From assembly GCA_002269645.1 (NCBI GenBank), contig NIVC01002256.1, forward strand, positions 221,009 through 285,008: a stretch of DNA of 64,000 nt. The letters are read 5' to 3'. The stretch's first letter is position 1. Each line of letters begins with the position of its first letter. This DNA is from Macrostomum lignano. Its lineage: Eukaryota. The notes beneath the pieces are model-generated. The model ran no database searches. It was not told the origin of the DNA and worked only from the letters and a program-made list of their open reading frames with translations. A program made the translations under genes and the position numbers. Positions 1-64,000 of this stretch are shown here, one piece after another.

Positions 1-2946
1 GCGGCCAGCCAATCAGAAGCCAGGCCGCGGCACCAGGCGCTGGACTGCAGGCTGGCCTGCCGACTGACTGTGCGAGCAGCGACCAGCGGCGGCAGGCAGC
101 TGGCGGCGGCGGATTCGCTGGGCATCGAAAACTGCGGAGAATTGCGGCAGATTTGTTTAGTGTCAGTGGCAGATTTGTTTAGTGTCGGTGGCAGATTAGT
201 TTAGTGTCGGTGGCAGATTGGTTTGCCACCGATGGCATATTTGTTTAGTGTCGGTGGCAGATTTGTAAAGTCGCAGGTGGCAGATTTGTTCAGTGTCGGT
301 GGCATATTTGTAAAGTGGCAGGTGGCAGATTTGTAAAGTGGCAGGTGGCAGATTTGGTTAGTGTCGGTGGCAGATTTGTTTAGTGTCGGTGGCAGATTTG
401 TTTAGTGTCGGTGGCAGATTTGTTTAGTGTCGGTGGCAGATTTGTTCAGTGTCGGTGGCATATTTGTAAAGTGGCAGGTGGCAGATTTGTTCAGTGTCGG
501 TGGCAGATTTGTAAAGTGGCAGGTGGCAGATTTGTTCAGTGTCGGTGGCATATTTGTAAAGTGGCAGGTGGCAGATTTGTTCAGTGTCGATGGCATATTT
601 GTAAAGTGGCAGGTGGCAGATTGGTGAACTGTCGGTGGCAGATTGGTGAAGTGTCGGTGGCAGATTGGTGAAGTGTCGGTGGCAGATTGGTGAAGTGTCG
701 GTGGCAGATTGGTGAAGTGTCGGTGGCAGATTGGTGAAGTGTCGGTGGCAGATTTAAAAAAATACGCTCTCGGGGCCACCGGCCGCTCCCTCACGCTGCA
801 CTCCGTGGCCAGACCGCAGAACCGAGCGCTGTCGTATGCCAGACGCTCCGCAGGTCCGCTGGTCCTCTTGTCCATCGCCAAGTTGACTTCGTTGACGATG
901 CCCGACAGCTCGGTGCACTGAATTGGCGACTTTTTAGCAGCAGCGGTTGTTGGTATTGGTTCAGTGGTCGGCGTCAGGGTTTCGACAATTGGTTGATTGC
1001 CGACATTGAAGCCCAGCAGCAGGGGGCACTCTGGACGGTCTCGCGAGTGGCATTGAGTCGGCGATTCGCCTGCGCTGCTGAAGAAGTTGACGCTGCCGCA
1101 GCAGAAAGCGCATCTGGAGTGGACAAGATTGGGGCGATTTTTCTGGAATAGATTGGGGCGATTTTTCTTTACTAAATTTGGCGATTTTTCTAGACTAAAT
1201 TGGGCGATTTTCTTTACTAAATTTGGCGATTTTTCTAGACTAAATTGGGCGATTTTCTAGACTAAATTGGGCGATTTTTCTAGACTGAATTGGGCGATTT
1301 TTTTAGACTGAATTGGGCGATTTTTCTAGACTGAATTGGGCGATTTTTTAGACTGAATTGGGCGATTTTTCTAGACTGAATTGGGCGATTTTTTAGACTG
1401 AATTGGGCGATTTTTCTAGACTAAATTGGAGGATTTTTCTAGCCTGAATTTGGCGATTTTTCTACACTAAATTGGAGGATTTTTCTAGACTGAATTGGGC
1501 GATTTTTTTAGACTGAATTGGGCGATTTTTCTAGACTGAATTGGGCGATTTTTTTAGACTGAATTGGGCGATTTTTCTAGACTAAATTGGAGGATTTTTC
1601 TAGACTAAATTGGAGGATTTTTCTAGACTAAATTGGGCGATTTTTCTAGACTAAATTGGGCGATTTTTCTACACTAAATTGGAGGATTTTTCTAGACTAA
1701 ATTGGGCGATTTTTCTACACTAAATTGGAGGATTTTTCTAGACTAAATTGGGCGATTTTTTTAGACTAAATTGGGCGATTTTTCTAGACTGAATTGGGCG
1801 ATTTTTTTAGACTGAATTGGGCGATTTTTCTAGACTGAATTGGGCGATTTTTTTAGACTGAATTGGGCGATTTTTCTAGACTGAATTGGGCGATTTTTTT
1901 AGACTGAATTGGGCGATTTTTCTAGACTAAATTGGAGGATTTTTCTAGACTGAATTTGGCGATTTTTCTACACTAAATTGGAGGATTTTTCTAGACTGAA
2001 TTGGGCGATTTTTTTAGACTGAATTGGGCGATTTTTCTAGACTAAATTGGAGGATTTTTCTAGACTAAATTGGGCGATTTTTCTAGACTAAATTGGGCGA
2101 TTTTTCTACACTAAATTGGAGGATTTTTCTAGACTAAATTGAGCGATTTTTCTACCCTAAATTGGAGGATTTTTCTAGACTAAATTGGGCGATTTTTCTA
2201 CCCTAAATTGGAGGATTTTTCTAGACTAAATTGGGCGATTTTTCTAGACTAAATTGGGCGATTTTTCTAGACTGAATTAAGCGATTTTTCTACACTAAAT
2301 TGGAGGATTTTTCTAGACTAAATTGAGCGATTTTTCAACACTAAATTGGAGGATTTTTCTAGACTAAATTGGAGGATTTTTCTAGACTGAATTTGGTCCC
2401 AAATATATTCACGAGGTTAATTATTCAGTAGAGATTCGTGGGAACTCTACACCCTGTTTGAGCATGTGCCCTCTGGGGGTCAACAGAATGGACATAATCT
2501 GTTCAGTTAGAATTCTGCAATAAGCGAAGCCGCGCCCACCTCAGCGGGTGCCGCACCCGGCCAGTGAAGTACAGACCCTCGGCCGCGGCGGCTTTCACGT
2601 CTTCCGGCTGACGAGGCACCGGCGTGGCACCGGCGCCGCTACTTGCAGCTGCAGACACCGAGAGAAAAGTCAGCAGCCGATTTTGCTCCAGTCGCATGTC
2701 GCGACACGCTGTAGGCAGGCCGGCTGGCAGTCGGTACGACTGGGACACCACAGCGGCCACCTCCGCCGCTGAAAAGTCTACTCGGCGACGCTCACGAACT
2801 CCAGTGACAGCGTTGTCGGCATAGTAGGCCATGTAACGGCACAGTCGAATGCCGCCTTTGCTGTCCGGGATGTTGTTGTTTACTGAGGAGTTGGTAGCCT
2901 CGGAAACAGTTAAATCAGGAGTTGGAGCTGCGGCAGTGTTGGCCAT
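1..2946 (-). CDS. BIR-domain inhibitor-of-apoptosis (IAP) protein, 5' part; gene continues off the left edge
   Basis: Exons 2946-2540 (phase 2), 1113-795 (phase 0) and 131-<1, with GT/AG boundaries. The spliced product reads MRLEQNRLLTF...AAAAEGLYFTGRVRHPLR|CAFCCGSVNFFSSAGESPTQCHSRDRPECPLLLGFNVGNQPI. This has the BIR hallmarks RLxTF, A-x-G-(F/L)Y-x-TG, C-x2-C-x17-H-x6-C and the GNxP tail. The exon 2 donor and exon 3 frame are less certain. Confidence 0.85.
157..752. repeat. Tandem array, ~22-23 bp unit (GTGTCGGTGGCAGATTTGTTTA and variants), in IAP intron 2
   Basis: Directly visible periodicity with three unit variants arranged in blocks. Confidence 0.95.
1130..2395. repeat. Tandem array, ~23 bp unit (GATTTTTCTAGACTAAATTGGGC), in IAP intron 1
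   Basis: Roughly 50 near-identical copies; begins about 15 nt from the acceptor at 1114. Confidence 0.97.
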
Positions 2947-4504
2947 AGACAGTAGATGGTCGATGATTGCCCTGTGTCTTTGATTTGGCCGGCAGCCTTC
3001 CAGTTGAAATAGGCTGCATTGAGAGCCGATTTCCTGTCGGAATTAGAAAATTTGTGTTTTAGCCAATAGTTGCAAAGATAGACTATAACAAAACCCTTAT
3101 TTTACATAAAAAAATTTTGGCCCTTTATTCATTGACAACAATTATGTAGGAACGAATTATAAATAATAATAGTTACACACCTGAGCGATGGCTGCACATT
3201 TAAACCTGTAATATGCATTAGTTTCATTAGATAAAGCAGCTCTTTCAAGCTCATTCAAATAGTTTTGAAGGTGCTTTGCAGAACTTTGATTCTGCCATGT
3301 GGTTCCTACTAATAGTTCAGGAGAATTCATGGGCAAGAAATGAATTACCAACGTCTAGTAATATAATTATCAAAAAGGTTATAGCGGTACTACAAGTAAT
3401 GATTTTCAAAACATTTGCTTTTATTGACTGAAATGTGTAATCACCTAATATTATATGCTTTTATAACGTTTTATCTTTTTATTTTTATATTTTTTCAAAT
3501 GTAATAGGAATCTAGTGGAGACGTGTTAGTTCCTTGTTTTACATGATATTTCTTAGTATAGTTTGCTTTAATTTTGTGCGATCCAACGCAGTATAATAAA
3601 TTCTACTGCTTTAAATAGCATATTAGTCTTAAAAAACAACTGTTAAAGTTTTAAAATGTTTTAGAACTTCTATATTCTTTTCACTTAAATTTTTTCTTCT
3701 CGGAGTTTAAAAGTAAATACGTATTTGAATTTGCACTAATTTTCCTTATAGTTCGTGCATGGCCTGGCTGGCCTGGTTCGTCCGGTCTACGTCGCCCGTC
3801 GCCGTCGTCGTCGTATTTGATTTGACTGTTAATAATTTGGTATATTAACTATAATATGTCATGTATGCAGATTGCAGATTCTGCACGTCTGTCGTTTTTC
3901 ATCAAAAAATTACCATTAAAATTGCACTAAAATAAAGCAATCTTTTATACAAGTCAATTACTAGGGCCTAGGACTTTGAGTAGGCCTATGCCAATGCCGC
4001 CTATTGTATTAGGCCTAGGGCCTACTATAAATTTTAATAAATCAAATGTGCTGTAACCTGTAACCTTTTTATTCCAGAACCATTAGGGCCTATGTCAATT
4101 TCTTGAAACAATTAAAGTAAAGAGAAATTATTAAATATTTTACTCATGCAGTCTTATACTCTTATTATCAGTTGGTACATGATAGATTAAGGTTGGCTTC
4201 CAGTCAATCTAGCAACAAGACGATTTGGCAATAGACAATCTGCCAACAGTCAAATTAGCAAAAGAGAATCTGGCAACAGATTTTGTATTGTAGATTTTAC
4301 AGATTTTAAATACAAACAAAACTTTACATAAACAGTTTTTAATTTAACATGTAGATATTTTACTTCTTTAGGATGGCCAGTATCTTTTCTAATAAAAATG
4401 GTACATTATGGCTATACTTCTGCTATAATTTAGAGTGTCACATCAAAAATTTTATTTTAATAATGTATTTGATTATATAATATGCATGTGGCATTTAGTA
4501 AAAA

Positions 4505-7500
4505 TAAAGTGTCGTAGGGCTTACTTCTGTCCTCCAACTATACCACAGTTAAGCCACCAAATTTGTACTAGGCCTTTTAGTTCTCTCTAGAAAATCTCAA
4601 CCGCTGATACCAAGTTGTGCTAGGTGTGGACTGTGTGGTTCCCTTCCGATACAAAATCCCACTAATTGCCACCAGCTATGACAGGTTTTCAATTTCCCTC
4701 TATTAAATTTATACTGCTGATACTAAATTCTGCCTTTAGTATTTCTAACTGTTTCTTAGAATTTCATTTGAATATGAGGTGAGGGTGGAGAAGATTTTCT
4801 ATGGCAACCTTACAAAATTAATTTGAATGATGGGGTTTCTTCAAAAACGGTCAGCGTTGTTTTCGCACAAATTAAACCAGAGACTCGCGCAGACAAAGCA
4901 CAATGAAATTTCTTCTCCTTTACTATGACTGCTGGGTTCTCAAGTCCAGGGGGAGGGTAGTTGTAATCGTAGCGGAGCAGTCGTAGAGCGGCACGGTCGT
5001 TCAGTTGTAGGAACTCGGGAGATTCTGTCTCCGTAAATTGATGCGTCGATGTATTGAACTCATTATTGTCAGTAGGGTAGTTGCTGCCACCACCATAATT
5101 TACGTATTACGGAACGAATAGAGTCTCAGAGCTTTCTTTGAGTTAAGACTAATTGGTTATTTTATGCCCCATGGACAAATGACTCAAGATAAGTTATGGC
5201 AATGTCAACGGATAAATAGTAGTTATTGATTAACTTGTCGACGTTATTTATTGGTTATATTATAGGTGTTGTTAGATTATTTATATTATCAGCAGGTGTT
5301 GAGTTATTACTTGTGCACAAGGATTCTTTCAGGCGGCGACATATAGACAATCGACCGAGCAACAAGACAAAATGAGCAGCGAGTTATAGAAAGCAGGACA
5401 AGATTAATACCAAATAAACAACTTAAACAGGAAAGGTTTTATTTGAAAATCATCGCAGCAGAACTGCAGTTTATATAAGAAAAATTATTAAACTCAATTT
5501 AGGGATGGCGGTTGGGACGGATAGCTGGGCTACAGGGTGGGCGAACATATGGGCAGCCAGATGGACAAATTGAACACATAGCATTGGATAGCAAAATGGC
5601 ATAGATCAACAAAAGGAAAAATCGCTTCAATGGCAGGGCAACCCAAAGGGACAACAATGGGAAGCACAAGGGCAACGTTGGGAAAGTATAATGCAGCACA
5701 ACTGTTGGAAAATCAAATAAAAAAAATTCCAGTAATTGGGCATCAATTTAAATGGAAAATTATTATTATTAAAGTTTAAAGTATCAAAGTTTTGTGGCAA
5801 CCTGCCTGCCACAAATATACTGGTAGCGTTTTTATGTGTTAGTCTGGTAGCTTCTTATGTATTAGTCTGGAAGCGACTTATGTATATGGCCTGAGCGGTC
5901 CTACTGGTATATGTACTTTCTCTCTCCAGTCTGGGCATTACCGTGATTAGAGGGTCACAGCGATTACTCTTGGTATTGATACCCTTTGCATGAATTCCTA
6001 ATTCTGACTTCCAATACTTTTAGAATAAAATGAGCAATGATCTGAGAATGGTTTATTGAACACGTTTTGAGCTTATAGCTAGCAAACGAGTTATTTTTCC
6101 TATCTCCAACTTCGCTCCTATTTATACCATCTTGACTGTGTATATTTATAATAAACGTAGAATATTAAGAATATTTCGCAAATTAAAACAAAACATAGTT
6201 TTCGCGTAATTTTAGAAATAAGGTTTCCTAGAAAACAGTAACCGCTTCTACAAAAGGATGCATCAATTTTATGCAGTTTCCTATTTTTTAAAACAATTTT
6301 ATCATTATAAGAAAGAAAATAAGCTGTTGAAACCTGCACATTTCAAACTAACCTACATTTCTCCTATCCAATTATAATTTTTAATCTTTAGAACTATTTT
6401 TGCATATTCTATTAAAATAAATATTTATTATTAATATAATAGAGCCTAACAATAATAACAGTTATAAGTAATTGTAACAATTAAAGCTCTCTAATGTTTA
6501 AATGCCAATAGCCAATTTATATATATATGAACATATATTTAGCTTTTTTTACAACTTGTTATTAGATTGAATATGGCATTGTTGCTAGATTGTCTATTGC
6601 TAGATCATCCTATTGCCAGATTGACTGGATACCATTAGGTCTTATTACTATTAGCCTATACTTAATTCTTAAATAGGCTAATATAACTTTTGATTGAAAG
6701 CCTTGCCTTAAGTAAAGATAGGCCCCTAAGGCCTATTCAATTAGAATGTCAAATAAATTCAATAATGGGCAATGGCAATAGTTGTTTTAGTTATTATCAG
6801 TTCTTTTAACCATTCTTTCATTTGCTAAATTATAACATAGGCCTAGTCATTTGTTTTGTTTACTATAAAATATTTATAATATGCTGTTAGTATTAGGCCT
6901 AAGTGTTAAGGAAATATCTTTATAAACAATGCTTATTCCCATAGTTATATATTTTATATTATCTTTACACCATATTTTTTTGAATAATTGCATAGTGCAC
7001 ATACTTCATAGGCCTTGTATTGACCTATGCTAACTTTCCATACCATATTCAATATAAATATTTTATTTTAGAAACTTCTGTAAATACTACTTTATTTTCT
7101 ATATTAGACAATTTAAATTCCCATATGTATGCTTCTTATTCAAATTGACTTGATACAAATGTCAGGAATTAAATGCTGTTTGAGCGAGTATAAATTGCAA
7201 TATATGTCGTAGGGCTCCGTCTCTCTATATAATTTCAACCGCTGACACCAAAGTTGTCGTAGGGGTGTTCCCGTACGACACAAAATCCTACCGCTGTAAC
7301 CAAAGTTGTCGCAGGGGTAACTTCTGTCCCTACAAATGATTTCACCGCTGTCACTAAGTTGTTGCGGGGGTTATTCCTTCTTGTTAATATTGCTGGTTAT
7401 TACTTGCCTTTTACTCGTAGTGCATGTACTTTTATTGGTAGTGTATGTACTTCTATTGGTAGCGTCTGTACTTCTATTGGTAGCGTCTGTACTTCTATTG

Positions 7501-8520
7501 GTAGCGTATGTACTTTTATTGTACTTTCTGGCCTGAGCGGTCCCTTTAGGCACTGTCTACCTATTCCTATATTCCTCTAAAGATATTATTCTCTCAGTCC
7601 TGGGCGTTCCCGGGATCAGAGGGTCACAGCACACTTTGCTGGGTATTCTGCCCTGAGGCGGGTTTCTCAGACTCTGAGTCTGGACTTCTCTACCCTGTGG
7701 TAGGATTTCTGCCTTTCTAAAGGCAGGTTACTAGACTTCTAAGTCTAGGATTTCTCGTTCTCTGAGAATGGACTAAGTTTCTCCCAATTTGGGGATCCTA
7801 ATGCTGCTAAATAACTAAGTCAATAAGTATTAATCAAGCTTCAATTTTAGGATACTAGAACAGTTTAAGCTTTGAAGCCATGCAATGAGGCGAGTTGCTC
7901 TCCTTCAGTTTCAGCTCGTGTATTTATACTCCTCTCTTAGTTCATTTTAAACAAATAACATTTCATAATATTTATAATATTTACAATACTACTAATATTA
8001 TACGCATTAAAACAAAAATAGTCTAATTTCAAACGTACTACTTTCTAAGAAACAGCAATCGCTAAGTGAAATATATATTTCACTATCATATATTTGTAAT
8101 AGTGAAATAGGGGTGAAAAAAAATTTTTGGCAGCCTAGTTGGCTAACACCAAATTGGAACAGTTCTAACTTTTGAATTTCTGCTGGCATTGGGTTTGAAC
8201 AAATAAATCTAGAAAATCATACAGACAAATCCTAACAAAATTTTTCCTATTTTACTCTGGCTGCCAGGGTCCTTAATTCTGGGAGGAAGGTAGTTGTAAT
8301 TATAGACAAGTGGTCTTTGTTAGGCTCAGTCATTCAGAGCAGGTCCTTAGACACCAAAATTAATGTTCATTGAAATGCTTAGCTGATTATTATCAGTAGT
8401 GTAGCACTGCCACCATTGTAATTTATGTATTACAGAACAATGATAACAAAGCTTTCTTTAAGATAAGAACTTGGTTATTTTATGCCCCACAGGCAAATGA
8501 CTTAAGATAGGCTATGGCTT
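4505..8520. repeat. Two diverged copies of a dispersed repeat family (unclassified TE remnants)
   Basis: Shared blocks: ~4510-4680 with ~7205-7350 (GTCGTAGGGCT..CAACCGCTGA); ~4930-5215 with ~8265-8520 (..TTGGTTATTTTTATGCCCCA..); ~5885-5990 with ~7530-7650 (GGCCTGAGCGGTCC..AGAGGGTCACAGC). Confidence 0.7.
7436..7515. repeat. Short tandem repeat, 21 bp (TACTTCTATTGGTAGCGTCTG) x ~4
   Basis: Directly visible. Confidence 0.85.
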
Positions 8521-8629
8521 CATTTAATTAATAAGTTTAGTTGAAGGTTATTAAAATTTATTAAGAGCAAAACTTAAAATATTAACTAGATTAAGCAAAG
8601 GTGACTTATTATTAGGCTCATTCCATATA

Positions 8630-9012
8630 AGCATGGTCGTAACATGACAGGCTATTTTTACTTATAAAATGAAATATAATAATAGAATATACTAAACCAA
8701 TATTTTAAATGAAAGATAATTTTGTCAAAAATATTTTTATAGAGTTTCATGTAGATATCATCATTACTATAGATGCTATTAAACCTTGAATGGCACTTAT
8801 GGTCGTAACAACAGGATTTTTGACATATAGAAACTAAAAGGTAAAAGTCTTATAACATTTTTATTTTTGATATTTTGCAATACATTTTTAAAAATTTGAC
8901 TAAGAACATCTTTAGTAATCATACTCTTTTTGTAGAATATATAAACTCAAAAAGGCAACAAAGATACAAAAGAAAAGGCAGCCTTATGGTCGTAACATTA
9001 TGGTCGTAACAT
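8630..9012. repeat. Four spaced copies of ATGGTCGTAACA, possibly subterminal repeats of a DNA transposon end
   Basis: Copies near 8634, 8799, 8986 and 9000; no matching opposite end was found. Confidence 0.4.
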
Positions 9013-12000
9013 ATTTTTTTCTGTCAATTCAGTAACTTTGAGGTACCAATATATTAAAAATATAATAGATTATTTGGTCACCAATACTTTTATCTGATGA
9101 TGCAAGTACTATACTTTTATCTATAGTTTGTTTCAACCTTCCAAAGCTTTCTATTTGTTTTTAAAAGGTACACAAACTTATTGATGTCTTTTGCTTAGAA
9201 AAATGTCTAAATTTTTACAAAAATGACTTTTTGCCACTTGATAGCATACTAATCTAACATTTTATCATTCATTTATTCTTAGATTGTAGATATTACACAT
9301 AAAAAAACATTTGGTAAAAAAAATGGCTGATAAGGCAATGGCAAGCAAAAATATTGACTTTTTTCTATTTTCCAAAAATGTCCATCTTATATGGAATGAG
9401 CCATTATGATGGTGATTGGTGACTCTACTAGTAGACAATAACCTGCAGCACCACATGCGCACTCATAAGTGTTAATTTGAAATCAAGTGCAAGCTAACAG
9501 GCTCAAGTCAAACTAAAAGGATTTCTAAGAGTTAAAGTAGTAAAACCAATTAAATTGTTCAGCAGAAAGAAGAAGAAAAAGGAAGGTAGACAGGATAGGA
9601 AGGCATAAAATTGAGCAACGCTAGTAAGCACCATTAAATAAAAGTTAGAGAGCAGAAAGTGGACAAAGGAGGACAAAGCATGGATGCCAAAAACCAAAAC
9701 ACGGAAACAAAATTTTACTGTAGAAAAACAAAGGAAAGGAAAAAAATAACTAGACAGAAGACATACAAAACCAGGAAAATGAGCAAGGAGGCCAAGCCTA
9801 GGAACCAAGAATATGACAAAATTTCGTCGAAGGAAGCACCTTATGATGGACAGATTGGGCCAACCTGGGTAATAGAAAAAGAGGGGAAGATCACATGGGT
9901 CATTCTGAAATTATTAATAGTAAATTGAAAATAAGAAAATTAAATTGTTAGTGATAGTCCCCACTACCACAGGCTTGGGGAAGCCGTACTGATGAAAAGA
10001 AAATGGATCTCTTGGTCCTCAATGGTATCCTTGTTGCTGGGCTGGGGCTTGGCCTCCTTGGTTAGCTAGCTGAGTGCCGCAGGTTGGACCATTGTCCATG
10101 GCAGTCAAGCCAGCTGTTGGCAGGGCTGATGTTGACTACGCTTTGGCCTTGGCTGAGCTAGCAATCTAGGCACACTCACAGAGCTGCTCTAGCAAGTGCA
10201 CAAACTGGCAGGTGATCAAGTGGTCAATAGTCACAGCAAGCAGGGTGCAGCATAGCCAAAGCTGCTGGCCTTTGGTCTTAGAGCCAAGTTGGGCTGCAGT
10301 TGAGACGGCTGCTATCTCAATGGCTAAATCCACTGCTGCCAGGTTGTACTGCTGGGCCAGCTGCGACCAGTTTTTGCAGTTGCTAGATGTCAGCAACTGA
10401 TGCCAGCCTCTCCTTTACTTCTAGCAACAATAGCTTGGCAAGCTAAAAGGCAATCTCCTCCAGTTCACTTGTTGGGGCGCCAAGGGGCTCTATCGGGAAG
10501 CTGCCAGCATATCGGAGCTAGACCTGCTAGTCCACATTGCAGGCAGTGGAGGCAGTGTGAGGTGGTGGTTGGGCTCTAGCAGTCATATAGAGTCCGGCTC
10601 AGGGGCCAGCGGGAAGGTGTGCAACATGGTCCATGAGGCCGTTGAGCCAAGGGCCAGGCATATACAGAGCCTCCAAGGGCTTGGGATAGCCATTGGCTAG
10701 GTCCATTGTGTCTATCAGGACCAGGTCAAGTGATTCGCAGCCTCCACTCACTATCACTCTATCAGGTTGTTGTCTTCAACTGGTTGCTGCATAGTGATGT
10801 CGCTTGGGCGAGCAGTCGCAGCAATAGCAGATAAGCAAAAGGGACCAATGTACAAAGGGATTTATAAACAATTTGGGCTTAGTAGACAATGAATGCAATA
10901 TAGATTAATTATACAGCTTGTCACAGAAGTTAAATCAGAGTTAACAAATTCACAATCTGCGCTGTGTCCTTTTCGCCAATATCGTTGAGATGAATGACTG
11001 GTGGCCCATTGTCTTGGATTTCTAATTGCTCATAAAATGCTAATAAATTCCCTTTGTCTCTTGTCATGTAGGTTGATCACCATAGCAATGGCAGAGTCAG
11101 CACACTGATGGATCTGGAGCTCCTCGCAGGTGACTGGCCTTGGGATATGATCTGTTAGATTCAGAGTTCAGCGTCTGTCAGTAGGATTTGTTGGTGCAGC
11201 TTTGGCTGTTGTGGCATGGTTTGGGGTCTGGAGCTCCCTCTGCATGATTGCTACTTAGACCAGTTGCCAGATTGTTGTTGTGTCCGAAGGTTGTTCCTCC
11301 TCAATAGCTTCGGTGTCACTGTCATTAGGTTTAGATTTGTCAGCAGATGATGATGATGAGGCATCTGAGCTGTCAGCATTGCTGCTGAACCTCACTTTCT
11401 TCTTGAACTTACCTGGTAGGGCAGCAAGTGGGTTGGCAGCAGTTATCTCTGGCTGCACTGTGGTTGCTGTCTGTGTCACATTCAGCTAGTAGTTGGCAGC
11501 TCCTAGTATGAACCACTTTTCATTGGTTTGGGATATTAGATTCTGGGCTCAATTGTTGGGGCAAACTAGGGGAGCTGAGGAGATAAAGCAAGAGAGGGAA
11601 AGGAAGGCAGCAAGCTTAGGGAGCAGGCAGAAAAAGGGAGGCAAGGCTAAGCTTCATTCACACCAAATGTTGGAATATATGTTATTTCTATAATGCATTT
11701 GATTGATGTTTGTTATATGCAATAGGATCTTTATTGCTACACAAGCATGTGTTATACTTTCCTGATAGAAAAACCATCTAAAATTGCATTAGGCTAAAAT
11801 AGCATTCAGGCATAACATGCTTGCCTTAAATTAAGATCATTTTATTGGAATCAAGAATATTCTGCCAAGCACGTTATAAATATATGCCAAGCACTCAGCC
11901 AATAACTAAGTGTCCTTTTGGTTCGTTTTCTTACTTATTCCTCTTAGCCAAATATCTTTAAACAAACAGCTACTTTCATGCCTCATTTATTTAAATTACA

Positions 12001-12497
12001 TCCTAGATCCTAGGCCTAATAAGAAAATAAATATTTAGACTTGTAATTCCATACAATATATAATTCTTGACTATCATAGTGTCACATCATCTACTTATCA
12101 TCTTAATGTATGGCCATGTGAATGCTAATTCAAGTAAAAAAAATTAGATAATTTTTGCTCTCTTAGCTTTCTTTCTTGTACATTGTTGTATATGAAAGGG
12201 CCTGTCAGCTGAAGCTCATAGAGTGGAGCCCCAGTAACCTATGTACACAAATCATACACCATTCTGCTCAGTGACACCATTAAGCTGGATTTGGCAAAAT
12301 GTTACAAAAATTAGACCTAGGATATGAGAGAACAAGCAAGCCGACAATTAGGGACTCCACCTTATGAGCTTAAGTTTACATAATAGTCCCTAATTATCCT
12401 CTTGCTTGACTTGTGCATTTAGCACAGACATCTGCTGCTTTTCAAAATTGGCACCTTTACTTTTAACAAAAAACCCTATGATACCTACTGTAAGTAG

Positions 12498-15148
<2,651 letters not shown>

Positions 15149-15289
15149 TGAGACTAATGCTCCGGTTCTGCTGGATTTTCCTGTGTTTGACTCCTGTTGT
15201 TTAGCGAATTTTCAATCGCCTATTTATTTCTTTTTAATTACCTATTGTCACCTGATTCCTAGCCTCTCAGCTCCTTCATCAATCAATTC

Positions 15290-15710
15290 CCAGCATCTCA
15301 TCATCAGATCTCCAGCCTCCTCACCTGCCTCATCAGATCCCAGTCTCCGTCTCCTTTATTAAATCGCAGCCTCACAGCCTCCCATCTCCATCATCAGATC
15401 TCCAGTCTCCAATCTCCCTCATCAGATCTCCAGCCTCCAATCTCCCTCATCAGATCTCAGCCTCCCGTCTCCATTAAATCAGATCCCCAGCCTCCCATCC
15501 CCTCATGAGATCCCAGCCTTCCATCTCCTCCATCAGATCGCAGCCTCCCATCTCCTCCATCAGATCGCAGCCTCCCATCCCGTCATCAGATCCCAGCCTC
15601 CCATCCCCTCAGCAGATCCCAGCTTCCCATCTGCCTCATCAGATCTCAGCCTCCCATCTTCCTCATCAGATCCCAGCCTCCCATCTTCCTCATCAGATCC
15701 CTAGCCTCCA
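15290..15710. repeat. Tandem array, ~26 bp unit (CATCAGATCCCAGCCTCCCATCTCCT), 3' of the RBBP4 stop
   Basis: Directly visible; followed by AATAAA at ~15709. Confidence 0.9.
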
Positions 15711-16459
15711 ATAAAAAATTGAATTCGTAATTGCACCTGCAATTATTTATTTCATTGCTGCATGCTCCTGTCACTTATTATCTGACTGTCTCGTTAATTG
15801 TTGTCTAATTTTTAACGACTCTTTGCTACAAATACTACTTGTATGCGCATGAGTAGCCACTGTTTTCAATTGCAGCCGTCTTTTTTATTTATTAATTTAC
15901 AAACTAGCAAGTCTCGCACTCAGTTAGGCGTATCAAATGCTTTATTGTGTCTGTGCATTTGTTTATCTGGCTCGCGTCCCATCCTGGCCCGTTGATGTAT
16001 TTAAATTCAATAAAATTTGTTTTTATTTTCAATAGACTTTACTGTAAGTAGCAATATGCTAATATAGTGTGTTTTTTATTCGATATCTAAAACACGCAGT
16101 CGTGTTAAGCTTTAGTGTCATCTTGTATCGGCCTGCAGTGCTCCCGGTTTTGTGCTGAATGCTAATTAGCGTTGTTTTTAATATGCAAATGCCATCAGCA
16201 ACTTCAATGTATTTCTGTTCCTTAACTGAAACTATTGCAAATTATTTATTAATAATAATGATGATTTATAAATTCGACTTGGGTGCCGATTATTCTCGCA
16301 TTCGGGAGTGTTGAAATTTAAGTAATACTCGATTCGTTTGTTTGGGTTTATGACTTGTAAGATTTTTTATAACTTGAAGTTTGTGGGGTTGCTCATCGCC
16401 CTCATACCTATTCTGTCCGCTATTGGTCATCGCCCTCACCTCTTCTGTCCACTGTTGGT

Positions 16460-17365
16460 CATCGGTCATCGAGTCCTCATGACACACTGAGTCCTCATGA
16501 CGCACCGAGTCCTCATGACACACTGAGTCCTCATGACGCACCGAGTCCTCATGACACACTGAGTCCTCATGACGCACCGAGTCCTCATGACACACTGAGT
16601 CCTCATGACGCACCGAGTCCTCATGACACACTGAGTCCTCATGACACACTGAGTCCTCATGACACACTGAGTCCTCATGACACACTGAGTCCTCATGACG
16701 CACTGAGTCCTCATGACGCACCGAGTCCTCATGACACACTGAGTCCTCATGACACACTGAGTCCTCATGACGCACCGAGTCCTCATGTCACACTGAGTCC
16801 TCATGATGCACTGAGTCCTCATGACGCACCGAGTCCTCATGACACACTGAGTCCTCATGACACACTGAGTCCTCATGACACACTGAGTCCTCATGACACA
16901 CTGAGTCCTCATGACACACTGAGTCCTCATGACACACTGAGTCCTCATGACGCACTGAGTCCTCATGACGCACCGAGTCCTCATGACACACTGAGTCCTC
17001 ATGACGCACCGAGTCCTCATGACACACTGAGTCCTCATGACACACTGAGTCCTCATGACATACTGAGTCCTCATGACATACTGAGTCCTCATGACACACA
17101 AGTAGTCCTGATGACACACACTGAGTGCTGATGACACACACTGAGTGCTGATGACACACACTGAGTGCTGATGACACACACTGAGTCCTGATGACACACA
17201 CTGAGTGCTGATGACACACACTGAGTGCTGATGACACACACTGAGTGCTGATGACACACACTGAGTCCTGATGACACACACTGAGTCCTGATGACACACA
17301 CTGAGTGCTGATGACACACACTGAGTCCTGATGACAAACTGAGTGCTGATGACACACACTAAGTC
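16460..17365. repeat. Compound tandem array: 18 bp unit (GAGTCCTCATGACACACT) changing to a 20 bp unit (GATGACACACACTGAGTGCT)
   Basis: Abrupt switch at ~17100. It produces the spurious HEDSVC and VMRTQC ORFs. Confidence 0.97.
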
Positions 17366-17499
17366 CTGACATTTTATATAAGTAATATTGGCATTCACTC
17401 CTATTAACATCTATCAATAGTAGATTTTTTTCAGCGCCGGAACTAAGTAAAGCAGGAACGCGAAATTCAACAACACGAGGCAAATTATTGTATATTTAT

Positions 17500-18320
17500 T
17501 TAGGATCTATTGTAGATCTATCGAAGATCCATTGAGGATCTATTGTGGATCTATTGTAGATTTATTGAGTATCTATTGAAGATCCATTGAGGATCTATTG
17601 TGGATCTATTGTAGATTTATTGAGTACATGTATCTATTGAAGATCTATTGAGGATCTATTGTGGATCTATAGTAGATTTATTGAGGATCTATTTTAGATC
17701 TATCGAAGATCTATTGTGGATCTATTGTAGATTTATTGAGGATCTATTGTAGATTTATCGAAGATCTATTGAGGATCTATTGTAGATTTATCGAAGATCT
17801 ATTGAGGATCTATTGTAGATTTATCGAAGATCTATTGAGGATCTATTGTAGATTTATCGAAGATCTATTGAGGATCTATTGTAGATTTATCGAAGATCTA
17901 TTAAGGATATATTGTAGATCTATCAAAGATCTATTGTAGATCTATCGAAGATCTATTGAGGATCTTTTGAGGATCTATTGTAGATTTATCGATGATCTAT
18001 TGAGGATCTATTGTAGATCTATCGAAGATCTATTGTAGATCTATTGAGGATCTATTGTAGATCTATCGAAGATCTATTGAGGATCTATTTTAGATCTATT
18101 GAGGATCTATTGCAGATCTATTGAGGATCTATTGTAGATCTATCGATGATCTATTGAGGATCTATTTTAGATCTATTGAGGATCTATTGCAGATCTATTG
18201 AGGATCTATTGTAGATCTATCGATGATCTATTGAGGATCTATTTTAGATCTATTGAGGATCTATTGCAGATCTAGTTAGGATCTATTGTGTATTTACTGA
18301 GGATCTATTGTAGATTTATT
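17500..18320. repeat. Tandem array built from 11-bp subunits (GATCTATTGAG / GATCTATTGTA / GATCTATCGAA)
   Basis: Directly visible 11/33-bp periodicity. Confidence 0.95.
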
Positions 18321-18422
18321 GTACTGTTTCCGTTTACAATTTTAGAGTAAAAAATGATTTGTTTCTACAAAATCAAGTCGCCATTAAATTCTTCAAAGGT
18401 TTGACTGCAAGTCATCAGTCGG

Positions 18423-21400
18423 TCACACGGCTCTGCTACGCTGGGGTGCCACTTGGTTTTTGTTGCTGGATTCCGAACTGTAGATCACCAGGGAGCCGAC
18501 GACCAGGAGGAGCTGAAAATTGTATTTTTCAGGGATTTTTTGAAGTTTACAACTTATCACAAGGTATTTGTAATCGCTGACCCAATGATTCCCTGATCAT
18601 ATGACCCACTGACGCTATGAACCACTGACCCTATGAACCACTGACCCTATGAACCACTGACCCACTGACCCTATGAACCACTGACCCACTGACCCTATGA
18701 ACCACTGACCAACTGACCCTATGAACCACTGACCCTATGAACCACTGACCCTATGAACCACTGACCCTATGAACCACTGACCCACTGACCCTATGAACCA
18801 CTGACCCTATGACCCACTGATAATATGACCCACTAACCCAATGACCTACTGACCCTATGACTCACTGATCATATAAACCACTGACCCTATGAACCACTGA
18901 CCCCATGAACCACTGACCCACTGACCCTATGAACCACTGACCCTATGACCCACTGATAATATGACCCACTAACCCAATGACCTACTGACCCTATGACTCA
19001 CTGATCATATAAACCACTGACCCTATGAACCACTGACCCTATGAACCACTGACCCCATGAACCACTGACCCACTGACCCTATGAACCACTGACTTTATGA
19101 CCCACCGATCCAATGACGCAATGACGTGACTTATAAAATTTATCCCAATGAACCATTAGCATTCCATAAAACTACTCTGGCTAACCTGCAGCACCAGAAG
19201 GCCAGCCAACGCGGGAAACAGGTAATTAAGGAAATATTTGTCAATATAGCCAGTAAACAAGGTGTCATAGCAACCAATTCGGTAGTTGCTATCCGTGTTG
19301 TTGTAGGGGCAGTAGAGATTTAGCGGTTCCATTCGAGCTAAGTCGAATTTACAGCAGGTCACCGGGTAAGTTAAGTCTGCAATTTTTATCATTTTGTTTT
19401 TTTGTTTTAAGCGTATTTGCCTACTGTTTCAGTTTAGTAGCAACATAAAAGTATTTAGATAAAATTTGCGCTGAAAAGTTAGAGCAAGAACTTACTGAAA
19501 GTGAAATTTCTGCCGCCCTGACTGATGAAGTGCTGCCTGTCCCAGTCCTGGCTGAGGTTCTCAAAGTCTGTGCCATTGTTCACTCCGCAGCAGCCAACAA
19601 GTATCTGCAGCATATTCTGCAGGAGGCTCTCTAAGTTTGTGCTCCGGAATCCTTTGTACTTAGCGACACTTTGCTCCATGGCCGATTTGGCTGAAGCTTT
19701 TAGCTGCGGATTTTGGGAATTCGGTCAGTAATGCACTGATAGTGAGTCACTGTGATAGTCATCGATGCACTAATAATAATCATGAGTCACTGTGATGAGT
19801 CATCGATGCACTAATAATAATCATGAGTCACTGTGACGAGTCACCGATGCACTAATAATAATTGTGTCATTGTGATGAGTCACCGATGCACTAATAATAA
19901 TTGTGTCATTGTGATGAGTCACCGATGCACTAATAATAATTGCGTCACTGTGATGAGTCACCGATGCACTAATACAATGGTTGTCGTGGGTCGCACAACA
20001 AATTTAGTTAACGAACCCGGATTCACCGCCATAGCTCATATTGATATGCTAATCAAGACGTCAATATCTAAGGTGTCCTTGTAGCAGCCAGATTTAACCT
20101 GGCGTCAGTATTTTTACAGCGTACCTTATCAAATTGGCAATGTTGATAAGATAACAGTCTCCGCCTCAATGTCCTGTTGTGTTGCTTTTTTCTTGCTTTT
20201 TTCTTTCTTTTTTGTTTATCGAAAGGCTCAATGCCGATAAAAAAGTCTTGTGTGTGATTGTCACTCCATGCATTTAAACAGTTATGGTTAATGGAGGATA
20301 GAGACTCGACTCACAATTTCTGAGTTGGCGTACCAGATAATGACAACGATTAGCTGGCCAAGGAATACTAGCCCGACGATTATGGCGTACTGAAGTTAGA
20401 AATGTGACAGTTAGAAATTTGCTTAGATTGCTTGATTCAGGACTCGGGACATGGGACTCGGGACATGGGACTCGGGACATGGGACTCGGGACATGGGACT
20501 CGGGACATGGGACTCGGGACATGGGACTCGGGACATGGGACTCGGGACATGGGACTCGGGACATGGGACTCGGGACATGGGACTCGGGACATGGGACTCG
20601 GGACATGGGACTCGGGACATGGGACTCGGGACATGGGACTCGGGACATGGGACTCGGCAGTTCTAAAAAGTCAGCTCTCACAATGAGGAGACACTGCCGA
20701 ATTTTGCAGCAGCCCCCGATACAGCCGAGACAGGCCACTGCGAGAATGACCACCCCAGCCACAATGAAGGCGGCGCCAACGGATCCGGTCAGCTGACCGA
20801 TGCTGCTCAGCAACTGCTGAATCTCAATTTCTTGACCTGTCTGAGACTTCAGCAAATCCGAAATCGTCTTGAGCCAGTCCTGCACAGAGTCATTCGAGCT
20901 TAGCCAGTTCAGGCCAACGGTGAACACGAGACCCAGCGCGAACAGCAGCAGGCCTACGAGCTGTGAGAGTTCGAGTTGAATTAAAGTAGATTGAATTTGG
21001 CTGAGCCAGCATAGCAACCAGAGCTCTAACAGCATAGCGACCAGCGTCACAAACAGCATAGCAACCAGAGCTCCAACAGCATAGCAACCAGCCCTACAAA
21101 CAGCATAGCAACCAGCCCTACAAAACGGCATAGCAACCAGCCCTACAAACAGCATAGCAACCAGCCCTAAAAACAGCATAGCAACCATGCAGCCCTACAA
21201 AACGGCATAGCAACCAGCCCTACAAACAGCATAGCAACCAGCCCTACAAACAGCATAGCAACCAGCCCTACAAACAGCATAGCAACCAGCCCTAAAAACA
21301 GCATAGCAACCAGCCCTACAAACAGCATAGCAACCAGCCCTACAAACAGCATAGCAACCAGCCCTGAAAAAACAGCATAGCAACCAGCCCTAAAAACAGC

Positions 21401-21753
21401 ATAGCAACCAGCCCTACAAACAGCATAGCAACCAGCCCTACAAACAGCATAGCAACCAGCCCTAAAAACAGCATAGCAACCAGCCCTAAAAACAGCATAG
21501 CAACCAGCCCTAAAAACAGCATAGCAACCAGCCCTACAAAACGGCATAGCAACCAGCCCTACAAAACAGCATACATGTAGCAACCAGCCCTACAAACAGC
21601 ATAGCAACCAGCCCTACAAACAGCATAGCAACCAGGTGCCGCAGGAAATAAAAACAGCACAAAAACTTCCCAGCTCACAATGGCAAAGTTGTTGACGGTC
21701 ACCAGCAGGCAGGCGCAGAGGCAGCTGCAGCATTTCAGCCCAAAGTTCGACAT
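18423..21753 (-). CDS. Tetraspanin A, ~305 aa, six exons
   Basis: Exons 21753-21679, 20960-20682, 20389-20315, 19703-19496, 19376-19186 and 18512-18423; phases 0,0,0,1,0; all GT..AG and the frame is open. Four hydrophobic TM segments. EC2 has GCCGVNNGTDF, YPVTCC, YCP and GCY. Cys-rich N-terminus (KCCSCLCAC). Confidence 0.92.
18590..19110. repeat. Tandem array, ~16 bp unit (CCCTATGAACCACTGA), in tetraspanin A intron 5
   Basis: Directly visible. Confidence 0.93.
19730..19975. repeat. Tandem array, ~39 bp unit (GAGTCACCGATGCACTAATAATAATTGTGTCATTGTGAT), in tetraspanin A intron 3
   Basis: About 6 copies. Confidence 0.9.
20441..20657. repeat. Near-perfect tandem array, 14 bp unit (GGGACTCGGGACAT), in tetraspanin A intron 2
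   Basis: About 15 essentially identical copies. Confidence 0.97.
21008..21633. repeat. Tandem array, ~24 bp unit (AGCATAGCAACCAGCCCTACAAAC), in tetraspanin A intron 1
   Basis: About 25 copies filling almost the whole intron. Confidence 0.97.
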
Positions 21754-22004
21754 TTTGTTGAAGAAAAACAATGAAAATTCCAAATAGGACTCAAATAGCT
21801 ACAATATTGACTGTCACGAGTTAAAAGTTAAATAAGTGCTCAGTCACTGCTGTACTCCGGTCACTATTGGCTGTGAAATTTTAGCGGACCAAAATTTTAA
21901 CCAACTATAGATAGCGATATGTGGCGAGTGCTATGCTATCTAGGTATGCTTGTAAAAATAGACTTTGCACTCGAAATCTGCTTGAGTTTTCTAAGGCTCT
22001 CCGT

Positions 22005-22215
22005 CACCCTGTTCTCTTTCCCCATGTACACCCTTTCCTGTTCCCTTTCTCCTATTCTCTTTTCCCTGTTCTCTTTTCCCTGTTCTCTTTACCCTGTTCT
22101 CTGTCCCCTGTTCTCTTCCCCTGTTCTCTGTCCCCTGTTCTCTGTCCCCTGTTCTCTTTCCCCTGTTCTCTGTCCCCTGTTCTCTTCCCACTGCTCTTTT
22201 TCCCCTGTTCTCTTT
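22005..22215. repeat. Pyrimidine-rich ~14 bp tandem array (CCCTGTTCTCTGTC) between the two tetraspanin start codons
   Basis: Directly visible. Confidence 0.9.
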
Positions 22216-22584
22216 CCTTATTTTTTTCCTCAATTATTGAACATAGTACTTAAAGTAGTAGTCAAACTATCTCAGCTACGTTAGCATCTTACTTTTAGCC
22301 TCTCCACTTTGCTTTCAGTTTAAGTTGTTGACCCAACCTCTATGCTCTTGAAACTCGACACTTCCTCTTCTGCCAGTTCTTGCGTCAGTCATTCATCTCC
22401 GAGCGCACTGCCTCTCAGCAGGTTTCGTGTCTGTTTACCAAAGTGGTTGTCGTGGAGACGAAAGTCGCGCTAGACCGACACTTCGGCGTTGTAGAGTTTA
22501 TAAAAATGTTAAACAACATAAGTTGGCAAGTCGCAAAAACCAGTCTGATTAAAACATTGCCGTCGAATCTTGACTTTTCTAGTT

Positions 22585-25500
22585 ATGACTCGCTCATCGA
22601 GAGTGGACCTGAACTGGGCGTTCTGCTGTCTCTGCAGCTCCTTTCTGGCTGTGGCCAACTGCCTCTTTCTGGTAAACAATATTTTTGTTGATTGCTGATT
22701 TACACGTGTAAACTCCACCACTTAGCAAACCTATCAAGTGGTGTACACCAGTAAACACACGAACTTCGAGCTAGAATTTGTCTCAATAAACACACGAACT
22801 TCGAGCTAGAATTTGTCTCAATAAACACACGAACTTCGAGCTAGAATTTGTCTCAATAAACACACGAACTTCGAGCTAGAATTTGTCTCAATAAACACAC
22901 GAACTTCGAGCTAGAATTTGTCTCAATAAACACACGAACTTCCAGCTAGAATTTGTCTCAATAAACACACGAACTTCCAGCTATAAACTGCATCAATAAA
23001 CACACAAGATTCCAGCTATAAACTGCAATAATAAACACACAAGATTCCAGCTATAAACTGCAATAATAAACACACAAGATTCCAGCTATAAACTGCAATA
23101 ATAAACACACAAGATTCCAGCTATAAACTGCAATAATAAACACACAAGATTCCAGCCATAAACTGCATCAATAAACACACAAGATTCAAGCTATAAACTG
23201 CCTCAATAAACACACAAGATCCCAGCCATAAACTGCATCAATAAACACACAAGATTCAAGCTATAAACTGCCTCAATAAACACACAAGATCCCAGCCATA
23301 AACTGCATCAATAAACACACAAGGTTCCAGCCATAAACTGCATCAATAAACACACACGATCCCAGCTATAAACTGCATCAATAAACACACAGATTTCAGC
23401 TATAAACTGCAATAATAAACACACAAGATTCCAGCTATAAACAGCATCAATAAACACACAAGATCCCAGCCATAAACTGCATCAATAAACACACAAGATC
23501 CCAGCCATAAACTGCATCAATAAACACACAAGATCCCAGCCATAAACTGCATCAATAAACACACAAGATTCCAGCTATAAACTGCATCAATAAACACACA
23601 AGATTCCAGCTATAAACTGCATCAATAAACACACAAGATTCCAGCTATAAACTGCATCAATAAACACACAAGATTCCAGCTATAAACTGCATCAATAAAC
23701 ACACAAGATCCCAGCCATAAACTGCATCAATAAACACACAAGATCCCAGCGATAAACTGCAATAATAAACACACAAGATCCCAGCCATAAACTGCATCAA
23801 TAAACATATAAACTGCCTTAATAAACAAAGCACAAGGGACCCCAACGGCAAGCTGCATTCCCCACAAACCGCGCCGCTCCCAGATCTTCGGCATCGCTTG
23901 CATCGTGCTGAGTGCGGTCTGGCAGCAGTTGCTGCAATCGTCCAACAACGATTCGTCATTATCACCATCCGCTGAACGTCGACAGCTTGTTGATTGCCTT
24001 CAAGCCGTGGCAGCCGCAGCCGGCATCAAGGATGTGTCGCTGGCAGCTCAGAATGCCCTGAGCTCCATTGGACCAATCGATACCGCTCTGCTGATCCTTG
24101 GCGTCAGTTTCACTTTGCTGGCTATCTTGGGCAGTTGCAGTTTGTGCTGCAGATCGAGGGGCGGCCTGGCTGCTGTAAGGCTGTTTTATTGACTTTTATT
24201 GTGTGCTGATTTGTCTTTAAATATAATTGAGTAGTACCCAGGGACATATAAACCGTATAGACTCTAATGGTTTCTGAATACATTGGTTAGAGTTAGAGTA
24301 CACCTGAGCTATGACTCATATTAGCGTCGATCTATACTTTACTGAATGATTAGGCCTGGATTGAAGTCAGTGGAAGGAAGACATTCAAGTCCATAATATT
24401 TTTACCATTTTTAATCAAATTTAAAAAACAAAACTCACTAATTATAATTACAGTAACCAAAAAATATTTTCAAATTCACGACATCTATTTTCAGTACCTG
24501 GTCATCCTGTCAATGATATTCTTTGCTCAGCTACTCATCCTAATTCTGCTCTATGGCAGTCCGGAGACTGTAAGTTGAGTTGTTTGTTTAAAAATCCGAC
24601 TCAGTTTGATGGTTGCAACTGGTTGCTGTGAAAGATTCAATTTAGACTACTGAGAAAAGTAGGCTCATAAAGATTTGAATCGTAAAATCTCTCAAATACG
24701 TAGGTCCGAAAAAATCGCTATAAAAGATACGGCAGCATAAAAACACGCAGTGAGAGTGCGCACAACAGTCCCCCGGGACTGGCTAATCCTGTTAAACTAT
24801 GCCCACAGTTCGACTCGCTAGTGAGGCAGCTGATTCAGCGCTGCGTTAGGCGTTACAGCGGCATCAGCTCAGCCAACGGTGCCAGCCTCCTGTTAAACGC
24901 TGTGCATATCTACGCCGGCTGTTGCGGTACCGACAATGGCACCGATTTTCAAAACGCGAACTGGAATCGGAGCTACTCGATGACCCTGTTTAGACAGACA
25001 TTTACGCACAGTAAGTACTCGCAAAAACGGCTACAGGGGCAGCACATTATAGCATTTTGGTTGCAATTGCATGCTTCATCCTTTTCGTGTTCAATAATTA
25101 AGACAATAACGTATATTTACCATTCCATCATAAAATAATTTGTCCTCTCAGACCTAACCTACCCTGTGAGCTGTTGCCAGTACGACCTGGCTACACTAGA
25201 GCTTCGAGACAAATTCTGCCCCGTTAACAATCGGCACTTCAGCAACCACGCAGTTGGCTGCTACAAGAAAATAATCCAGTTTGTACACGAGTACTTTGAG
25301 CGGTACTACATTCTGCAATCGCTGGCCGCTATTGTTGGCATTCAGGTCAGGAGAGCATTTGCGCGCCAATTAGCGTAATTATGTGATAACCAACTTTTAC
25401 ATGTACTCCTGAGAACCAGCAGCCTATAGCTACGAGCGTGTGTGTCATGCATGTCGATCGAATTCCTTTGCAGCCTCTCATCCAATCCTCGAGCTGCCAC

Positions 25501-25711
25501 CGCTCCATGTACAGGACTAAATATAATACTCCCCCGTTCACTACTAGCACCAACCACCTCTCAGTCCAGTAACGTTCAAATTGTTCCAGCGAGATTCTAC
25601 TGAATTTTACTATACAGCTCCTTTCGCTTTCAGGCGTTGCTGATTGCTGGAATTCTCGTCATTTTTCGCGATATTACCGAGAAAAAAAATAAGGTTCAGC
25701 CAGCTGTTTAA
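22585..25711 (+). CDS. Tetraspanin B, ~308 aa, six exons
   Basis: Exons 22585-22671, 23884-24174, 24495-24569, 24809-25010, 25152-25345 and 25634-25711; phases 0,0,0,1,0; all GT..AG. Four TM segments. EC2 has GCCGTDNGTDF, YPVSCC, FCP and GCY. Confidence 0.92.
22752..23805. repeat. Tandem array, 35 bp unit (ATAAACACACAAGATTCCAGCTATAAACTGCATCA), in tetraspanin B intron 1
   Basis: About 30 copies; the first ~5 are the variant ATAAACACACGAACTTCGAGCTAGAATTTGTCTCA. Confidence 0.97.
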
Positions 25712-25969
25712 CACGAGACAAAAAGGTCGCATGCTATAACCTTGAAGTAGTAACGTACATTATCATTGCTCTCATGCCTTATTTGCTAAAAAGCGTTTGT
25801 TCGTAGCTAGAATACTTTTATTCAAAGGCAGTACGCGCATGCCGATCTCGTCGATTTGGCTCCTTTAACTTGTTTACTTTATAACGAAAAAAGCCTAACC
25901 ATTTAGTGTGACAAATAAAAGACCAGAAAATGAAACGTTGCAAATTATTGGGTCTCTTTTAGTGATAGT

Positions 25970-26591
25970 CAAGGACGACTTAAGTAGAAGGACGGGAAAC
26001 CTCGTTTCTTGGAAAATTTTTGAAGGCAGGTTTTTCCGAAAAATACACTATACGGAGATACAGTGTATATAGTAAGAAGTTTTGACTTTTTAAATATTAA
26101 AATAGTTATTGCTTTCGAAAGACGGCAGAACCAGTCTTGTGCCTAAAAACGATTAAAGTGGCACAGCTCGGCTCTTTAGCTTTATGATTCTATTTTACGA
26201 GTATCATTCTTAGCTGACTGTGTTACAAATATGTGTAACAGAGATGATAAAATGGATTCATAAAACCATAGATTGGAGCTGTGCCATGCATTTTTATGAT
26301 TTTTAGGTCGTAGAATATGCATAGAAATATACGTAGAAATATACGTAGAATAAAAAAATAACATAGAATCCTAATTTTTTGAACGAGAAGCTTTATGAAT
26401 ATCAATAGAGCTATAAGAAAGGCACAACATATCAAAAGATGAACACTGGATTTGTCTCCTATCATGGACAATAACAATTTTTGTGCAGAAAAAATGAAAA
26501 TTTCCTGTCTCCGTAGTGTATTTTTTCGAAAAAACCTGCCTCAAAAATTTTCCAAGAAACGAGGTTTCCCATCCTACTTAAATCGCCCTTG
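25970..26591. mobile_element. MITE, ~620 bp, with ~90-bp terminal inverted repeats
   Basis: 25970-26062 (CAAGGACGACTTAAGTAG..GGGAAACCTCGTTTCTTGGAAAATTTTTGA..) is the reverse complement of ~26505-26591. No convincing TSD. Confidence 0.8.
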
Positions 26592-27055
26592 TTGATAGTT
26601 TTATCTCTGAAATTGCACCCTTTGATTTAATTCCGTAAAAATAATAATGAACTTTTAAGTAAAGTATAAGAAAAAGCAACTAAGTGTAGCTAACATCTTA
26701 AATTTAACAGTTTTTATTATGTATTTTACGTACTTTTTCCATATAAAAAGTAATCATTTTATCAGCTAAATTCTGCAGTTTGACTTAATTTTGTTTGTGT
26801 AAATATATATTTTAAAACCGACAACTTTGGGTCGATTTCATAACGACGACGACGATCCATAGTTAGTTAAGCCCACTTGCTTTCCTTCTTTTTCAGCCTT
26901 AAGATTTTTGAACTAGAAAAACCAATGTTTAAAACCGTTTCTATCAACAAGCAAGAAAATTACGCGTAAAAGGAGAAAGCGTGTAAATTTGAGGGTGATC
27001 CTTTGCCCTTCTGTAAGTAGTTTCATGCCTGGACATGCACATTTCATTTTAAAAT

Positions 27056-30000
27056 GGCAGTGCTTATCCCCACGGTACCGTAGGAATAATTTCTGTCTTA
27101 TTCCAACGGTACCGTGGGAATAATTTTCTGCTTATCCGCACGGCACACTGACGAGATAGCTGCCCCATCTTCTACATATGCCGTGGGGATAATTTTCTGC
27201 TTATCCGCACGGCACACTGACAAGATAGGGCGAATTGTTGAAGCAATGCAATAATCTATACAAGCAAATTGCTAATTTACATGTTTAGTAGAAGTCTACA
27301 ACAGAAGTGGCAATGCACTTTTCGGTATGATCTCCGGGGTCGTTCTCAAAGCTAGGTCACAACTTTTTGTTATTGCAAAAAAAGTTTATACATCGACCAA
27401 TAATCGTACAAAAAAAATTCTTTTGACAATTTCTGTAAGAAGCTGCTACTAAAACCACAAGAAAACTTGAAATTGAGAAGAAATCAAGGCTATTTGTTAT
27501 TCTTTGTTGCGGAAAATAAACGACAAAAATATTAAAGAGAAAATAAAATTTTCTTCCATTTTTATTTTAAATATGCAGTTAAATTTCTTTTGCAAAAATA
27601 AAAGAACAAGAAATTGACAAAGGAAATGTTTTTGAGCACAGCATTTTGTTACTCTGCTCCAAATCCCAGACATTTAAAATTATCGTGTGCGAAAAAGTGC
27701 GAAATTATTATAGCATGCACTCGAAAGAACTTCGATCAGTTTAACTAATCACTGAATTGAGAAGTCTAAATAAGTCTTGAAAGGTTGAATTAAAAATCAA
27801 GTTTTCACTATGTATCTTTTCAAAGGCAAGATGATTCGACAAATAAAGAATGTTCATTTTTACCTTGAATAGAATTGTTCATTTTTACATTAAATATAAT
27901 AAAATCTAACTAATAATAGAAAAAGTCAGGGAACTATCCTTGAACACCAAAAAGCACATTGTGGATTTAATATCGACTGCATGTTCCTTAATAAAGGAAT
28001 TCAGATACTAGTATATATTTGATTATTTGTAGCATAATTTCTGAAAACTATAACTTGCTTGATTTTACTTTAAGTACTCATTACATTAATACTTATACCA
28101 AAGCTACATGTACTTAAAATAAAAAATCATAGTTACTTATTAGACATTTTACTCCAATTAACCTAAAATAATTCAAATTTATTTTAATTAATTCATTTTT
28201 TGAAACTTTTTGGAAAATAGACAAAATTGAATTATTTAAATACCAAAAACCTACTAGCTTAACTAAAATAGCAATTAGTCTTTAAGAAAAGATTTCACTT
28301 GTTAATTGAGAAAAATGAGGATGTGCGAGGTGTAAAAATGCGAAAGAGCATGCAGGAAACAGAGACAAACAAAAATGTAGGTAATAGACACTGCACATGC
28401 ACATAATATGATAACCAGACATAATGCGCACACTGAAACACCAGTAGCAATGACGCCCAAGCTTTTGATGATCACAAGCGAAAAGGCAAAACCCAGCCAT
28501 CAATCAAAGAAGTAGACTATAGCACACATCTTGAGTGCATCACGCATTTTTTGCAGAGAAGCTCGAAAATTAACATTGTATTCTGTGCACAACCACCAAC
28601 TGCGACAGGGTCTGCCGGGGGATTTGTGGGCACGCGGTCGCGGATACAAATCGGAGGAGTCGCTGACCATTCTGAAATTACTAGCTAGTACATGTAATTT
28701 TGTGTATTAATATATTTAGCCCGCTTTATTTCTATGCTCTCGTCTGCCTCTCGTTAATGCATCCCCAGACTCATGCAATAATCAAACTTATGATCGAACT
28801 ATGCATGGCTTCCGTCCCTCGCTTTGAATCTCTCACCTCCCCATAGTTCCATCAACCTTACCGTAGTGGCTTCCTATGCAAAAATCATCCCTCCGCATCT
28901 TACACAGGCTACTTCAGGCTGTAGACTGTACTACACTATTAATTAGTTGCGCTAAGGAATCTACATGTATTTGCTCGCAGCGCAGCGCGCTGCTCAAAGA
29001 AGTTTAGATCTGTCTAGATATTCTAGTAATTTCAGGTTTGTCCATAGACTAGAGCTCATGAGATGAGAATTCCATTAACTAGTACGTTTAATGTAGGATT
29101 CATACATCGATTTTGCGTGCTTAAATGGTCTATGCACGAGTGCGCGCAGCGTGTGTGTGTGCTGTGCATACATATGTATAATATACGAGTAGTTTATGGG
29201 CCAAATTATTGTGTGGCACAATTCTTGGCATCACTCAGCAGGCACAAGATGCAGTTAAGCAGCGCACGAAAATTCTACAAAAGAAATTGAGCCTGGTTGA
29301 GGTGATGCGAGGAGGCAGATCCACACAATCTCAGTGAATACACCAGACTGCACCAAATACGAGTCCAGTCGAATGTGCGCACTGGTCTAAGCAGCACACG
29401 CATGTCCTCCTGACAATGACGGCACCTAGCTTCGTCCAAGCCTTTGCCAGCGTCACTGACAGCGTCAATACTACCATGCAGTGCCACCTGCAGCACCGAC
29501 AACGGCAATTCCTCCAGTTAGCCCACAACAGTGGCTAAACTGAGGGACAGGGAACCTACCCGCAGAAGACACACACATACACACACAGCACCGGCAGCAG
29601 CACTCTGACAGCATAACCTAAAGCTCCATGAGCTCAGTTTTCAAGCATTGAAGAAGCAGAAGCAGTCATCTTGAATCCAGGGATCAGGAAGAGTGTTGCA
29701 TGTCCGACATGTGCTGTTTCCGTGGCAAAAGGTGATGGAGCAAATTAATCAACACTTACTATCTAGCTCGTATTAAGACTAAAAAACTGAGGCAAGCTGG
29801 GATTAAACCAAAGAAAATTTTTTACTATACTTTTTTACCATATACTTTTACTATACTTCTATAGTATAGTAGAGAGGTACTCTATTTAAATGCAGTAAGA
29901 AGTGAAACAAATTTATATATTTAATTATTAAATTAAATTAATTCAAGGTAAATAACTAATTTAACCAATTTATTAGGAGTATTTAATATTATAATAAATT

Positions 30001-31525
30001 GATTTTTATACCTTACACGAAATAAGCTCTACATTCATTTCTTAGCTTGGGGCCCATCTGTATAAGGTCAGTTTCTTCAAAATGCTGATTAATTAATTAA
30101 GGCCTGTTGTCTTTACTTAAATTTATAAGGGCATCTTAGAAGTTAATATTACTATATAATACATGTATAATATTATTACTATATTATAATAATATAGTTG
30201 CAATTTTAATGACTATTGAATAAGTCTAAATGCTTCCCCTATTGACTCTAAATACATGGTATCTTTCCCTTCAGAAAAAATTAGCATAGAATGACTTGAT
30301 GAAAACAAAAAAAATCATTTCGAGATACACATTTGCTGATCATTCAGGTCAAATTTCAAGGTCCAGTTTTGCACATGTTTCTCTGTAGCTTGGTTACAAG
30401 GATTCTAATAAAAATATAATAAATATGTCCAATGAACTAACTGATACATAGCCAAATTGAAGTATTTTCAAAAACAAAAAAAATCATTTGCTCAGTTTAC
30501 TTTACTGGATATCTGTGTAAAATTTCAGCTCAAAAGGTGCTCCATGGAGAATGCTAGTGTGGTTACAGGATATGTATTTTGTGCTTCAAAGTAGGAGTTT
30601 ATTGCGATGCATGGTTGCTTTTAATTATTTTTATCAACAATAGTGCTCTATTTCATAACAATTTTTTACAAAAAGATAATAAGACATGTTTTTCTAATTA
30701 TCTGCATCAAAATGTATCATTTTAAGCGCACATTCTAGACGTCAGCTGAAAAATACATTTTGTGAGACGCAAAGAGGCTATCCCACCGGAAATGCTAGGC
30801 GCACAGTTAAGCGTCTATAAAATCATTTATAGTGCAGTTTATTAAGCTTTAAAAAAAATCTTAAATTAAATTTATATAAGCTTTCATTTTAAATGTAATA
30901 TAGCAAGTTTTCAACACAACAACAACTTTTTTAGCTACAGACATCATAGTGTCAAAAATTAGGACATCGGTGAAGTGATTGAATTTGAATTTTTTCATCA
31001 CCTAATATCGCCTAATACCGCAAGACAACTTAAAACACTTTTGCAACATAAATTTCAACCCAAAAATTATCTTTATTCACAGATGAAAGTGTCCTATTAT
31101 TTTCAATACGGCAGTAACAATAGTAAATGTTCCGAAAATTGTTAAAATTTTCGCTCCTCCCAGAATTTGAGAACGACCCTCCGGATTATACTTTGCTAAA
31201 AATTCAAATTATAAACAATTACTAGGCCAGGACCTAAAGCAATTTACCTTGGCTTAAATTATACGTCATAAATACAAAAAAGAGTTTTTGCATAAAAAGG
31301 CAATTAAATCTTTACTTCTCTAAAACTAATGGCCAAGCAAAGTTATGTTGTTATACTGCACTTAAACCATAAGTACTAAATTATTCCCACCGTCCTACGG
31401 CATATGTAGAAGATAGGGCAGCTATCTCGTCAGTGTGCTGTGCGGATAAGCAGAAAATTATCCCCACAGTACCGTTGGAATAAGACAGAAATTATTCCTA
31501 CGGTACCGTGGGAATAAGCACTGCC
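27056..31525. mobile_element. Non-autonomous Mutator/MULE-like DNA transposon, ~4.47 kb
   Basis: TIRs of ~130 bp (27056-27186 and 31395-31525) with only a few mismatches. GGC..GCC termini. Exact 9-bp direct repeat TTTTAAAAT at 27047-27055 and 31526-31534. No transposase ORF seen inside. Confidence 0.85.
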
Positions 31526-33339
31526 TTTTAAAATTGGCATTATTTGATTGCCTGTCTGGAATATAAATTATGCATTATCTTTTTTAGCTAGAGAATTCTT
31601 CTTATAAATTCATAATTGCCTTTTAATTTTACTCTTAAGCTGAGGCAGGCTGCTAGTGTTACTGCTAGGCCTATTACTACTATTAGTAAAGTATTAAAGT
31701 TGCCTAATAGTATTATTATTATTAGACATGAAGGTATAATATTTATTTTATTATGACATTAGGCTTTAAAGTTTAAATTAGGGTATTAAGCCTAAGTATT
31801 TTAGATATATCTATCAAGTGCTTTGTAAAAGTTTAGTAAAGGCTTTAGTCTTTAGAATTTAGAACTTTTCTAACAATACAATAGTGCATAATATTCTATT
31901 GTAGGCCTATCCTTACATTTAATTATTTGCTTTGAAATTTTAGTTACTATTTAGTTTATTGATAAATACTATAATAGATTTAATAGAAAGATTAATTAAG
32001 TTTAACAGATAAATTGATAATTATCAACTAGTAAAACTGGTAAATGGAAATCTTAGGCCTATAAATAAAGAGTTGTGCAATAAAACAGCAATAAAAATGT
32101 TGTGGATATAGGTAAATAGGCAGACATGGTTTTAAGTGTATTTACCAATAATGTTTTTGAGTAAATGAGTCTACTGCATTTGATTTGCACTGACTCTATA
32201 GTCAGGAAGATAGCCTTTTTCATGGAAAATTTAGGAGTAAAAAGGGGTTAGATATGCACTGTGCCAGCACAATATGGCACAAGAAAAAAAATTGCACTTT
32301 TTGTGCAAGACAAAATCTTATGACCAGACAATATTTTCTCTAATAGAAAATTAGCATGTAATTTATTTTTATTGGCATTTTTTGTTTGCCAGTGTATTGA
32401 GAGCTTTTTTAATTAATTTATGTAAACTTAGCATTTTCCATGAAAGAGATTCAAATACAAGTTTTATTAGTATTTTTCAAATGGCAAATTATTGATTTTT
32501 GCATTTTTTTCAAAAAGTTATAGTACATGTAGTGCAATCAAACTTTTTTGATAGGATTTGTTCTGGCATAGGCATGCTATGATCTTGACTATGGCACTGA
32601 CTGGCAATGGCCATTGACTAAGTCTACCTATCTAGTAGGCAGTCACAAGCATTTTATCTATTGTCTTTTCATTTCTTGATATAAAAATATATACTTTATA
32701 ACAAAAGAAATTAATTTTAGTTCCATCCATATACTAAAAATAGTCCATTGATATCTATCTAAGTAAGGTAGGTAGATATATTATTAATTAGAAAAAAATG
32801 GCTTAACCAGTTTTCTCCAAACTTGCACTATTCAATTAGATTTTTTTCTGTAATGGTACATTGATTGTGGCTAAGAAATTGCTCAATGTTAAAGGGATTA
32901 AATATTCAAAAACATGCTTTTTGCAACTTTTCAAGCAAGGTCAAGCAACTTTTCAACTTTATTGTATTGTAAGAATACTAAAGAAAAAACTGACTGGCCA
33001 AATTCTAATTGCGATAAAGGTTGCATTATACTAGTCTTTTTATTGTCTGTGTACTGACTGAATTTTTACTCTGAATTGAATTGTGTCAATGTTGAAAAGA
33101 CACAACAGTGTAGAAGCATAGCATAAGACTTGATTTAGATCACATTATTAATTGACAACTTTACTTGAAACTGATTTGGTATAAGTGTCAAATTATAAAT
33201 GCTGCAATTCGTTTAATAAATTCAACAAGAGCTAGCCTAGATGTGAACAAATTGAAATGCTAATGCAAAAACCTAGGTTCAAATCTTACTGATGTAAATT
33301 TTTTATTAAAAGCTTTTCTTAAAGAATTTATTGAAAACA

Positions 33340-34130
33340 ATGATTATTGCACTTGATGAGAAATGGATTGTTACACTAGCTGAGACATGGATTATTGCCA
33401 TTGATGTATAAAGGATTACTGCACTTTGAGTTGATAAGACAATGATTATTGCACTTTATGAGTAAAGGATTATTGCACTTGATGAGACATTGATTATTGC
33501 ACTTTATGAGTAAAGGATTATTGCACTAGCTAAGTCATGAATTGTTACATTTGATGAGCAAATGATTATTGCACTTGCTGAGATATCAATTATTGCATTT
33601 AATAAGACAATGATTATTGCACTAGATAAGTAAAATATTATTGCACTAGATAGAAAAAAATTATTACACTGTACTGACTGGAAAAAAACTATTGCATTAG
33701 CTAAGACATATATTATTAAATTACCTGAGAAAGTGATTATTGCATTAGCCAAGGAAATAGTTGCACTAGCTATCTGGTAGGTGCTTGCTATCTGGTAGGT
33801 ACTTGCTATCTGGTAGATATTTGCTATCTAGAGGATGCTTGATATTTGGGGGTTGCTTGCTATTTTATTTGCGGTGAGGGTACTTCTTATTGTATTTGGA
33901 TAGGAGGATGCTTGCTATCAAAGTATGCTTGCTATCTGGGCATGCTTGCTTTTGGGGGTGCTTACTATTAGGGGATGCTTGATATTGGGGAGACACGAGG
34001 CTTGCTCTTGGGGAGAGGGGATACTTGCTAATCTGGGGAATGTTTGCTATCTAGGAGGATGCTTGCTATCTAGGTTAATTTCTATCTGGGGGATGCTTGC
34101 TGTCTTGGGGATGTTTTCTATTTAGGGGAA
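33340..34130. repeat. Two adjacent old, degenerate tandem arrays (GATTATTGCACT core, then ATGCTTGCTATCTGG core)
   Basis: Recurrent cores at irregular spacing; the switch is at ~33770. Confidence 0.75.
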
Positions 34131-37100
34131 AGGCTTTCTATTTTTGTGAAGGCCTAATATTGTTGTCTTGTTATTTTTATTAAATAAGGTGATTTATAAA
34201 ACTGAAGAAATAACTTTAATTGTTCTTAAGAAAATGTTCTTTTAAATAGACTTGCATGAAAATTTTTTGATTCTTGCTTATTGGGTGGCCCAAAGGGGGC
34301 ACTAGATTGCTAGTAATTCTATGGCTTACTTTTCATAACACAATTTATGAGTTATACAAAAATTTATAGTTATATATCATTTTTATATGTAGTTTTATTT
34401 GTCACATATTTTAGACAAATGGGATAGCCCATTGTATAATATTTAAATATCAGGAAAAGTGGTTGTTGCAGTTTAGGCTATTAGTTTATTATTGCTATGC
34501 TTTGTAGATTTACTAGGTTTAGTTGGTAGGTCATTGCCACTAATCACTAACATCCTAGTATGTTAGTGATTAAAGAACTGTCAAGACACCAATGTAGTAT
34601 TTTTAATTCAACACAAACTTTTAAAAGAAAGAAAAGAAACATTATGATACAAAAGAGTGGTTTGTTACATTAATTCCCCTTTTACCTTAAATTTTTCTAA
34701 GTGCTTGGGCAAGACTCCTAGTGAGAGGCAAGATTCCTCTTTGTGCATTCTAACTCTATTCCCCTACCCCCTTTACCTTTAACTTCCTTAAATTCTGAGT
34801 TGAGTTGCAGAATGTAGCATAGGTGTTCAGGTAGGCTTTGTTTTCCCAGGAGCCCAACTGTTCTATATTAGTAAAGAGCCCAAAAATTTGTGGTTTACCA
34901 CTGCCATAATTACCTTCATAAATAAATAAATAAATAATATATAAATAAAAGCATATTTATCCTGTGTCTAGATTCTGCCCCTAAACTATGCCCTCCTACA
35001 TATCTAATAAGAAGACCATTTTAATTTTAACCAATCTTCTAGTTCCCAGTGAGCGGAGCGAACGCGCGAGGCACAAAGTGCCGAGCATGAGGAACAAACA
35101 GCCAGCCAATGCGCGAAGCGCATTGGGTGGTCTGGCTTGTGACGAATATAATAATATGAGACGTGTGCATCGAAAAAATGACAAGAAAAATCTCACAAAA
35201 ACTGCTGTAACTTCAAAACTACAAGTGCGAATTTCACAAGTGAGGTGTCATTTTAAAGAGAAGAATCTGATCTATTTAACGAGTATAGTTTTGTATGGAT
35301 TCACTGCGGAGAAAAGGAACAGGCTTCAGTTGAAATGTTTGTCTTAAGATTATGTCTTTACAAAAGTGCATTTCCTCATGCACATTAAAACTCGAGCTAA
35401 AAATGTTCGAGGGTTATAGGTGCGCCTTACTAAGATGCATAACATTATTGGGTTGTTTTTTTCAATTGTATCAAAAAGTTGGCACTTTGGTTGCAAAAAA
35501 TGCAAAAATTGAAAATGTACTTTTACAGTTTTTTGCATTTTTTTCTATACTGCTAATAGTTAAGCATACATACTATGCACCAATTGATGCGCAATTCAAA
35601 GATACACAAGTGTGGAAGTTTTCAATTCTTAAACATTTGAAATCAGAAAGTTATCGATGAAAGACTAAAAATCATGATCTCAAACTGATTTGAGGAAAAG
35701 TGCTCATTATAATTTTTGGAATATGGAAGAAACAATTCAACGCCGTCATCTAATTCCAAACTAACTGTACTTTAAGGTACTGCGATGATTTTTTTATTGA
35801 AAGAGCGAAACCTGTTTAAATATTTGAAAAATGGAAAAAAAGTACATTTTTTCATAGAAATACACTCTTTTGACTGCTTAATCCGATTTCCAACAACAAA
35901 ATAGTTGCTTTCCTGCTGGTGCAAACCGTTATTACAGTGAATTTTCAAAATTGCATACTGTGCCAAAAGTAAACTGAAGCTTAATATTTATAAACATTAG
36001 AAACGGGACCACTAATGGGTATTTTACTTTGGTTACTTACTATGGACTAAACTGGCACTGGCAGAGACAGATTTGAGAGAAACTAATTGCTCCATTGTAT
36101 TTGTATTTGGCTCCAGCGTTACAAATTACAATAGCTATTTCGGGGTCTAACCGGCTAAGTTATCAAAAAAGCTAGATACCAATCACCAGTTTCATCATCA
36201 GCTATACCTACCACGATTTTATAGTCACATGCAACAGTAATACCCTCCTTTAAAAGTTTTCAATATCTAAAATGATGTGTTAAATTTTATAAAATTTCAT
36301 AAACAGTGAAATTTTAGCTGTTTACGTGCTGGTGGTTTGAACGTAGCTACTTTGTGCGAAAATACACTGTCATTAATACCGTACCTATTATTGTATTTAT
36401 TGTATTGAAAGTTGATGTGTAAATTGTACTTTTCTATTTTTTTGTCATTCGTTATCGCACTCGGGCCGGCCTGCCTGCCTTGTGGGGTGTGGTGGCCTTG
36501 GCCACTTTCTCCCCCTTCTGCTAGGATCCAAAGCAAGCTTTCAAGTGTACATTTAATATTATCGATCGATTATTTAAAACAAGCCTCTAGTGGCTGGTGT
36601 TGAGAGTGAGTGGCCTTGAGTGTACGCGAAAGCAAGAGGAAGCCCATGGGCGGACTATATGAACCTTCCTTTAGTGGAAAGTTGGGCCTTGTGCATTGGA
36701 TAGTGTACGCTACACAAGACAGAAGGTAAAGAAAAAGAGAACGACAGGCTAGCCAATAGCGATAGCATGTGCTTCTTTCTCTCCAGTCCACTATGGTAGG
36801 GGGGGGAGGGGGGTGTCAGACGGCCCAACTCTAACCCCCATACCCAAAACAGCGTACATGTAGAATAAGAAGGGATTGGGTCCAGATAAGTCTTCCCAAA
36901 TGTACATGTATGTACAAAGACAAACACAGACAAGAAAAATGGCTCTAAAAACCATTGTTATTGTTACACTGTGTGTCTATTTTTATTAACTTGACTTTGA
37001 CTTGTCTTTACTCTAGCATGGTCAAGGTCTCAAGGATAATTACTGTTACTTCATACCAAATTTACAATTAATTGCATAAGATTAAGAAGGAATAATACAA

Positions 37101-37315
37101 TCGAGGTCGAACCCATGATCACTTGACCCACCCACCCATGATCACTTCTGATTCTGACCTACATGTATCTACTATATCCTGCCAGTTTCTCCAGTTTTAT
37201 GGGTCTTGGTGTCGGTGATTCGAGCAATTCCATTACATTTTATCGGTGCAGTGCGTCTATTAATGCTTAGCTACTTGTATATGTGTTGCAGAACTTATGC
37301 TCGTAGTTTCCCTTC

Positions 37316-38093
37316 TAGGGATGTTGACCCCGGGAGTGCTCCCCGGGGAGCTTGTCGGGGAATACTCTCCGGGGAATTTAACCGGGGACCCTGGGGAGAA
37401 AAAATATGAAAAAATGCATTTGTAACTTAATTTTTGCCATTAAAATAAGAAACTGATTCACAGAAAGCTGATTGAAACTCTGTCTATGCTCTTTTACCGC
37501 ATAATTGCTTATTTCAATGCATTACATGTATTTGAAACACAACACACGTTTGATTGTTTTTTCACTAATAAGTCATTCAATCAAGCAAATTGCACGTAGA
37601 AAAGAAACCCGTCAGGAAAAAGAAGCCTTACTGACTAGTGACTGCTGTGTTGGTCTGCGTTGACGGCTTGACGCAGGCGCAGCGCTGCGTCATGCGTCAG
37701 GCACTGACGCATAGGGGGGTGTCATACATATACTCCCTATTAGACAAGGACAAAATGGTGATTTACATATATATGCAAGAAATAAAATTCCGATTATAAA
37801 AACAGTCTCATTCATTAATTATCCTCTCACGAGCGTAGCTGTTTAGCATGCATTCCAACAAATGCACTTTTCCGATAAAGGTGCGCGCACGATTTCGTGA
37901 TGCCACATTGTCAAATACAGTTTAAAAAACATTGTTTAAAATTTTTACCCCTGCGCCTTGAACATGTAGTACAAAGCTTAAATCAAAGTTTAAAAAATTC
38001 CACTTACAATTTAAGTGCTCCGCCGTTTTTACTTATTTTTTCTTTCACCGGGGTCCCCGATAAGATAATTCCCTGGGGAATCGACATCCCTAA
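37316..38093. mobile_element. hAT-like MITE, ~780 bp
   Basis: Termini TAGGGATG..CATCCCTA(A). Degenerate inverted subterminal blocks (CCGGGGACCC / GGGTCCCCG). The 8-bp direct repeat TTCCCTTC lies at 37308-37315 and 38094-38101, with a one-base offset at the right end. Confidence 0.65.
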
Positions 38094-39017
38094 TTCCCTT
38101 CCTATAAATCATTTGACGTTAGAGACATTTTACAACTCTCGCCCTACTTTATCTATTAGGCTAACTTTATGTATGACACGACGCAAAATATTAGGAGCAT
38201 CAGCGTTAATAATGCCTTGAAAGTCTTTAAATAATCGATACAACACTAGGTATTATAAAATTCCAACCCCAAAGCTCACTGGGGCGAAAAGACTTTGTCT
38301 TCATTAACTAGTCCATAAAAACTCAATGTCCTTAATTGGATGATTTATTGTTTATAATTTATCTGTTAGGCTTATATTTAATAGATGATTGACAGATAGC
38401 CAGGTTAATAAAAATATAAACAAAAAATTATGGTAACTATTTTTTTGGATATGCATTTCTAATAACATTAGTTGCTAGTTATCACTAATATTAAAAAAGA
38501 GTTTATCTATTGCTATCTCATTCTAATATCATAATGCTAATGTTGTATCAAATATTTTGTGGCAGACAAAAAAGTGGCAGATGAACTGACAGACATCAAC
38601 CATAAGTCTTATATGTACCCCATATTGACTAACCACTGACTAAGTCGACCTATCCTCACCCAACTCTCAGACTTGGTGCCATAGAAATTTTCTAGCTTTA
38701 AAGCTTTTTTAAGAGAAACTCGAGTCTATTGGGTTATAGACTTAACCAATAGACATGTATGCTACCATATGCATATTGTGTACTTCCATATTGGAATAAG
38801 TTTGAAAAATCTATAGGCATGCAGCATAGACCACAAAAATAGCCCAAAAGTGCAACAAATTAATAGAAGCATTAAAATACACTGCATAAAAGCATAACAC
38901 AAACACTGAAGATGAAATGAAAAGTGTTTCGATGAGGGCCTATGTTATTTTACTTCTTAAATTATTTTATAATAACTCATTTGCTGAAAAAGCCATAATG
39001 TGGCACAGCCCACACAC

Positions 39018-39146
39018 ATGAATCACTCCCCATCATCTGCCCCGCAGGTGGACACATCGGCAGAGCCGCCTGAGTGCCTGCCGGCGCTAGTGCTAGCTGA
39101 TCACAATCGAGTCCCACCTTGGGACCCTGATCCGTTTGGCACTTGA
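39018..39146 (+). promoter_or_regulatory. Candidate regulatory upstream ORF (uCC-like) with PPW motif, 5' of the ODC-like gene
   Basis: Reads MNHSPSSAPQVDTSAEPPECLPALVLADHNRVPPWDPDPFGT*, with PPWDP at 39114-39128 and the stop at 39144-39146, 185 nt before the main ATG. A CAG acceptor at 39045-39047 could instead join it to an upstream exon. Confidence 0.7.
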
Positions 39147-39330
39147 ACTCTGGATTGTTGACTTTTTTCTGTTTTTTTAGTGTTTCCTCTTAAATATTTT
39201 ATTGCCTCCATTGTCTGTCGCAATCAATCAGATTTAATTTTTTATACGCATCATATACATGTCATACTACTAACAAAGACTTGATTTAGATCAGCAGCAA
39301 GTCTAGCGTTGTTTTTGTGTTATTTGCCTG

Positions 39331-41891
39331 ATGAGAGAATCGCAACTGGAGCATCAGCAGCCTCAGCAGCAGCACCTGCTCTCAGCCCCAACACCGGCAG
39401 TTTGTCCACCAATTGGCTGCGCTCTGGCGCCTCACCTGCCCAATCTTGAGCAATGCGATCAGCCGGTTGTGGCCTGCGACTTGGCCAGCGCCCAGCGCTG
39501 TCTGGCCGACTGGTGCAGCCGGTTTCCTGGCGTGCACGCGTCAACCAGCGCCCAGACTCTGGGCAGCCGGCCACTGACCCACGTGTTGGCTCTCAGCGGC
39601 CGCGTGTCCTTTCGGGCCTACTCTAAGGTGAGGCTGACGGTTAAAATAACCTGTCTTTGACCTTATTTGCTATAGTAATAATAGTAGTAATTGAAGCAAT
39701 TCAGAGTTAAGTGTCTTGCTCAAAGACACACAAATATTATTCCGAGTTGACCCGACGTGTACTTCGCCCACGTTACTTGACCTTAATTGCCCAAATTGAC
39801 CTTTATTGTCCCAATCGACCATAATTGTCCCAATTGACCTTGACCATAATTGTCCCACTTGACCTTGACCATAATTGTCCCACTTGACCTTCAATTGTCC
39901 CAATTGACCTTCAATTGTCCCAATTGACCTTCAATTGTCCCAATTGACCTTCAATTGTCCCAATTGACCTTCAATTGTCCCAATTGACCTTCAATTGTCC
40001 CAATTGACCTTCAATTGTCCCAATTGACCTTCAATTGTCCCAATTGACCTTGATTGAGCAGTCCGACCTGAACGCTGCTGTCTCCGCCGGAGTCCCGGGC
40101 CACGCCATCCTGCTGGCCAACCCGTGCAAAACTCGCGGCCTGGCCAGGCACGCCCGTCGCCTTGGCGTCGGCGTCACCGTATTCGACTCGGAGCCGGAGC
40201 TGGCCCGCCTAGCCGCGGCTTGGCCGGACGTCGAGCTGCTGCTTCTGCTGGCCGCATCGCCCCGCTGCCACCGGCTGGGCGCCCGGCCCGAAGAGGCGCC
40301 CCGCCTGCTGGCCGCCGCCAGACGCCACGGACTGCGAGTTGCCGGCGTAGCCGTCTGGTTCGGCGACGACAACGAATGCGAGGGCGACGGTGGCGGCGAG
40401 GTCAACTCCGACGTCGACGCCGAGTGGGCTGCTGCCGCGTCGACCGCCTGCGGTACTCTGGCCTTGGCCAGGCGTCTCGGCCATGCCAATGCCAATGTTG
40501 TCGACCTCGGATGTCTGTCCACCGGCGCCTTGGCCGGGCGGGCCCTGCCGGCCTTTGCGAACGCTGCCGGTGAGGCTTTTTATATTTTCCATTATAGTAA
40601 GAGAGTTATTTTTATACGTCAAAATTAGAATTCTTATATAATGCTACTGTAGAATTATTGTAACTACTCGTATTTTGCCTAACTTTATTAAAAACAAATG
40701 TTGGTTTGCGGCATAATTTTTTGAGAGTAAAATGAGTGTGATTCTGAATAATGCGATTTTTATGAAATCACCAATTAAAATTAACAGGCTATTAATATAA
40801 AAAAGCTGTAAATACTACGCTTGCTACAGCGTCACAACAATAATACAGGGTATTTCTTTGCAAACATTTAAGCCTTTAAAACCATTCTTAGAAACGAAGT
40901 AATTTTTATAACGTTTTTCGAGCGGTTTCTCTCAAAATGCCTGCCTTAATAGGTATTGGAAACGGTGGCTGTCAGCCTCGTCTACTCTGCGACCTGACTC
41001 CGGCGTTGCTAGCCGAATCCGTTGTCATGGCAACCAGGGTGTTGGCTAAAGCGGCGGCCGAGCAGCCAGGCTGTGGCGGCTACAGCTACCGGCTCAGCGG
41101 CCCGGGCCTCGGCGGCCAACTTTGCGGCCTCTTCAGCCGTGAGGGCGAGGGCGGCGGCTGCAGCGGCAGCAGAGACGGCGTGCCAAGCCGACTGGCCGAC
41201 TGCGGCGGCGACCCGTTGAACCTCGTGCTGCCAGAGCTCAGCGTCGGTGACTGGTTGCTATGGCGCGGCCTGAGGGCCTGTCCGACCGCTGCCAGGCTGA
41301 TGCACTGGTGAGCCGTGGCAGTTTTTTAATTCTAAGAGTGGCTTCGAATTCGGCTTTTCTTCCTGGAAATTTACATGTGCTGTCTTGAACTTTGCTAGAA
41401 CTTTTTTACTTAGAACTTTAGAATTTCCCTTCGAACTTTAGGAGTTCATTCTTGAGATATCCCTTCCAACTTTAAAGTTCATTCTTGGGATTTCCCTTCC
41501 AACTTTAAAGTTCATTCTTGGGATTTCCCTTCCAACTTTAAAGTTCATTCTTGGGATTTCCCTTCCAACTTTAAAGTTCATTCTTTGAATTTCCCTTTCA
41601 ACTTTAAAGTTCATTCTTGGGATTTCCCTTGAACTTTAAAGTTCGCTCTTGGGATTTCCCTTCCAACTTGAAAGTTTATTATTGAGATTTCCCTTCTAAC
41701 TTTAAAGTTTATTCTTTAAATTTAAAATTTATATATTGGATTTTTTAGTATTCCCCTATCGATACTGTTAACTTCGCGATGTTCAAATTCTATTTTCAAT
41801 TTCCCTAATCGTTTGCAGCCTCTTCACCGGCGAGCTGATGGAGACAAAGCCCGCAGCTTGTCTGGATGAGGAGCCGCTGCCGGCTGCTTAA
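39331..41891 (+). CDS. Ornithine-decarboxylase-fold protein lacking catalytic residues (antizyme-inhibitor-like), ~410 aa
   Basis: Exons 39331-39627, 40062-40569, 40953-41307 and 41819-41891; phases 0,1,2; open frame. ODC-family motifs include VVACDL..DW..RFPGV, GVPGHAILLANPCK, GVGVTVFDSEPELARL, LRVAGV, VVDLG and LPELSVGDWLLW. Confidence 0.88.
39780..40050. repeat. Tandem array, 20 bp unit (CAATTGTCCCAATTGACCTT), in ODC-like intron 1
   Basis: Ends ~10 nt before the AG at 40060-40061. Confidence 0.95.
41440..41710. repeat. Tandem array, 33 bp unit (GGGATTTCCCTTCCAACTTTAAAGTTCATTCTT), in ODC-like intron 3
   Basis: About 8 copies; the unit contains the 12-bp palindrome AACTTTAAAGTT. Confidence 0.92.
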
Positions 41892-44800
41892 ATGTTTTGT
41901 TGCGAGCGAGGTTAAACAAAATATAAACCCAAGCAACTCACTTTTTATAATCATGATTGACGAGAGAATTTTTCATAATTCGTCCCTCAATATTAATTAA
42001 CATCGTCTTTGTTTTTTTCATACGCTATATCTTTGTTTGTTACACTGTTGTGATTCATTTTCAATCTAATAGATGGTAAGACAATAGATAGTTCACAGGC
42101 CACGGAAATTCAGTAAAATATTCAATATTAGTCTACTTATAAAGTACTATATTTAAAGATTGACAAGCTTTCTACAGTCTTCAAATGTCTATATATTTTT
42201 AATTGTTTTATTAATATAAAATTCTAAAGTTTTTAATATAAACGGCGAATATCTTTATGTTGTGCTTGCGTTGCTAAATTTGGCTTTAATTCCGCAAATT
42301 TTCTAATAGTTTAATTTTGTCGTTTTTGCTACGAGTTACGCGCTAAGCTTAATGAAAAAATGCTTTTTTTATTTTGTTACAATTTTCTTAAAGACTTGCA
42401 AAGCAACATGGGTTTTTGCGGGCATGTATAAAATTATCAAAATATTTCTGATGACTGATTTATTTAAAAGTTGGTCAGAACGAAAGAAAACAACCGACGT
42501 TGCTATGCAAATAGATTTTCTTATGTCTCGAATAATAACTTTTATTTTCTGCAACATTGCGCCAGACTGTTATCCTCCACGCAATTCACTATCGTGATAA
42601 ACTAATCTGTAATATTTTATTTACAATAAGTGTATACGTAGTGTGAATTATAAAATAAACTAATCCATATTATTAATCGCCCAGCCAACTTATTGGAATG
42701 AAAAATATTAATAATTTTAGTCCATCCGCTATACGGGTGCAATTGCTATATTTAAATAACTTTTGGCCCGAGAAGCGGAGTAAGTGGCGTTAATTCAAAA
42801 ATTCTTAGGATATGACTTGGTTTATTAATTTTCCAAACCACTGCCGTGTTTGTTTACAGTTTAGATACAAATGTGGTACATGTCCAGTGTAAACGTGCAG
42901 GCACCTGTATTTTTATCTTTGATATTTAAATTACGAATTTTCTATTAATGATCGGTAAACAATTTGCTGTAGCCTGCAGCTGCGAATGCGATTGATTTCG
43001 AATTGGAAGCTTTGGATAGTATCTAGGATTAAGGAATAAAAGTAAAACAGGCGCAATAATATAGTAATAGTATTATAATATATTATTTTACTTTAATGCT
43101 ACGCTGAAGTACAATATACGGATGCACCTGCTTTCTATATTCTGAATGATTAACTTAGTTTCGTATTTTTGTGCATATTTGGCCTAAAGCTCGCTGTTTA
43201 TTCAAATATATTAATATATATTATTCACATGCATTGGAAATTCCAGCAATTATGCAAGACGTTGAGTTATTATACTAATAAAATCTTCGTTCAAACTAGT
43301 ACCACATGACTTTGGTGGAGAGTAGTAAGGGAGCGGAGATGGTGAGGTAGGGCCTTTTCATATTGCTTGTTATGGTTCCAGAACCAGAACAAATTTGTGA
43401 AGCATAACTTTTTGTCTCCATAACTAGAGGGAGATACGTGCTATAAAGTTTTTATTATTGAATGACAATCGCCTAGAAGAAAGTGAAAAATTGTGCTAAG
43501 TGAGGTTGTTAAGGCAGTCAAAAATTCAACAGAATTAAATATTTGCTGTTTTTCTTGGAAGATCCGAACCGATTCTGATTCTGGAATTGGTAATATGAAA
43601 AGCCTCGTAGTTGGTGGAGAGTGTGGGAGCGGATAGCGGAGGTGGTGAAAATGAAGACGGCTGAAAGTTATAACAAACTAATATGTAAACCCGTTTGCTT
43701 ACGTTTAAATGCTAAACCTTATTTAAGAAAGCACATAGGAAAGTTTTTAGAAAAACCACCTTAATTGTTTACAAAAGCATTTTTATAAATATTCGTACTG
43801 CTATTTTGTTAGAAAACAGACCTGTGTGTAGTAAGGTTAGTGCATCGGCACTAGTGTGGTCTCTTGTAGCCTTACTTGCTAAATGAATGGAGATAGTGTG
43901 CATAAACGTACAGCTAAACCTATATTTTAAAACAACAATCGGTTTATAAGCCGTTTTTATACAGCATACTGATTCAGTCATTTAGGACTGACTTAGGTAG
44001 GAACTAGAACTAGGTCTAGCGTCTAGGCCTAGCCTAACCATTGACGACTGACGTTGTTGTTCAATTTTGAAAATACAAATGCCTGATTTTTCGTGTAGGC
44101 CCCCCGATTCCACAGCACAATGCACAGTTTTTTAATAAGTCTTTTTACCAAGGAGATTTTATAGACCTAAGCTTAGTTTTCATTATCTCAAAAGAAATCC
44201 AAATATAATAGCCATACTGCCATAGGCCTATTGTGAAAAAGGTATTCTTTATCTTTAATTTATATTGCTTTTTGTTTTATAAGCCTAAAAGGGCCTAACT
44301 GTTGACATTGTACATAATAATTTTATAGAAATAGAACACAGGTTTATTAACACTAGCAATAGCATTTTTATCAAGAAAAACTTGATTTTTTAAAATGTTA
44401 GACTAGGCCTAAAACTAAATTTGTTGCAAAACTTTGAAATTTTGATTTAATAATCTAGGCCTAACATTTGCATGCCATTTGCATGCATATTCTATTGGCA
44501 GACTGCTAGCAGAGGAAACAACTTTTCAAAAAGAAAAAGTTAAATGAAGCTACGAAACTTATTTAGGTCTACCTTATTTTTTATAATGAGATTCTGCAAG
44601 TCAACTAAGATTTAGGCTTATTATAAGATTCTTTTTGTATTTGTAACTTTTTTATTGCAATTTTTAAAAGTTATATAATATTAAATTAAAAAATCTGTTA
44701 AAAAGAATTGGGACATGTTGTTAGTGAATCAAAGGCAGAGTTCACAATTAGGGCCTAGGCCTAGCTCAACTAAGTGTTGCACTCATATCATATGTTTTTT

Positions 44801-45564
44801 GATATAGGAAATATGTTTTATATATCTATTTTTTCTATCTAAAAGCTGTCAAATCTATTAAGTACCTGTAACTATAGACAATAATAACAAAGCCCTAATA
44901 ATAACTAAATAAAAACTAAAAATCCCAAACCTTGACAATTGTGATATTTAAATTAATTTAAAAAAAATATTTTTTTGTTTGCAACAAATCTAAATCTATG
45001 GTAGAATTCTAATGTAATATTTACACTAATATTTGTATTACAATACATTTGTATTACATTACAATTATATTTATAATGTAACCTCCAGGTCTAGCTAAGG
45101 TGGGTAGTATGCACCACGCTATCTTTTTGCACTTCCCTAGGCCCCTCAATCTTGTGCTGTTTGTAAATATAAATATATGTGCCAAGCAGTGCAAAATATT
45201 TGTTGCCATTCTATCTATTAAACTAAAAAGGCTTTCTGCCTCAATATTATATATCAAAGAGCCCTTGAATATTAAGCTATAATTGATATATATAATTTCC
45301 ATTTTTACACAATCTTACACAATGATATAAGAATGTTGCACTAACCATACATGTGCAAAACCTGGCTGACCCAGCCAATTTGGCCAGGTGACAGGGTGAC
45401 CAAGGCAGATTTGTTTCAAAACTAGTCTTAAAAGCAAATCTATTTATCAATTGGACATTTTGTTATGTAGTCATTAAGCTAAGTATGATAAAATAGATTC
45501 ATAAAACTAATAAGTCAAGCTGTGTCATTTTAAAGACTTGGACACAGGAATATAAAATAAAGAT

Positions 45565-45755
45565 AAAATCCTAATTTTCTAAATGAAGCTTTCTGAATAT
45601 CAATAGAGCTATAAAAAGGTTAAGCACATCAAAAGATAAATATTGGGTCTGTCTCCTATCAAAAGCAAAAACAATTTTTGTGTGTAATCTCTGTAAGCAT
45701 TTTTTGCAAAACTTGCTTTCTTAAATTTTCCAAGAATCATAAGTTTCCTGTCCTT
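45565..45755. mobile_element. Degenerate partial copy (right half) of the 25970-26591 MITE
   Basis: ATCCTAATTTT..GAAGCTTT.TGAATATCAATAGAGCTATAA..CATCAAAAGAT..TGTCTCCTATCA..AATTTTCCAAGAA is shared with 26368-26560. Confidence 0.75.
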
Positions 45756-45943
45756 TAGCAAAGCTATGCTTTCTAAATATGACTATTATTTTAAAATATA
45801 ATGCCTGTTTGTATTTTATTAATAACTCAATCAATCCACTTCAGTGTCTTTGCCCTGCTGAAGTTGAATCTCAAATTCAGTCTGCTAGATTTGACCAGCA
45901 GAACAGGGGCTGCGAAACAAATCTTTTTATTTTTAAGACACTC

Positions 45944-48900
45944 ATGTCTGCTCAAAGTACTCAGCAGCATCAGCATCAGCTAGAGAGGCACGACTCCAAT
46001 CCGGTGTGGGCCGAGTACCTCGATCCTCCGCTGCAGTACACCGCCATTGCCTCCTATACTGGCGCCGATGATGACGAACTCAGCTTCACGGCTGGCGCTA
46101 GGATTCTTGTTGTATCTCGCGATCCTCGAGACAGTCGGGACGAGGGCTGGTTTGTAGCCATTGCGCCGGCTTCTCCTAGCCAGGGAGGTGCAAGCGCTGG
46201 AGAATATTCCAGGCCAGAATCTCAGCGTACCGTGCTCAAATTGTTGCCAGGAAATTTTGTTCGACCGTCTGCTGAGATTGCCAGCGCCTGTCAGCAGGAG
46301 GTGCAGGCAGTTGGAAGGTGAATATTGCTTCTGGGTTATTCTGTATCCAGCATTGATGATATATTGAGATTGTGTTTGATCTGTGCCGTTCTATGATAAA
46401 TCTATTTGATGTGTGCCGCTGTGTAATATAATCTGTTTGATCTGTGCCGCTGTGTAATATAATCTGTTTGATCTGTGCCGCTGTGTAATTAAATCTGTTT
46501 GATCTGTGCCGCTGTGTAATATAATCTGTTTGATCTGTGCCGCTGTGTAATTAAATCTGTTTGATCTGCGCCGCTGTGTAATATAATCTGTTTGATCTGT
46601 GCCGCTGTGTAATAAAATCTGTTTGATCTGTGCCGCTGTGTAATTAAATCTGTTTGATCTGCGCCGCTGTGTAATATAATCTGTTTGATCTGTGCCGCTG
46701 TGTAATATAATCTGTTTGAACTGTGCCGCTGTGTAATATAATCTGTTTGATCTGCGCCGCTGTGTAATTAAATCTGTTTGATCTGTGCCGCTGTGTAGTT
46801 AAATCTGTTTGATCTGTGCTGCTGTGTAATTAAATCTGTTTGATCTGTGCCGCTGTGTAATATAATCTGTTTGATCTGTGCCGCTGTGTAATATAATCTG
46901 TTTGATCTGTGCCGCTGTGTAATATAATCTGTTTGAACTGTGCCGCTGTGTAATATAATCTGTTTGATCTGCGCCGCTGTGTAATATAATCTGTTTGATG
47001 TGCCGCTGTGTAATATAATCTGTTTGATCTGTGCCGCTGTGTAATATAATCTGTTTGATCTGTGCCGCTGTGTAATATACTCTGTTTGATCTGTGCCACT
47101 GTAATATAATCTGTTTGATCTGTGCCGCTGTGTAAAATAATCTGTTTGATCTGATTTTCCCAGTTTAAAAAAAAAACAAAGCACTTCAATAGACACCTGC
47201 ATCTTTCATCCACCCCACAGCGTTCCCCAGCATCAGCAAGATCCTCATGGGCATCATCAGCATGAGCATGAGCAGCAGCAGTCGCCACCCACGGTCTCAT
47301 CCGATGAGATCGCATACGACTGTCTCCTCGGATCTGGTGGCTTCGCCGAAGTCCACCGAGCCACCTGGCGCGGCCAGCCAGTCGCAGTGAAACTGTTCGG
47401 CAGCGGCTTCTGCCCCGACCAGGTGCGCCGGGAGGCCGAGCTTATCTGGCTGTGCCGCCACCCGAACATTGTCCGAGTTCTGGCCATTGTGGCCGAGCCG
47501 CCACCCGCTCTGCTGTTGCAATTTGCCGCTGGCGGAGCTCTTAATAATTTTTTACGCGGCCGGCGACTTCCACCGGACGTGATTGTGAACTGGGCCGGAC
47601 AGGTGGCCGAGGCCATGCGATTCCTGCACGAGGGCGCACCTGTGACCGTCTTCCACCGGGACCTGAAGTCTAGCAACAGTGAGTGGCTCTGCGTACCTGG
47701 GTAGGAGATTGGGCTTGGATACGTAAATTGGTAGACATTACAGGTAGATAGGTAGACACTACAGGTAGATAGACACTACAGGTAGATAGACACTACAGGT
47801 AGATAGACACTACAGGTAGATAGGTAGACACTACAGGTAGATAGGTAGACACTGCAGGTAGATAGGTAGACACTACAGGTAGATAGACACTACAGGTAGA
47901 TAGGTAGACACTACAGGTAGATAGGTAGACACTACAGGTAGATAGGTAGACACTACAGGTAGATGGACACTACAGGTAGATAGGTAGACACTGCAGGTCG
48001 ATAGGTAGACACTATAGTTGGATGGGTAGACACTACAGGTAGATAGACACTACAGGTAGGTAGGTAGACACTGCGGGTAGAAAGGTAGACACTATAGTTA
48101 GATAGGTAGACACTATAGTAGATAGGTAGAAGACACTATCTGCAGATAGGTAGACACTATAGTTAGATAGGTAGACACTATAGTTAGATAGGTAGACACT
48201 ATGCAGATAGGTAGACACTATAGTTAGATAGGTAGACACTATAGTTAGATAGGTAGACACTATAGTTAGATAGGTAGACACTAAAGTTAGATAGGTAGAC
48301 ACTATGCAGATAGGTAGACACTATAGTTAGATAGGTAGACACTATAGTTAGATAGGTAGACACTATAGTTAGATAGGTAGACACTATAGTTAGATAGGTA
48401 GACACTATAGTTAGATAGGTAGACACTATAGTTAGATAGGTAGACACTAAAGTTAGATAGGTAGACACTATAGTTAGATAGGTAGACACTAAAGTTAGAT
48501 AGGTAGACACTATGCAGATAGGTAGACACTATAGTTAGATAGGTAGACACTATAGTTAGATAGGTAGACACTATAGTTAGATAGGTAGACACTATAGTTA
48601 GATAGGTAGACACTATAGTTAGATAGGTAGACACTATAGTTAGATAGGTAGACACTAAAGTTAGATAGGTAGACACTATAGTTAGATAGGTAGACACTAA
48701 AGTTAGATAGGTAGACACTATGCAGATAGGTAGACACTATAGTTAGATAGGTAGACACTATGCAGATAGGTAGACACTATAGTTAGATAGGTAGACACTA
48801 TGCAGATAGGTAGACACTATAGTTAGATAGGTAGACACTATAGTTAGATAGGTAGACACTATAGTTAGATAGGTAGACACTAAAGTTAGATAGGTAGACA

Positions 48901-51900
48901 CTATGCAGATAGGTAGACACTATAGTTAGATAGGTAGACACTATAGTTAGATAGGTAGACACTATAGTTAGATAGGTAGACACTATAGTTAGATAGGTAG
49001 ACACTATAGTTAGATAGGTAGACACTATAGTTAGATAGGTAGACACTAAAGTTAGATAGGTAGACACTATAGTTAGATAGGTAGACACTAAAGTTAGATA
49101 GGTAGACACTATGCAGATAGGTAGACACTATAGTTAGATAGGTAGACACTATAGTTAGATAGGTAGACACTATAGTTAGATAGGTAGACACTATAGTTAG
49201 ATAGGTAGACACTATAGTTAGATAGGTAGACACTATAGTTAGATAGGTAGACACTATAGTTAGATAGGTAGACACTATAGTTAGATAGGTAGACACTATA
49301 GTTGATGGTAGACACTATGCAGATAGGTAGACACTATGCAGATAGGTAGACACTATAGTTAGATAGGTAGACACTATAGTTAGATAGGTAGACACTATAG
49401 TTAGATAGTTAGACACTATAGTTGGATGGTAGACACTATGCAGATAGGTAGACACTATGCAGATAGGTAGACACTATGCAGATAGGTAGACACTATAGTT
49501 AGATAGGTAGACACTATAGTTGATGGTAGACACTATGCAGATAGGTAGACACTATGCAGATAGGTAGACACTAAAGTTAGATAGGTAGACACTATGCAGA
49601 TAGGTAGACACTATGCAGATAGGTAGACACTATAGTTAGATAGGTAGACACTATGCAGATAGGTAGACACTATAGTTAGATAGGTAGACACTATGCAGAT
49701 AGGTAGACACTATAGTTAGATAGGTAGACACTATAGTTAGATAGGTAGACACTATAGTTGGATAGGTAGACACTATAGTTAGATAGGTAGACACTATAGT
49801 TAGATAGGTAGACACTATAGTTAGATAGGTAGACACTATGCAGATAGGTAGACACTATAGTTAGATAGGTAGACACTAAAGTTAGATAGGTAGACACTAT
49901 GCAGATAGGTAGACACTATGCAGATAGGTAGACACTATAGTTAGATAGGTAGACACTATGCAGATAGGTAGACACTATAGTTAGATAGGTAGACACTATG
50001 CAGATAGGTAGACACTATAGTTAGATAGGTAGACACTATAGTTAGATAGGTAGACACTATAGTTAGATAGGTAGACACTATAGTTAGATAGGTAGACACT
50101 ATAGTTAGATAGGTAGACACTATGCAGATAGGTAGACACTATAGTTAGATAGGTAGACACTAAAGTTAGATAGGTAGACACTAAAGTTAGATAGGTAGAC
50201 ACTATGCAGATAGGTAGACACTATAGTTAGATAGGTAGACACTATAGTTAGATAGATAGACACTATAGTTAGATAGGTAGACACTATAGTTAGATAGGTA
50301 GACACTATAGTTAGATAGGTAGACACTATAGTTAGATAGGTAGACACTATAGTTAGATAGGTAGACACTATAGTTAGATAGGTAGACACTAAAGTTAGAT
50401 AGGTAGACACTATAGTTAGATAGGTAGACACTAAAGTTAGATAGGTAGACACTATGCAGATAGGTAGACACTATAGTTAGATAGGTAGACACTATGCAGA
50501 TAGGTAGACACTATAGTTAGATAGGTAGACACTATGCAGATAGGTAGACACTATAGTTAGATAGGTAGACACTATAGTTAGATAGGTAGACACTATAGTT
50601 AGATAGGTAGACACTATATTAGATAGGTAGACACTATAGTTAGATAGGTAGACACTAAAGTTAGATAGGTAGACACTATAGTTAGATAGGTAGACACTAA
50701 AGTTAGATAGGTAGACACTATGCAGATAGGTAGACACTATAGTTAGATAGGTAGACACTAATGTTAGATAGGTAGACACTATAGTTAGATAGGTAGACAC
50801 TATAGTTAGATAGGTAGACACTATAGTTAGATAGGTAGACACTATAGTTAGATAGGTAGACACTATAGTTAGATAGGTAGACACTATAGTTAGATAGGTA
50901 GACACTATAGTTGGATGGGTAGACACTATGCAGATAGGTAGACACTATGCATATAGGTAGACACTATAGTTAGATAGGTAGACACTATAGTTAGATAGGT
51001 AGACACTATAGTTAGATAGTTAGACACTATAGTTGGATGGGTAGACACTATGCAGATAGGTAGACACTATGCAGATAGGTAGACACTATGCAGATGGGTA
51101 GACACTATAGTTAGATAGGTAGACACTATAGTTGGATGGGTAGACACTATGCAGATAGGTAGACACTATGCAGATAGGTAGACACTAAAGTTAGATAGGT
51201 AGACACTATGCAGATAGGTAGACACTATGCAGATAGGTAGACACTATAGTTAGATAGGTAGACACTATGCAGATAGGTAGACACTATAGTTAGATAGGTA
51301 GACACTATGCAGATAGGTAGACACTATAGTTAGATAGGTAGACACTATGCAGATAGGTAGACACTATAGTTAGATAGGTAGACACTATAGTTAGATAGGT
51401 AGACACTATAGTTAGATAGGTAGACACTATAGTTAGATAGGTAGACACTATAGTTAGATAGGTAGACACTATGCAGATAGGTAGACACTATAGTTAGATA
51501 GGTAGACACTATAGTTAGATAGGTAGACACTATAGTTAGATAGGTAGACACTATAGTTAGATAGGTAGACACTATAGTTAGATAGGTAGACACTATAGTT
51601 AGATAGGTAGACACTATGCAGATAGGTAGACACTATAGTTAGATAGGTAGACACTAAAGTTAGATAGGTAGACACTATAGTTAGATAGGTAGACACTATG
51701 CAGATAGGTAGACACTATAGTTAGATAGGTAGACACTATAGTTAGATAGGTAGACACTATAGTTAGATAGGTAGACACTATGCAGATAGGTAGACACTAT
51801 AGTTAGATAGGTAGACACTATAGTTAGATAGGTAGACACTATAGTTAGATAGGTAGACACTATAGTTAGATAGGTAGACACTATAGTTAGATAGGTAGAC

Positions 51901-53023
51901 ACTATAGTTAGATAGGTAGACACTATAGTTAGATAGGTAGACACTATAGTTAGATAGGTAGACACTATGCAGATAGGTAGACACTATAGTTAGATAGGTA
52001 GACACTAAAGTTAGATAGGTAGACACTATAGTTAGATAGGTAGACACTATGCAGATAGGTAGACACTATAGTTAGATAGGTAGACACTATAGTTAGATAG
52101 GTAGACACTATAGTTAGATAGGTAGACACTATGCAGATAGGTAGACACTATAGTTAGATAGGTAGACACTATGCAGATAGGTAGACACTATGCAGATAGG
52201 TAGACACTATAGTTAGATAGGTAGACACTAAAGTTAGATAGGTAGACACTATAGTTAGATAGGTAGACACTATAGTTAGATAGGTAGACACTATAGTTAG
52301 ATAGGTAGACACTATGCAGATAGGTAGACACTATAGTTAGATAGGTAGACACTATGCAGATAGGTAGACACTATGCAGATAGGTAGACACTATAGTTAGA
52401 TAGGTAGACACTAAAGTTAGATAGGTAGACACTATAGTTAGATAGGTAGACACTATAGTTAGATAGGTAGACACTATAGTTAGATAGGTAGACACTATGC
52501 AGATAGTCAGACACTATGCAGATAGGTAGACACTATGCAGATAGGTAGACACTATGCAGATAGGTAGACACTATGCAGATAGGTAGACACTATAGTTAGA
52601 TAGGTAGACACTATAGTTAGATAGGTAGACACTATAGTTAGATAGGTAGACACTATAGTTAGATATGTAGACACTATAGTTAGATAGGTAGACACTATAG
52701 TTAGATAGGTAGACACTATAGTTAGATAGGTAGACACTATAGTTAGATAGGTAGACACTATGCATATGGGGCACACTGGTATGGGTCAGACTGGGGCAGT
52801 CAATTGAGCCATACTGTACATAGTGAACAGTAGATAGAAATGCTGACTGGCTGACAGGCTGTGGCACTGAAAGCCGTTCTGTTCCCGGCATATCCCGGTC
52901 GTTGCGGATGAATCGAAGAATGAACTGATGAATATTTTAATATCTGAATAAATGCAATTATTGTTATATGAATCGATTGGCTGCTATGAATAATTTAATT
53001 GAATAATAAATAATGCCGTTAAC

Positions 53024-53081
<58 letters not shown>

Positions 53082-54610
53082 TAGAGAGAGAGAAATCGAA
53101 TTTAGCTTGACTGCCTGCCTGACTGAGCACTTTTAGTTTGATATATATATATATATATATCAAAGCATTCTTAATGGTACAGGCAGGCAGTTCAGAGTTG
53201 TTGACTGTCGAATTGCTAGGGAAGAATCCCCGAGCACTGATGATAGACAGGCCAAGACGAATAATTTAGTTTGATGCAACTTCAGCGAGGAGTCTTCGAT
53301 TTCTCAGTCCCAACACACAGAATCGAGGGCAATTGCTTAGATTAATTTAGCGACACTATTCTAGATTGCGAGACTAATGTACCAATGTGTACTTTAGTAT
53401 GAGCATCCTGATTATTTTTGATAAATCAGCTACTATTTAAAATACCATAGTACTATTGACCATTTAAGTAGTATACGTTGATTTTTTATTTAATATACAC
53501 TTATTGCTGATTATTTATTTAGTTAGTCCCACATTATAATGTTTTAAAAGACTGACTAGAATCAGGTTAAGCTAGATTGTCACGGTTAGTACGCCACAAT
53601 CACAAGCATTATTATGCTTAGACACTACTACCGCATCGACTTTATTAGCTCTTAGTAGTATGATGGTAGGTAATTATTATAAATAAATGCGACCGAAGAT
53701 TTTAGTTAAAAATTTTCTTGGAAATAGCTAAACTAAGGCAATAGCTTTTTGAGGCGTGAAATCGATGGTTATCGTTTCTTTAATATTCAAATAATACTAC
53801 TGACAAACGTTTTTTCTATAAGTAGTATACGGTAAAAAACAATTTTAAAGTAGAAAATACACTATTTTAATTCATTTTCTGTTTTCTTTCTCAACACCCA
53901 GTCCTGCTAAAACACGCAATGCCGCCGCCTCAAGCCGATGCCGAATCAATCGACGACCTGGCTGAGCATGAGCGCCAGCGCGACTGGCTGCTCAATCGTC
54001 AGGTATTATTAATCTCAGATTTCGGCCTGGCCAAACAGTGCTGCATAACTCTGCCCGATGTTGAACCCGCTACTGCTGCCAACGATGATTCTGCGACCTC
54101 CTCGGCCGTAGCCGCTGCCGCCGCTGCGGCTGCTGACCAAACCGGCGGCCCAGGCGGTGTCGGGACTCACGCCTACATGAGTCCGGAGCAGCTGCGCGGC
54201 CAGTGCCCCTACACCTGGCACGCCGATGTCTGGTCCTACGGCGTCGTGCTCTGGAACTGCTGACCGGGGAGGTGCCTTACGCCAACCTGCTGCCCTACCA
54301 GATCATGTACAATGTAGCCAGGGGCCTGTTCCGGCTGCCCATTCCCGACGGCTGTCCCGTTGGGTTCCGTCGCCTGCTCGAGGACTGCTGGTCCGAGGCG
54401 CCGGAAGGTCGGCCAGCGTTTGCCGAGGTGCTGCACAGATTGAAGGACATCGCCAGTGTCGGCTTTGACGACTTCGATGAACTGCAGGTGAGGAGAGAAA
54501 GAGAAAGAGAGAGAAGAGAAGTCACGGCGTTTTTAAAAAATAATTAATTAAATCTGGGCTACCGGTTTCGAGCCTCTGGCCTCTTCGTCAGGCCAGAGAG
54601 AGAGAGAGAG

Positions 54611-54644
<34 letters not shown>

Positions 54645-57600
54645 TAATAGAAGCCATACAGCTCGATAGATTCCGATGGGAAACCCAAAGGAAACCCAGT
54701 GAAACCAAATGGAACTCAATAGGGTCTAATATGAAAACCCTTGTAAACCCATGGAAACCAATGGAAACCAATAAAACCCATGGAAACCAATGGAAACCAA
54801 TGGAACCCATGGAAACCAATGGAACCAATGGAAACCAATGGAACCCATGGAAACCAATGGAAACCAATGGAAACTAATGAGAACCCATAAAAACCTATAA
54901 AAACACATGGAAACTAATGGAAGCCAATAAAATCCAATGGAAACTAATCGCAATCGAAGGAATCCAATGAAAACCTAAGGAACCTAATTGAAACCAATGG
55001 AAACCCCATTCGCCCCCAGGCGGACTGGCGCCAGCAGGTTCAGGCCGCATTCGACCAGCTCCGAGACAAGGAGCGCCAGCTTGAAGAGAAAGATCGGCAG
55101 CTGGTGGACGCCGAGCTTCGAATGCGGATGCTGGAGCAGCGCATCGCCGAGCAGCAAAGGCAGCACGAAATCGAAGTCCTGTCGCGCGAGTTGACCATCT
55201 CGCTGCTGCAGGTGCAGCTGCAGTCTTCCACCGCGGCCGCGGCCGCCTACGCCGCGCAGCACACGCCGCCGAAACCGCCGCGTAGGTCGACATTTCGACG
55301 TCACGGCGGATTGTCGTTTCTGCGCTCTTCGGCCGGCGCCGGCGGCAACCACTCGGTGCCGAACTCGCACCCGGTTGCCCCTAGCAACGGAGACGCCGCC
55401 GGCAATGTCAGTATCGACATTCCAGCCGACGGCGGCGCTTCGTTGAATATCTCGCAGCCGACGGACGTGAAGCACCTGTTTCATGTCAGCCACGAGCAGC
55501 TCAGCTTTGCCGGCTTCGGCGGCGGCGGCGGCTCTTTGATGTCACGTGAGTTCATTGGTTGATTGATTGTCCACTGGTTGACGTGTTGGTTACTTGCACT
55601 GGTGTAGGTTTGGTTTAGTTTTTTAGTTTACCTTTAGGTCGGATTTAGTTTTTTTAGTTTTTCTTAGGGTAATCTTAAGGTAGCCTTAGTTTTTTAGGTT
55701 TCCTTAGGATGTGTTTAGTTTTTTAGGTTACCTTGAGATGGGTTTAGTTTTTTAGGTTACCTTGGGATGGGTTTAGTTTTTTAGGTTACCTTAGAATGAG
55801 TTTAGTTTTTTAGGTTACCTTGGCGTAATTTTAGTTGTTTAGGTTTCCTCAGATTGGGTTTAGTTTTTTAGGTTTCAGTTAGGTCGGGTTTAGTTTTTTA
55901 GACTTTGGATGGGTTTAGTTTTTTAGGTTACCTTAGGGTAATTTAAGTTTTTTTAGGTTACCTTGGATGGGTTTAGTTTTTTAGGTTACCTTAGGGTAAT
56001 TTTAGTTTTTTTAGGTTTCCTTCGGGTGAGTTTAGTTTCCCCTCGTGTAGATTTTTGATGCTTAAGGTGGCTTTATAGATTCCTTATTTCCATTATCTTA
56101 CAGATTTGGCTCTATAAACACTATAATAGTCCAGATTTTGTGGCTAGTAGTTTATTAGTGTTTTATTAGTGATTTGCAAATGAACTTAAAAAAATGTTGT
56201 TTTATCTTCTGCTAGAGAGCGGATGCGGCGTTGGCCTGTTCGACTCGCCAGCGGTCCAGCAGCCGCCGCCTCCACCGCCGCCGCTGCAGCGCCAGGAGAA
56301 AAGCTGCCCCAGTAACAAGCAGCACAGCCTCAGAGCTTGGGGCGGAAAGTCGTCCTCTCGGCAGCAGCAGGCGAAAGAGCACAGCTCCGCCCGTCGCGGC
56401 TTTTTCGGCGGCCTTCACAGTTCGCTTCGATTTGCTTCAAGAAGCGCCCCAGATCTGCCAGAGAAATGCCAACCGCTTGGCAGCCGATCTGGCAGTAAAC
56501 GAGAGAAAAAAGGTGAGCGCCGATATGTATCGAAAGTAGAGTTTCCAAACATTCATTTTGTCCTTAAGATTGAACGCCATTATTATTATCAAAGGGTTTG
56601 GATAATTAATTGATGTGCCGTCAGTCGCACCTATCATTTCATACATGCCTTTGTTAGTTGCACAGCCGCCGATCCAATAATTAGACGGATTCTTTTAATT
56701 AGCATAATGGTCTGTCTGTCTCTGTAGAATTCTGTCCCCTATTATCCAATCCCTTCGAAATTTCTATTCCTTCTATGAAGATTTATGAGCTATGAGCTCC
56801 TGGTTTTTAGTGTACAGCGGCCCTAACTTTATCGTTAGGCATGTACACTTCACTGCGCCTTTTTGGGTTGGCCCTCAAGGGCGTTAATTGTCTGCAATCA
56901 GTGTGACTGCGCTTGGAATCGAGCCTGGGCCGCCAAGCTTTTTAGTTTTAATCCACTGATTCACTGGTCAACAATGAAAAATAGGTTGGAGGTTTTTTAG
57001 CTGATTACAGGTAATTTTAATGTGCTGAATCTAAAAATCTCTGATTTCCGCTGATTTCCATGTTTTAAATATCGCTTTATCTAATGTAAGTATTAGAACT
57101 GCAATTAGCTATTATATTTTGTCGCATTTAGCAACCTTATGCATTGCAGTGCACACAAGCATACTAAAAACAAGTATAAATGCATAAAACAGGCAAAACG
57201 AAAGTCTAAGCTCATGTCAAGGGCAGGCGTTTTCTTATGGCCTTCTGTGATGAATTTTGTCTGTCTGATCACGCTTCAAGCACCAGCAGTAATCAGCCAT
57301 CATCGCAGCATACCATCTCCCTTGGTAACGCGTCTCCATCGTTTGATGTCCTGTTGGTAGCGCTCTCCTTGTTTATCACTCAAAGCGCCGAGGTTGTCCG
57401 GAAATCTCGAGAGGTGGGAATTCAGGTAATGCATCTTGATGCTCATATTACACCCTATCCTGCAATATGCAGCCATCAAGTTTTCAACCAATTCCTCAGT
57501 TGTCAGCTTTCCTATTTTCTAGAAAGTTGCTGACCACCTGGCAAAAAGCACGCCAGGCTGCCCAACCAATTCCTGACAGTTGTTAGCTTTCCTATTTTCT

Positions 57601-60600
57601 AGAAAGTTGCTGACTACCTGGCAAAAGCACGCCAGGCTGCCCAACCAATTCCTGACAGTTGTCAGCTTTCCTATTTCCTAGAAAGTTGCTGACCACCTGG
57701 CAAAAAGCACGCCAGGCTGCCCAACCAATTCCTGACAGTTGTCAGCTTTCCTATTTCCTAGAAAGTTGCTGACCACCTGGCAAAAAGCACGCCAGGCTGC
57801 CCTTTCCACATTCGTCATCGATCTCTCAAAATCGGCATCCATCAAATATGCCAGCCTTCAGCTTCTCCTCAGTGAGTGACGGAAATGCATAGCACAAATA
57901 CTCGAAGCACTTTCCTTGCTTGTCGAGCGCTTTGGTGAATTGCTTGATGAGGCTCAATTTGATGTGCAGGGGTGGGAACAAGATCTTGTCGCGATTGACC
58001 AATGGCTCGTGGATCACGTTCTTTGCAAGGCTCCAGATGCTCTCTGACAGGCCATTCCTTCTGAATGTAGTGCTTCTGCTTTGCACGGCTGTCCCACATG
58101 CACAAGAAACAGGGAAACTTGGTGTAGCCTGATTGCTGGCCTTGCAGAAAATTTACCATCTTCAGATCAACGCAAATTACCCGTTGGTGGTCGTGGTAGG
58201 CAATTTTTTTGCAGAACATAGTCTTTCTCCTGCGCGAAGTACTTCATTAATGGGCCGTGCCTGTTGCATCTTCACCGAGAAAGTTCTTCGACTTCAGCCT
58301 GGAAGCCAGTAGCTTGCTGGCTTGCTTGGAAAGATGCAGATCGCGCACCAAGTCATTCAGCTCTTCTTGCGAGAAAGTCTGAGGAGCACAGCTCTCGTCA
58401 GAAGGCAAGTAGGCATCATCATAAGCGATTGCATCCCCGGTGTTGCATTCCATGTCATCTTCGCCGTCGCTGATGTCTTGCAGCCCAGCATACGCAGGTA
58501 CAAGAATTTCCTCACAGTGGAGGACTGGCCGACGCGCTGTTTCAAGGTCAGGGTATGTGAGAGTTATGCCAATTGTTGCGATTTATACCGTTCAGGTTGA
58601 TGGCGCAAAAACAGTCGCTGATGTGATTTGATGGTTCTCTCCACAACATCGGGATGCCGAACTTCATGCCTCTGCTCTTGCCTTTGGTCCACAAGCGAAG
58701 TGCATCTGTGCAGCTCTTTCAGACAACATGGGGGGCCATCGCTTGTCCTGGTCTGCAAGCTGCATCCCAAAGTATGACATATAGGTACGCTTAATGAATG
58801 GTGTTACAGAATTCAATCTGTAACATCTTGAGGTTGTACTCGCCACAAATGTAGCAGAATGAGTTTCGTTCCTACATGCTCGCCTAGCCGATGCCATTGT
58901 TCCAAATTCAATGTGAGGGTAGCCAGCGCGCACAGTGGTGATAATTATAGAATTATTTGGCGATCACAAGTGCCTGCTTTTATAGGCTTTGACCGCCATT
59001 ATTTGCCTCCTAAACATCCCTTTGTGCATTGAATACTAGTAAAAAGGCATTTTAAACTTGCAGATTGGGGTTCAACCTGATTTTTTGGAAAAAAAGCATC
59101 AAATTCCTGCAATTATTTCAGAAATTCAAATTTGCCAAAAAACTTGACCTGATTGAGCAAAATGAAGGTGATTTTTGGATTCAGCGCCTCAAAATGATCT
59201 GAAATCAGCTGAGAAAGTCTTGCCTTTTGAAAAATGATGTCGTTGGCCAGTGACCCCAATTAAATGTGCCTTAAATGTGCCCATTTAGCTCACCGAGAAT
59301 CTATTCTAATTACTAACTGAATCAGGCTTAGGAACAGTCGTTCACACTATCAATGCCTATTTCTCAAACCCTATATACCGTTTTCTATGCTATGCTATTC
59401 AGTTCAATGTGAAAGTGAGATTGAGTTATTAATTAGTTTTTGTGTTTGGCATCTCAGTTTATTTTCATTAAACATTCTTAATTGCGATATTTTTCAATTA
59501 AAGTACAGCAGTTTTGTCAATTTTGTGTTAAATATTGCCGCGTTACAAACTCTGCGTTAGCCTCTGCTCCAGTGGAAAGCGGCAACATCAGGTCTGCTTT
59601 GCCATTGTGTTCAGGCCACGCCGCCACTGCTGCTGCTGCTGCTGCAGCATCTTCTAGCGGTAGCCGCCGCAGTGGCCGTCGAGTCTCAGGCGGTCCTAGC
59701 GGCGGCGGCAGGGGCGCAGCTTCTGTGCCCGCCACACCAGATGCTGGCCTTTGCCCAGCCTGCTATTTCTCTTATCTTGGTAATTGTGCCTTTGAAGACA
59801 GTCAACTGGTTAGATAGTAAATTTCATTACTCTTTAAAGTCCGCTTTTTATAAAAACAGTCAAGGCTAGAAAGCGCTAGTCTATAAATAGAAACAATGTA
59901 CATGCCGCGCTAATGCTTGAAAGGGGTAGAGGAGAAGCGCTAGTCTATAAATAGAAGCAATGTACATGCCGGGCTTGTACTTGAGAGGGGTAGAGCGAAT
60001 TGAAAGCGCTAGTCTATAAATAGAAACAATGTACATGCCGGGCTTGTGCTTGAGAGGGGTAACTGAAAGCGCAAGTCTATAAATAGAAGCAATGTAGATG
60101 CCGCCAGGATTGGCCTTTGCTGTATGTGCGCTATGGATGTACACAATCGCTTGTAATTAAGGCACTGAATGTATAAGAAACATTTGTAAAAGCCAAATAA
60201 TCTATTAATCACAGCTTTAAGTTAGTGCTTTATAGTTATTAATTTATAAATATAAACCAACACAATAAAGCATGCTTTTCAAATTTCAAATTTTCGTGTC
60301 TTATCTCCATATACTAAAAATGCCAAATGAAAATCTAGCTACAAATTAATGTTGTTCACATAGCATATGCCGATAGTATTTTTACCGTGCTTTTCTCTCT
60401 GCTTTGTCTGTTGTTTTGTAATACAAAAAAGTTACATAAAACTAATCAGATTTTTGCCTGTGTCCAACTGAATTCCTTTTAAATATAATTTCTTCTGGTG
60501 CTAAGAATTTGTTAAATTTCCTTATTGCTTATCACCATATCGCAAGCTTATGGTGAGTCTGTGAGTATGGGTTGTGCAGCATTCGCTTAGGTGTATCTTA

Positions 60601-60933
60601 TATATGTCAATCTAAGAGTTGCAGCTAGTCAATGTAACCTGATTCATTTCGCCTTGTAAGTCGAAAAAAAATTTGTAGATTTCCGGATCTGCTTTTTTAT
60701 TATCTTATATATCGAAATGAAAATCCCTGGATTAACTCCATTTCCCTGATATTAGGAAAATTTCGTGCCCCATCTGCCATTTTTATTTTCCATTTATTGT
60801 AGGAATAATCTCCCTGTCAGGATTTTTTTAATTGCTGAAAATGCGCTCGATAATAGTCCACTGGCTTTTAGAAATTTCAGTGTGTGAATAACTGTAAACG
60901 AATTTTAGCCTAAGCAGGAATGAGGGGCTGGCT

Positions 60934-60976
<43 letters not shown>

Positions 60977-61989
60977 TGACAGAAACACAGAAGCCTATGG
61001 AGTCAGAGAGCGTCAAATGCCGAAACCTTCCTAAGGTGCTGGACACCTGCATCTGAGTGGCTTGAGTAAAAGAGCCGCTAAAAAACTAAAAATTGCCCGC
61101 CCGCCCCCTCGCACTCCCTCAGACAGCGGCGCCGCCCCATCAATCAGGAGGCCGCACCAGTCGCTGCTGTCCCGCCTTCGCGAAGCCCTCGCCCGTCGCC
61201 CGGCCGCCCGCGGCCGCCTGCCAGCCTGGGCCGCCCCGGCCGTCCTGCTGGCCGCTCCGGTGCTGCACGCCGACGTCCGGCTGGCCTGTCTGCCGCCGAC
61301 CTTCGGCCGCCGATCAGCTCTGTCGATGAACTCGACGGCGACGGCGACGGTGGCGAAGGCGGCGAAGAAGAATCTACGAATTCGCCACGCGTGCTGACGG
61401 AGGCCGGTGGCAACTCTGCAGGCGCTGCTGCCGCCCTGCTGAGCGTCCGCGCCGCCTCCGTCAGGTCCGGCTCCGCCTCGCTGCCCGCCGGTTCCGGGCG
61501 CAGAGCAGCGACACCGAGTCGCATCCGCACCACCGTCCGCAGCATCCGGCCCGTCACGTGACCTTCGACGACGAGACTGATGCCGAGCAGGCTGGGTCGA
61601 CTTATCTTCGGCCGCCGCCCCGCCGGAAGCGGAGCAGCAGCGGCAGCGGACACGAGGAACTCTGCGAAATTGGCTGCGGCAGCGCGGGAGCGGCAGAGAG
61701 TCTGGAGCGGCCCTACCAGCTCGACCTGCTGGTTCGTCGGAGACAAGCGGAAATGGCCGCCTCCGCTGCTGCTGCCGCTGCTGCTGCGCCAGCCACTTCC
61801 TCTGCGGAAGCGGTGGCGGCGGCCGTTGAAGATCCAGACTGTCCAGCATCGCCAGATGATGAAGACCCGCCGCCCCCGTCCTTCGTCATCCGTCAGACTC
61901 CGTCAGATTCCACCGGCTACGGCTCCGCGGTGGGCAACACGCCCACGCATCCAGACGAGGGCGACGATGATAAAAACAGCTGCGTTTGA
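45944..61989 (+). CDS. Mixed-lineage kinase (MAP3K9/10/11 / Slipper family): SH3 - TKL kinase - leucine zipper - CRIB - long disordered tail; apparent frameshifts in this sequence
   Basis: Exons 45944-46317, 47221-47678, 53902-54487, 55020-55545, 56216-56512, ~59573-59779 and ~61123-61989, with compatible phases. Motifs: SH3 (YTGADDDELSF..DEGWF..LPGNFV), GSGGFAEV, VAVK, HRDLKSSNIL, SDFGLAK, GTHAYMSPE, DVWSYGVVLW(E)LLTGEVPY, zipper (DWRQQVQAAFDQLRDKERQLEE..EIEVLSRELTISL) and CRIB (ISQPTDVKHLFHV). The last two exons are less certain. Confidence 0.9.
46365..47150. repeat. Tandem array, 31 bp unit (ATAATCTGTTTGATCTGTGCCGCTGTGTAAT), in MLK intron 1
   Basis: About 25 copies filling the intron. Confidence 0.97.
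47730..52765. repeat. 5-kb satellite of 19/21-bp units (GTAGACACTATAGTTAGATAG, GTAGACACTATGCAGATAG, GTAGACACTAAAGTTAGATAG), in MLK intron 2
   Basis: Roughly 240 units. It produces all the STYLTIV and SVYLSNY ORFs. Confidence 0.99.
53025..53160. repeat. (GA)n microsatellite (~53025-53095) and (AT)n (~53141-53160)
   Basis: Directly visible. Confidence 0.95.
54593..55005. repeat. (GA)n(GT)n microsatellite followed by a ~10-bp GGAAACCAAT array, in MLK intron 3
   Basis: Directly visible; the array ends ~12 nt before the acceptor at 55018-55019. Confidence 0.92.
55605..56040. repeat. Tandem array, ~28-30 bp unit (TTTAGTTTTTTAGGTTACCTTGGGATGGG), in MLK intron 4
   Basis: About 15 diverged copies. 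Confidence 0.9.
57237..58897 (-). pseudogene. Frameshifted transposase pseudogene
   Basis: Homology is split over at least five frames in the ORF track and is interrupted by an ~80-bp tandem array. Confidence 0.85.
57488..57801. repeat. ~80 bp x 4 tandem duplication inside the transposase coding region
   Basis: Copies start at ~57488, 57566, 57645 and 57725. Confidence 0.93.
59868..60100. repeat. ~60-65 bp x ~4 tandem repeat (GAAAGCGCTAGTCTATAAATAGAAACAATGTACATGCCG..), in MLK intron 6
   Basis: Directly visible. Confidence 0.85.
60932..60979. repeat. (GACA)n microsatellite
   Basis: Directly visible. Confidence 0.95.
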
Positions 61990-61999
61990 GTCGGCTCTC

Positions 62000-63070
62000 A
62001 CTCACCTGTTGGTCACTCTCCTCATACCTGTTGGCCACTCCCCCCTCACCTGTTAGTCCCTCCCCCTCACCTGTTGGTCACTCCCCCCTCAGCTGCTGGT
62101 CACTCCCCCTCACCTGTTAGTCCCTCCCCTCACCTGTTAGTCCCTCCCCCTCACCTGTTAGTCCCTCCCCCTCACCTGTTGGTCACTCCCCCCTCAGCTG
62201 TTGGTCATTCCCCCCTCACCTGTTGGTCACTCCCCCCTTACCTGTTGGTCAATCTCCTCACCTGTTAGTCCCCCCCTCACCTGTTGGTCACTCCCCCTCA
62301 CCTGTTGGTCACTCCCCCTCACCTGTTGGTCACTCCCCCTCACCTGTTAGTCCCCCCTCACCTGTTGGTCACTCCCCCTCAGCTGTTGGTCATTCCCCCC
62401 TCACCTGTTGGTCCCTCCCCCTCACCTGTTGGTCACTCCCTCACCTGTTGGTCACTCCCCTTATCTGTTGTCACTCCCCTCACCTGTTGGTCACTCCCCC
62501 TTATCTGTTGTCACTCCCCCTTATCTGTTGTCACTCCCCTCACCTGTTGGTCACTCCCCCTTATCTGTTGTCACTCTCCCCTCACCTGTTAGTCCTCCCC
62601 CTCACCTGTTGGTCACCCCCTCACCTGTTGGTCACTCCCCCCTCACCTGTTGGTCACTCCCCCCTCAGCTGTTGGTCACTCCCCCTCACCTGTTGGTCCC
62701 TCCCCTCACCTGTTGGTCACCCCCCTCACCTGTTGGTGACTCCCCTCACCTATTGGTCACTCCCCCCTCAGCTGTTGGTCACTCCCCCTCACCTGTTGGT
62801 CCCTCCCCCTCACCTGTTGGTCCCTCCCCCTCACCTGTTGGTCACTCCCCCTCAGCTGTTGGTCATTCCCCCCTCACTGTTAGTCCCTCCCCTCACCTGT
62901 TGGTCACTCCCCCTCACCTGTTGGTCAATCTCCTCACCTGTTAGTCCCTCCCCCTCACCTGTTGGTCACTCCCCCTCACCTGTTGGTCACTCCCCCTCAC
63001 CTGTTGGTCACTCCCCCTCACCTGTTTAGTCCCTCCCCCTTATCTGTTGTCACTCTCCCTCAACTGTTGG
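62000..63070. repeat. Tandem array, ~21-22 bp unit (CTCACCTGTTGGTCACTCCCC), immediately 3' of the MLK stop
   Basis: About 50 copies starting ~10 nt after TGA 61989. Confidence 0.97.
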
Positions 63071-63534
63071 TCTTTAATTTTAAACAACGCTGCATTTTAT
63101 ATTAAATAGTTATATTAATTTGTTTGATCAGAAATAATGTGCAATGTATTTATTTAAAAAAAATATTGTGACTTATTATACATGTCATCATTTAATGTGC
63201 AAAATCCTTACTTTGCTTTCGCATTCAATGGAACTCAATTTTGTTACACAAAATTAATTTTCTAGTCAATTGTAGAGCTAAAAATAAGTTTGCTCACTGT
63301 ATCTGTGCAAGGTTATATTTAATTTTAAAAAGTACATTTGTGTACTTGCGTGTTTTATCATATCGAGTGGTATAAATTTTATTTAAATTTTATGCAATAT
63401 CATGTATACTTTACAATAGCGAAGATGTCTTCTAGTGCTTAATTGTAACTTCTAGAGTTTAAAGAGTTCTAGTGTCTAAAAATTAGTGTTTATGAATTAG
63501 AGTTTAGAAATTAGGGTTTATATAATAGAGTTTA

Positions 63535-63700
63535 TAAACTAGGGTTTAGGTATTAGGGCTTAGAGATTAGGGTTTAGAAATCAGGGTTTAGAAATCAGGG
63601 TTTAGAAATCAGGGTTTAGGAATCATGGTTTAGGAATTAGGGTTTAGAAATCAGGGTTTAGAAATCAGGGTTTAGAAATCAGGGTTTAGGAATCAGGGTT
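63535..63700. repeat. 14-bp tandem array (AGGGTTTAGAAATC), with telomere-like TTAGGG/TTTAGG content
   Basis: About 11 copies, degenerate at the 5' side. Confidence 0.85.
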
Positions 63701-64000
63701 CGTGTCCGTGTGCATGTGCAATCCCAGCTTGGGCATGAGCTGGGGCAGCTCAAAGTGTATTTATAACAGTTGTGTATTGCTTCTCTGTCATGCATATCAG
63801 TGTACAGCATTGAGTGTGCATAAATATATTGCCTGTGTCTATTTGACAACTTCATGCTTTCTATCCGATATGCTAATATATTGTTACTGCGCTCACACTC
63901 TGACTCTAATTGACCTTTAAATGCTTTCTTTTTGCTTCTTTCGTGTCGATATTTCTGAATAAACTTTCTGAATAAACACCAAGAATAACATTGACAAAAT

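Follow-up and report, generated by a model that had tools for sequence, protein, structure and literature searches.

An ODC-like gene of Macrostomum lignano, located on the forward strand of the 64,000-nt stretch of DNA analysed here (the window), is preceded by a short GC-rich reading frame carrying a PPW motif near its end, raising the question of whether this leader senses polyamines and thereby controls a protein that no longer works as an enzyme. An earlier note on this DNA had proposed such a module, an independently evolved polyamine-sensing leader paired with an antizyme inhibitor. With a probability of roughly 70%, we consider that a spliced, AUU-initiated upstream conserved coding region (uCC) with a PPW motif acts as a polyamine-sensing repressor of the dead ODC, whose simplest role would be that of an antizyme-sequestering inhibitor.

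The downstream ODC homologue

The main reading frame is made up of four exons:
39331 to 39627, + strand: exon 1, exact match to PAA59525.1
40062 to 40569, + strand: exon 2, with a NAGNAG acceptor; if the exon began at 40059 instead, the product would gain one Gln
40953 to 41307, + strand: exon 3, exact match to PAA59525.1
41819 to 41891, + strand: exon 4, with the stop codon, exact match to PAA59525.1

The product of this gene (410 aa) is identical to M. lignano PAA59525.1 (Mlig015075g4). Its sequence gives human ODC structures in the PDB at 8e-12 and Pfam Orn_Arg_deC_N at 7e-10, this N-terminal domain being the only Pfam domain detected. Fifteen of the 16 catalytic or PLP residues checked are replaced, Gly235 being the exception, both in this family and in a second one described below, and four control ODCs keep 16/16. 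More specifically, K69Q, D88R, R154L, H197W, E274D, R277P, the loss of C360 and D361, and Y389C are found in all orthologues, and position D332 is occupied by S or G in the dead ODCs. Judged by these replacements, the protein appears to have lost decarboxylase catalysis, in agreement with what the earlier note had claimed. An AlphaFold2 model built on a three-sequence alignment reached a mean pLDDT of 49, too poor for a structural argument.

The second family of dead ODCs, comprising Mlig005245 (genomic sequences L012/L013) and the transcripts L006-L011, has the same two-exon uCC; it was revealed by a full HMMER scan, word-indexed searches having given just three proteins (low-complexity words). 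The two families are deeply diverged (34% identity) and share derived substitutions absent from the control ODCs. Among 1.84 billion representatives, only P0002, P0004 and two multi-copy ODC gene models fell below 1e-30, and the dead-type sequences among the best matches (P0002, P0004, P0007 and P0010) came from M. lignano or its two relatives. The 30 among the top matches that were named are proteins of mites, a frog, a choanoflagellate, a fungus and metatranscriptomes, with no catalytically intact Macrostomum ODC among them, and AZIN1 in the PDB scores worse than ODC against the main ORF. By these sequence comparisons, the dead ODC appears to stand outside the vertebrate AZIN1/AZIN2 clade and to form a flatworm-specific lineage, rather than to descend from the vertebrate duplication. 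The independent evolution proposed by the earlier note is an idea not new in kind, as published work already describes ODC homologues that became inactive repeatedly, flatworms included (Ivanov, Firth and Atkins 2010 J Mol Evol, cited in PMC5574924).

We infer that the dead ODC may serve as an antizyme decoy, a role that would have arisen independently of vertebrate AZIN. The alternative that survives best accepts the uCC as proposed and gives the protein another function, either as a subunit that inhibits or activates ODC within a heterodimer, as raised by Ivanov et al. 2010 (quoted in PMC5574924), or in a process unrelated to putrescine synthesis, as has been suggested for planarian ODC5/6; we regard it as a real, if lesser, possibility. 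In its favour, just 3 of the 12 residues through which human ODC contacts AZ1 are identical in the dead ODC, with 2 more conservative (contacts from PMC4595762), and the 34% identity between the two dead families suggests sub- or neo-functionalisation; moreover, the RNAi phenotypes of planarian dead ODC paralogues are putrescine-independent and not AZI-like (PMC5574924). However, M. lignano does have an antizyme, its gene having been reported with a UUU-UGA shift site (PMC1874602), and part of the antizyme-binding element (human ODC 117-140), where FDSExEL is kept, falls in one of the two stretches best conserved relative to human ODC. In addition, a polyamine-repressive leader kept for so long on both families fits a protein that raises polyamines, whereas an inhibitor of ODC should rather be induced by them. 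The flatworm antizyme may also have co-evolved.

A probably spliced upstream coding region

The short frame was originally delimited as an ORF at 39018-39146 on the + strand, MNHSPSSAPQVDTSAEPPECLPALVLADHNRVPPWDPDPFGT, whose C-terminal end is DHNRVPPWDPDPFGT followed by the stop codon (39144-39146); the main ATG at 39331 begins 184 nt later, in another frame. As the earlier note had described, this ORF is GC-rich within an AT-rich leader (GC of 0.60 vs 0.32 in the next 184 nt and 0.34 in the preceding 500 nt), and its ATG at 39018 stands in a weak context (C at -3, A at +4). A CAG is found inside it, at 39045-39047. Similarity to the orthologues ends exactly at this CAG and restarts 12 kb upstream, at a GTAAGT donor, and the transcript contigs of the relatives join the 5' exon straight to this acceptor with the frame kept. 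Based on the orthologue transcripts, the paralogue and gene models that start at the acceptor, splicing of the M. lignano copy from 27012 to 39048 is most likely, giving the following arrangement:
26959 to 27012, + strand: exon-1 part of the uCC, the AUU candidate start, then ITRKRRKRVNLRVILCPS
27013 to 39047, + strand: intron splitting the uCC, 12,035 nt, phase 0, with a GTAAGT donor and a pyrimidine-rich acceptor (...ctgccccgCAG)
39048 to 39146, + strand: exon-2 part of the uCC, VDTSAEPPECLPALVLADHNRVPPWDPDPFGT, then the stop codon

The complete uCC has 50 codons counted from the AUU and no in-frame AUG, and its upstream exon lies at about 26925-27012 of the window, 12 kb 5' of the acceptor at 39047. 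At the junction (marked here by a slash), the transcripts L001/L002 read ...CCCTTTT/GTGGACGCA and the window reads ...CCCTTCT/gtaagt...cag/GTGGACACA. These two contigs encode ...KKITRKKRKRINTRVLLSPF/VDASSSEPP...DHNRIPPWDPDP and a stop codon, in a 426-nt leader without AUG, and their 5' half aligns to window positions 26938-27021, with the GTAAGT donor at the homologous point and 30 of 31 nt around AUUACG identical to the window. The intron position is identical in paralogue 2 (genomic L012, 6453/9783, compared with transcript L006), the UniProt model P0160 begins precisely at 39048, and no ORF of at least 120 aa was found within the intron 27013..39047. The possibility mentioned in the earlier note, that the CAG at 39047 joins the frame to an exon further 5' which supplies a start other than AUG, is thus borne out by the transcripts of the relatives, and the presence of the uORF in the mature mRNA is seen in L001/L002 and L006-L011.

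The start at AUG 39018 that the earlier note had put first fared differently, as its first 10 codons fall upstream of the splice acceptor; this ATG is probably intronic, and the ORF opened by it is probably not the translated unit. A contiguous uORF from AUG 39018 would require a transcript that starts in, or reads through, the intron 27013..39047, and we consider it unlikely. The ATG is in frame and retained in two other M. lignano copies, and a 6-nt indel between it and the acceptor preserves the frame in these copies, but the copies are ~95% identical overall, hence its retention says little. No in-frame AUG is found in the uCC of the relatives or of the paralogue, and the end of orthologue similarity at the acceptor, together with the start of P0160 at 39048 and not at 39018, speaks for the spliced uCC.

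Three other arrangements were rejected. Spliced-leader trans-splicing at 39047 is contradicted by the contigs of the relatives, which are cis-spliced and have no 5' sequence in common. The uCC is not an N-terminal extension of the main ORF, given that the frames differ and that every genomic and transcript sequence retains the stop; the UniProt models that fuse it to the protein rely on three mutually inconsistent introns. For L010/L011, programmed frameshifting that would join the uCC to the main ORF fails, as the main ORF stands in frame -1 relative to the uCC and frame +1 stays open for just ~50 codons. Existing gene models are corrected by this arrangement, as the NCBI models omit the uCC and the UniProt models fuse it through invented introns.

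Constraint on the leader

The PPW motif by itself is not significant, with 3 occurrences in the six-frame translation of the window, 2 of which lie within 10 codons of a stop. The one at 39114-39122 goes beyond chance because it is invariant in five independent ODC-like leaders whose flanking sequences are at shuffle level. Two features delimit the conserved and the variable parts of the M. lignano leader:
39099 to 39134, + strand: invariant peptide core, DHNRVPPWDPDP, in which the PPW codons (39114-39122) are uCC codons 41-43
39147 to 39330, + strand: AT-rich spacer of 184 nt from the uCC stop to the main AUG

Found on both dead-ODC paralogue families and in three species, the uCC keeps DHNxxPPWDPDP constant in the 5 independent leaders, except that position 4 is R or, in L006, S and that position 5 varies; the core codons for Pro, Asp, Asn and Arg differ synonymously among them. 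Omega (dN/dS) is 0.34 over the whole uCC and 0.07 over the 12-codon core near its C-terminus; the earlier note had suggested looking for dN/dS<1 and an invariant PPW in relatives, and both were obtained. Across all leaders, PPW falls at codons 39-44, and 4-12 residues (plus the stop codon) from the end of the uCC, the five endings being PDPFGT, PDP, PDPTTG, PDPTTGRRYC and PDPNRSPRG, each followed by the stop. Nucleotide identity of the uCC between species is 75-76%, the remaining leader being at shuffle level. Indeed, identity of the spacer to its orthologues equals the shuffle baseline, it measures between 0 and 247 nt depending on the leader, and in M. lignano it carries a species-specific mini-uORF, MSYY and stop, at 39259-39273.

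At the other end of the uCC, the AUU at 26959-26961, with A at -3, is the sole near-cognate codon that is invariant in all five leaders; the others vary, ACG being CCG in L010 and GTG being GTT in paralogue 2. It lies in an invariant nucleotide block, AAAATTnCGCGTAAAAnGA (26956-26974), present once in the window vs 0 expected, and initiation of the uCC at AUU 26959 is most likely. A further reading frame overlaps this start:
26925 to 26969, + strand: uORF1, a 14-codon AUG uORF, MFKTVSINKQENYA and stop, in weak context (C at -3, T at +4)

The UAA of uORF1 (26967-26969) falls 5 nt past the AUU of the uCC, in a different frame. All 5 leaders have it, with 14 codons, 34 nt from AUG to AUU and an ungapped alignment; in L001 the AUG is inferred, the contig beginning at its G. 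No published description of a conserved 14-codon uORF overlapping the AUU of a uCC was found. It is also observed that uORF1 shows not a single indel across two paralogue families only 34% identical as proteins.

We also considered that the conserved ORF may encode a trans-acting small peptide, or mark an RNA element, instead of being a stalling sensor in cis. A basic N-terminus (RKKRKR) and an acidic, proline-rich C-terminus are both conserved in the uCC, and its start region is invariant at the nucleotide level. However, the synonymous variation in the PPW core speaks against an RNA element there, the two small hairpins predicted after the AUU show no covariation, and the uCC agrees with the known cis-acting class in its location ahead of ODC homologues in two families, in its non-AUG start and in its PPW; we regard both possibilities as very improbable. 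Finally, gene decay, with the ODC-like gene a pseudogene and the uORF its relic, as the lost catalytic residues, the strong divergence and the lone N-terminal Pfam domain may suggest, is effectively refuted by purifying selection on the main CDS (omega of 0.13-0.23 at dS of 0.7-1.2), by ODC-like frames that are intact and transcribed in both paralogue families and in no fewer than three species, and by the same substitutions being fixed in all members.

Proposed mechanism and known systems

The mechanism that we propose for the spliced uCC follows the one described for AZIN1 (PMC2811004, PMC11550727, PMC7397865, PMC8705083, PMC11058473), and it comprises, as predicted steps, initiation at the AUU, stalling, dependence on polyamines, binding of antizyme and a role for uORF1. 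By analogy with AZIN1, the AUU would be missed by most scanning ribosomes, which would go on to translate the main ORF. High polyamine levels would impair the function of eIF5A, and those few ribosomes that are translating the uCC would stall at Pro-Pro-Trp, ~123 nt from the AUU, that is, roughly four ribosome lengths. A queue of following ribosomes would then reach back to the AUU, increasing initiation of the uCC and shutting off the main ORF. Such repression by polyamines makes sense if the dead ODC raises polyamine levels.

uORF1, whose AUG lies 34 nt, or one ribosome length, before the AUU, would probably gate access to it, either as a bypass and reinitiation route or as the next position of the queue. 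We advance only tentatively the stronger claim that the leader is a two-gate device, composed of uORF1 and the uCC, rather than a plain AZIN1-type uCC. In a first version, uORF1 would at low polyamine levels carry ribosomes beyond the AUU, leaving them to reinitiate at the main ORF, as with the tiny uORF of plant AdoMetDC; in a second one, uORF1 would be the next docking site of a queue growing back from PPW. If so, such a device, with its PPWDPDP end devoid of PS, would represent a natural experiment on the ribosome-queuing model, coupled to a flatworm-specific pair of antizyme-inhibitor analogues.

The core principle is established elsewhere, and the Macrostomum case is a confirmation and an extension of it, with twists: it would extend the AZIN1-type polyamine sensor, with its non-AUG uCC and PPW stall, to a basal flatworm amenable to transgenesis. 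The retention of the sensor on two anciently duplicated inactive ODC paralogues speaks for a link between their dosage and polyamine levels, and the invariant spacing of the uORF1 AUG, the AUU and PPW (34 nt, ~123 nt) offers concrete predictions for the ribosome-queuing model.

The closest known system is the uCC of vertebrate AZIN1 (Ivanov et al. 2008 PNAS and 2018 Mol Cell, summarised in PMC2811004, PMC11058473 and PMC7397865). Like it, the Macrostomum uCC has ~50 codons, lies in the leader of an inactive ODC homologue, lacks an in-frame AUG, shows a conserved AUU whose -3 position is a purine, and is constrained at the peptide level, mostly at its C-terminus, near which PPW occupies codons 41-43 (47-49 in mouse AZIN1). 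Unlike the uCC of AZIN1, it continues after PPW with an invariant DPDP and 0-8 further, variable residues instead of ending in Pro-Ser-stop, its AUU is overlapped by an invariant 14-codon AUG uORF, and an intron (12 kb in the M. lignano copy) interrupts its coding sequence; in addition, the dead ODC belongs to a flatworm-specific lineage of two paralogue families, outside the vertebrate AZIN1 clade.

Animals and fungi have further uCCs on their ODC homologues (Ivanov et al. 2008, summarised in PMC2811004), those of animals forming one orthologous group in which Pro-Ser-stop is common in six phyla, though not called universal (PMC2811004). The Macrostomum uCC shares with them its placement, a non-AUG start and two adjacent prolines near the C-terminus, while it differs from the animal uCCs of the six phyla by the missing C-terminal PS. 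On these shared features, and not on alignment, we place the leader as what appears to be a genuine member of the known class of ODC-homologue uCCs.

Concerning the protein, planarian ODC2-6 (Cassella et al. 2017, PMC5574924) are likewise lineage-specific paralogues with key catalytic substitutions, proposed as regulators (AZI-like or ODC-inhibitory). They carry at least one substitution among 18 key residues, whereas essentially the entire active site is lost in Macrostomum; the planarian study makes no mention of uORFs.

Concerning uORF1, the tiny and small uORF pair of plant AdoMetDC (SAMDC) (Hanfrey et al. 2005, cited in PMC2811004) provides an analogy of anatomy only, with a very short AUG uORF overlapping the start of a polyamine-sensing one. 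In both cases the first uORF overlaps the second start, so that translating the first precludes starting the second. The plant system controls another enzyme, and its two uORFs both begin with AUG and overlap by one nucleotide, whereas in Macrostomum the second start is an AUU and uORF1 ends 5 nt past it.

The upstream ORF and its splicing

An earlier note described a GC-rich ORF ahead of an ODC-like gene, and its description was re-observed: positions 39018-39146 of the window encode MNHSPSSAPQVDTSAEPPECLPALVLADHNRVPPWDPDPFGT* (asterisks denote stop codons), with a GC content of 0.60 against 0.32-0.34 in the flanks, C at -3 and A at +4 of the ATG at 39018, a CAG at 39045-47 and 184 nt between the ORF stop and the main-gene ATG. 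The window DNA is eukaryotic, AT-rich with GC-rich exons.

Exons of the main ODC-like gene (window positions)
39331-39627, forward strand, exon 1
40062-40569, forward strand, exon 2
40953-41307, forward strand, exon 3
41819-41891, forward strand, exon 4

At all 410 residues the product agrees with Macrostomum lignano PAA59525.1 (BOX15_Mlig015075g4, NIVC01002256.1), and it matches Pfam Orn_Arg_deC_N at 7e-10 and human ODC structures (PDB) at 8e-12; two further genomic copies, L004 and L005, show ~95-97% identity. The exon 2 acceptor is a NAGNAG (gAG/cAG/TCC; 40057-40061) whose proximal AG would give one extra Gln, and the acceptor at 40062 is the one chosen in the NCBI annotation and in relatives' transcripts. 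Introns 1 and 3 carry minisatellites (39777-40051, 20 nt x 13.4 copies; 41423-41716, 33 nt x 8.9 copies), whose copy number probably differs among the genomic copies, since BLAST against L004/L005 gave many offset self-matches.

Relatives' sequences came from two homologues of the main protein in assembled RNA-seq runs (P0003, 65% identity; P0002, 83% identity). The leader of transcript contigs L001/L002 is 426 nt long, has zero AUG and includes ...KKITRKKRKRINTRVLLSPFVDASSSEPPDSPKRSVGGDHNRIPPWDPDP*; its 3' part aligns to the window starting at 39048, and its 5' part aligns 12 kb further upstream, to 26938-27021, where 30 of 31 nt around AAAATTACGCG agree. The corresponding exon 1 in the window ends ...CCCTTCT/GTAAGT (donor at 27012/27013) and the CAG at 39047 is followed by GTGGACACA, while the orthologue transcript reads ...CCCTTTT/GTGGACGCA across a junction that, as 27012/39048, is phase 0 and preserves the frame. 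Because orthologue transcripts join the equivalent of 27012 to 39048, the ATG at 39018, previously taken as the uORF start, was probably wrongly assigned: it would fall within a 12,035-nt intron, 5' of the acceptor. These transcripts and the upstream match favour the fallback idea, in which the CAG acceptor at 39047 joins an upstream exon whose start is not an AUG. The window copy of M. lignano would use the same 27012/39048 splice, judging from sequence comparison, and the start of UniProt model P0160 of this gene family, VDTSAEPP, which corresponds to window 39048, is consistent with M. lignano itself having an exon boundary at that point.

UniProt models of M. lignano (P0160, P0010, P0157, P0158) begin at the first codon 3' of the acceptor of this upstream conserved coding region, or uCC (VDTSAEPP..., AVKDPEPP...; the corresponding stretch of L012 is 9783-10012), and join it to the ODC-like ORF via three or four mutually inconsistent introns; these fused models are apparently ORF-maximising artefacts, because the uCC has no AUG. 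The uCC intron also contains a 4.46-kb insertion (27060-31525), missing from L004/L005; a repeat of 34-nt period borders it in inverted orientation (27061-27137 and 31446-31520). It resembles an inserted transposon bearing terminal inverted repeats. Low-complexity long repeat ORFs (GLVAMLF..., RAGCYAV... and SPMSRVPCPESHVP repeats) lie 5' of the leader exon, at 20274-21583 on the minus strand.

Two gene families and five independent leaders

When 1.84 billion representatives were scanned in full with HMMER, only four proteins scored below 1e-30: P0002, P0004 and two multi-copy ODC gene models (mite, frog). The dead-type proteins among the best matches (P0002, P0004, P0007, P0010) came from M. 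lignano or the two relatives' runs. P0010, which begins AVKDPEPPDPNRLLTDHNREPPWDPDP..., belongs to the Mlig005245 family (paralogue 2; the window gene is of the Mlig015075 family, paralogue 1), and the paralogue 2 genomic loci L012/L013 and transcript contigs L006-L011 follow the same two-exon uCC plan, with a 5' exon ending ...CCCTTTT/GTAAGT, an acceptor ACAG/GCGGTC and a uCC of 48-55 codons. In five independent leaders the PPW motif occupies codons 39-44 from an AUU.

uCC peptides of the five independent leaders
M. lignano, paralogue 1: ITRKRRKRVNLRVILCPSVDTSAEPPECLPALVLADHNRVPPWDPDPFGT*
Species A, paralogue 1: ITRKKRKRINTRVLLSPFVDASSSEPPDSPKRSVGGDHNRIPPWDPDP*
M. lignano, paralogue 2: ITRKKKRRRNQRVNQYPFAVKDPEPPDPNRLLTDHNREPPWDPDPTTG*
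Species B, paralogue 2: ...LSDHNSEPPWDPDPTTGRRYC*
Species A, paralogue 2: IPRKKKRRRSQRVNLYPSADRDPQPPDLVTGASKGSDHNRDPPWDPDPNRSPRG*

In paralogue 2 of species A (L010 74-238 and L011), the first AUG of the main ORF comes only at about residue 97 of the called protein, for which the gene caller took a GTG; the main frame overlaps the uCC 3' end, with a CUG (gccCUGg context) inside the PPW codons, and the main ORF may start at a non-AUG codon beneath the putative stall site. The Logan contig L010 opens with Illumina adapter sequence (CAGACGTGTGCTCTTCCGATCT, positions 1-22), the transcript proper beginning 3' of it.

The earlier note had proposed PPW invariance and dN/dS below 1 as a check, and we found PPW invariant in the five leaders and an omega of 0.34 over the whole uCC (window versus L001). 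The amino acids of the core DHNxxPPWDPDP are invariant, with synonymous variation in Pro, Asp, Asn and Arg codons, and the same comparison over its 12 codons gave three synonymous and one non-synonymous changes (omega = 0.07). Nucleotide identity of the uCC between species is 75-76%, whereas the spacer from the uCC stop to the main AUG, 0 to 247 nt long among leaders, is similar only at the level of shuffled sequence; this combination is the signature expected of constraint at the peptide level. A mini-uORF, MSYY*, lies between uCC and main AUG (39259-39273) in the M. lignano copies and is missing from the orthologue leader.

The block AAAATTnCGCGTAAAAnGA is invariant in 5/5 leaders, and the window has one occurrence of it where 0 are expected. 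The AUU at 26959-61 (A at -3) is the sole near-cognate codon kept in all five, whereas others vary (ACG to CCG in L010, GTG to GTT in paralogue 2); the verified start of the vertebrate AZIN1 uCC is likewise an AUU (PMC2811004). Every leader has a weak-context 14-codon AUG uORF, uORF1 (26925-26969, MFKTVSINKQENYA*), though in L001, whose contig begins at the G of that AUG, we infer its start. The uORF1 AUG lies a constant 34 nt upstream of the AUU and the uORF1 UAA 5 nt downstream, and the 88 nt from the uORF1 AUG to the exon-1 donor align without gaps in all sequences. The uORF1 peptide is variable except for the stretch overlapping the invariant block, so that length and position are conserved rather than sequence. 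Two small hairpins are predicted just 3' of the AUU in 5/5 leaders (26964-26982 and 26991-27010), with pairings GCGU...RCGY and, at the exon 1 end, AAGGGU-N8-ACCCUU; among their conserved pairs no covariation was found in the five leaders, and they add nothing beyond sequence conservation.

Inactive proteins and a putative polyamine sensor

Human ODC served as the reference for aligning both families, its sequence being verified over residues 37-193 against the PDB alignment. Residues K69, D88, E94, R154, H197, S200, G236, G237, E274, G276, R277, D332, C360, D361 and Y389 are replaced in both, and all of them are retained in four unrelated ODCs that the search also returned, which bears out the loss of catalysis proposed earlier. 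Since D88R, E94D, R154L, E274D and G276T are common to both families, which share 34% protein identity, the alignment points to a single ancestor that was already inactive. Pseudogene status is ruled out by main-CDS omega values of 0.13-0.23 at dS 0.7-1.2.

Transferring the AZIN1 mechanism (PMC2811004, PMC11550727, PMC7397865, PMC8705083, PMC11058473) onto this anatomy, ribosomes would mostly scan past the AUU, and those translating the uCC would pause at PPW once polyamines interfere with eIF5A; a queue would then build back to the AUU, increasing uCC initiation and blocking the main ORF. The AUU-to-PPW distance is ~120-129 nt, about four ribosome lengths, and the uORF1 AUG lies one more ribosome length upstream. 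We give a probability of roughly 0.7-0.8 to the uCC acting as a polyamine sensor.

The retention on both dead families of a leader that would be repressive at high polyamines suggests that their proteins raise polyamine levels. An antizyme decoy would be the simplest such role, and if the uCC is a sensor we consider the chances of an antizyme-inhibitor role about even: antizyme is present in M. lignano (PMC1874602), whereas only 3/12 of the human ODC residues contacting AZ1 (contacts from PMC4595762) are identical, no intact Macrostomum ODC was identified among the named search matches, and planarian dead ODC paralogues lack AZI-like behaviour (PMC5574924). The first interpretation is partly supported, in its uCC and dead enzyme, not in its AUG start, and the antizyme decoy is a candidate role.

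Relation to known uCCs

It is established that animal and fungal ODC homologues can carry uCCs with C-terminal prolines and a non-AUG start (PMC2811004); also established are the PPW/eIF5A/queuing mechanism for AZIN1 (PMC11550727, PMC11058473) and, as cited in PMC5574924, recurrent lineage-specific inactive ODC homologues, flatworms included (Ivanov, Firth and Atkins 2010). In the literature consulted, which covers the 2008 and 2010 work through later papers, no mention was found of a uORF like uORF1 for known uCCs; the tiny/small uORF pair of plant AdoMetDC, as referred to in PMC2811004 (reference 19), offers the nearest analogy to its pairing with the uCC. A eukaryotic metatranscriptome contig (L014 1-291, JGI 3300006393) encodes a catalytically intact ODC, P0008, behind an AUG-less 242-nt leader, in which an AUU in the context GCCGCCAAC-AUU opens an ORF ...AYHDSNKKPPWATFS... 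that runs 31 codons beyond PPW and overlaps the main start; around PPW it reads D-x-N-[KR]-x-PPW, similar to the core in Macrostomum.

Since uCCs, their mechanism and inactive ODC homologues are all established, the Macrostomum locus adds no new principle; it offers a clear-cut and well-conserved case whose unusual architecture can be tested, in a transgenesis-capable organism. Compared with known uCCs, the Macrostomum uCC lacks the Pro-Ser-stop ending, carries an invariant DPDP after PPW, has its coding sequence interrupted by an intron, occurs in two dead paralogue families and is overlapped by an AUG uORF at fixed spacing.

Follow-up and report, generated by a model that had tools for sequence, protein, structure and literature searches.

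What might a homolog of the polyamine enzyme ornithine decarboxylase (ODC) still do once the Schiff-base lysine of the enzyme (K69) has been replaced? The question is raised by a gene of the flatworm Macrostomum lignano, which occupies positions 39331–41891 (+) of the window (the whole stretch of DNA analysed, 64,000 nucleotides) and encodes an ODC homolog of 410 amino acids. A first-pass annotation, made from the DNA sequence, had described the product as an ODC pseudoenzyme under selection for a non-enzymatic role, and as more degenerate than the vertebrate antizyme inhibitors.

The protein is encoded by four exons (Table 1), with GT/AG boundaries throughout and a single open frame when joined; all three junctions between them were confirmed by intronless contigs (L003, L004 and L005). 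The four-exon frame that had been noted earlier is thus intact, but the gene has a fifth exon, a 5′ leader exon (exon 0) about 12 kb upstream which ends at position 27012. The acceptor of coding exon 2 is a NAGNAG: the alternative start at 40059 would add one Gln, and the distal AG is the one used by the cDNA orthologs and by the annotated protein P0001, giving 410 amino acids. Three M. lignano copies (that in the window, L001 and L002) have an intact frame, and the copy described here is a homeolog or allele of the M. lignano gene BOX15_Mlig015075, which belongs to family “A” (group A). Minisatellites are abundant in the region, and the G+C content of the exons is unusually high.

Table 1. 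Positions of the features of the gene within the window, with the corresponding residues of ODC in brackets. uCC, upstream conserved coding region.
Feature	Position	Strand	Content
uCC, first part (exon 0)	26959..27012	+	conserved AUU start AAAAUUACGCGUAAAA; reads ITRKRRKRVNLRVILCPS; then GTAAGT donor at 27013
Leader intron (predicted), 12,035 nt	27013..39047	+	splits uCC in phase 0; donor GTAAGT, acceptor CCCCGCAG/GTGGAC
uCC, second part	39048..39146	+	VDTSAEPPECLPALVLADHNRVPPWDPDPFGT; stop 39144-39146
Spacer from uCC stop to main AUG, 184 nt	39147..39330	+	holds 4-codon AUG uORF 39259-39273
Coding exon 1	39331..39627	+	residues 1-99; Q75 (K69; codon 39553-39555), R95 (D88)
Coding exon 2	40062..40569	+	residues 100-269 and first base of codon 270; L161 (R154), W198 (H197), G249-C250-L251 (glycine loop)
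Equivalent of antizyme-binding element	40116..40220	+	residues 118-152 (human ODC 111-145)
Coding exon 3	40953..41307	+	D282/P285 (E274/R277), G354-D355 (C360/D361), LPELSVGDW, R376/C378 (G387/Y389)
Coding exon 4	41819..41891	+	TAA stop 41889-41891

Judged by sequence and by structural model, the protein has the full ODC fold and is a homolog of the Orn/DAP/Arg decarboxylases (fold-type III) over both domains. It matches Pfam Orn_Arg_deC_N (PF02784) at 7e-10, and its top match in the PDB is human ODC (8e-12), AZIN1 giving a weaker match (8e-7). The profile of the family aligns with the ODC profile in hhalign with a probability of 100% (E 2.4e-49, 390 columns), and the AlphaFold2 model (pLDDT 78) matches human ODC in Foldseek at 3.7e-23 with a TM score of 0.66. 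The motifs ANPCK, FDSExEL and LPELxVGDW, which had already been recognized in the first reading of the sequence, are common to the protein and canonical ODC. The C-terminal domain has the lowest conservation and the lowest model confidence; the C-terminal half was placed by profile–profile alignment, the alignment to the canonical-ODC HMM leaving gaps there. At the N-terminus, a region of 45 residues is found only in the family, where it is conserved, and has no counterpart in ODC.

At 21 positions involved in catalysis, cofactor binding or dimer formation, only three residues are identical to those of ODC (G171, G235 and D361); the other 18 are altered, three of them conservatively and 15 non-conservatively. 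Both HMMER and hhalign place Q75, and no Lys, at the position of K69. The set of residues that bind PLP (D88, R154, H197, S200, G235–237, E274, R277 and Y389) reads R, L, W, N, G-C-L, D, P and C, G235 alone being identical. Among the remaining substitutions are D332S, D364N, F397M and N398H, in addition to R154L, and C360 corresponds to G354 in the family alignment, with the nearest Cys (C352) two residues upstream. The losses at K69, D88, H197, E274, R277 and Y389 that were first read from a hand alignment were all recovered by HMMER and/or hhalign, together with the replacement of G387; the glycine loop, which had been given as lost, has indeed lost G236 and G237 (C250 and L251), but G235 is still there. 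Because the Schiff-base Lys, the PLP-stacking His, the phosphate-binding glycine loop, R277, Y389 and C360 are absent, the protein, as judged from its residues, cannot be a PLP-dependent decarboxylase. The loss of K69 is real, but the uniqueness that had been implied for it was overstated: planarian ODC6 has K69S (PMC5574924), and K69 is also absent from homologs in many organisms (P0034, P0037, P0089, P0113, P0140, P0145, P0151 and P0152). One of these, P0037 (K69S, D88S), was considered as an ortholog of planarian ODC6 and rejected, its source being the euglenid Jenningsia.

Rather than being a pseudogene, the gene is intact and selectively maintained and has expressed orthologs. Two further sample sets contain spliced cDNA contigs of orthologs with 80% and 65% identity, which carry the same substitutions. 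Within group A, dN/dS is 0.16–0.27 at dS 0.76–1.15 (Fisher p below 1e-24), and 190 residues are invariant throughout the family. The proposal of a pseudoenzyme under selection is borne out by the intact frame, the shared substitutions of the ortholog cDNAs and a dN/dS far below 1. Of the outcomes that the annotation had named as refuting it, none of those readable from sequence occurred: no Lys aligns at K69, the orthologs are expressed, and dN/dS is not near 1. There is a second group of dead paralogs, group B (Mlig005245; dN/dS 0.33, p<1e-20), which has the same uCC, and both groups are present together in all three sample sets. D88R and R154L are common to A and B, which implies that inactivation is older than the duplication that produced A and B, and older than the divergence of the three Macrostomum-type lineages sampled.

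An exhaustive profile search of 1.84 billion proteins found the clade restricted to Macrostomum-type samples, with four representatives at E<1e-20. In a neighbour-joining tree, A and B together are monophyletic with 100% bootstrap; the tree does not place the pair among the ODCs, its attachment to other long-branch sequences lacking K69 having a support of only 17–20%. The restriction of the clade to Macrostomum-type samples, the better PDB score to ODC than to AZIN1, and the different pattern of key residues all argue that the protein is not an ortholog of vertebrate AZIN1 or AZIN2. The suggestion in the first-pass annotation that catalysis was lost separately from the vertebrate AZINs agrees with this.

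The leader of the gene holds an open reading frame of 50 codons, divided between exon 0 and exon 1, which by its sequence can be classed as a uCC: it has a non-AUG start, the tripeptide PPW near its C-terminus (codons 41–43), and conservation at the level of the peptide. The AUU start lies in a 16-nt context that is conserved between groups A and B as well as between samples. The exon-0 sequence of the uCC also occurs in the cDNAs L004/L005 (from the ortholog with 65% identity), whose leader ORF has no in-frame AUG, and in the group B loci L007, L009 and L013. The M. lignano leader junction (27012/39048) was inferred from the orthologous cDNA (...SPF/VDASS...), and the position of the uCC intron is identical in groups A and B in the three sample sets; about 4.5 kb of this intron (27060–31525) is missing from the M. 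lignano copy L001. An in-frame ATG at 39018 was considered as the start of the uCC and rejected, as it sits in the leader intron; the uCC begins instead with the AUU of exon 0.

The sequence DHN(R/S)xPPWDPDP is kept in every group A and group B leader, the third-base differences being synonymous, and dN/dS of the uCC is 0.34. The C-terminal ends are ...DPDPFGT, ...DPDP or ...DPDPTTG followed by the stop, and none is Pro-Ser, whereas the animal uCC consensus ends in Pro-Ser (PMC2811004). In the uCC of mouse Azin1, PPW lies at codons 47–49 (bioRxiv 10.1101/710061). Leader ORFs with ...NKKPPW occur in canonical ODC cDNAs of other organisms as well. The mechanism of uCCs is the subject of PMC2811004, PMC11550727, PMC9082881 and 10.1101/710061, and the class of regulation is that of Ivanov et al. 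2008/2018.

No stretch of the protein is better conserved than the equivalent of the antizyme-binding element. The identity of this element with human ODC is 46%, compared with 18–24% in the rest of the protein, and groups A and B are invariant at 43% of its positions, compared with 15–23% elsewhere. Five residues of the element are common to ODC, AZIN1 and AZIN2 (PMC4066113): K115, A123, E138, L139 and K141 of ODC correspond to K122, A130, E145, L146 and R148 (a change of K to R), all invariant in group A, and group B retains four of the five, L139 being Ala. Two further positions determine affinity in AZIN1, namely K125, which raises the affinity for antizyme, and the Lys at position 140 (PMC3084279). 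Here, a basic residue (R132) occupies position 125, and A147, not a Lys, occupies position 140. Since the element also belongs to the structural core of the barrel, the fact that it is conserved does not specifically prove that it binds antizyme.

On balance, it seems somewhat probable that the protein is a polyamine-repressed antizyme decoy, i.e., a protein similar to an antizyme inhibitor, which would have arisen independently of vertebrate AZIN1 and AZIN2. At high polyamine levels, ribosomes translating the uCC would stall at PPW, scanning ribosomes would queue behind them, and the main ORF would be left untranslated. At low polyamine levels, the protein would be made, as a monomer, and could bind antizyme via the retained element, whereupon active ODC and polyamine uptake would be released from antizyme. 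Points in favour are that the protein is an ODC homolog whose sequence lacks catalytic competence, and that the five residues shared by ODC and the AZINs are kept in group A with the single change of K to R; furthermore, an antizyme gene is reported for M. lignano (PMC1874602) and its polyamine synthases have been retained (PMC12803844). Points against are the Ala at position 140, the Ala at L139 in group B, the uCC that ends in DPDP(FGT) rather than in Pro-Ser, and the behaviour of planarian ODC5 and ODC6 (see below), which are the nearest analogs described. In addition, no canonical, K69-bearing M. lignano ODC, the presumed client enzyme of such a circuit, was found among the matches listed. 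The source of the top-scoring canonical match, P0008, and of its relatives is not Macrostomum but marine and other metatranscriptomes; there was no M. lignano entry among the top 120 relatives of P0008, and no match in the literature for M. lignano together with ODC1.

A rather less likely, though possible, explanation is that the protein is a dead ODC paralog with a job outside antizyme and putrescine, as proposed for planarian ODC5 and ODC6, and that the uCC couples its synthesis to polyamine status or is a leftover. RNAi of planarian ODC5/ODC6 produces a phenotype which putrescine does not rescue and DFMO does not mimic and which is unchanged when other ODC-pathway genes are silenced at the same time; on these grounds, the authors exclude an AZIN-like role and propose roles in wound response and epidermal differentiation (PMC5574924). 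In ODC6, whose RNAi phenotype is independent of putrescine, R154A and H197F/Y accompany K69S and D88S (PMC5574924). The extreme degeneration of the Macrostomum protein (three of 21 key residues identical), its conserved N-terminal region without counterpart in ODC, and the long life of two paralog groups would all suit such a job. It is harder to reconcile with the high conservation of the antizyme-binding element, which exceeds that of any other stretch, and with the constraint on the uCC peptide in both paralog groups, which argues for continued polyamine-linked control. Orthology to planarian ODC6 is also unsupported, the profile search having found no planarian-like sequence near the clade.

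One could go further and regard A and B as two ancient, almost wholly “hollowed-out” ODC paralogs whose synthesis is gated by polyamines via the uCC and whose function is no longer the sequestration of antizyme; perhaps, as planarian ODC5/6 hint, they form a pair that converts polyamine status into a signal for wound response, differentiation or regeneration. This is doubtful, but if true, the result would be a polyamine-sensing output module made from a dead enzyme.

It is quite improbable that the protein is a regulatory subunit which pairs with an active ODC, or which joins the second dead paralog in an A/B heterodimer, in the way of the trypanosomatid prozymes of AdoMetDC and deoxyhypusine synthase. 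Dead paralogs that regulate enzymes of the polyamine pathway via heteromers are known (PMC3663545), and A and B occur together. The active sites of ODC span the dimer, with K69 contributed by one subunit and C360 by the other (PMC5574924), and both are lost here; pairing with ODC would therefore poison the active enzyme, as neither half of the shared active site is present. However, the residues of the dimer have been replaced (K169R, R277P, D332S, D364N, G387R and Y389C; roles of these residues in ODC catalysis and dimer, PMC5518511), and changes at 277, 332 and 389 are those which set the monomeric state of AZIN1 (PMC6313458). In addition, much of the interface is formed by the C-terminal domain, where both conservation and confidence of the model are lowest.

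That the locus lacks a function, as a pseudogene in decay or an artefact of annotation, has very little probability and is already contradicted. The loss of almost all catalytic residues, the minisatellite-rich region and the high G+C content of the exons might have suggested it, but three M. lignano copies have an intact frame, an in-frame 6-nt indel in the intron just upstream of the exon-1 acceptor leaves the gene undisturbed, orthologs at dS of about 0.8–1.15 have dN/dS of 0.16–0.27 with 190 family-invariant residues, and spliced transcripts are present in other samples. Least probable of all is that the protein is still an enzyme with another substrate or another cofactor: in its favour are the retained fold, the presence of D361 (substrate-binding) and the conservative change of E274 to Asp, but K69, H197, R154, R277, Y389, G236/G237 and C360 are all replaced non-conservatively, and no fold-type III PLP enzyme is known to function without the PLP lysine.

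The putative antizyme decoy resembles vertebrate AZIN1 in several ways. Both are derived from ODC and, in the Macrostomum protein by prediction, inactive as decarboxylases, with positions 277, 332 and 389 replaced; both retain the antizyme-binding element with a basic residue at 125; and both have an AUU-initiated uCC with PPW near its end (at codons 41–43 of 50 here). In contrast, AZIN1 dates from early vertebrates (PMC2811004), whereas this clade is found only in Macrostomum-type samples. Human AZIN1 (4zgz_A) retains K69, as the first-pass annotation had stated, and also H197, the GGG loop and E274, none of which the Macrostomum protein has; it was therefore correct to call the latter the more degenerate. 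The two also differ at position 140 (Ala here, Lys in AZIN1) and in the end of the uCC. If the protein is indeed a decoy, the antizyme/antizyme-inhibitor circuit would have been reinvented outside vertebrates, including its polyamine-sensing uORF, in a tractable model of regeneration for which RNAi and transgenesis have been reported. The gene also offers a clean system in which to ask if invertebrates use the PPW/uCC mechanism that was established with mammalian AZIN1.

Planarian ODC5 and ODC6 (Dugesia japonica and Schmidtea mediterranea; Cassella et al. 2017, PMC5574924) are likewise flatworm ODC paralogs with altered key residues in animals that have an antizyme gene, and ODC6 is without K69 (Ser), D88, R154, H197, G236, E274 and R277. 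However, ODC6 keeps C360, D364, G387, Y389 and F397, which the Macrostomum protein does not, and the substitutions differ (K69S and D88S in ODC6, K69Q and D88R here). The planarian proteins have RNAi phenotypes, whereas the Macrostomum protein is known here from sequence. Inactive ODC homologs have been described as recurrent (Ivanov, Firth and Atkins 2010, J Mol Evol 70:289), and, as represented in papers which cite that work (PMC5518511, PMC5574924), they share with the present case an ODC duplication, loss among about 20 critical residues, retention under selection and a presumed regulatory role; the difference here lies in a lineage-specific pair (A and B) and in an unusually complete loss (18 of 21 residues, 15 non-conservatively). 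The discovery is thus incremental in kind, because the literature already contains inactive ODC paralogs, among them flatworm proteins in which K69 is substituted.

With canonical ODC (EC 4.1.1.17), the Macrostomum protein shares the TIM barrel and β-sheet domain, the three fold motifs and a leader of the uCC type. It differs in lacking the PLP lysine and nearly all cofactor, substrate and dimer residues, and it has no C-terminal degron-like tail of the kind found in mammalian ODC. Almost all catalytic residues are gone, but the antizyme-binding patch and the translational sensor have been retained; as an extreme natural experiment, the case therefore shows which parts of ODC serve regulation and not catalysis.

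The ornithine decarboxylase (ODC)-like gene has four coding exons, set in A+T-rich, minisatellite-laden surroundings, which join into a single open frame with GT/AG at every boundary. The first-pass annotation had described an intact four-exon frame: the coding frame is indeed open, but there is a further leader exon 12 kb upstream. The acceptor of exon 2 is a NAGNAG tandem (gAGcAG), at which the proximal AG would give an extra Gln after K99 and the distal AG, the one used in the annotated relative and in every cDNA ortholog, gives 410 amino acids. The closest database protein (P0001, 'hypothetical protein BOX15_Mlig015075g3 [Macrostomum lignano]'; 98% identity) was found on two contigs of GCA_002269645.1; therefore, the gene in the window is a gene of the free-living flatworm M. 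lignano, a further homeolog or allele of BOX15_Mlig015075, from which its coding sequence differs at 18 nucleotides (10 synonymous, 8 non-synonymous). Tandem repeats are unusually abundant in the window, including in introns of the ODC-like gene and of a gene for a histone-binding WD40 protein.

Features of the window, with positions in nucleotides
Feature	Position	Strand	Remarks
Minisatellite array	1132-2393
RBBP4/CAF-1 p48-type histone-binding WD40 protein, exons	12498-15145	+	PF12265 2e-31 and WD40 repeats; minisatellites in introns
Minisatellite array	16471-17357
Minisatellite array	22783-23806
Leader exon	ends 27012		followed by GTAAGT
Leader intron segment	27060-31525		~4.5 kb
Leader acceptor	39047/39048		CCCCGCAG/GTGGAC
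Stop codon of leader frame	39144-39146
Four-codon AUG uORF	39259-39273		MSYY and stop; between uCC stop and main start codon
ODC-like gene, coding part	39331-41891	+	exons 62-72% G+C, GC3 76%
Coding exon 1	39331-39627	+	GT/AG, open frame
Intronic minisatellite	39777-40051		20-bp unit x13
NAGNAG acceptor	40057-40061
Coding exon 2	40062-40569	+	GT/AG, open frame
Coding exon 3	40953-41307	+	GT/AG, open frame
Intronic minisatellite	41423-41716		33-bp unit x9
Coding exon 4	41819-41891	+	GT/AG, open frame
Weak SH3-like ORF	45743-46318	+	under Pfam cut-off
Minisatellite array	46373-47153
Satellite	47730-52761		21-bp unit, ~247 copies, 5 kb
Protein-kinase-domain exon fragments	53871-54544	+	PF00069/PF07714
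Minisatellite array	62001-63072

Orthologs were obtained as intronless, full-length contigs from two Logan contig sets ('Macrostomum-type samples'): L003 (SRR28338166; 80% identity, 5′-truncated), and L004 and L005 (SRR30276804, SRR30276812; 65% identity). Each splice junction of the coding exons is thereby confirmed, and the contigs show the gene to be transcribed in related animals. Gln stands at the K69 position in every ortholog, 190 residues are invariant, and Nei–Gojobori dN/dS is 0.16–0.27 at dS 0.76–1.15 (Fisher p 1e-24 to 1e-39), well under ~1, in keeping with the selection claimed in the first-pass annotation. With an intact frame, transcribed orthologs and such ratios, a pseudogene is effectively excluded.

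In Pfam the protein matches one model alone, that of the N-terminal PLP-binding domain (PF02784, 7e-10); among solved structures, sequence search ranks human ODC first (8e-12), with antizyme inhibitor 1 (AZIN1) behind it (8e-7). The family profile and one built from 71 canonical ODCs, in which human ODC is identical to PDB 2on3_A, aligned end to end (probability 100%, E 2.4e-49, 390 columns). The AlphaFold2 model (mean pLDDT 78, pTM 0.79; barrel >90; residues 1–25, 322–358 and 398–410 poorly modelled) finds its Foldseek matches, over ~400 columns, among ODC-family structures of human, trypanosome and viral origin (E 3.7e-23, TM 0.66). At 21 key positions, whose roles are described in PMC5518511, three residues are identical and three conservatively changed (human to Macrostomum: K69 to Q75, D88 to R95, E94 to D101, R154 to L161, K169 to R170, G171 to G172, H197 to W198, S200 to N203, G235 to G249, G236 to C250, G237 to L251, E274 to D282, R277 to P285, D332 to S330, C360 to G354, D361 to D355, D364 to N358, G387 to R376, Y389 to C378, F397 to M385, N398 to H386). 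This map reproduces every hand alignment made earlier (K69Q, D88R, H197W, glycine loop, E274/R277, Y389). The protein is more degenerate at active-site positions than human AZIN1 (4zgz_A), which, as had been stated for K69, retains that lysine and also H197, the GGG loop and E274. A residual enzyme, with Gln at K69 and three of 21 key residues left, is effectively excluded.

Apart from ordinary ODCs, HMMER found no more than three further close relatives when 1.84 billion representatives were scanned exhaustively: P0010 (M. lignano BOX15_Mlig005245, g1-3), and P0004 and P0007, which belong to the two sample sets that gave the orthologs. Both this second family (group B; ~470–510 amino acids, dN/dS 0.33) and that of the gene under study (group A) are therefore present in every sampled animal. 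Group B also lacks the K69 lysine (Asp by family alignment, a gap under hmmalign); D88R and R154L are common to both groups. In a neighbour-joining tree, A, B and A+B each received 100% bootstrap; A+B has no supported position among ODCs. Thus, inactivation is older than the A/B duplication, which in turn is older than the split of the three sampled lineages. Group B has a longer C-terminal tail, whose end, C(C)SV(L/M)LS, is conserved (P0004, P0007, P0010, P0155).

The leader was found to contain a uCC (upstream conserved coding region). In described uCCs, which have a non-AUG start, usually AUU, and adjacent prolines close to the end, a polyamine-dependent stall at PPW has the effect that scanning ribosomes queue and the main ORF is repressed (PMC2811004, PMC11550727, PMC9082881, 10.1101/710061). 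Upstream of the start codon lies a frame for ...VDTSAEPPECLPALVLADHNRVPPWDPDPFGT and a stop; the corresponding peptide in L004/L005 is ...VDASSSEPPDSPKRSVGGDHNRIPPWDPDP and a stop, and every group B cDNA and genomic locus has it too. The cDNA frame extends upstream via KITRKK(K/R)..., with no in-frame AUG, and the distant leader exon reads AAAAUUACGCGUAAAAGG.... An intron interrupts the frame at an identical codon boundary in both groups (group B: L013:2397-2460 and 5771-5875; also leaders of L007, L009-L011), and the window, the 65% ortholog and a group B locus have the same 16 nucleotides around the AUU. Over the 12 final codons that the window and L004 share, four differences are synonymous and one is conservative; dN/dS of the whole uCC is 0.34. 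As in mouse Azin1, there is an AUU start and PPW near the end, at codons 41–43 of 50 when spliced, compared with 47–49 in mouse (same four sources); unlike described animal uCCs, the frame has no Pro-Ser end. Because K69-bearing canonical ODC cDNAs from marine and other metatranscriptomes, unrelated samples, carry similar elements to the Macrostomum DHNRxPPW (...HDSNKKPPW or ...NNNNKKPPW and stop; L006:55-273, leaders of L015 and L016; P0008, P0159, P0053), the uCC would most simply have been inherited from an ancestral ODC gene. The other M. lignano copy (L001) lacks the ~4.5-kb leader intron segment (junction L001:3228-3215) and has instead an 800-bp segment (3473-4272) matching window 8612-9406, inverted, which points to a dispersed repeat and to turnover of introns between the copies of the gene.

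Conservation within the protein is highest in the antizyme-binding element (human ODC 111–145), with 46% identity to human ODC versus 18–24% elsewhere, and with 43% of positions invariant across both groups versus 15–23% elsewhere. All five element residues conserved among ODC, AZIN1 and AZIN2 (PMC4066113) are retained (K122, A130, E145, L146, R148); there is Arg at position 125, at which a Lys accounts for the higher affinity of AZIN1 for antizyme (PMC3084279), and Ala at position 140. Residues of the dimer interface have been substituted, among them 277, 332 and 389, replacement of which makes AZIN1 monomeric (PMC6313458). In M. lignano there is an antizyme gene (PMC1874602), and the synthases for spermidine and spermine have been kept (PMC12803844). 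On account of these features and the retained uCC, the best-supported reading, somewhat better than an even chance, is of a monomer that would bind antizyme as a decoy, its synthesis repressed by polyamines through polyamine-dependent translation, with a presumed physiological effect, and evolved independently of vertebrate AZINs.

The element also belongs to the protein's structural core, so that finding it conserved is no specific sign of antizyme binding; no active M. lignano ODC was among the matches listed. In planarians five of six ODC homologs have substituted key residues, and knock-down of ODC5 or ODC6 by RNAi produces a wound-related phenotype that putrescine does not rescue and DFMO does not reproduce and that is unaltered by co-silencing other ODC-pathway genes, the authors arguing against an AZIN-like role (PMC5574924). 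Therefore, two other readings remain: a polyamine-independent function, which those planarian results favour and which is rather unlikely here, and a heteromer or 'prozyme'-like role, which is improbable.

ODC homologs without catalytic activity have arisen repeatedly (Ivanov, Firth and Atkins 2010, as cited in PMC5518511 and PMC5574924), and K69-substituted flatworm paralogs have been published (PMC5574924). Profile search found many K69-less homologs in protists and metatranscriptomes, with Ser, Arg, Asn or Gly at K69 (P0034, P0037, P0047, P0089, P0111, P0113, P0131, P0132, P0139, P0140, P0145, P0151, P0152); most are from metatranscriptomes, one from the euglenid Jenningsia fusiforme. What the Macrostomum locus contributes is a lineage-specific, very old paralog pair with near-total loss of the active site, in which both the antizyme-binding patch and the uCC are retained, in a host, M. 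lignano, that serves as a genetically tractable regeneration model. Among the nearest described analogs is planarian ODC6 (K69S, D88S, R154A, H197F/Y, G236D, E274Q, R277K; PMC5574924): both proteins have lost K69, D88, R154, H197, G236, E274 and R277, with Ser in place of the lysine in the planarian and Gln in Macrostomum.
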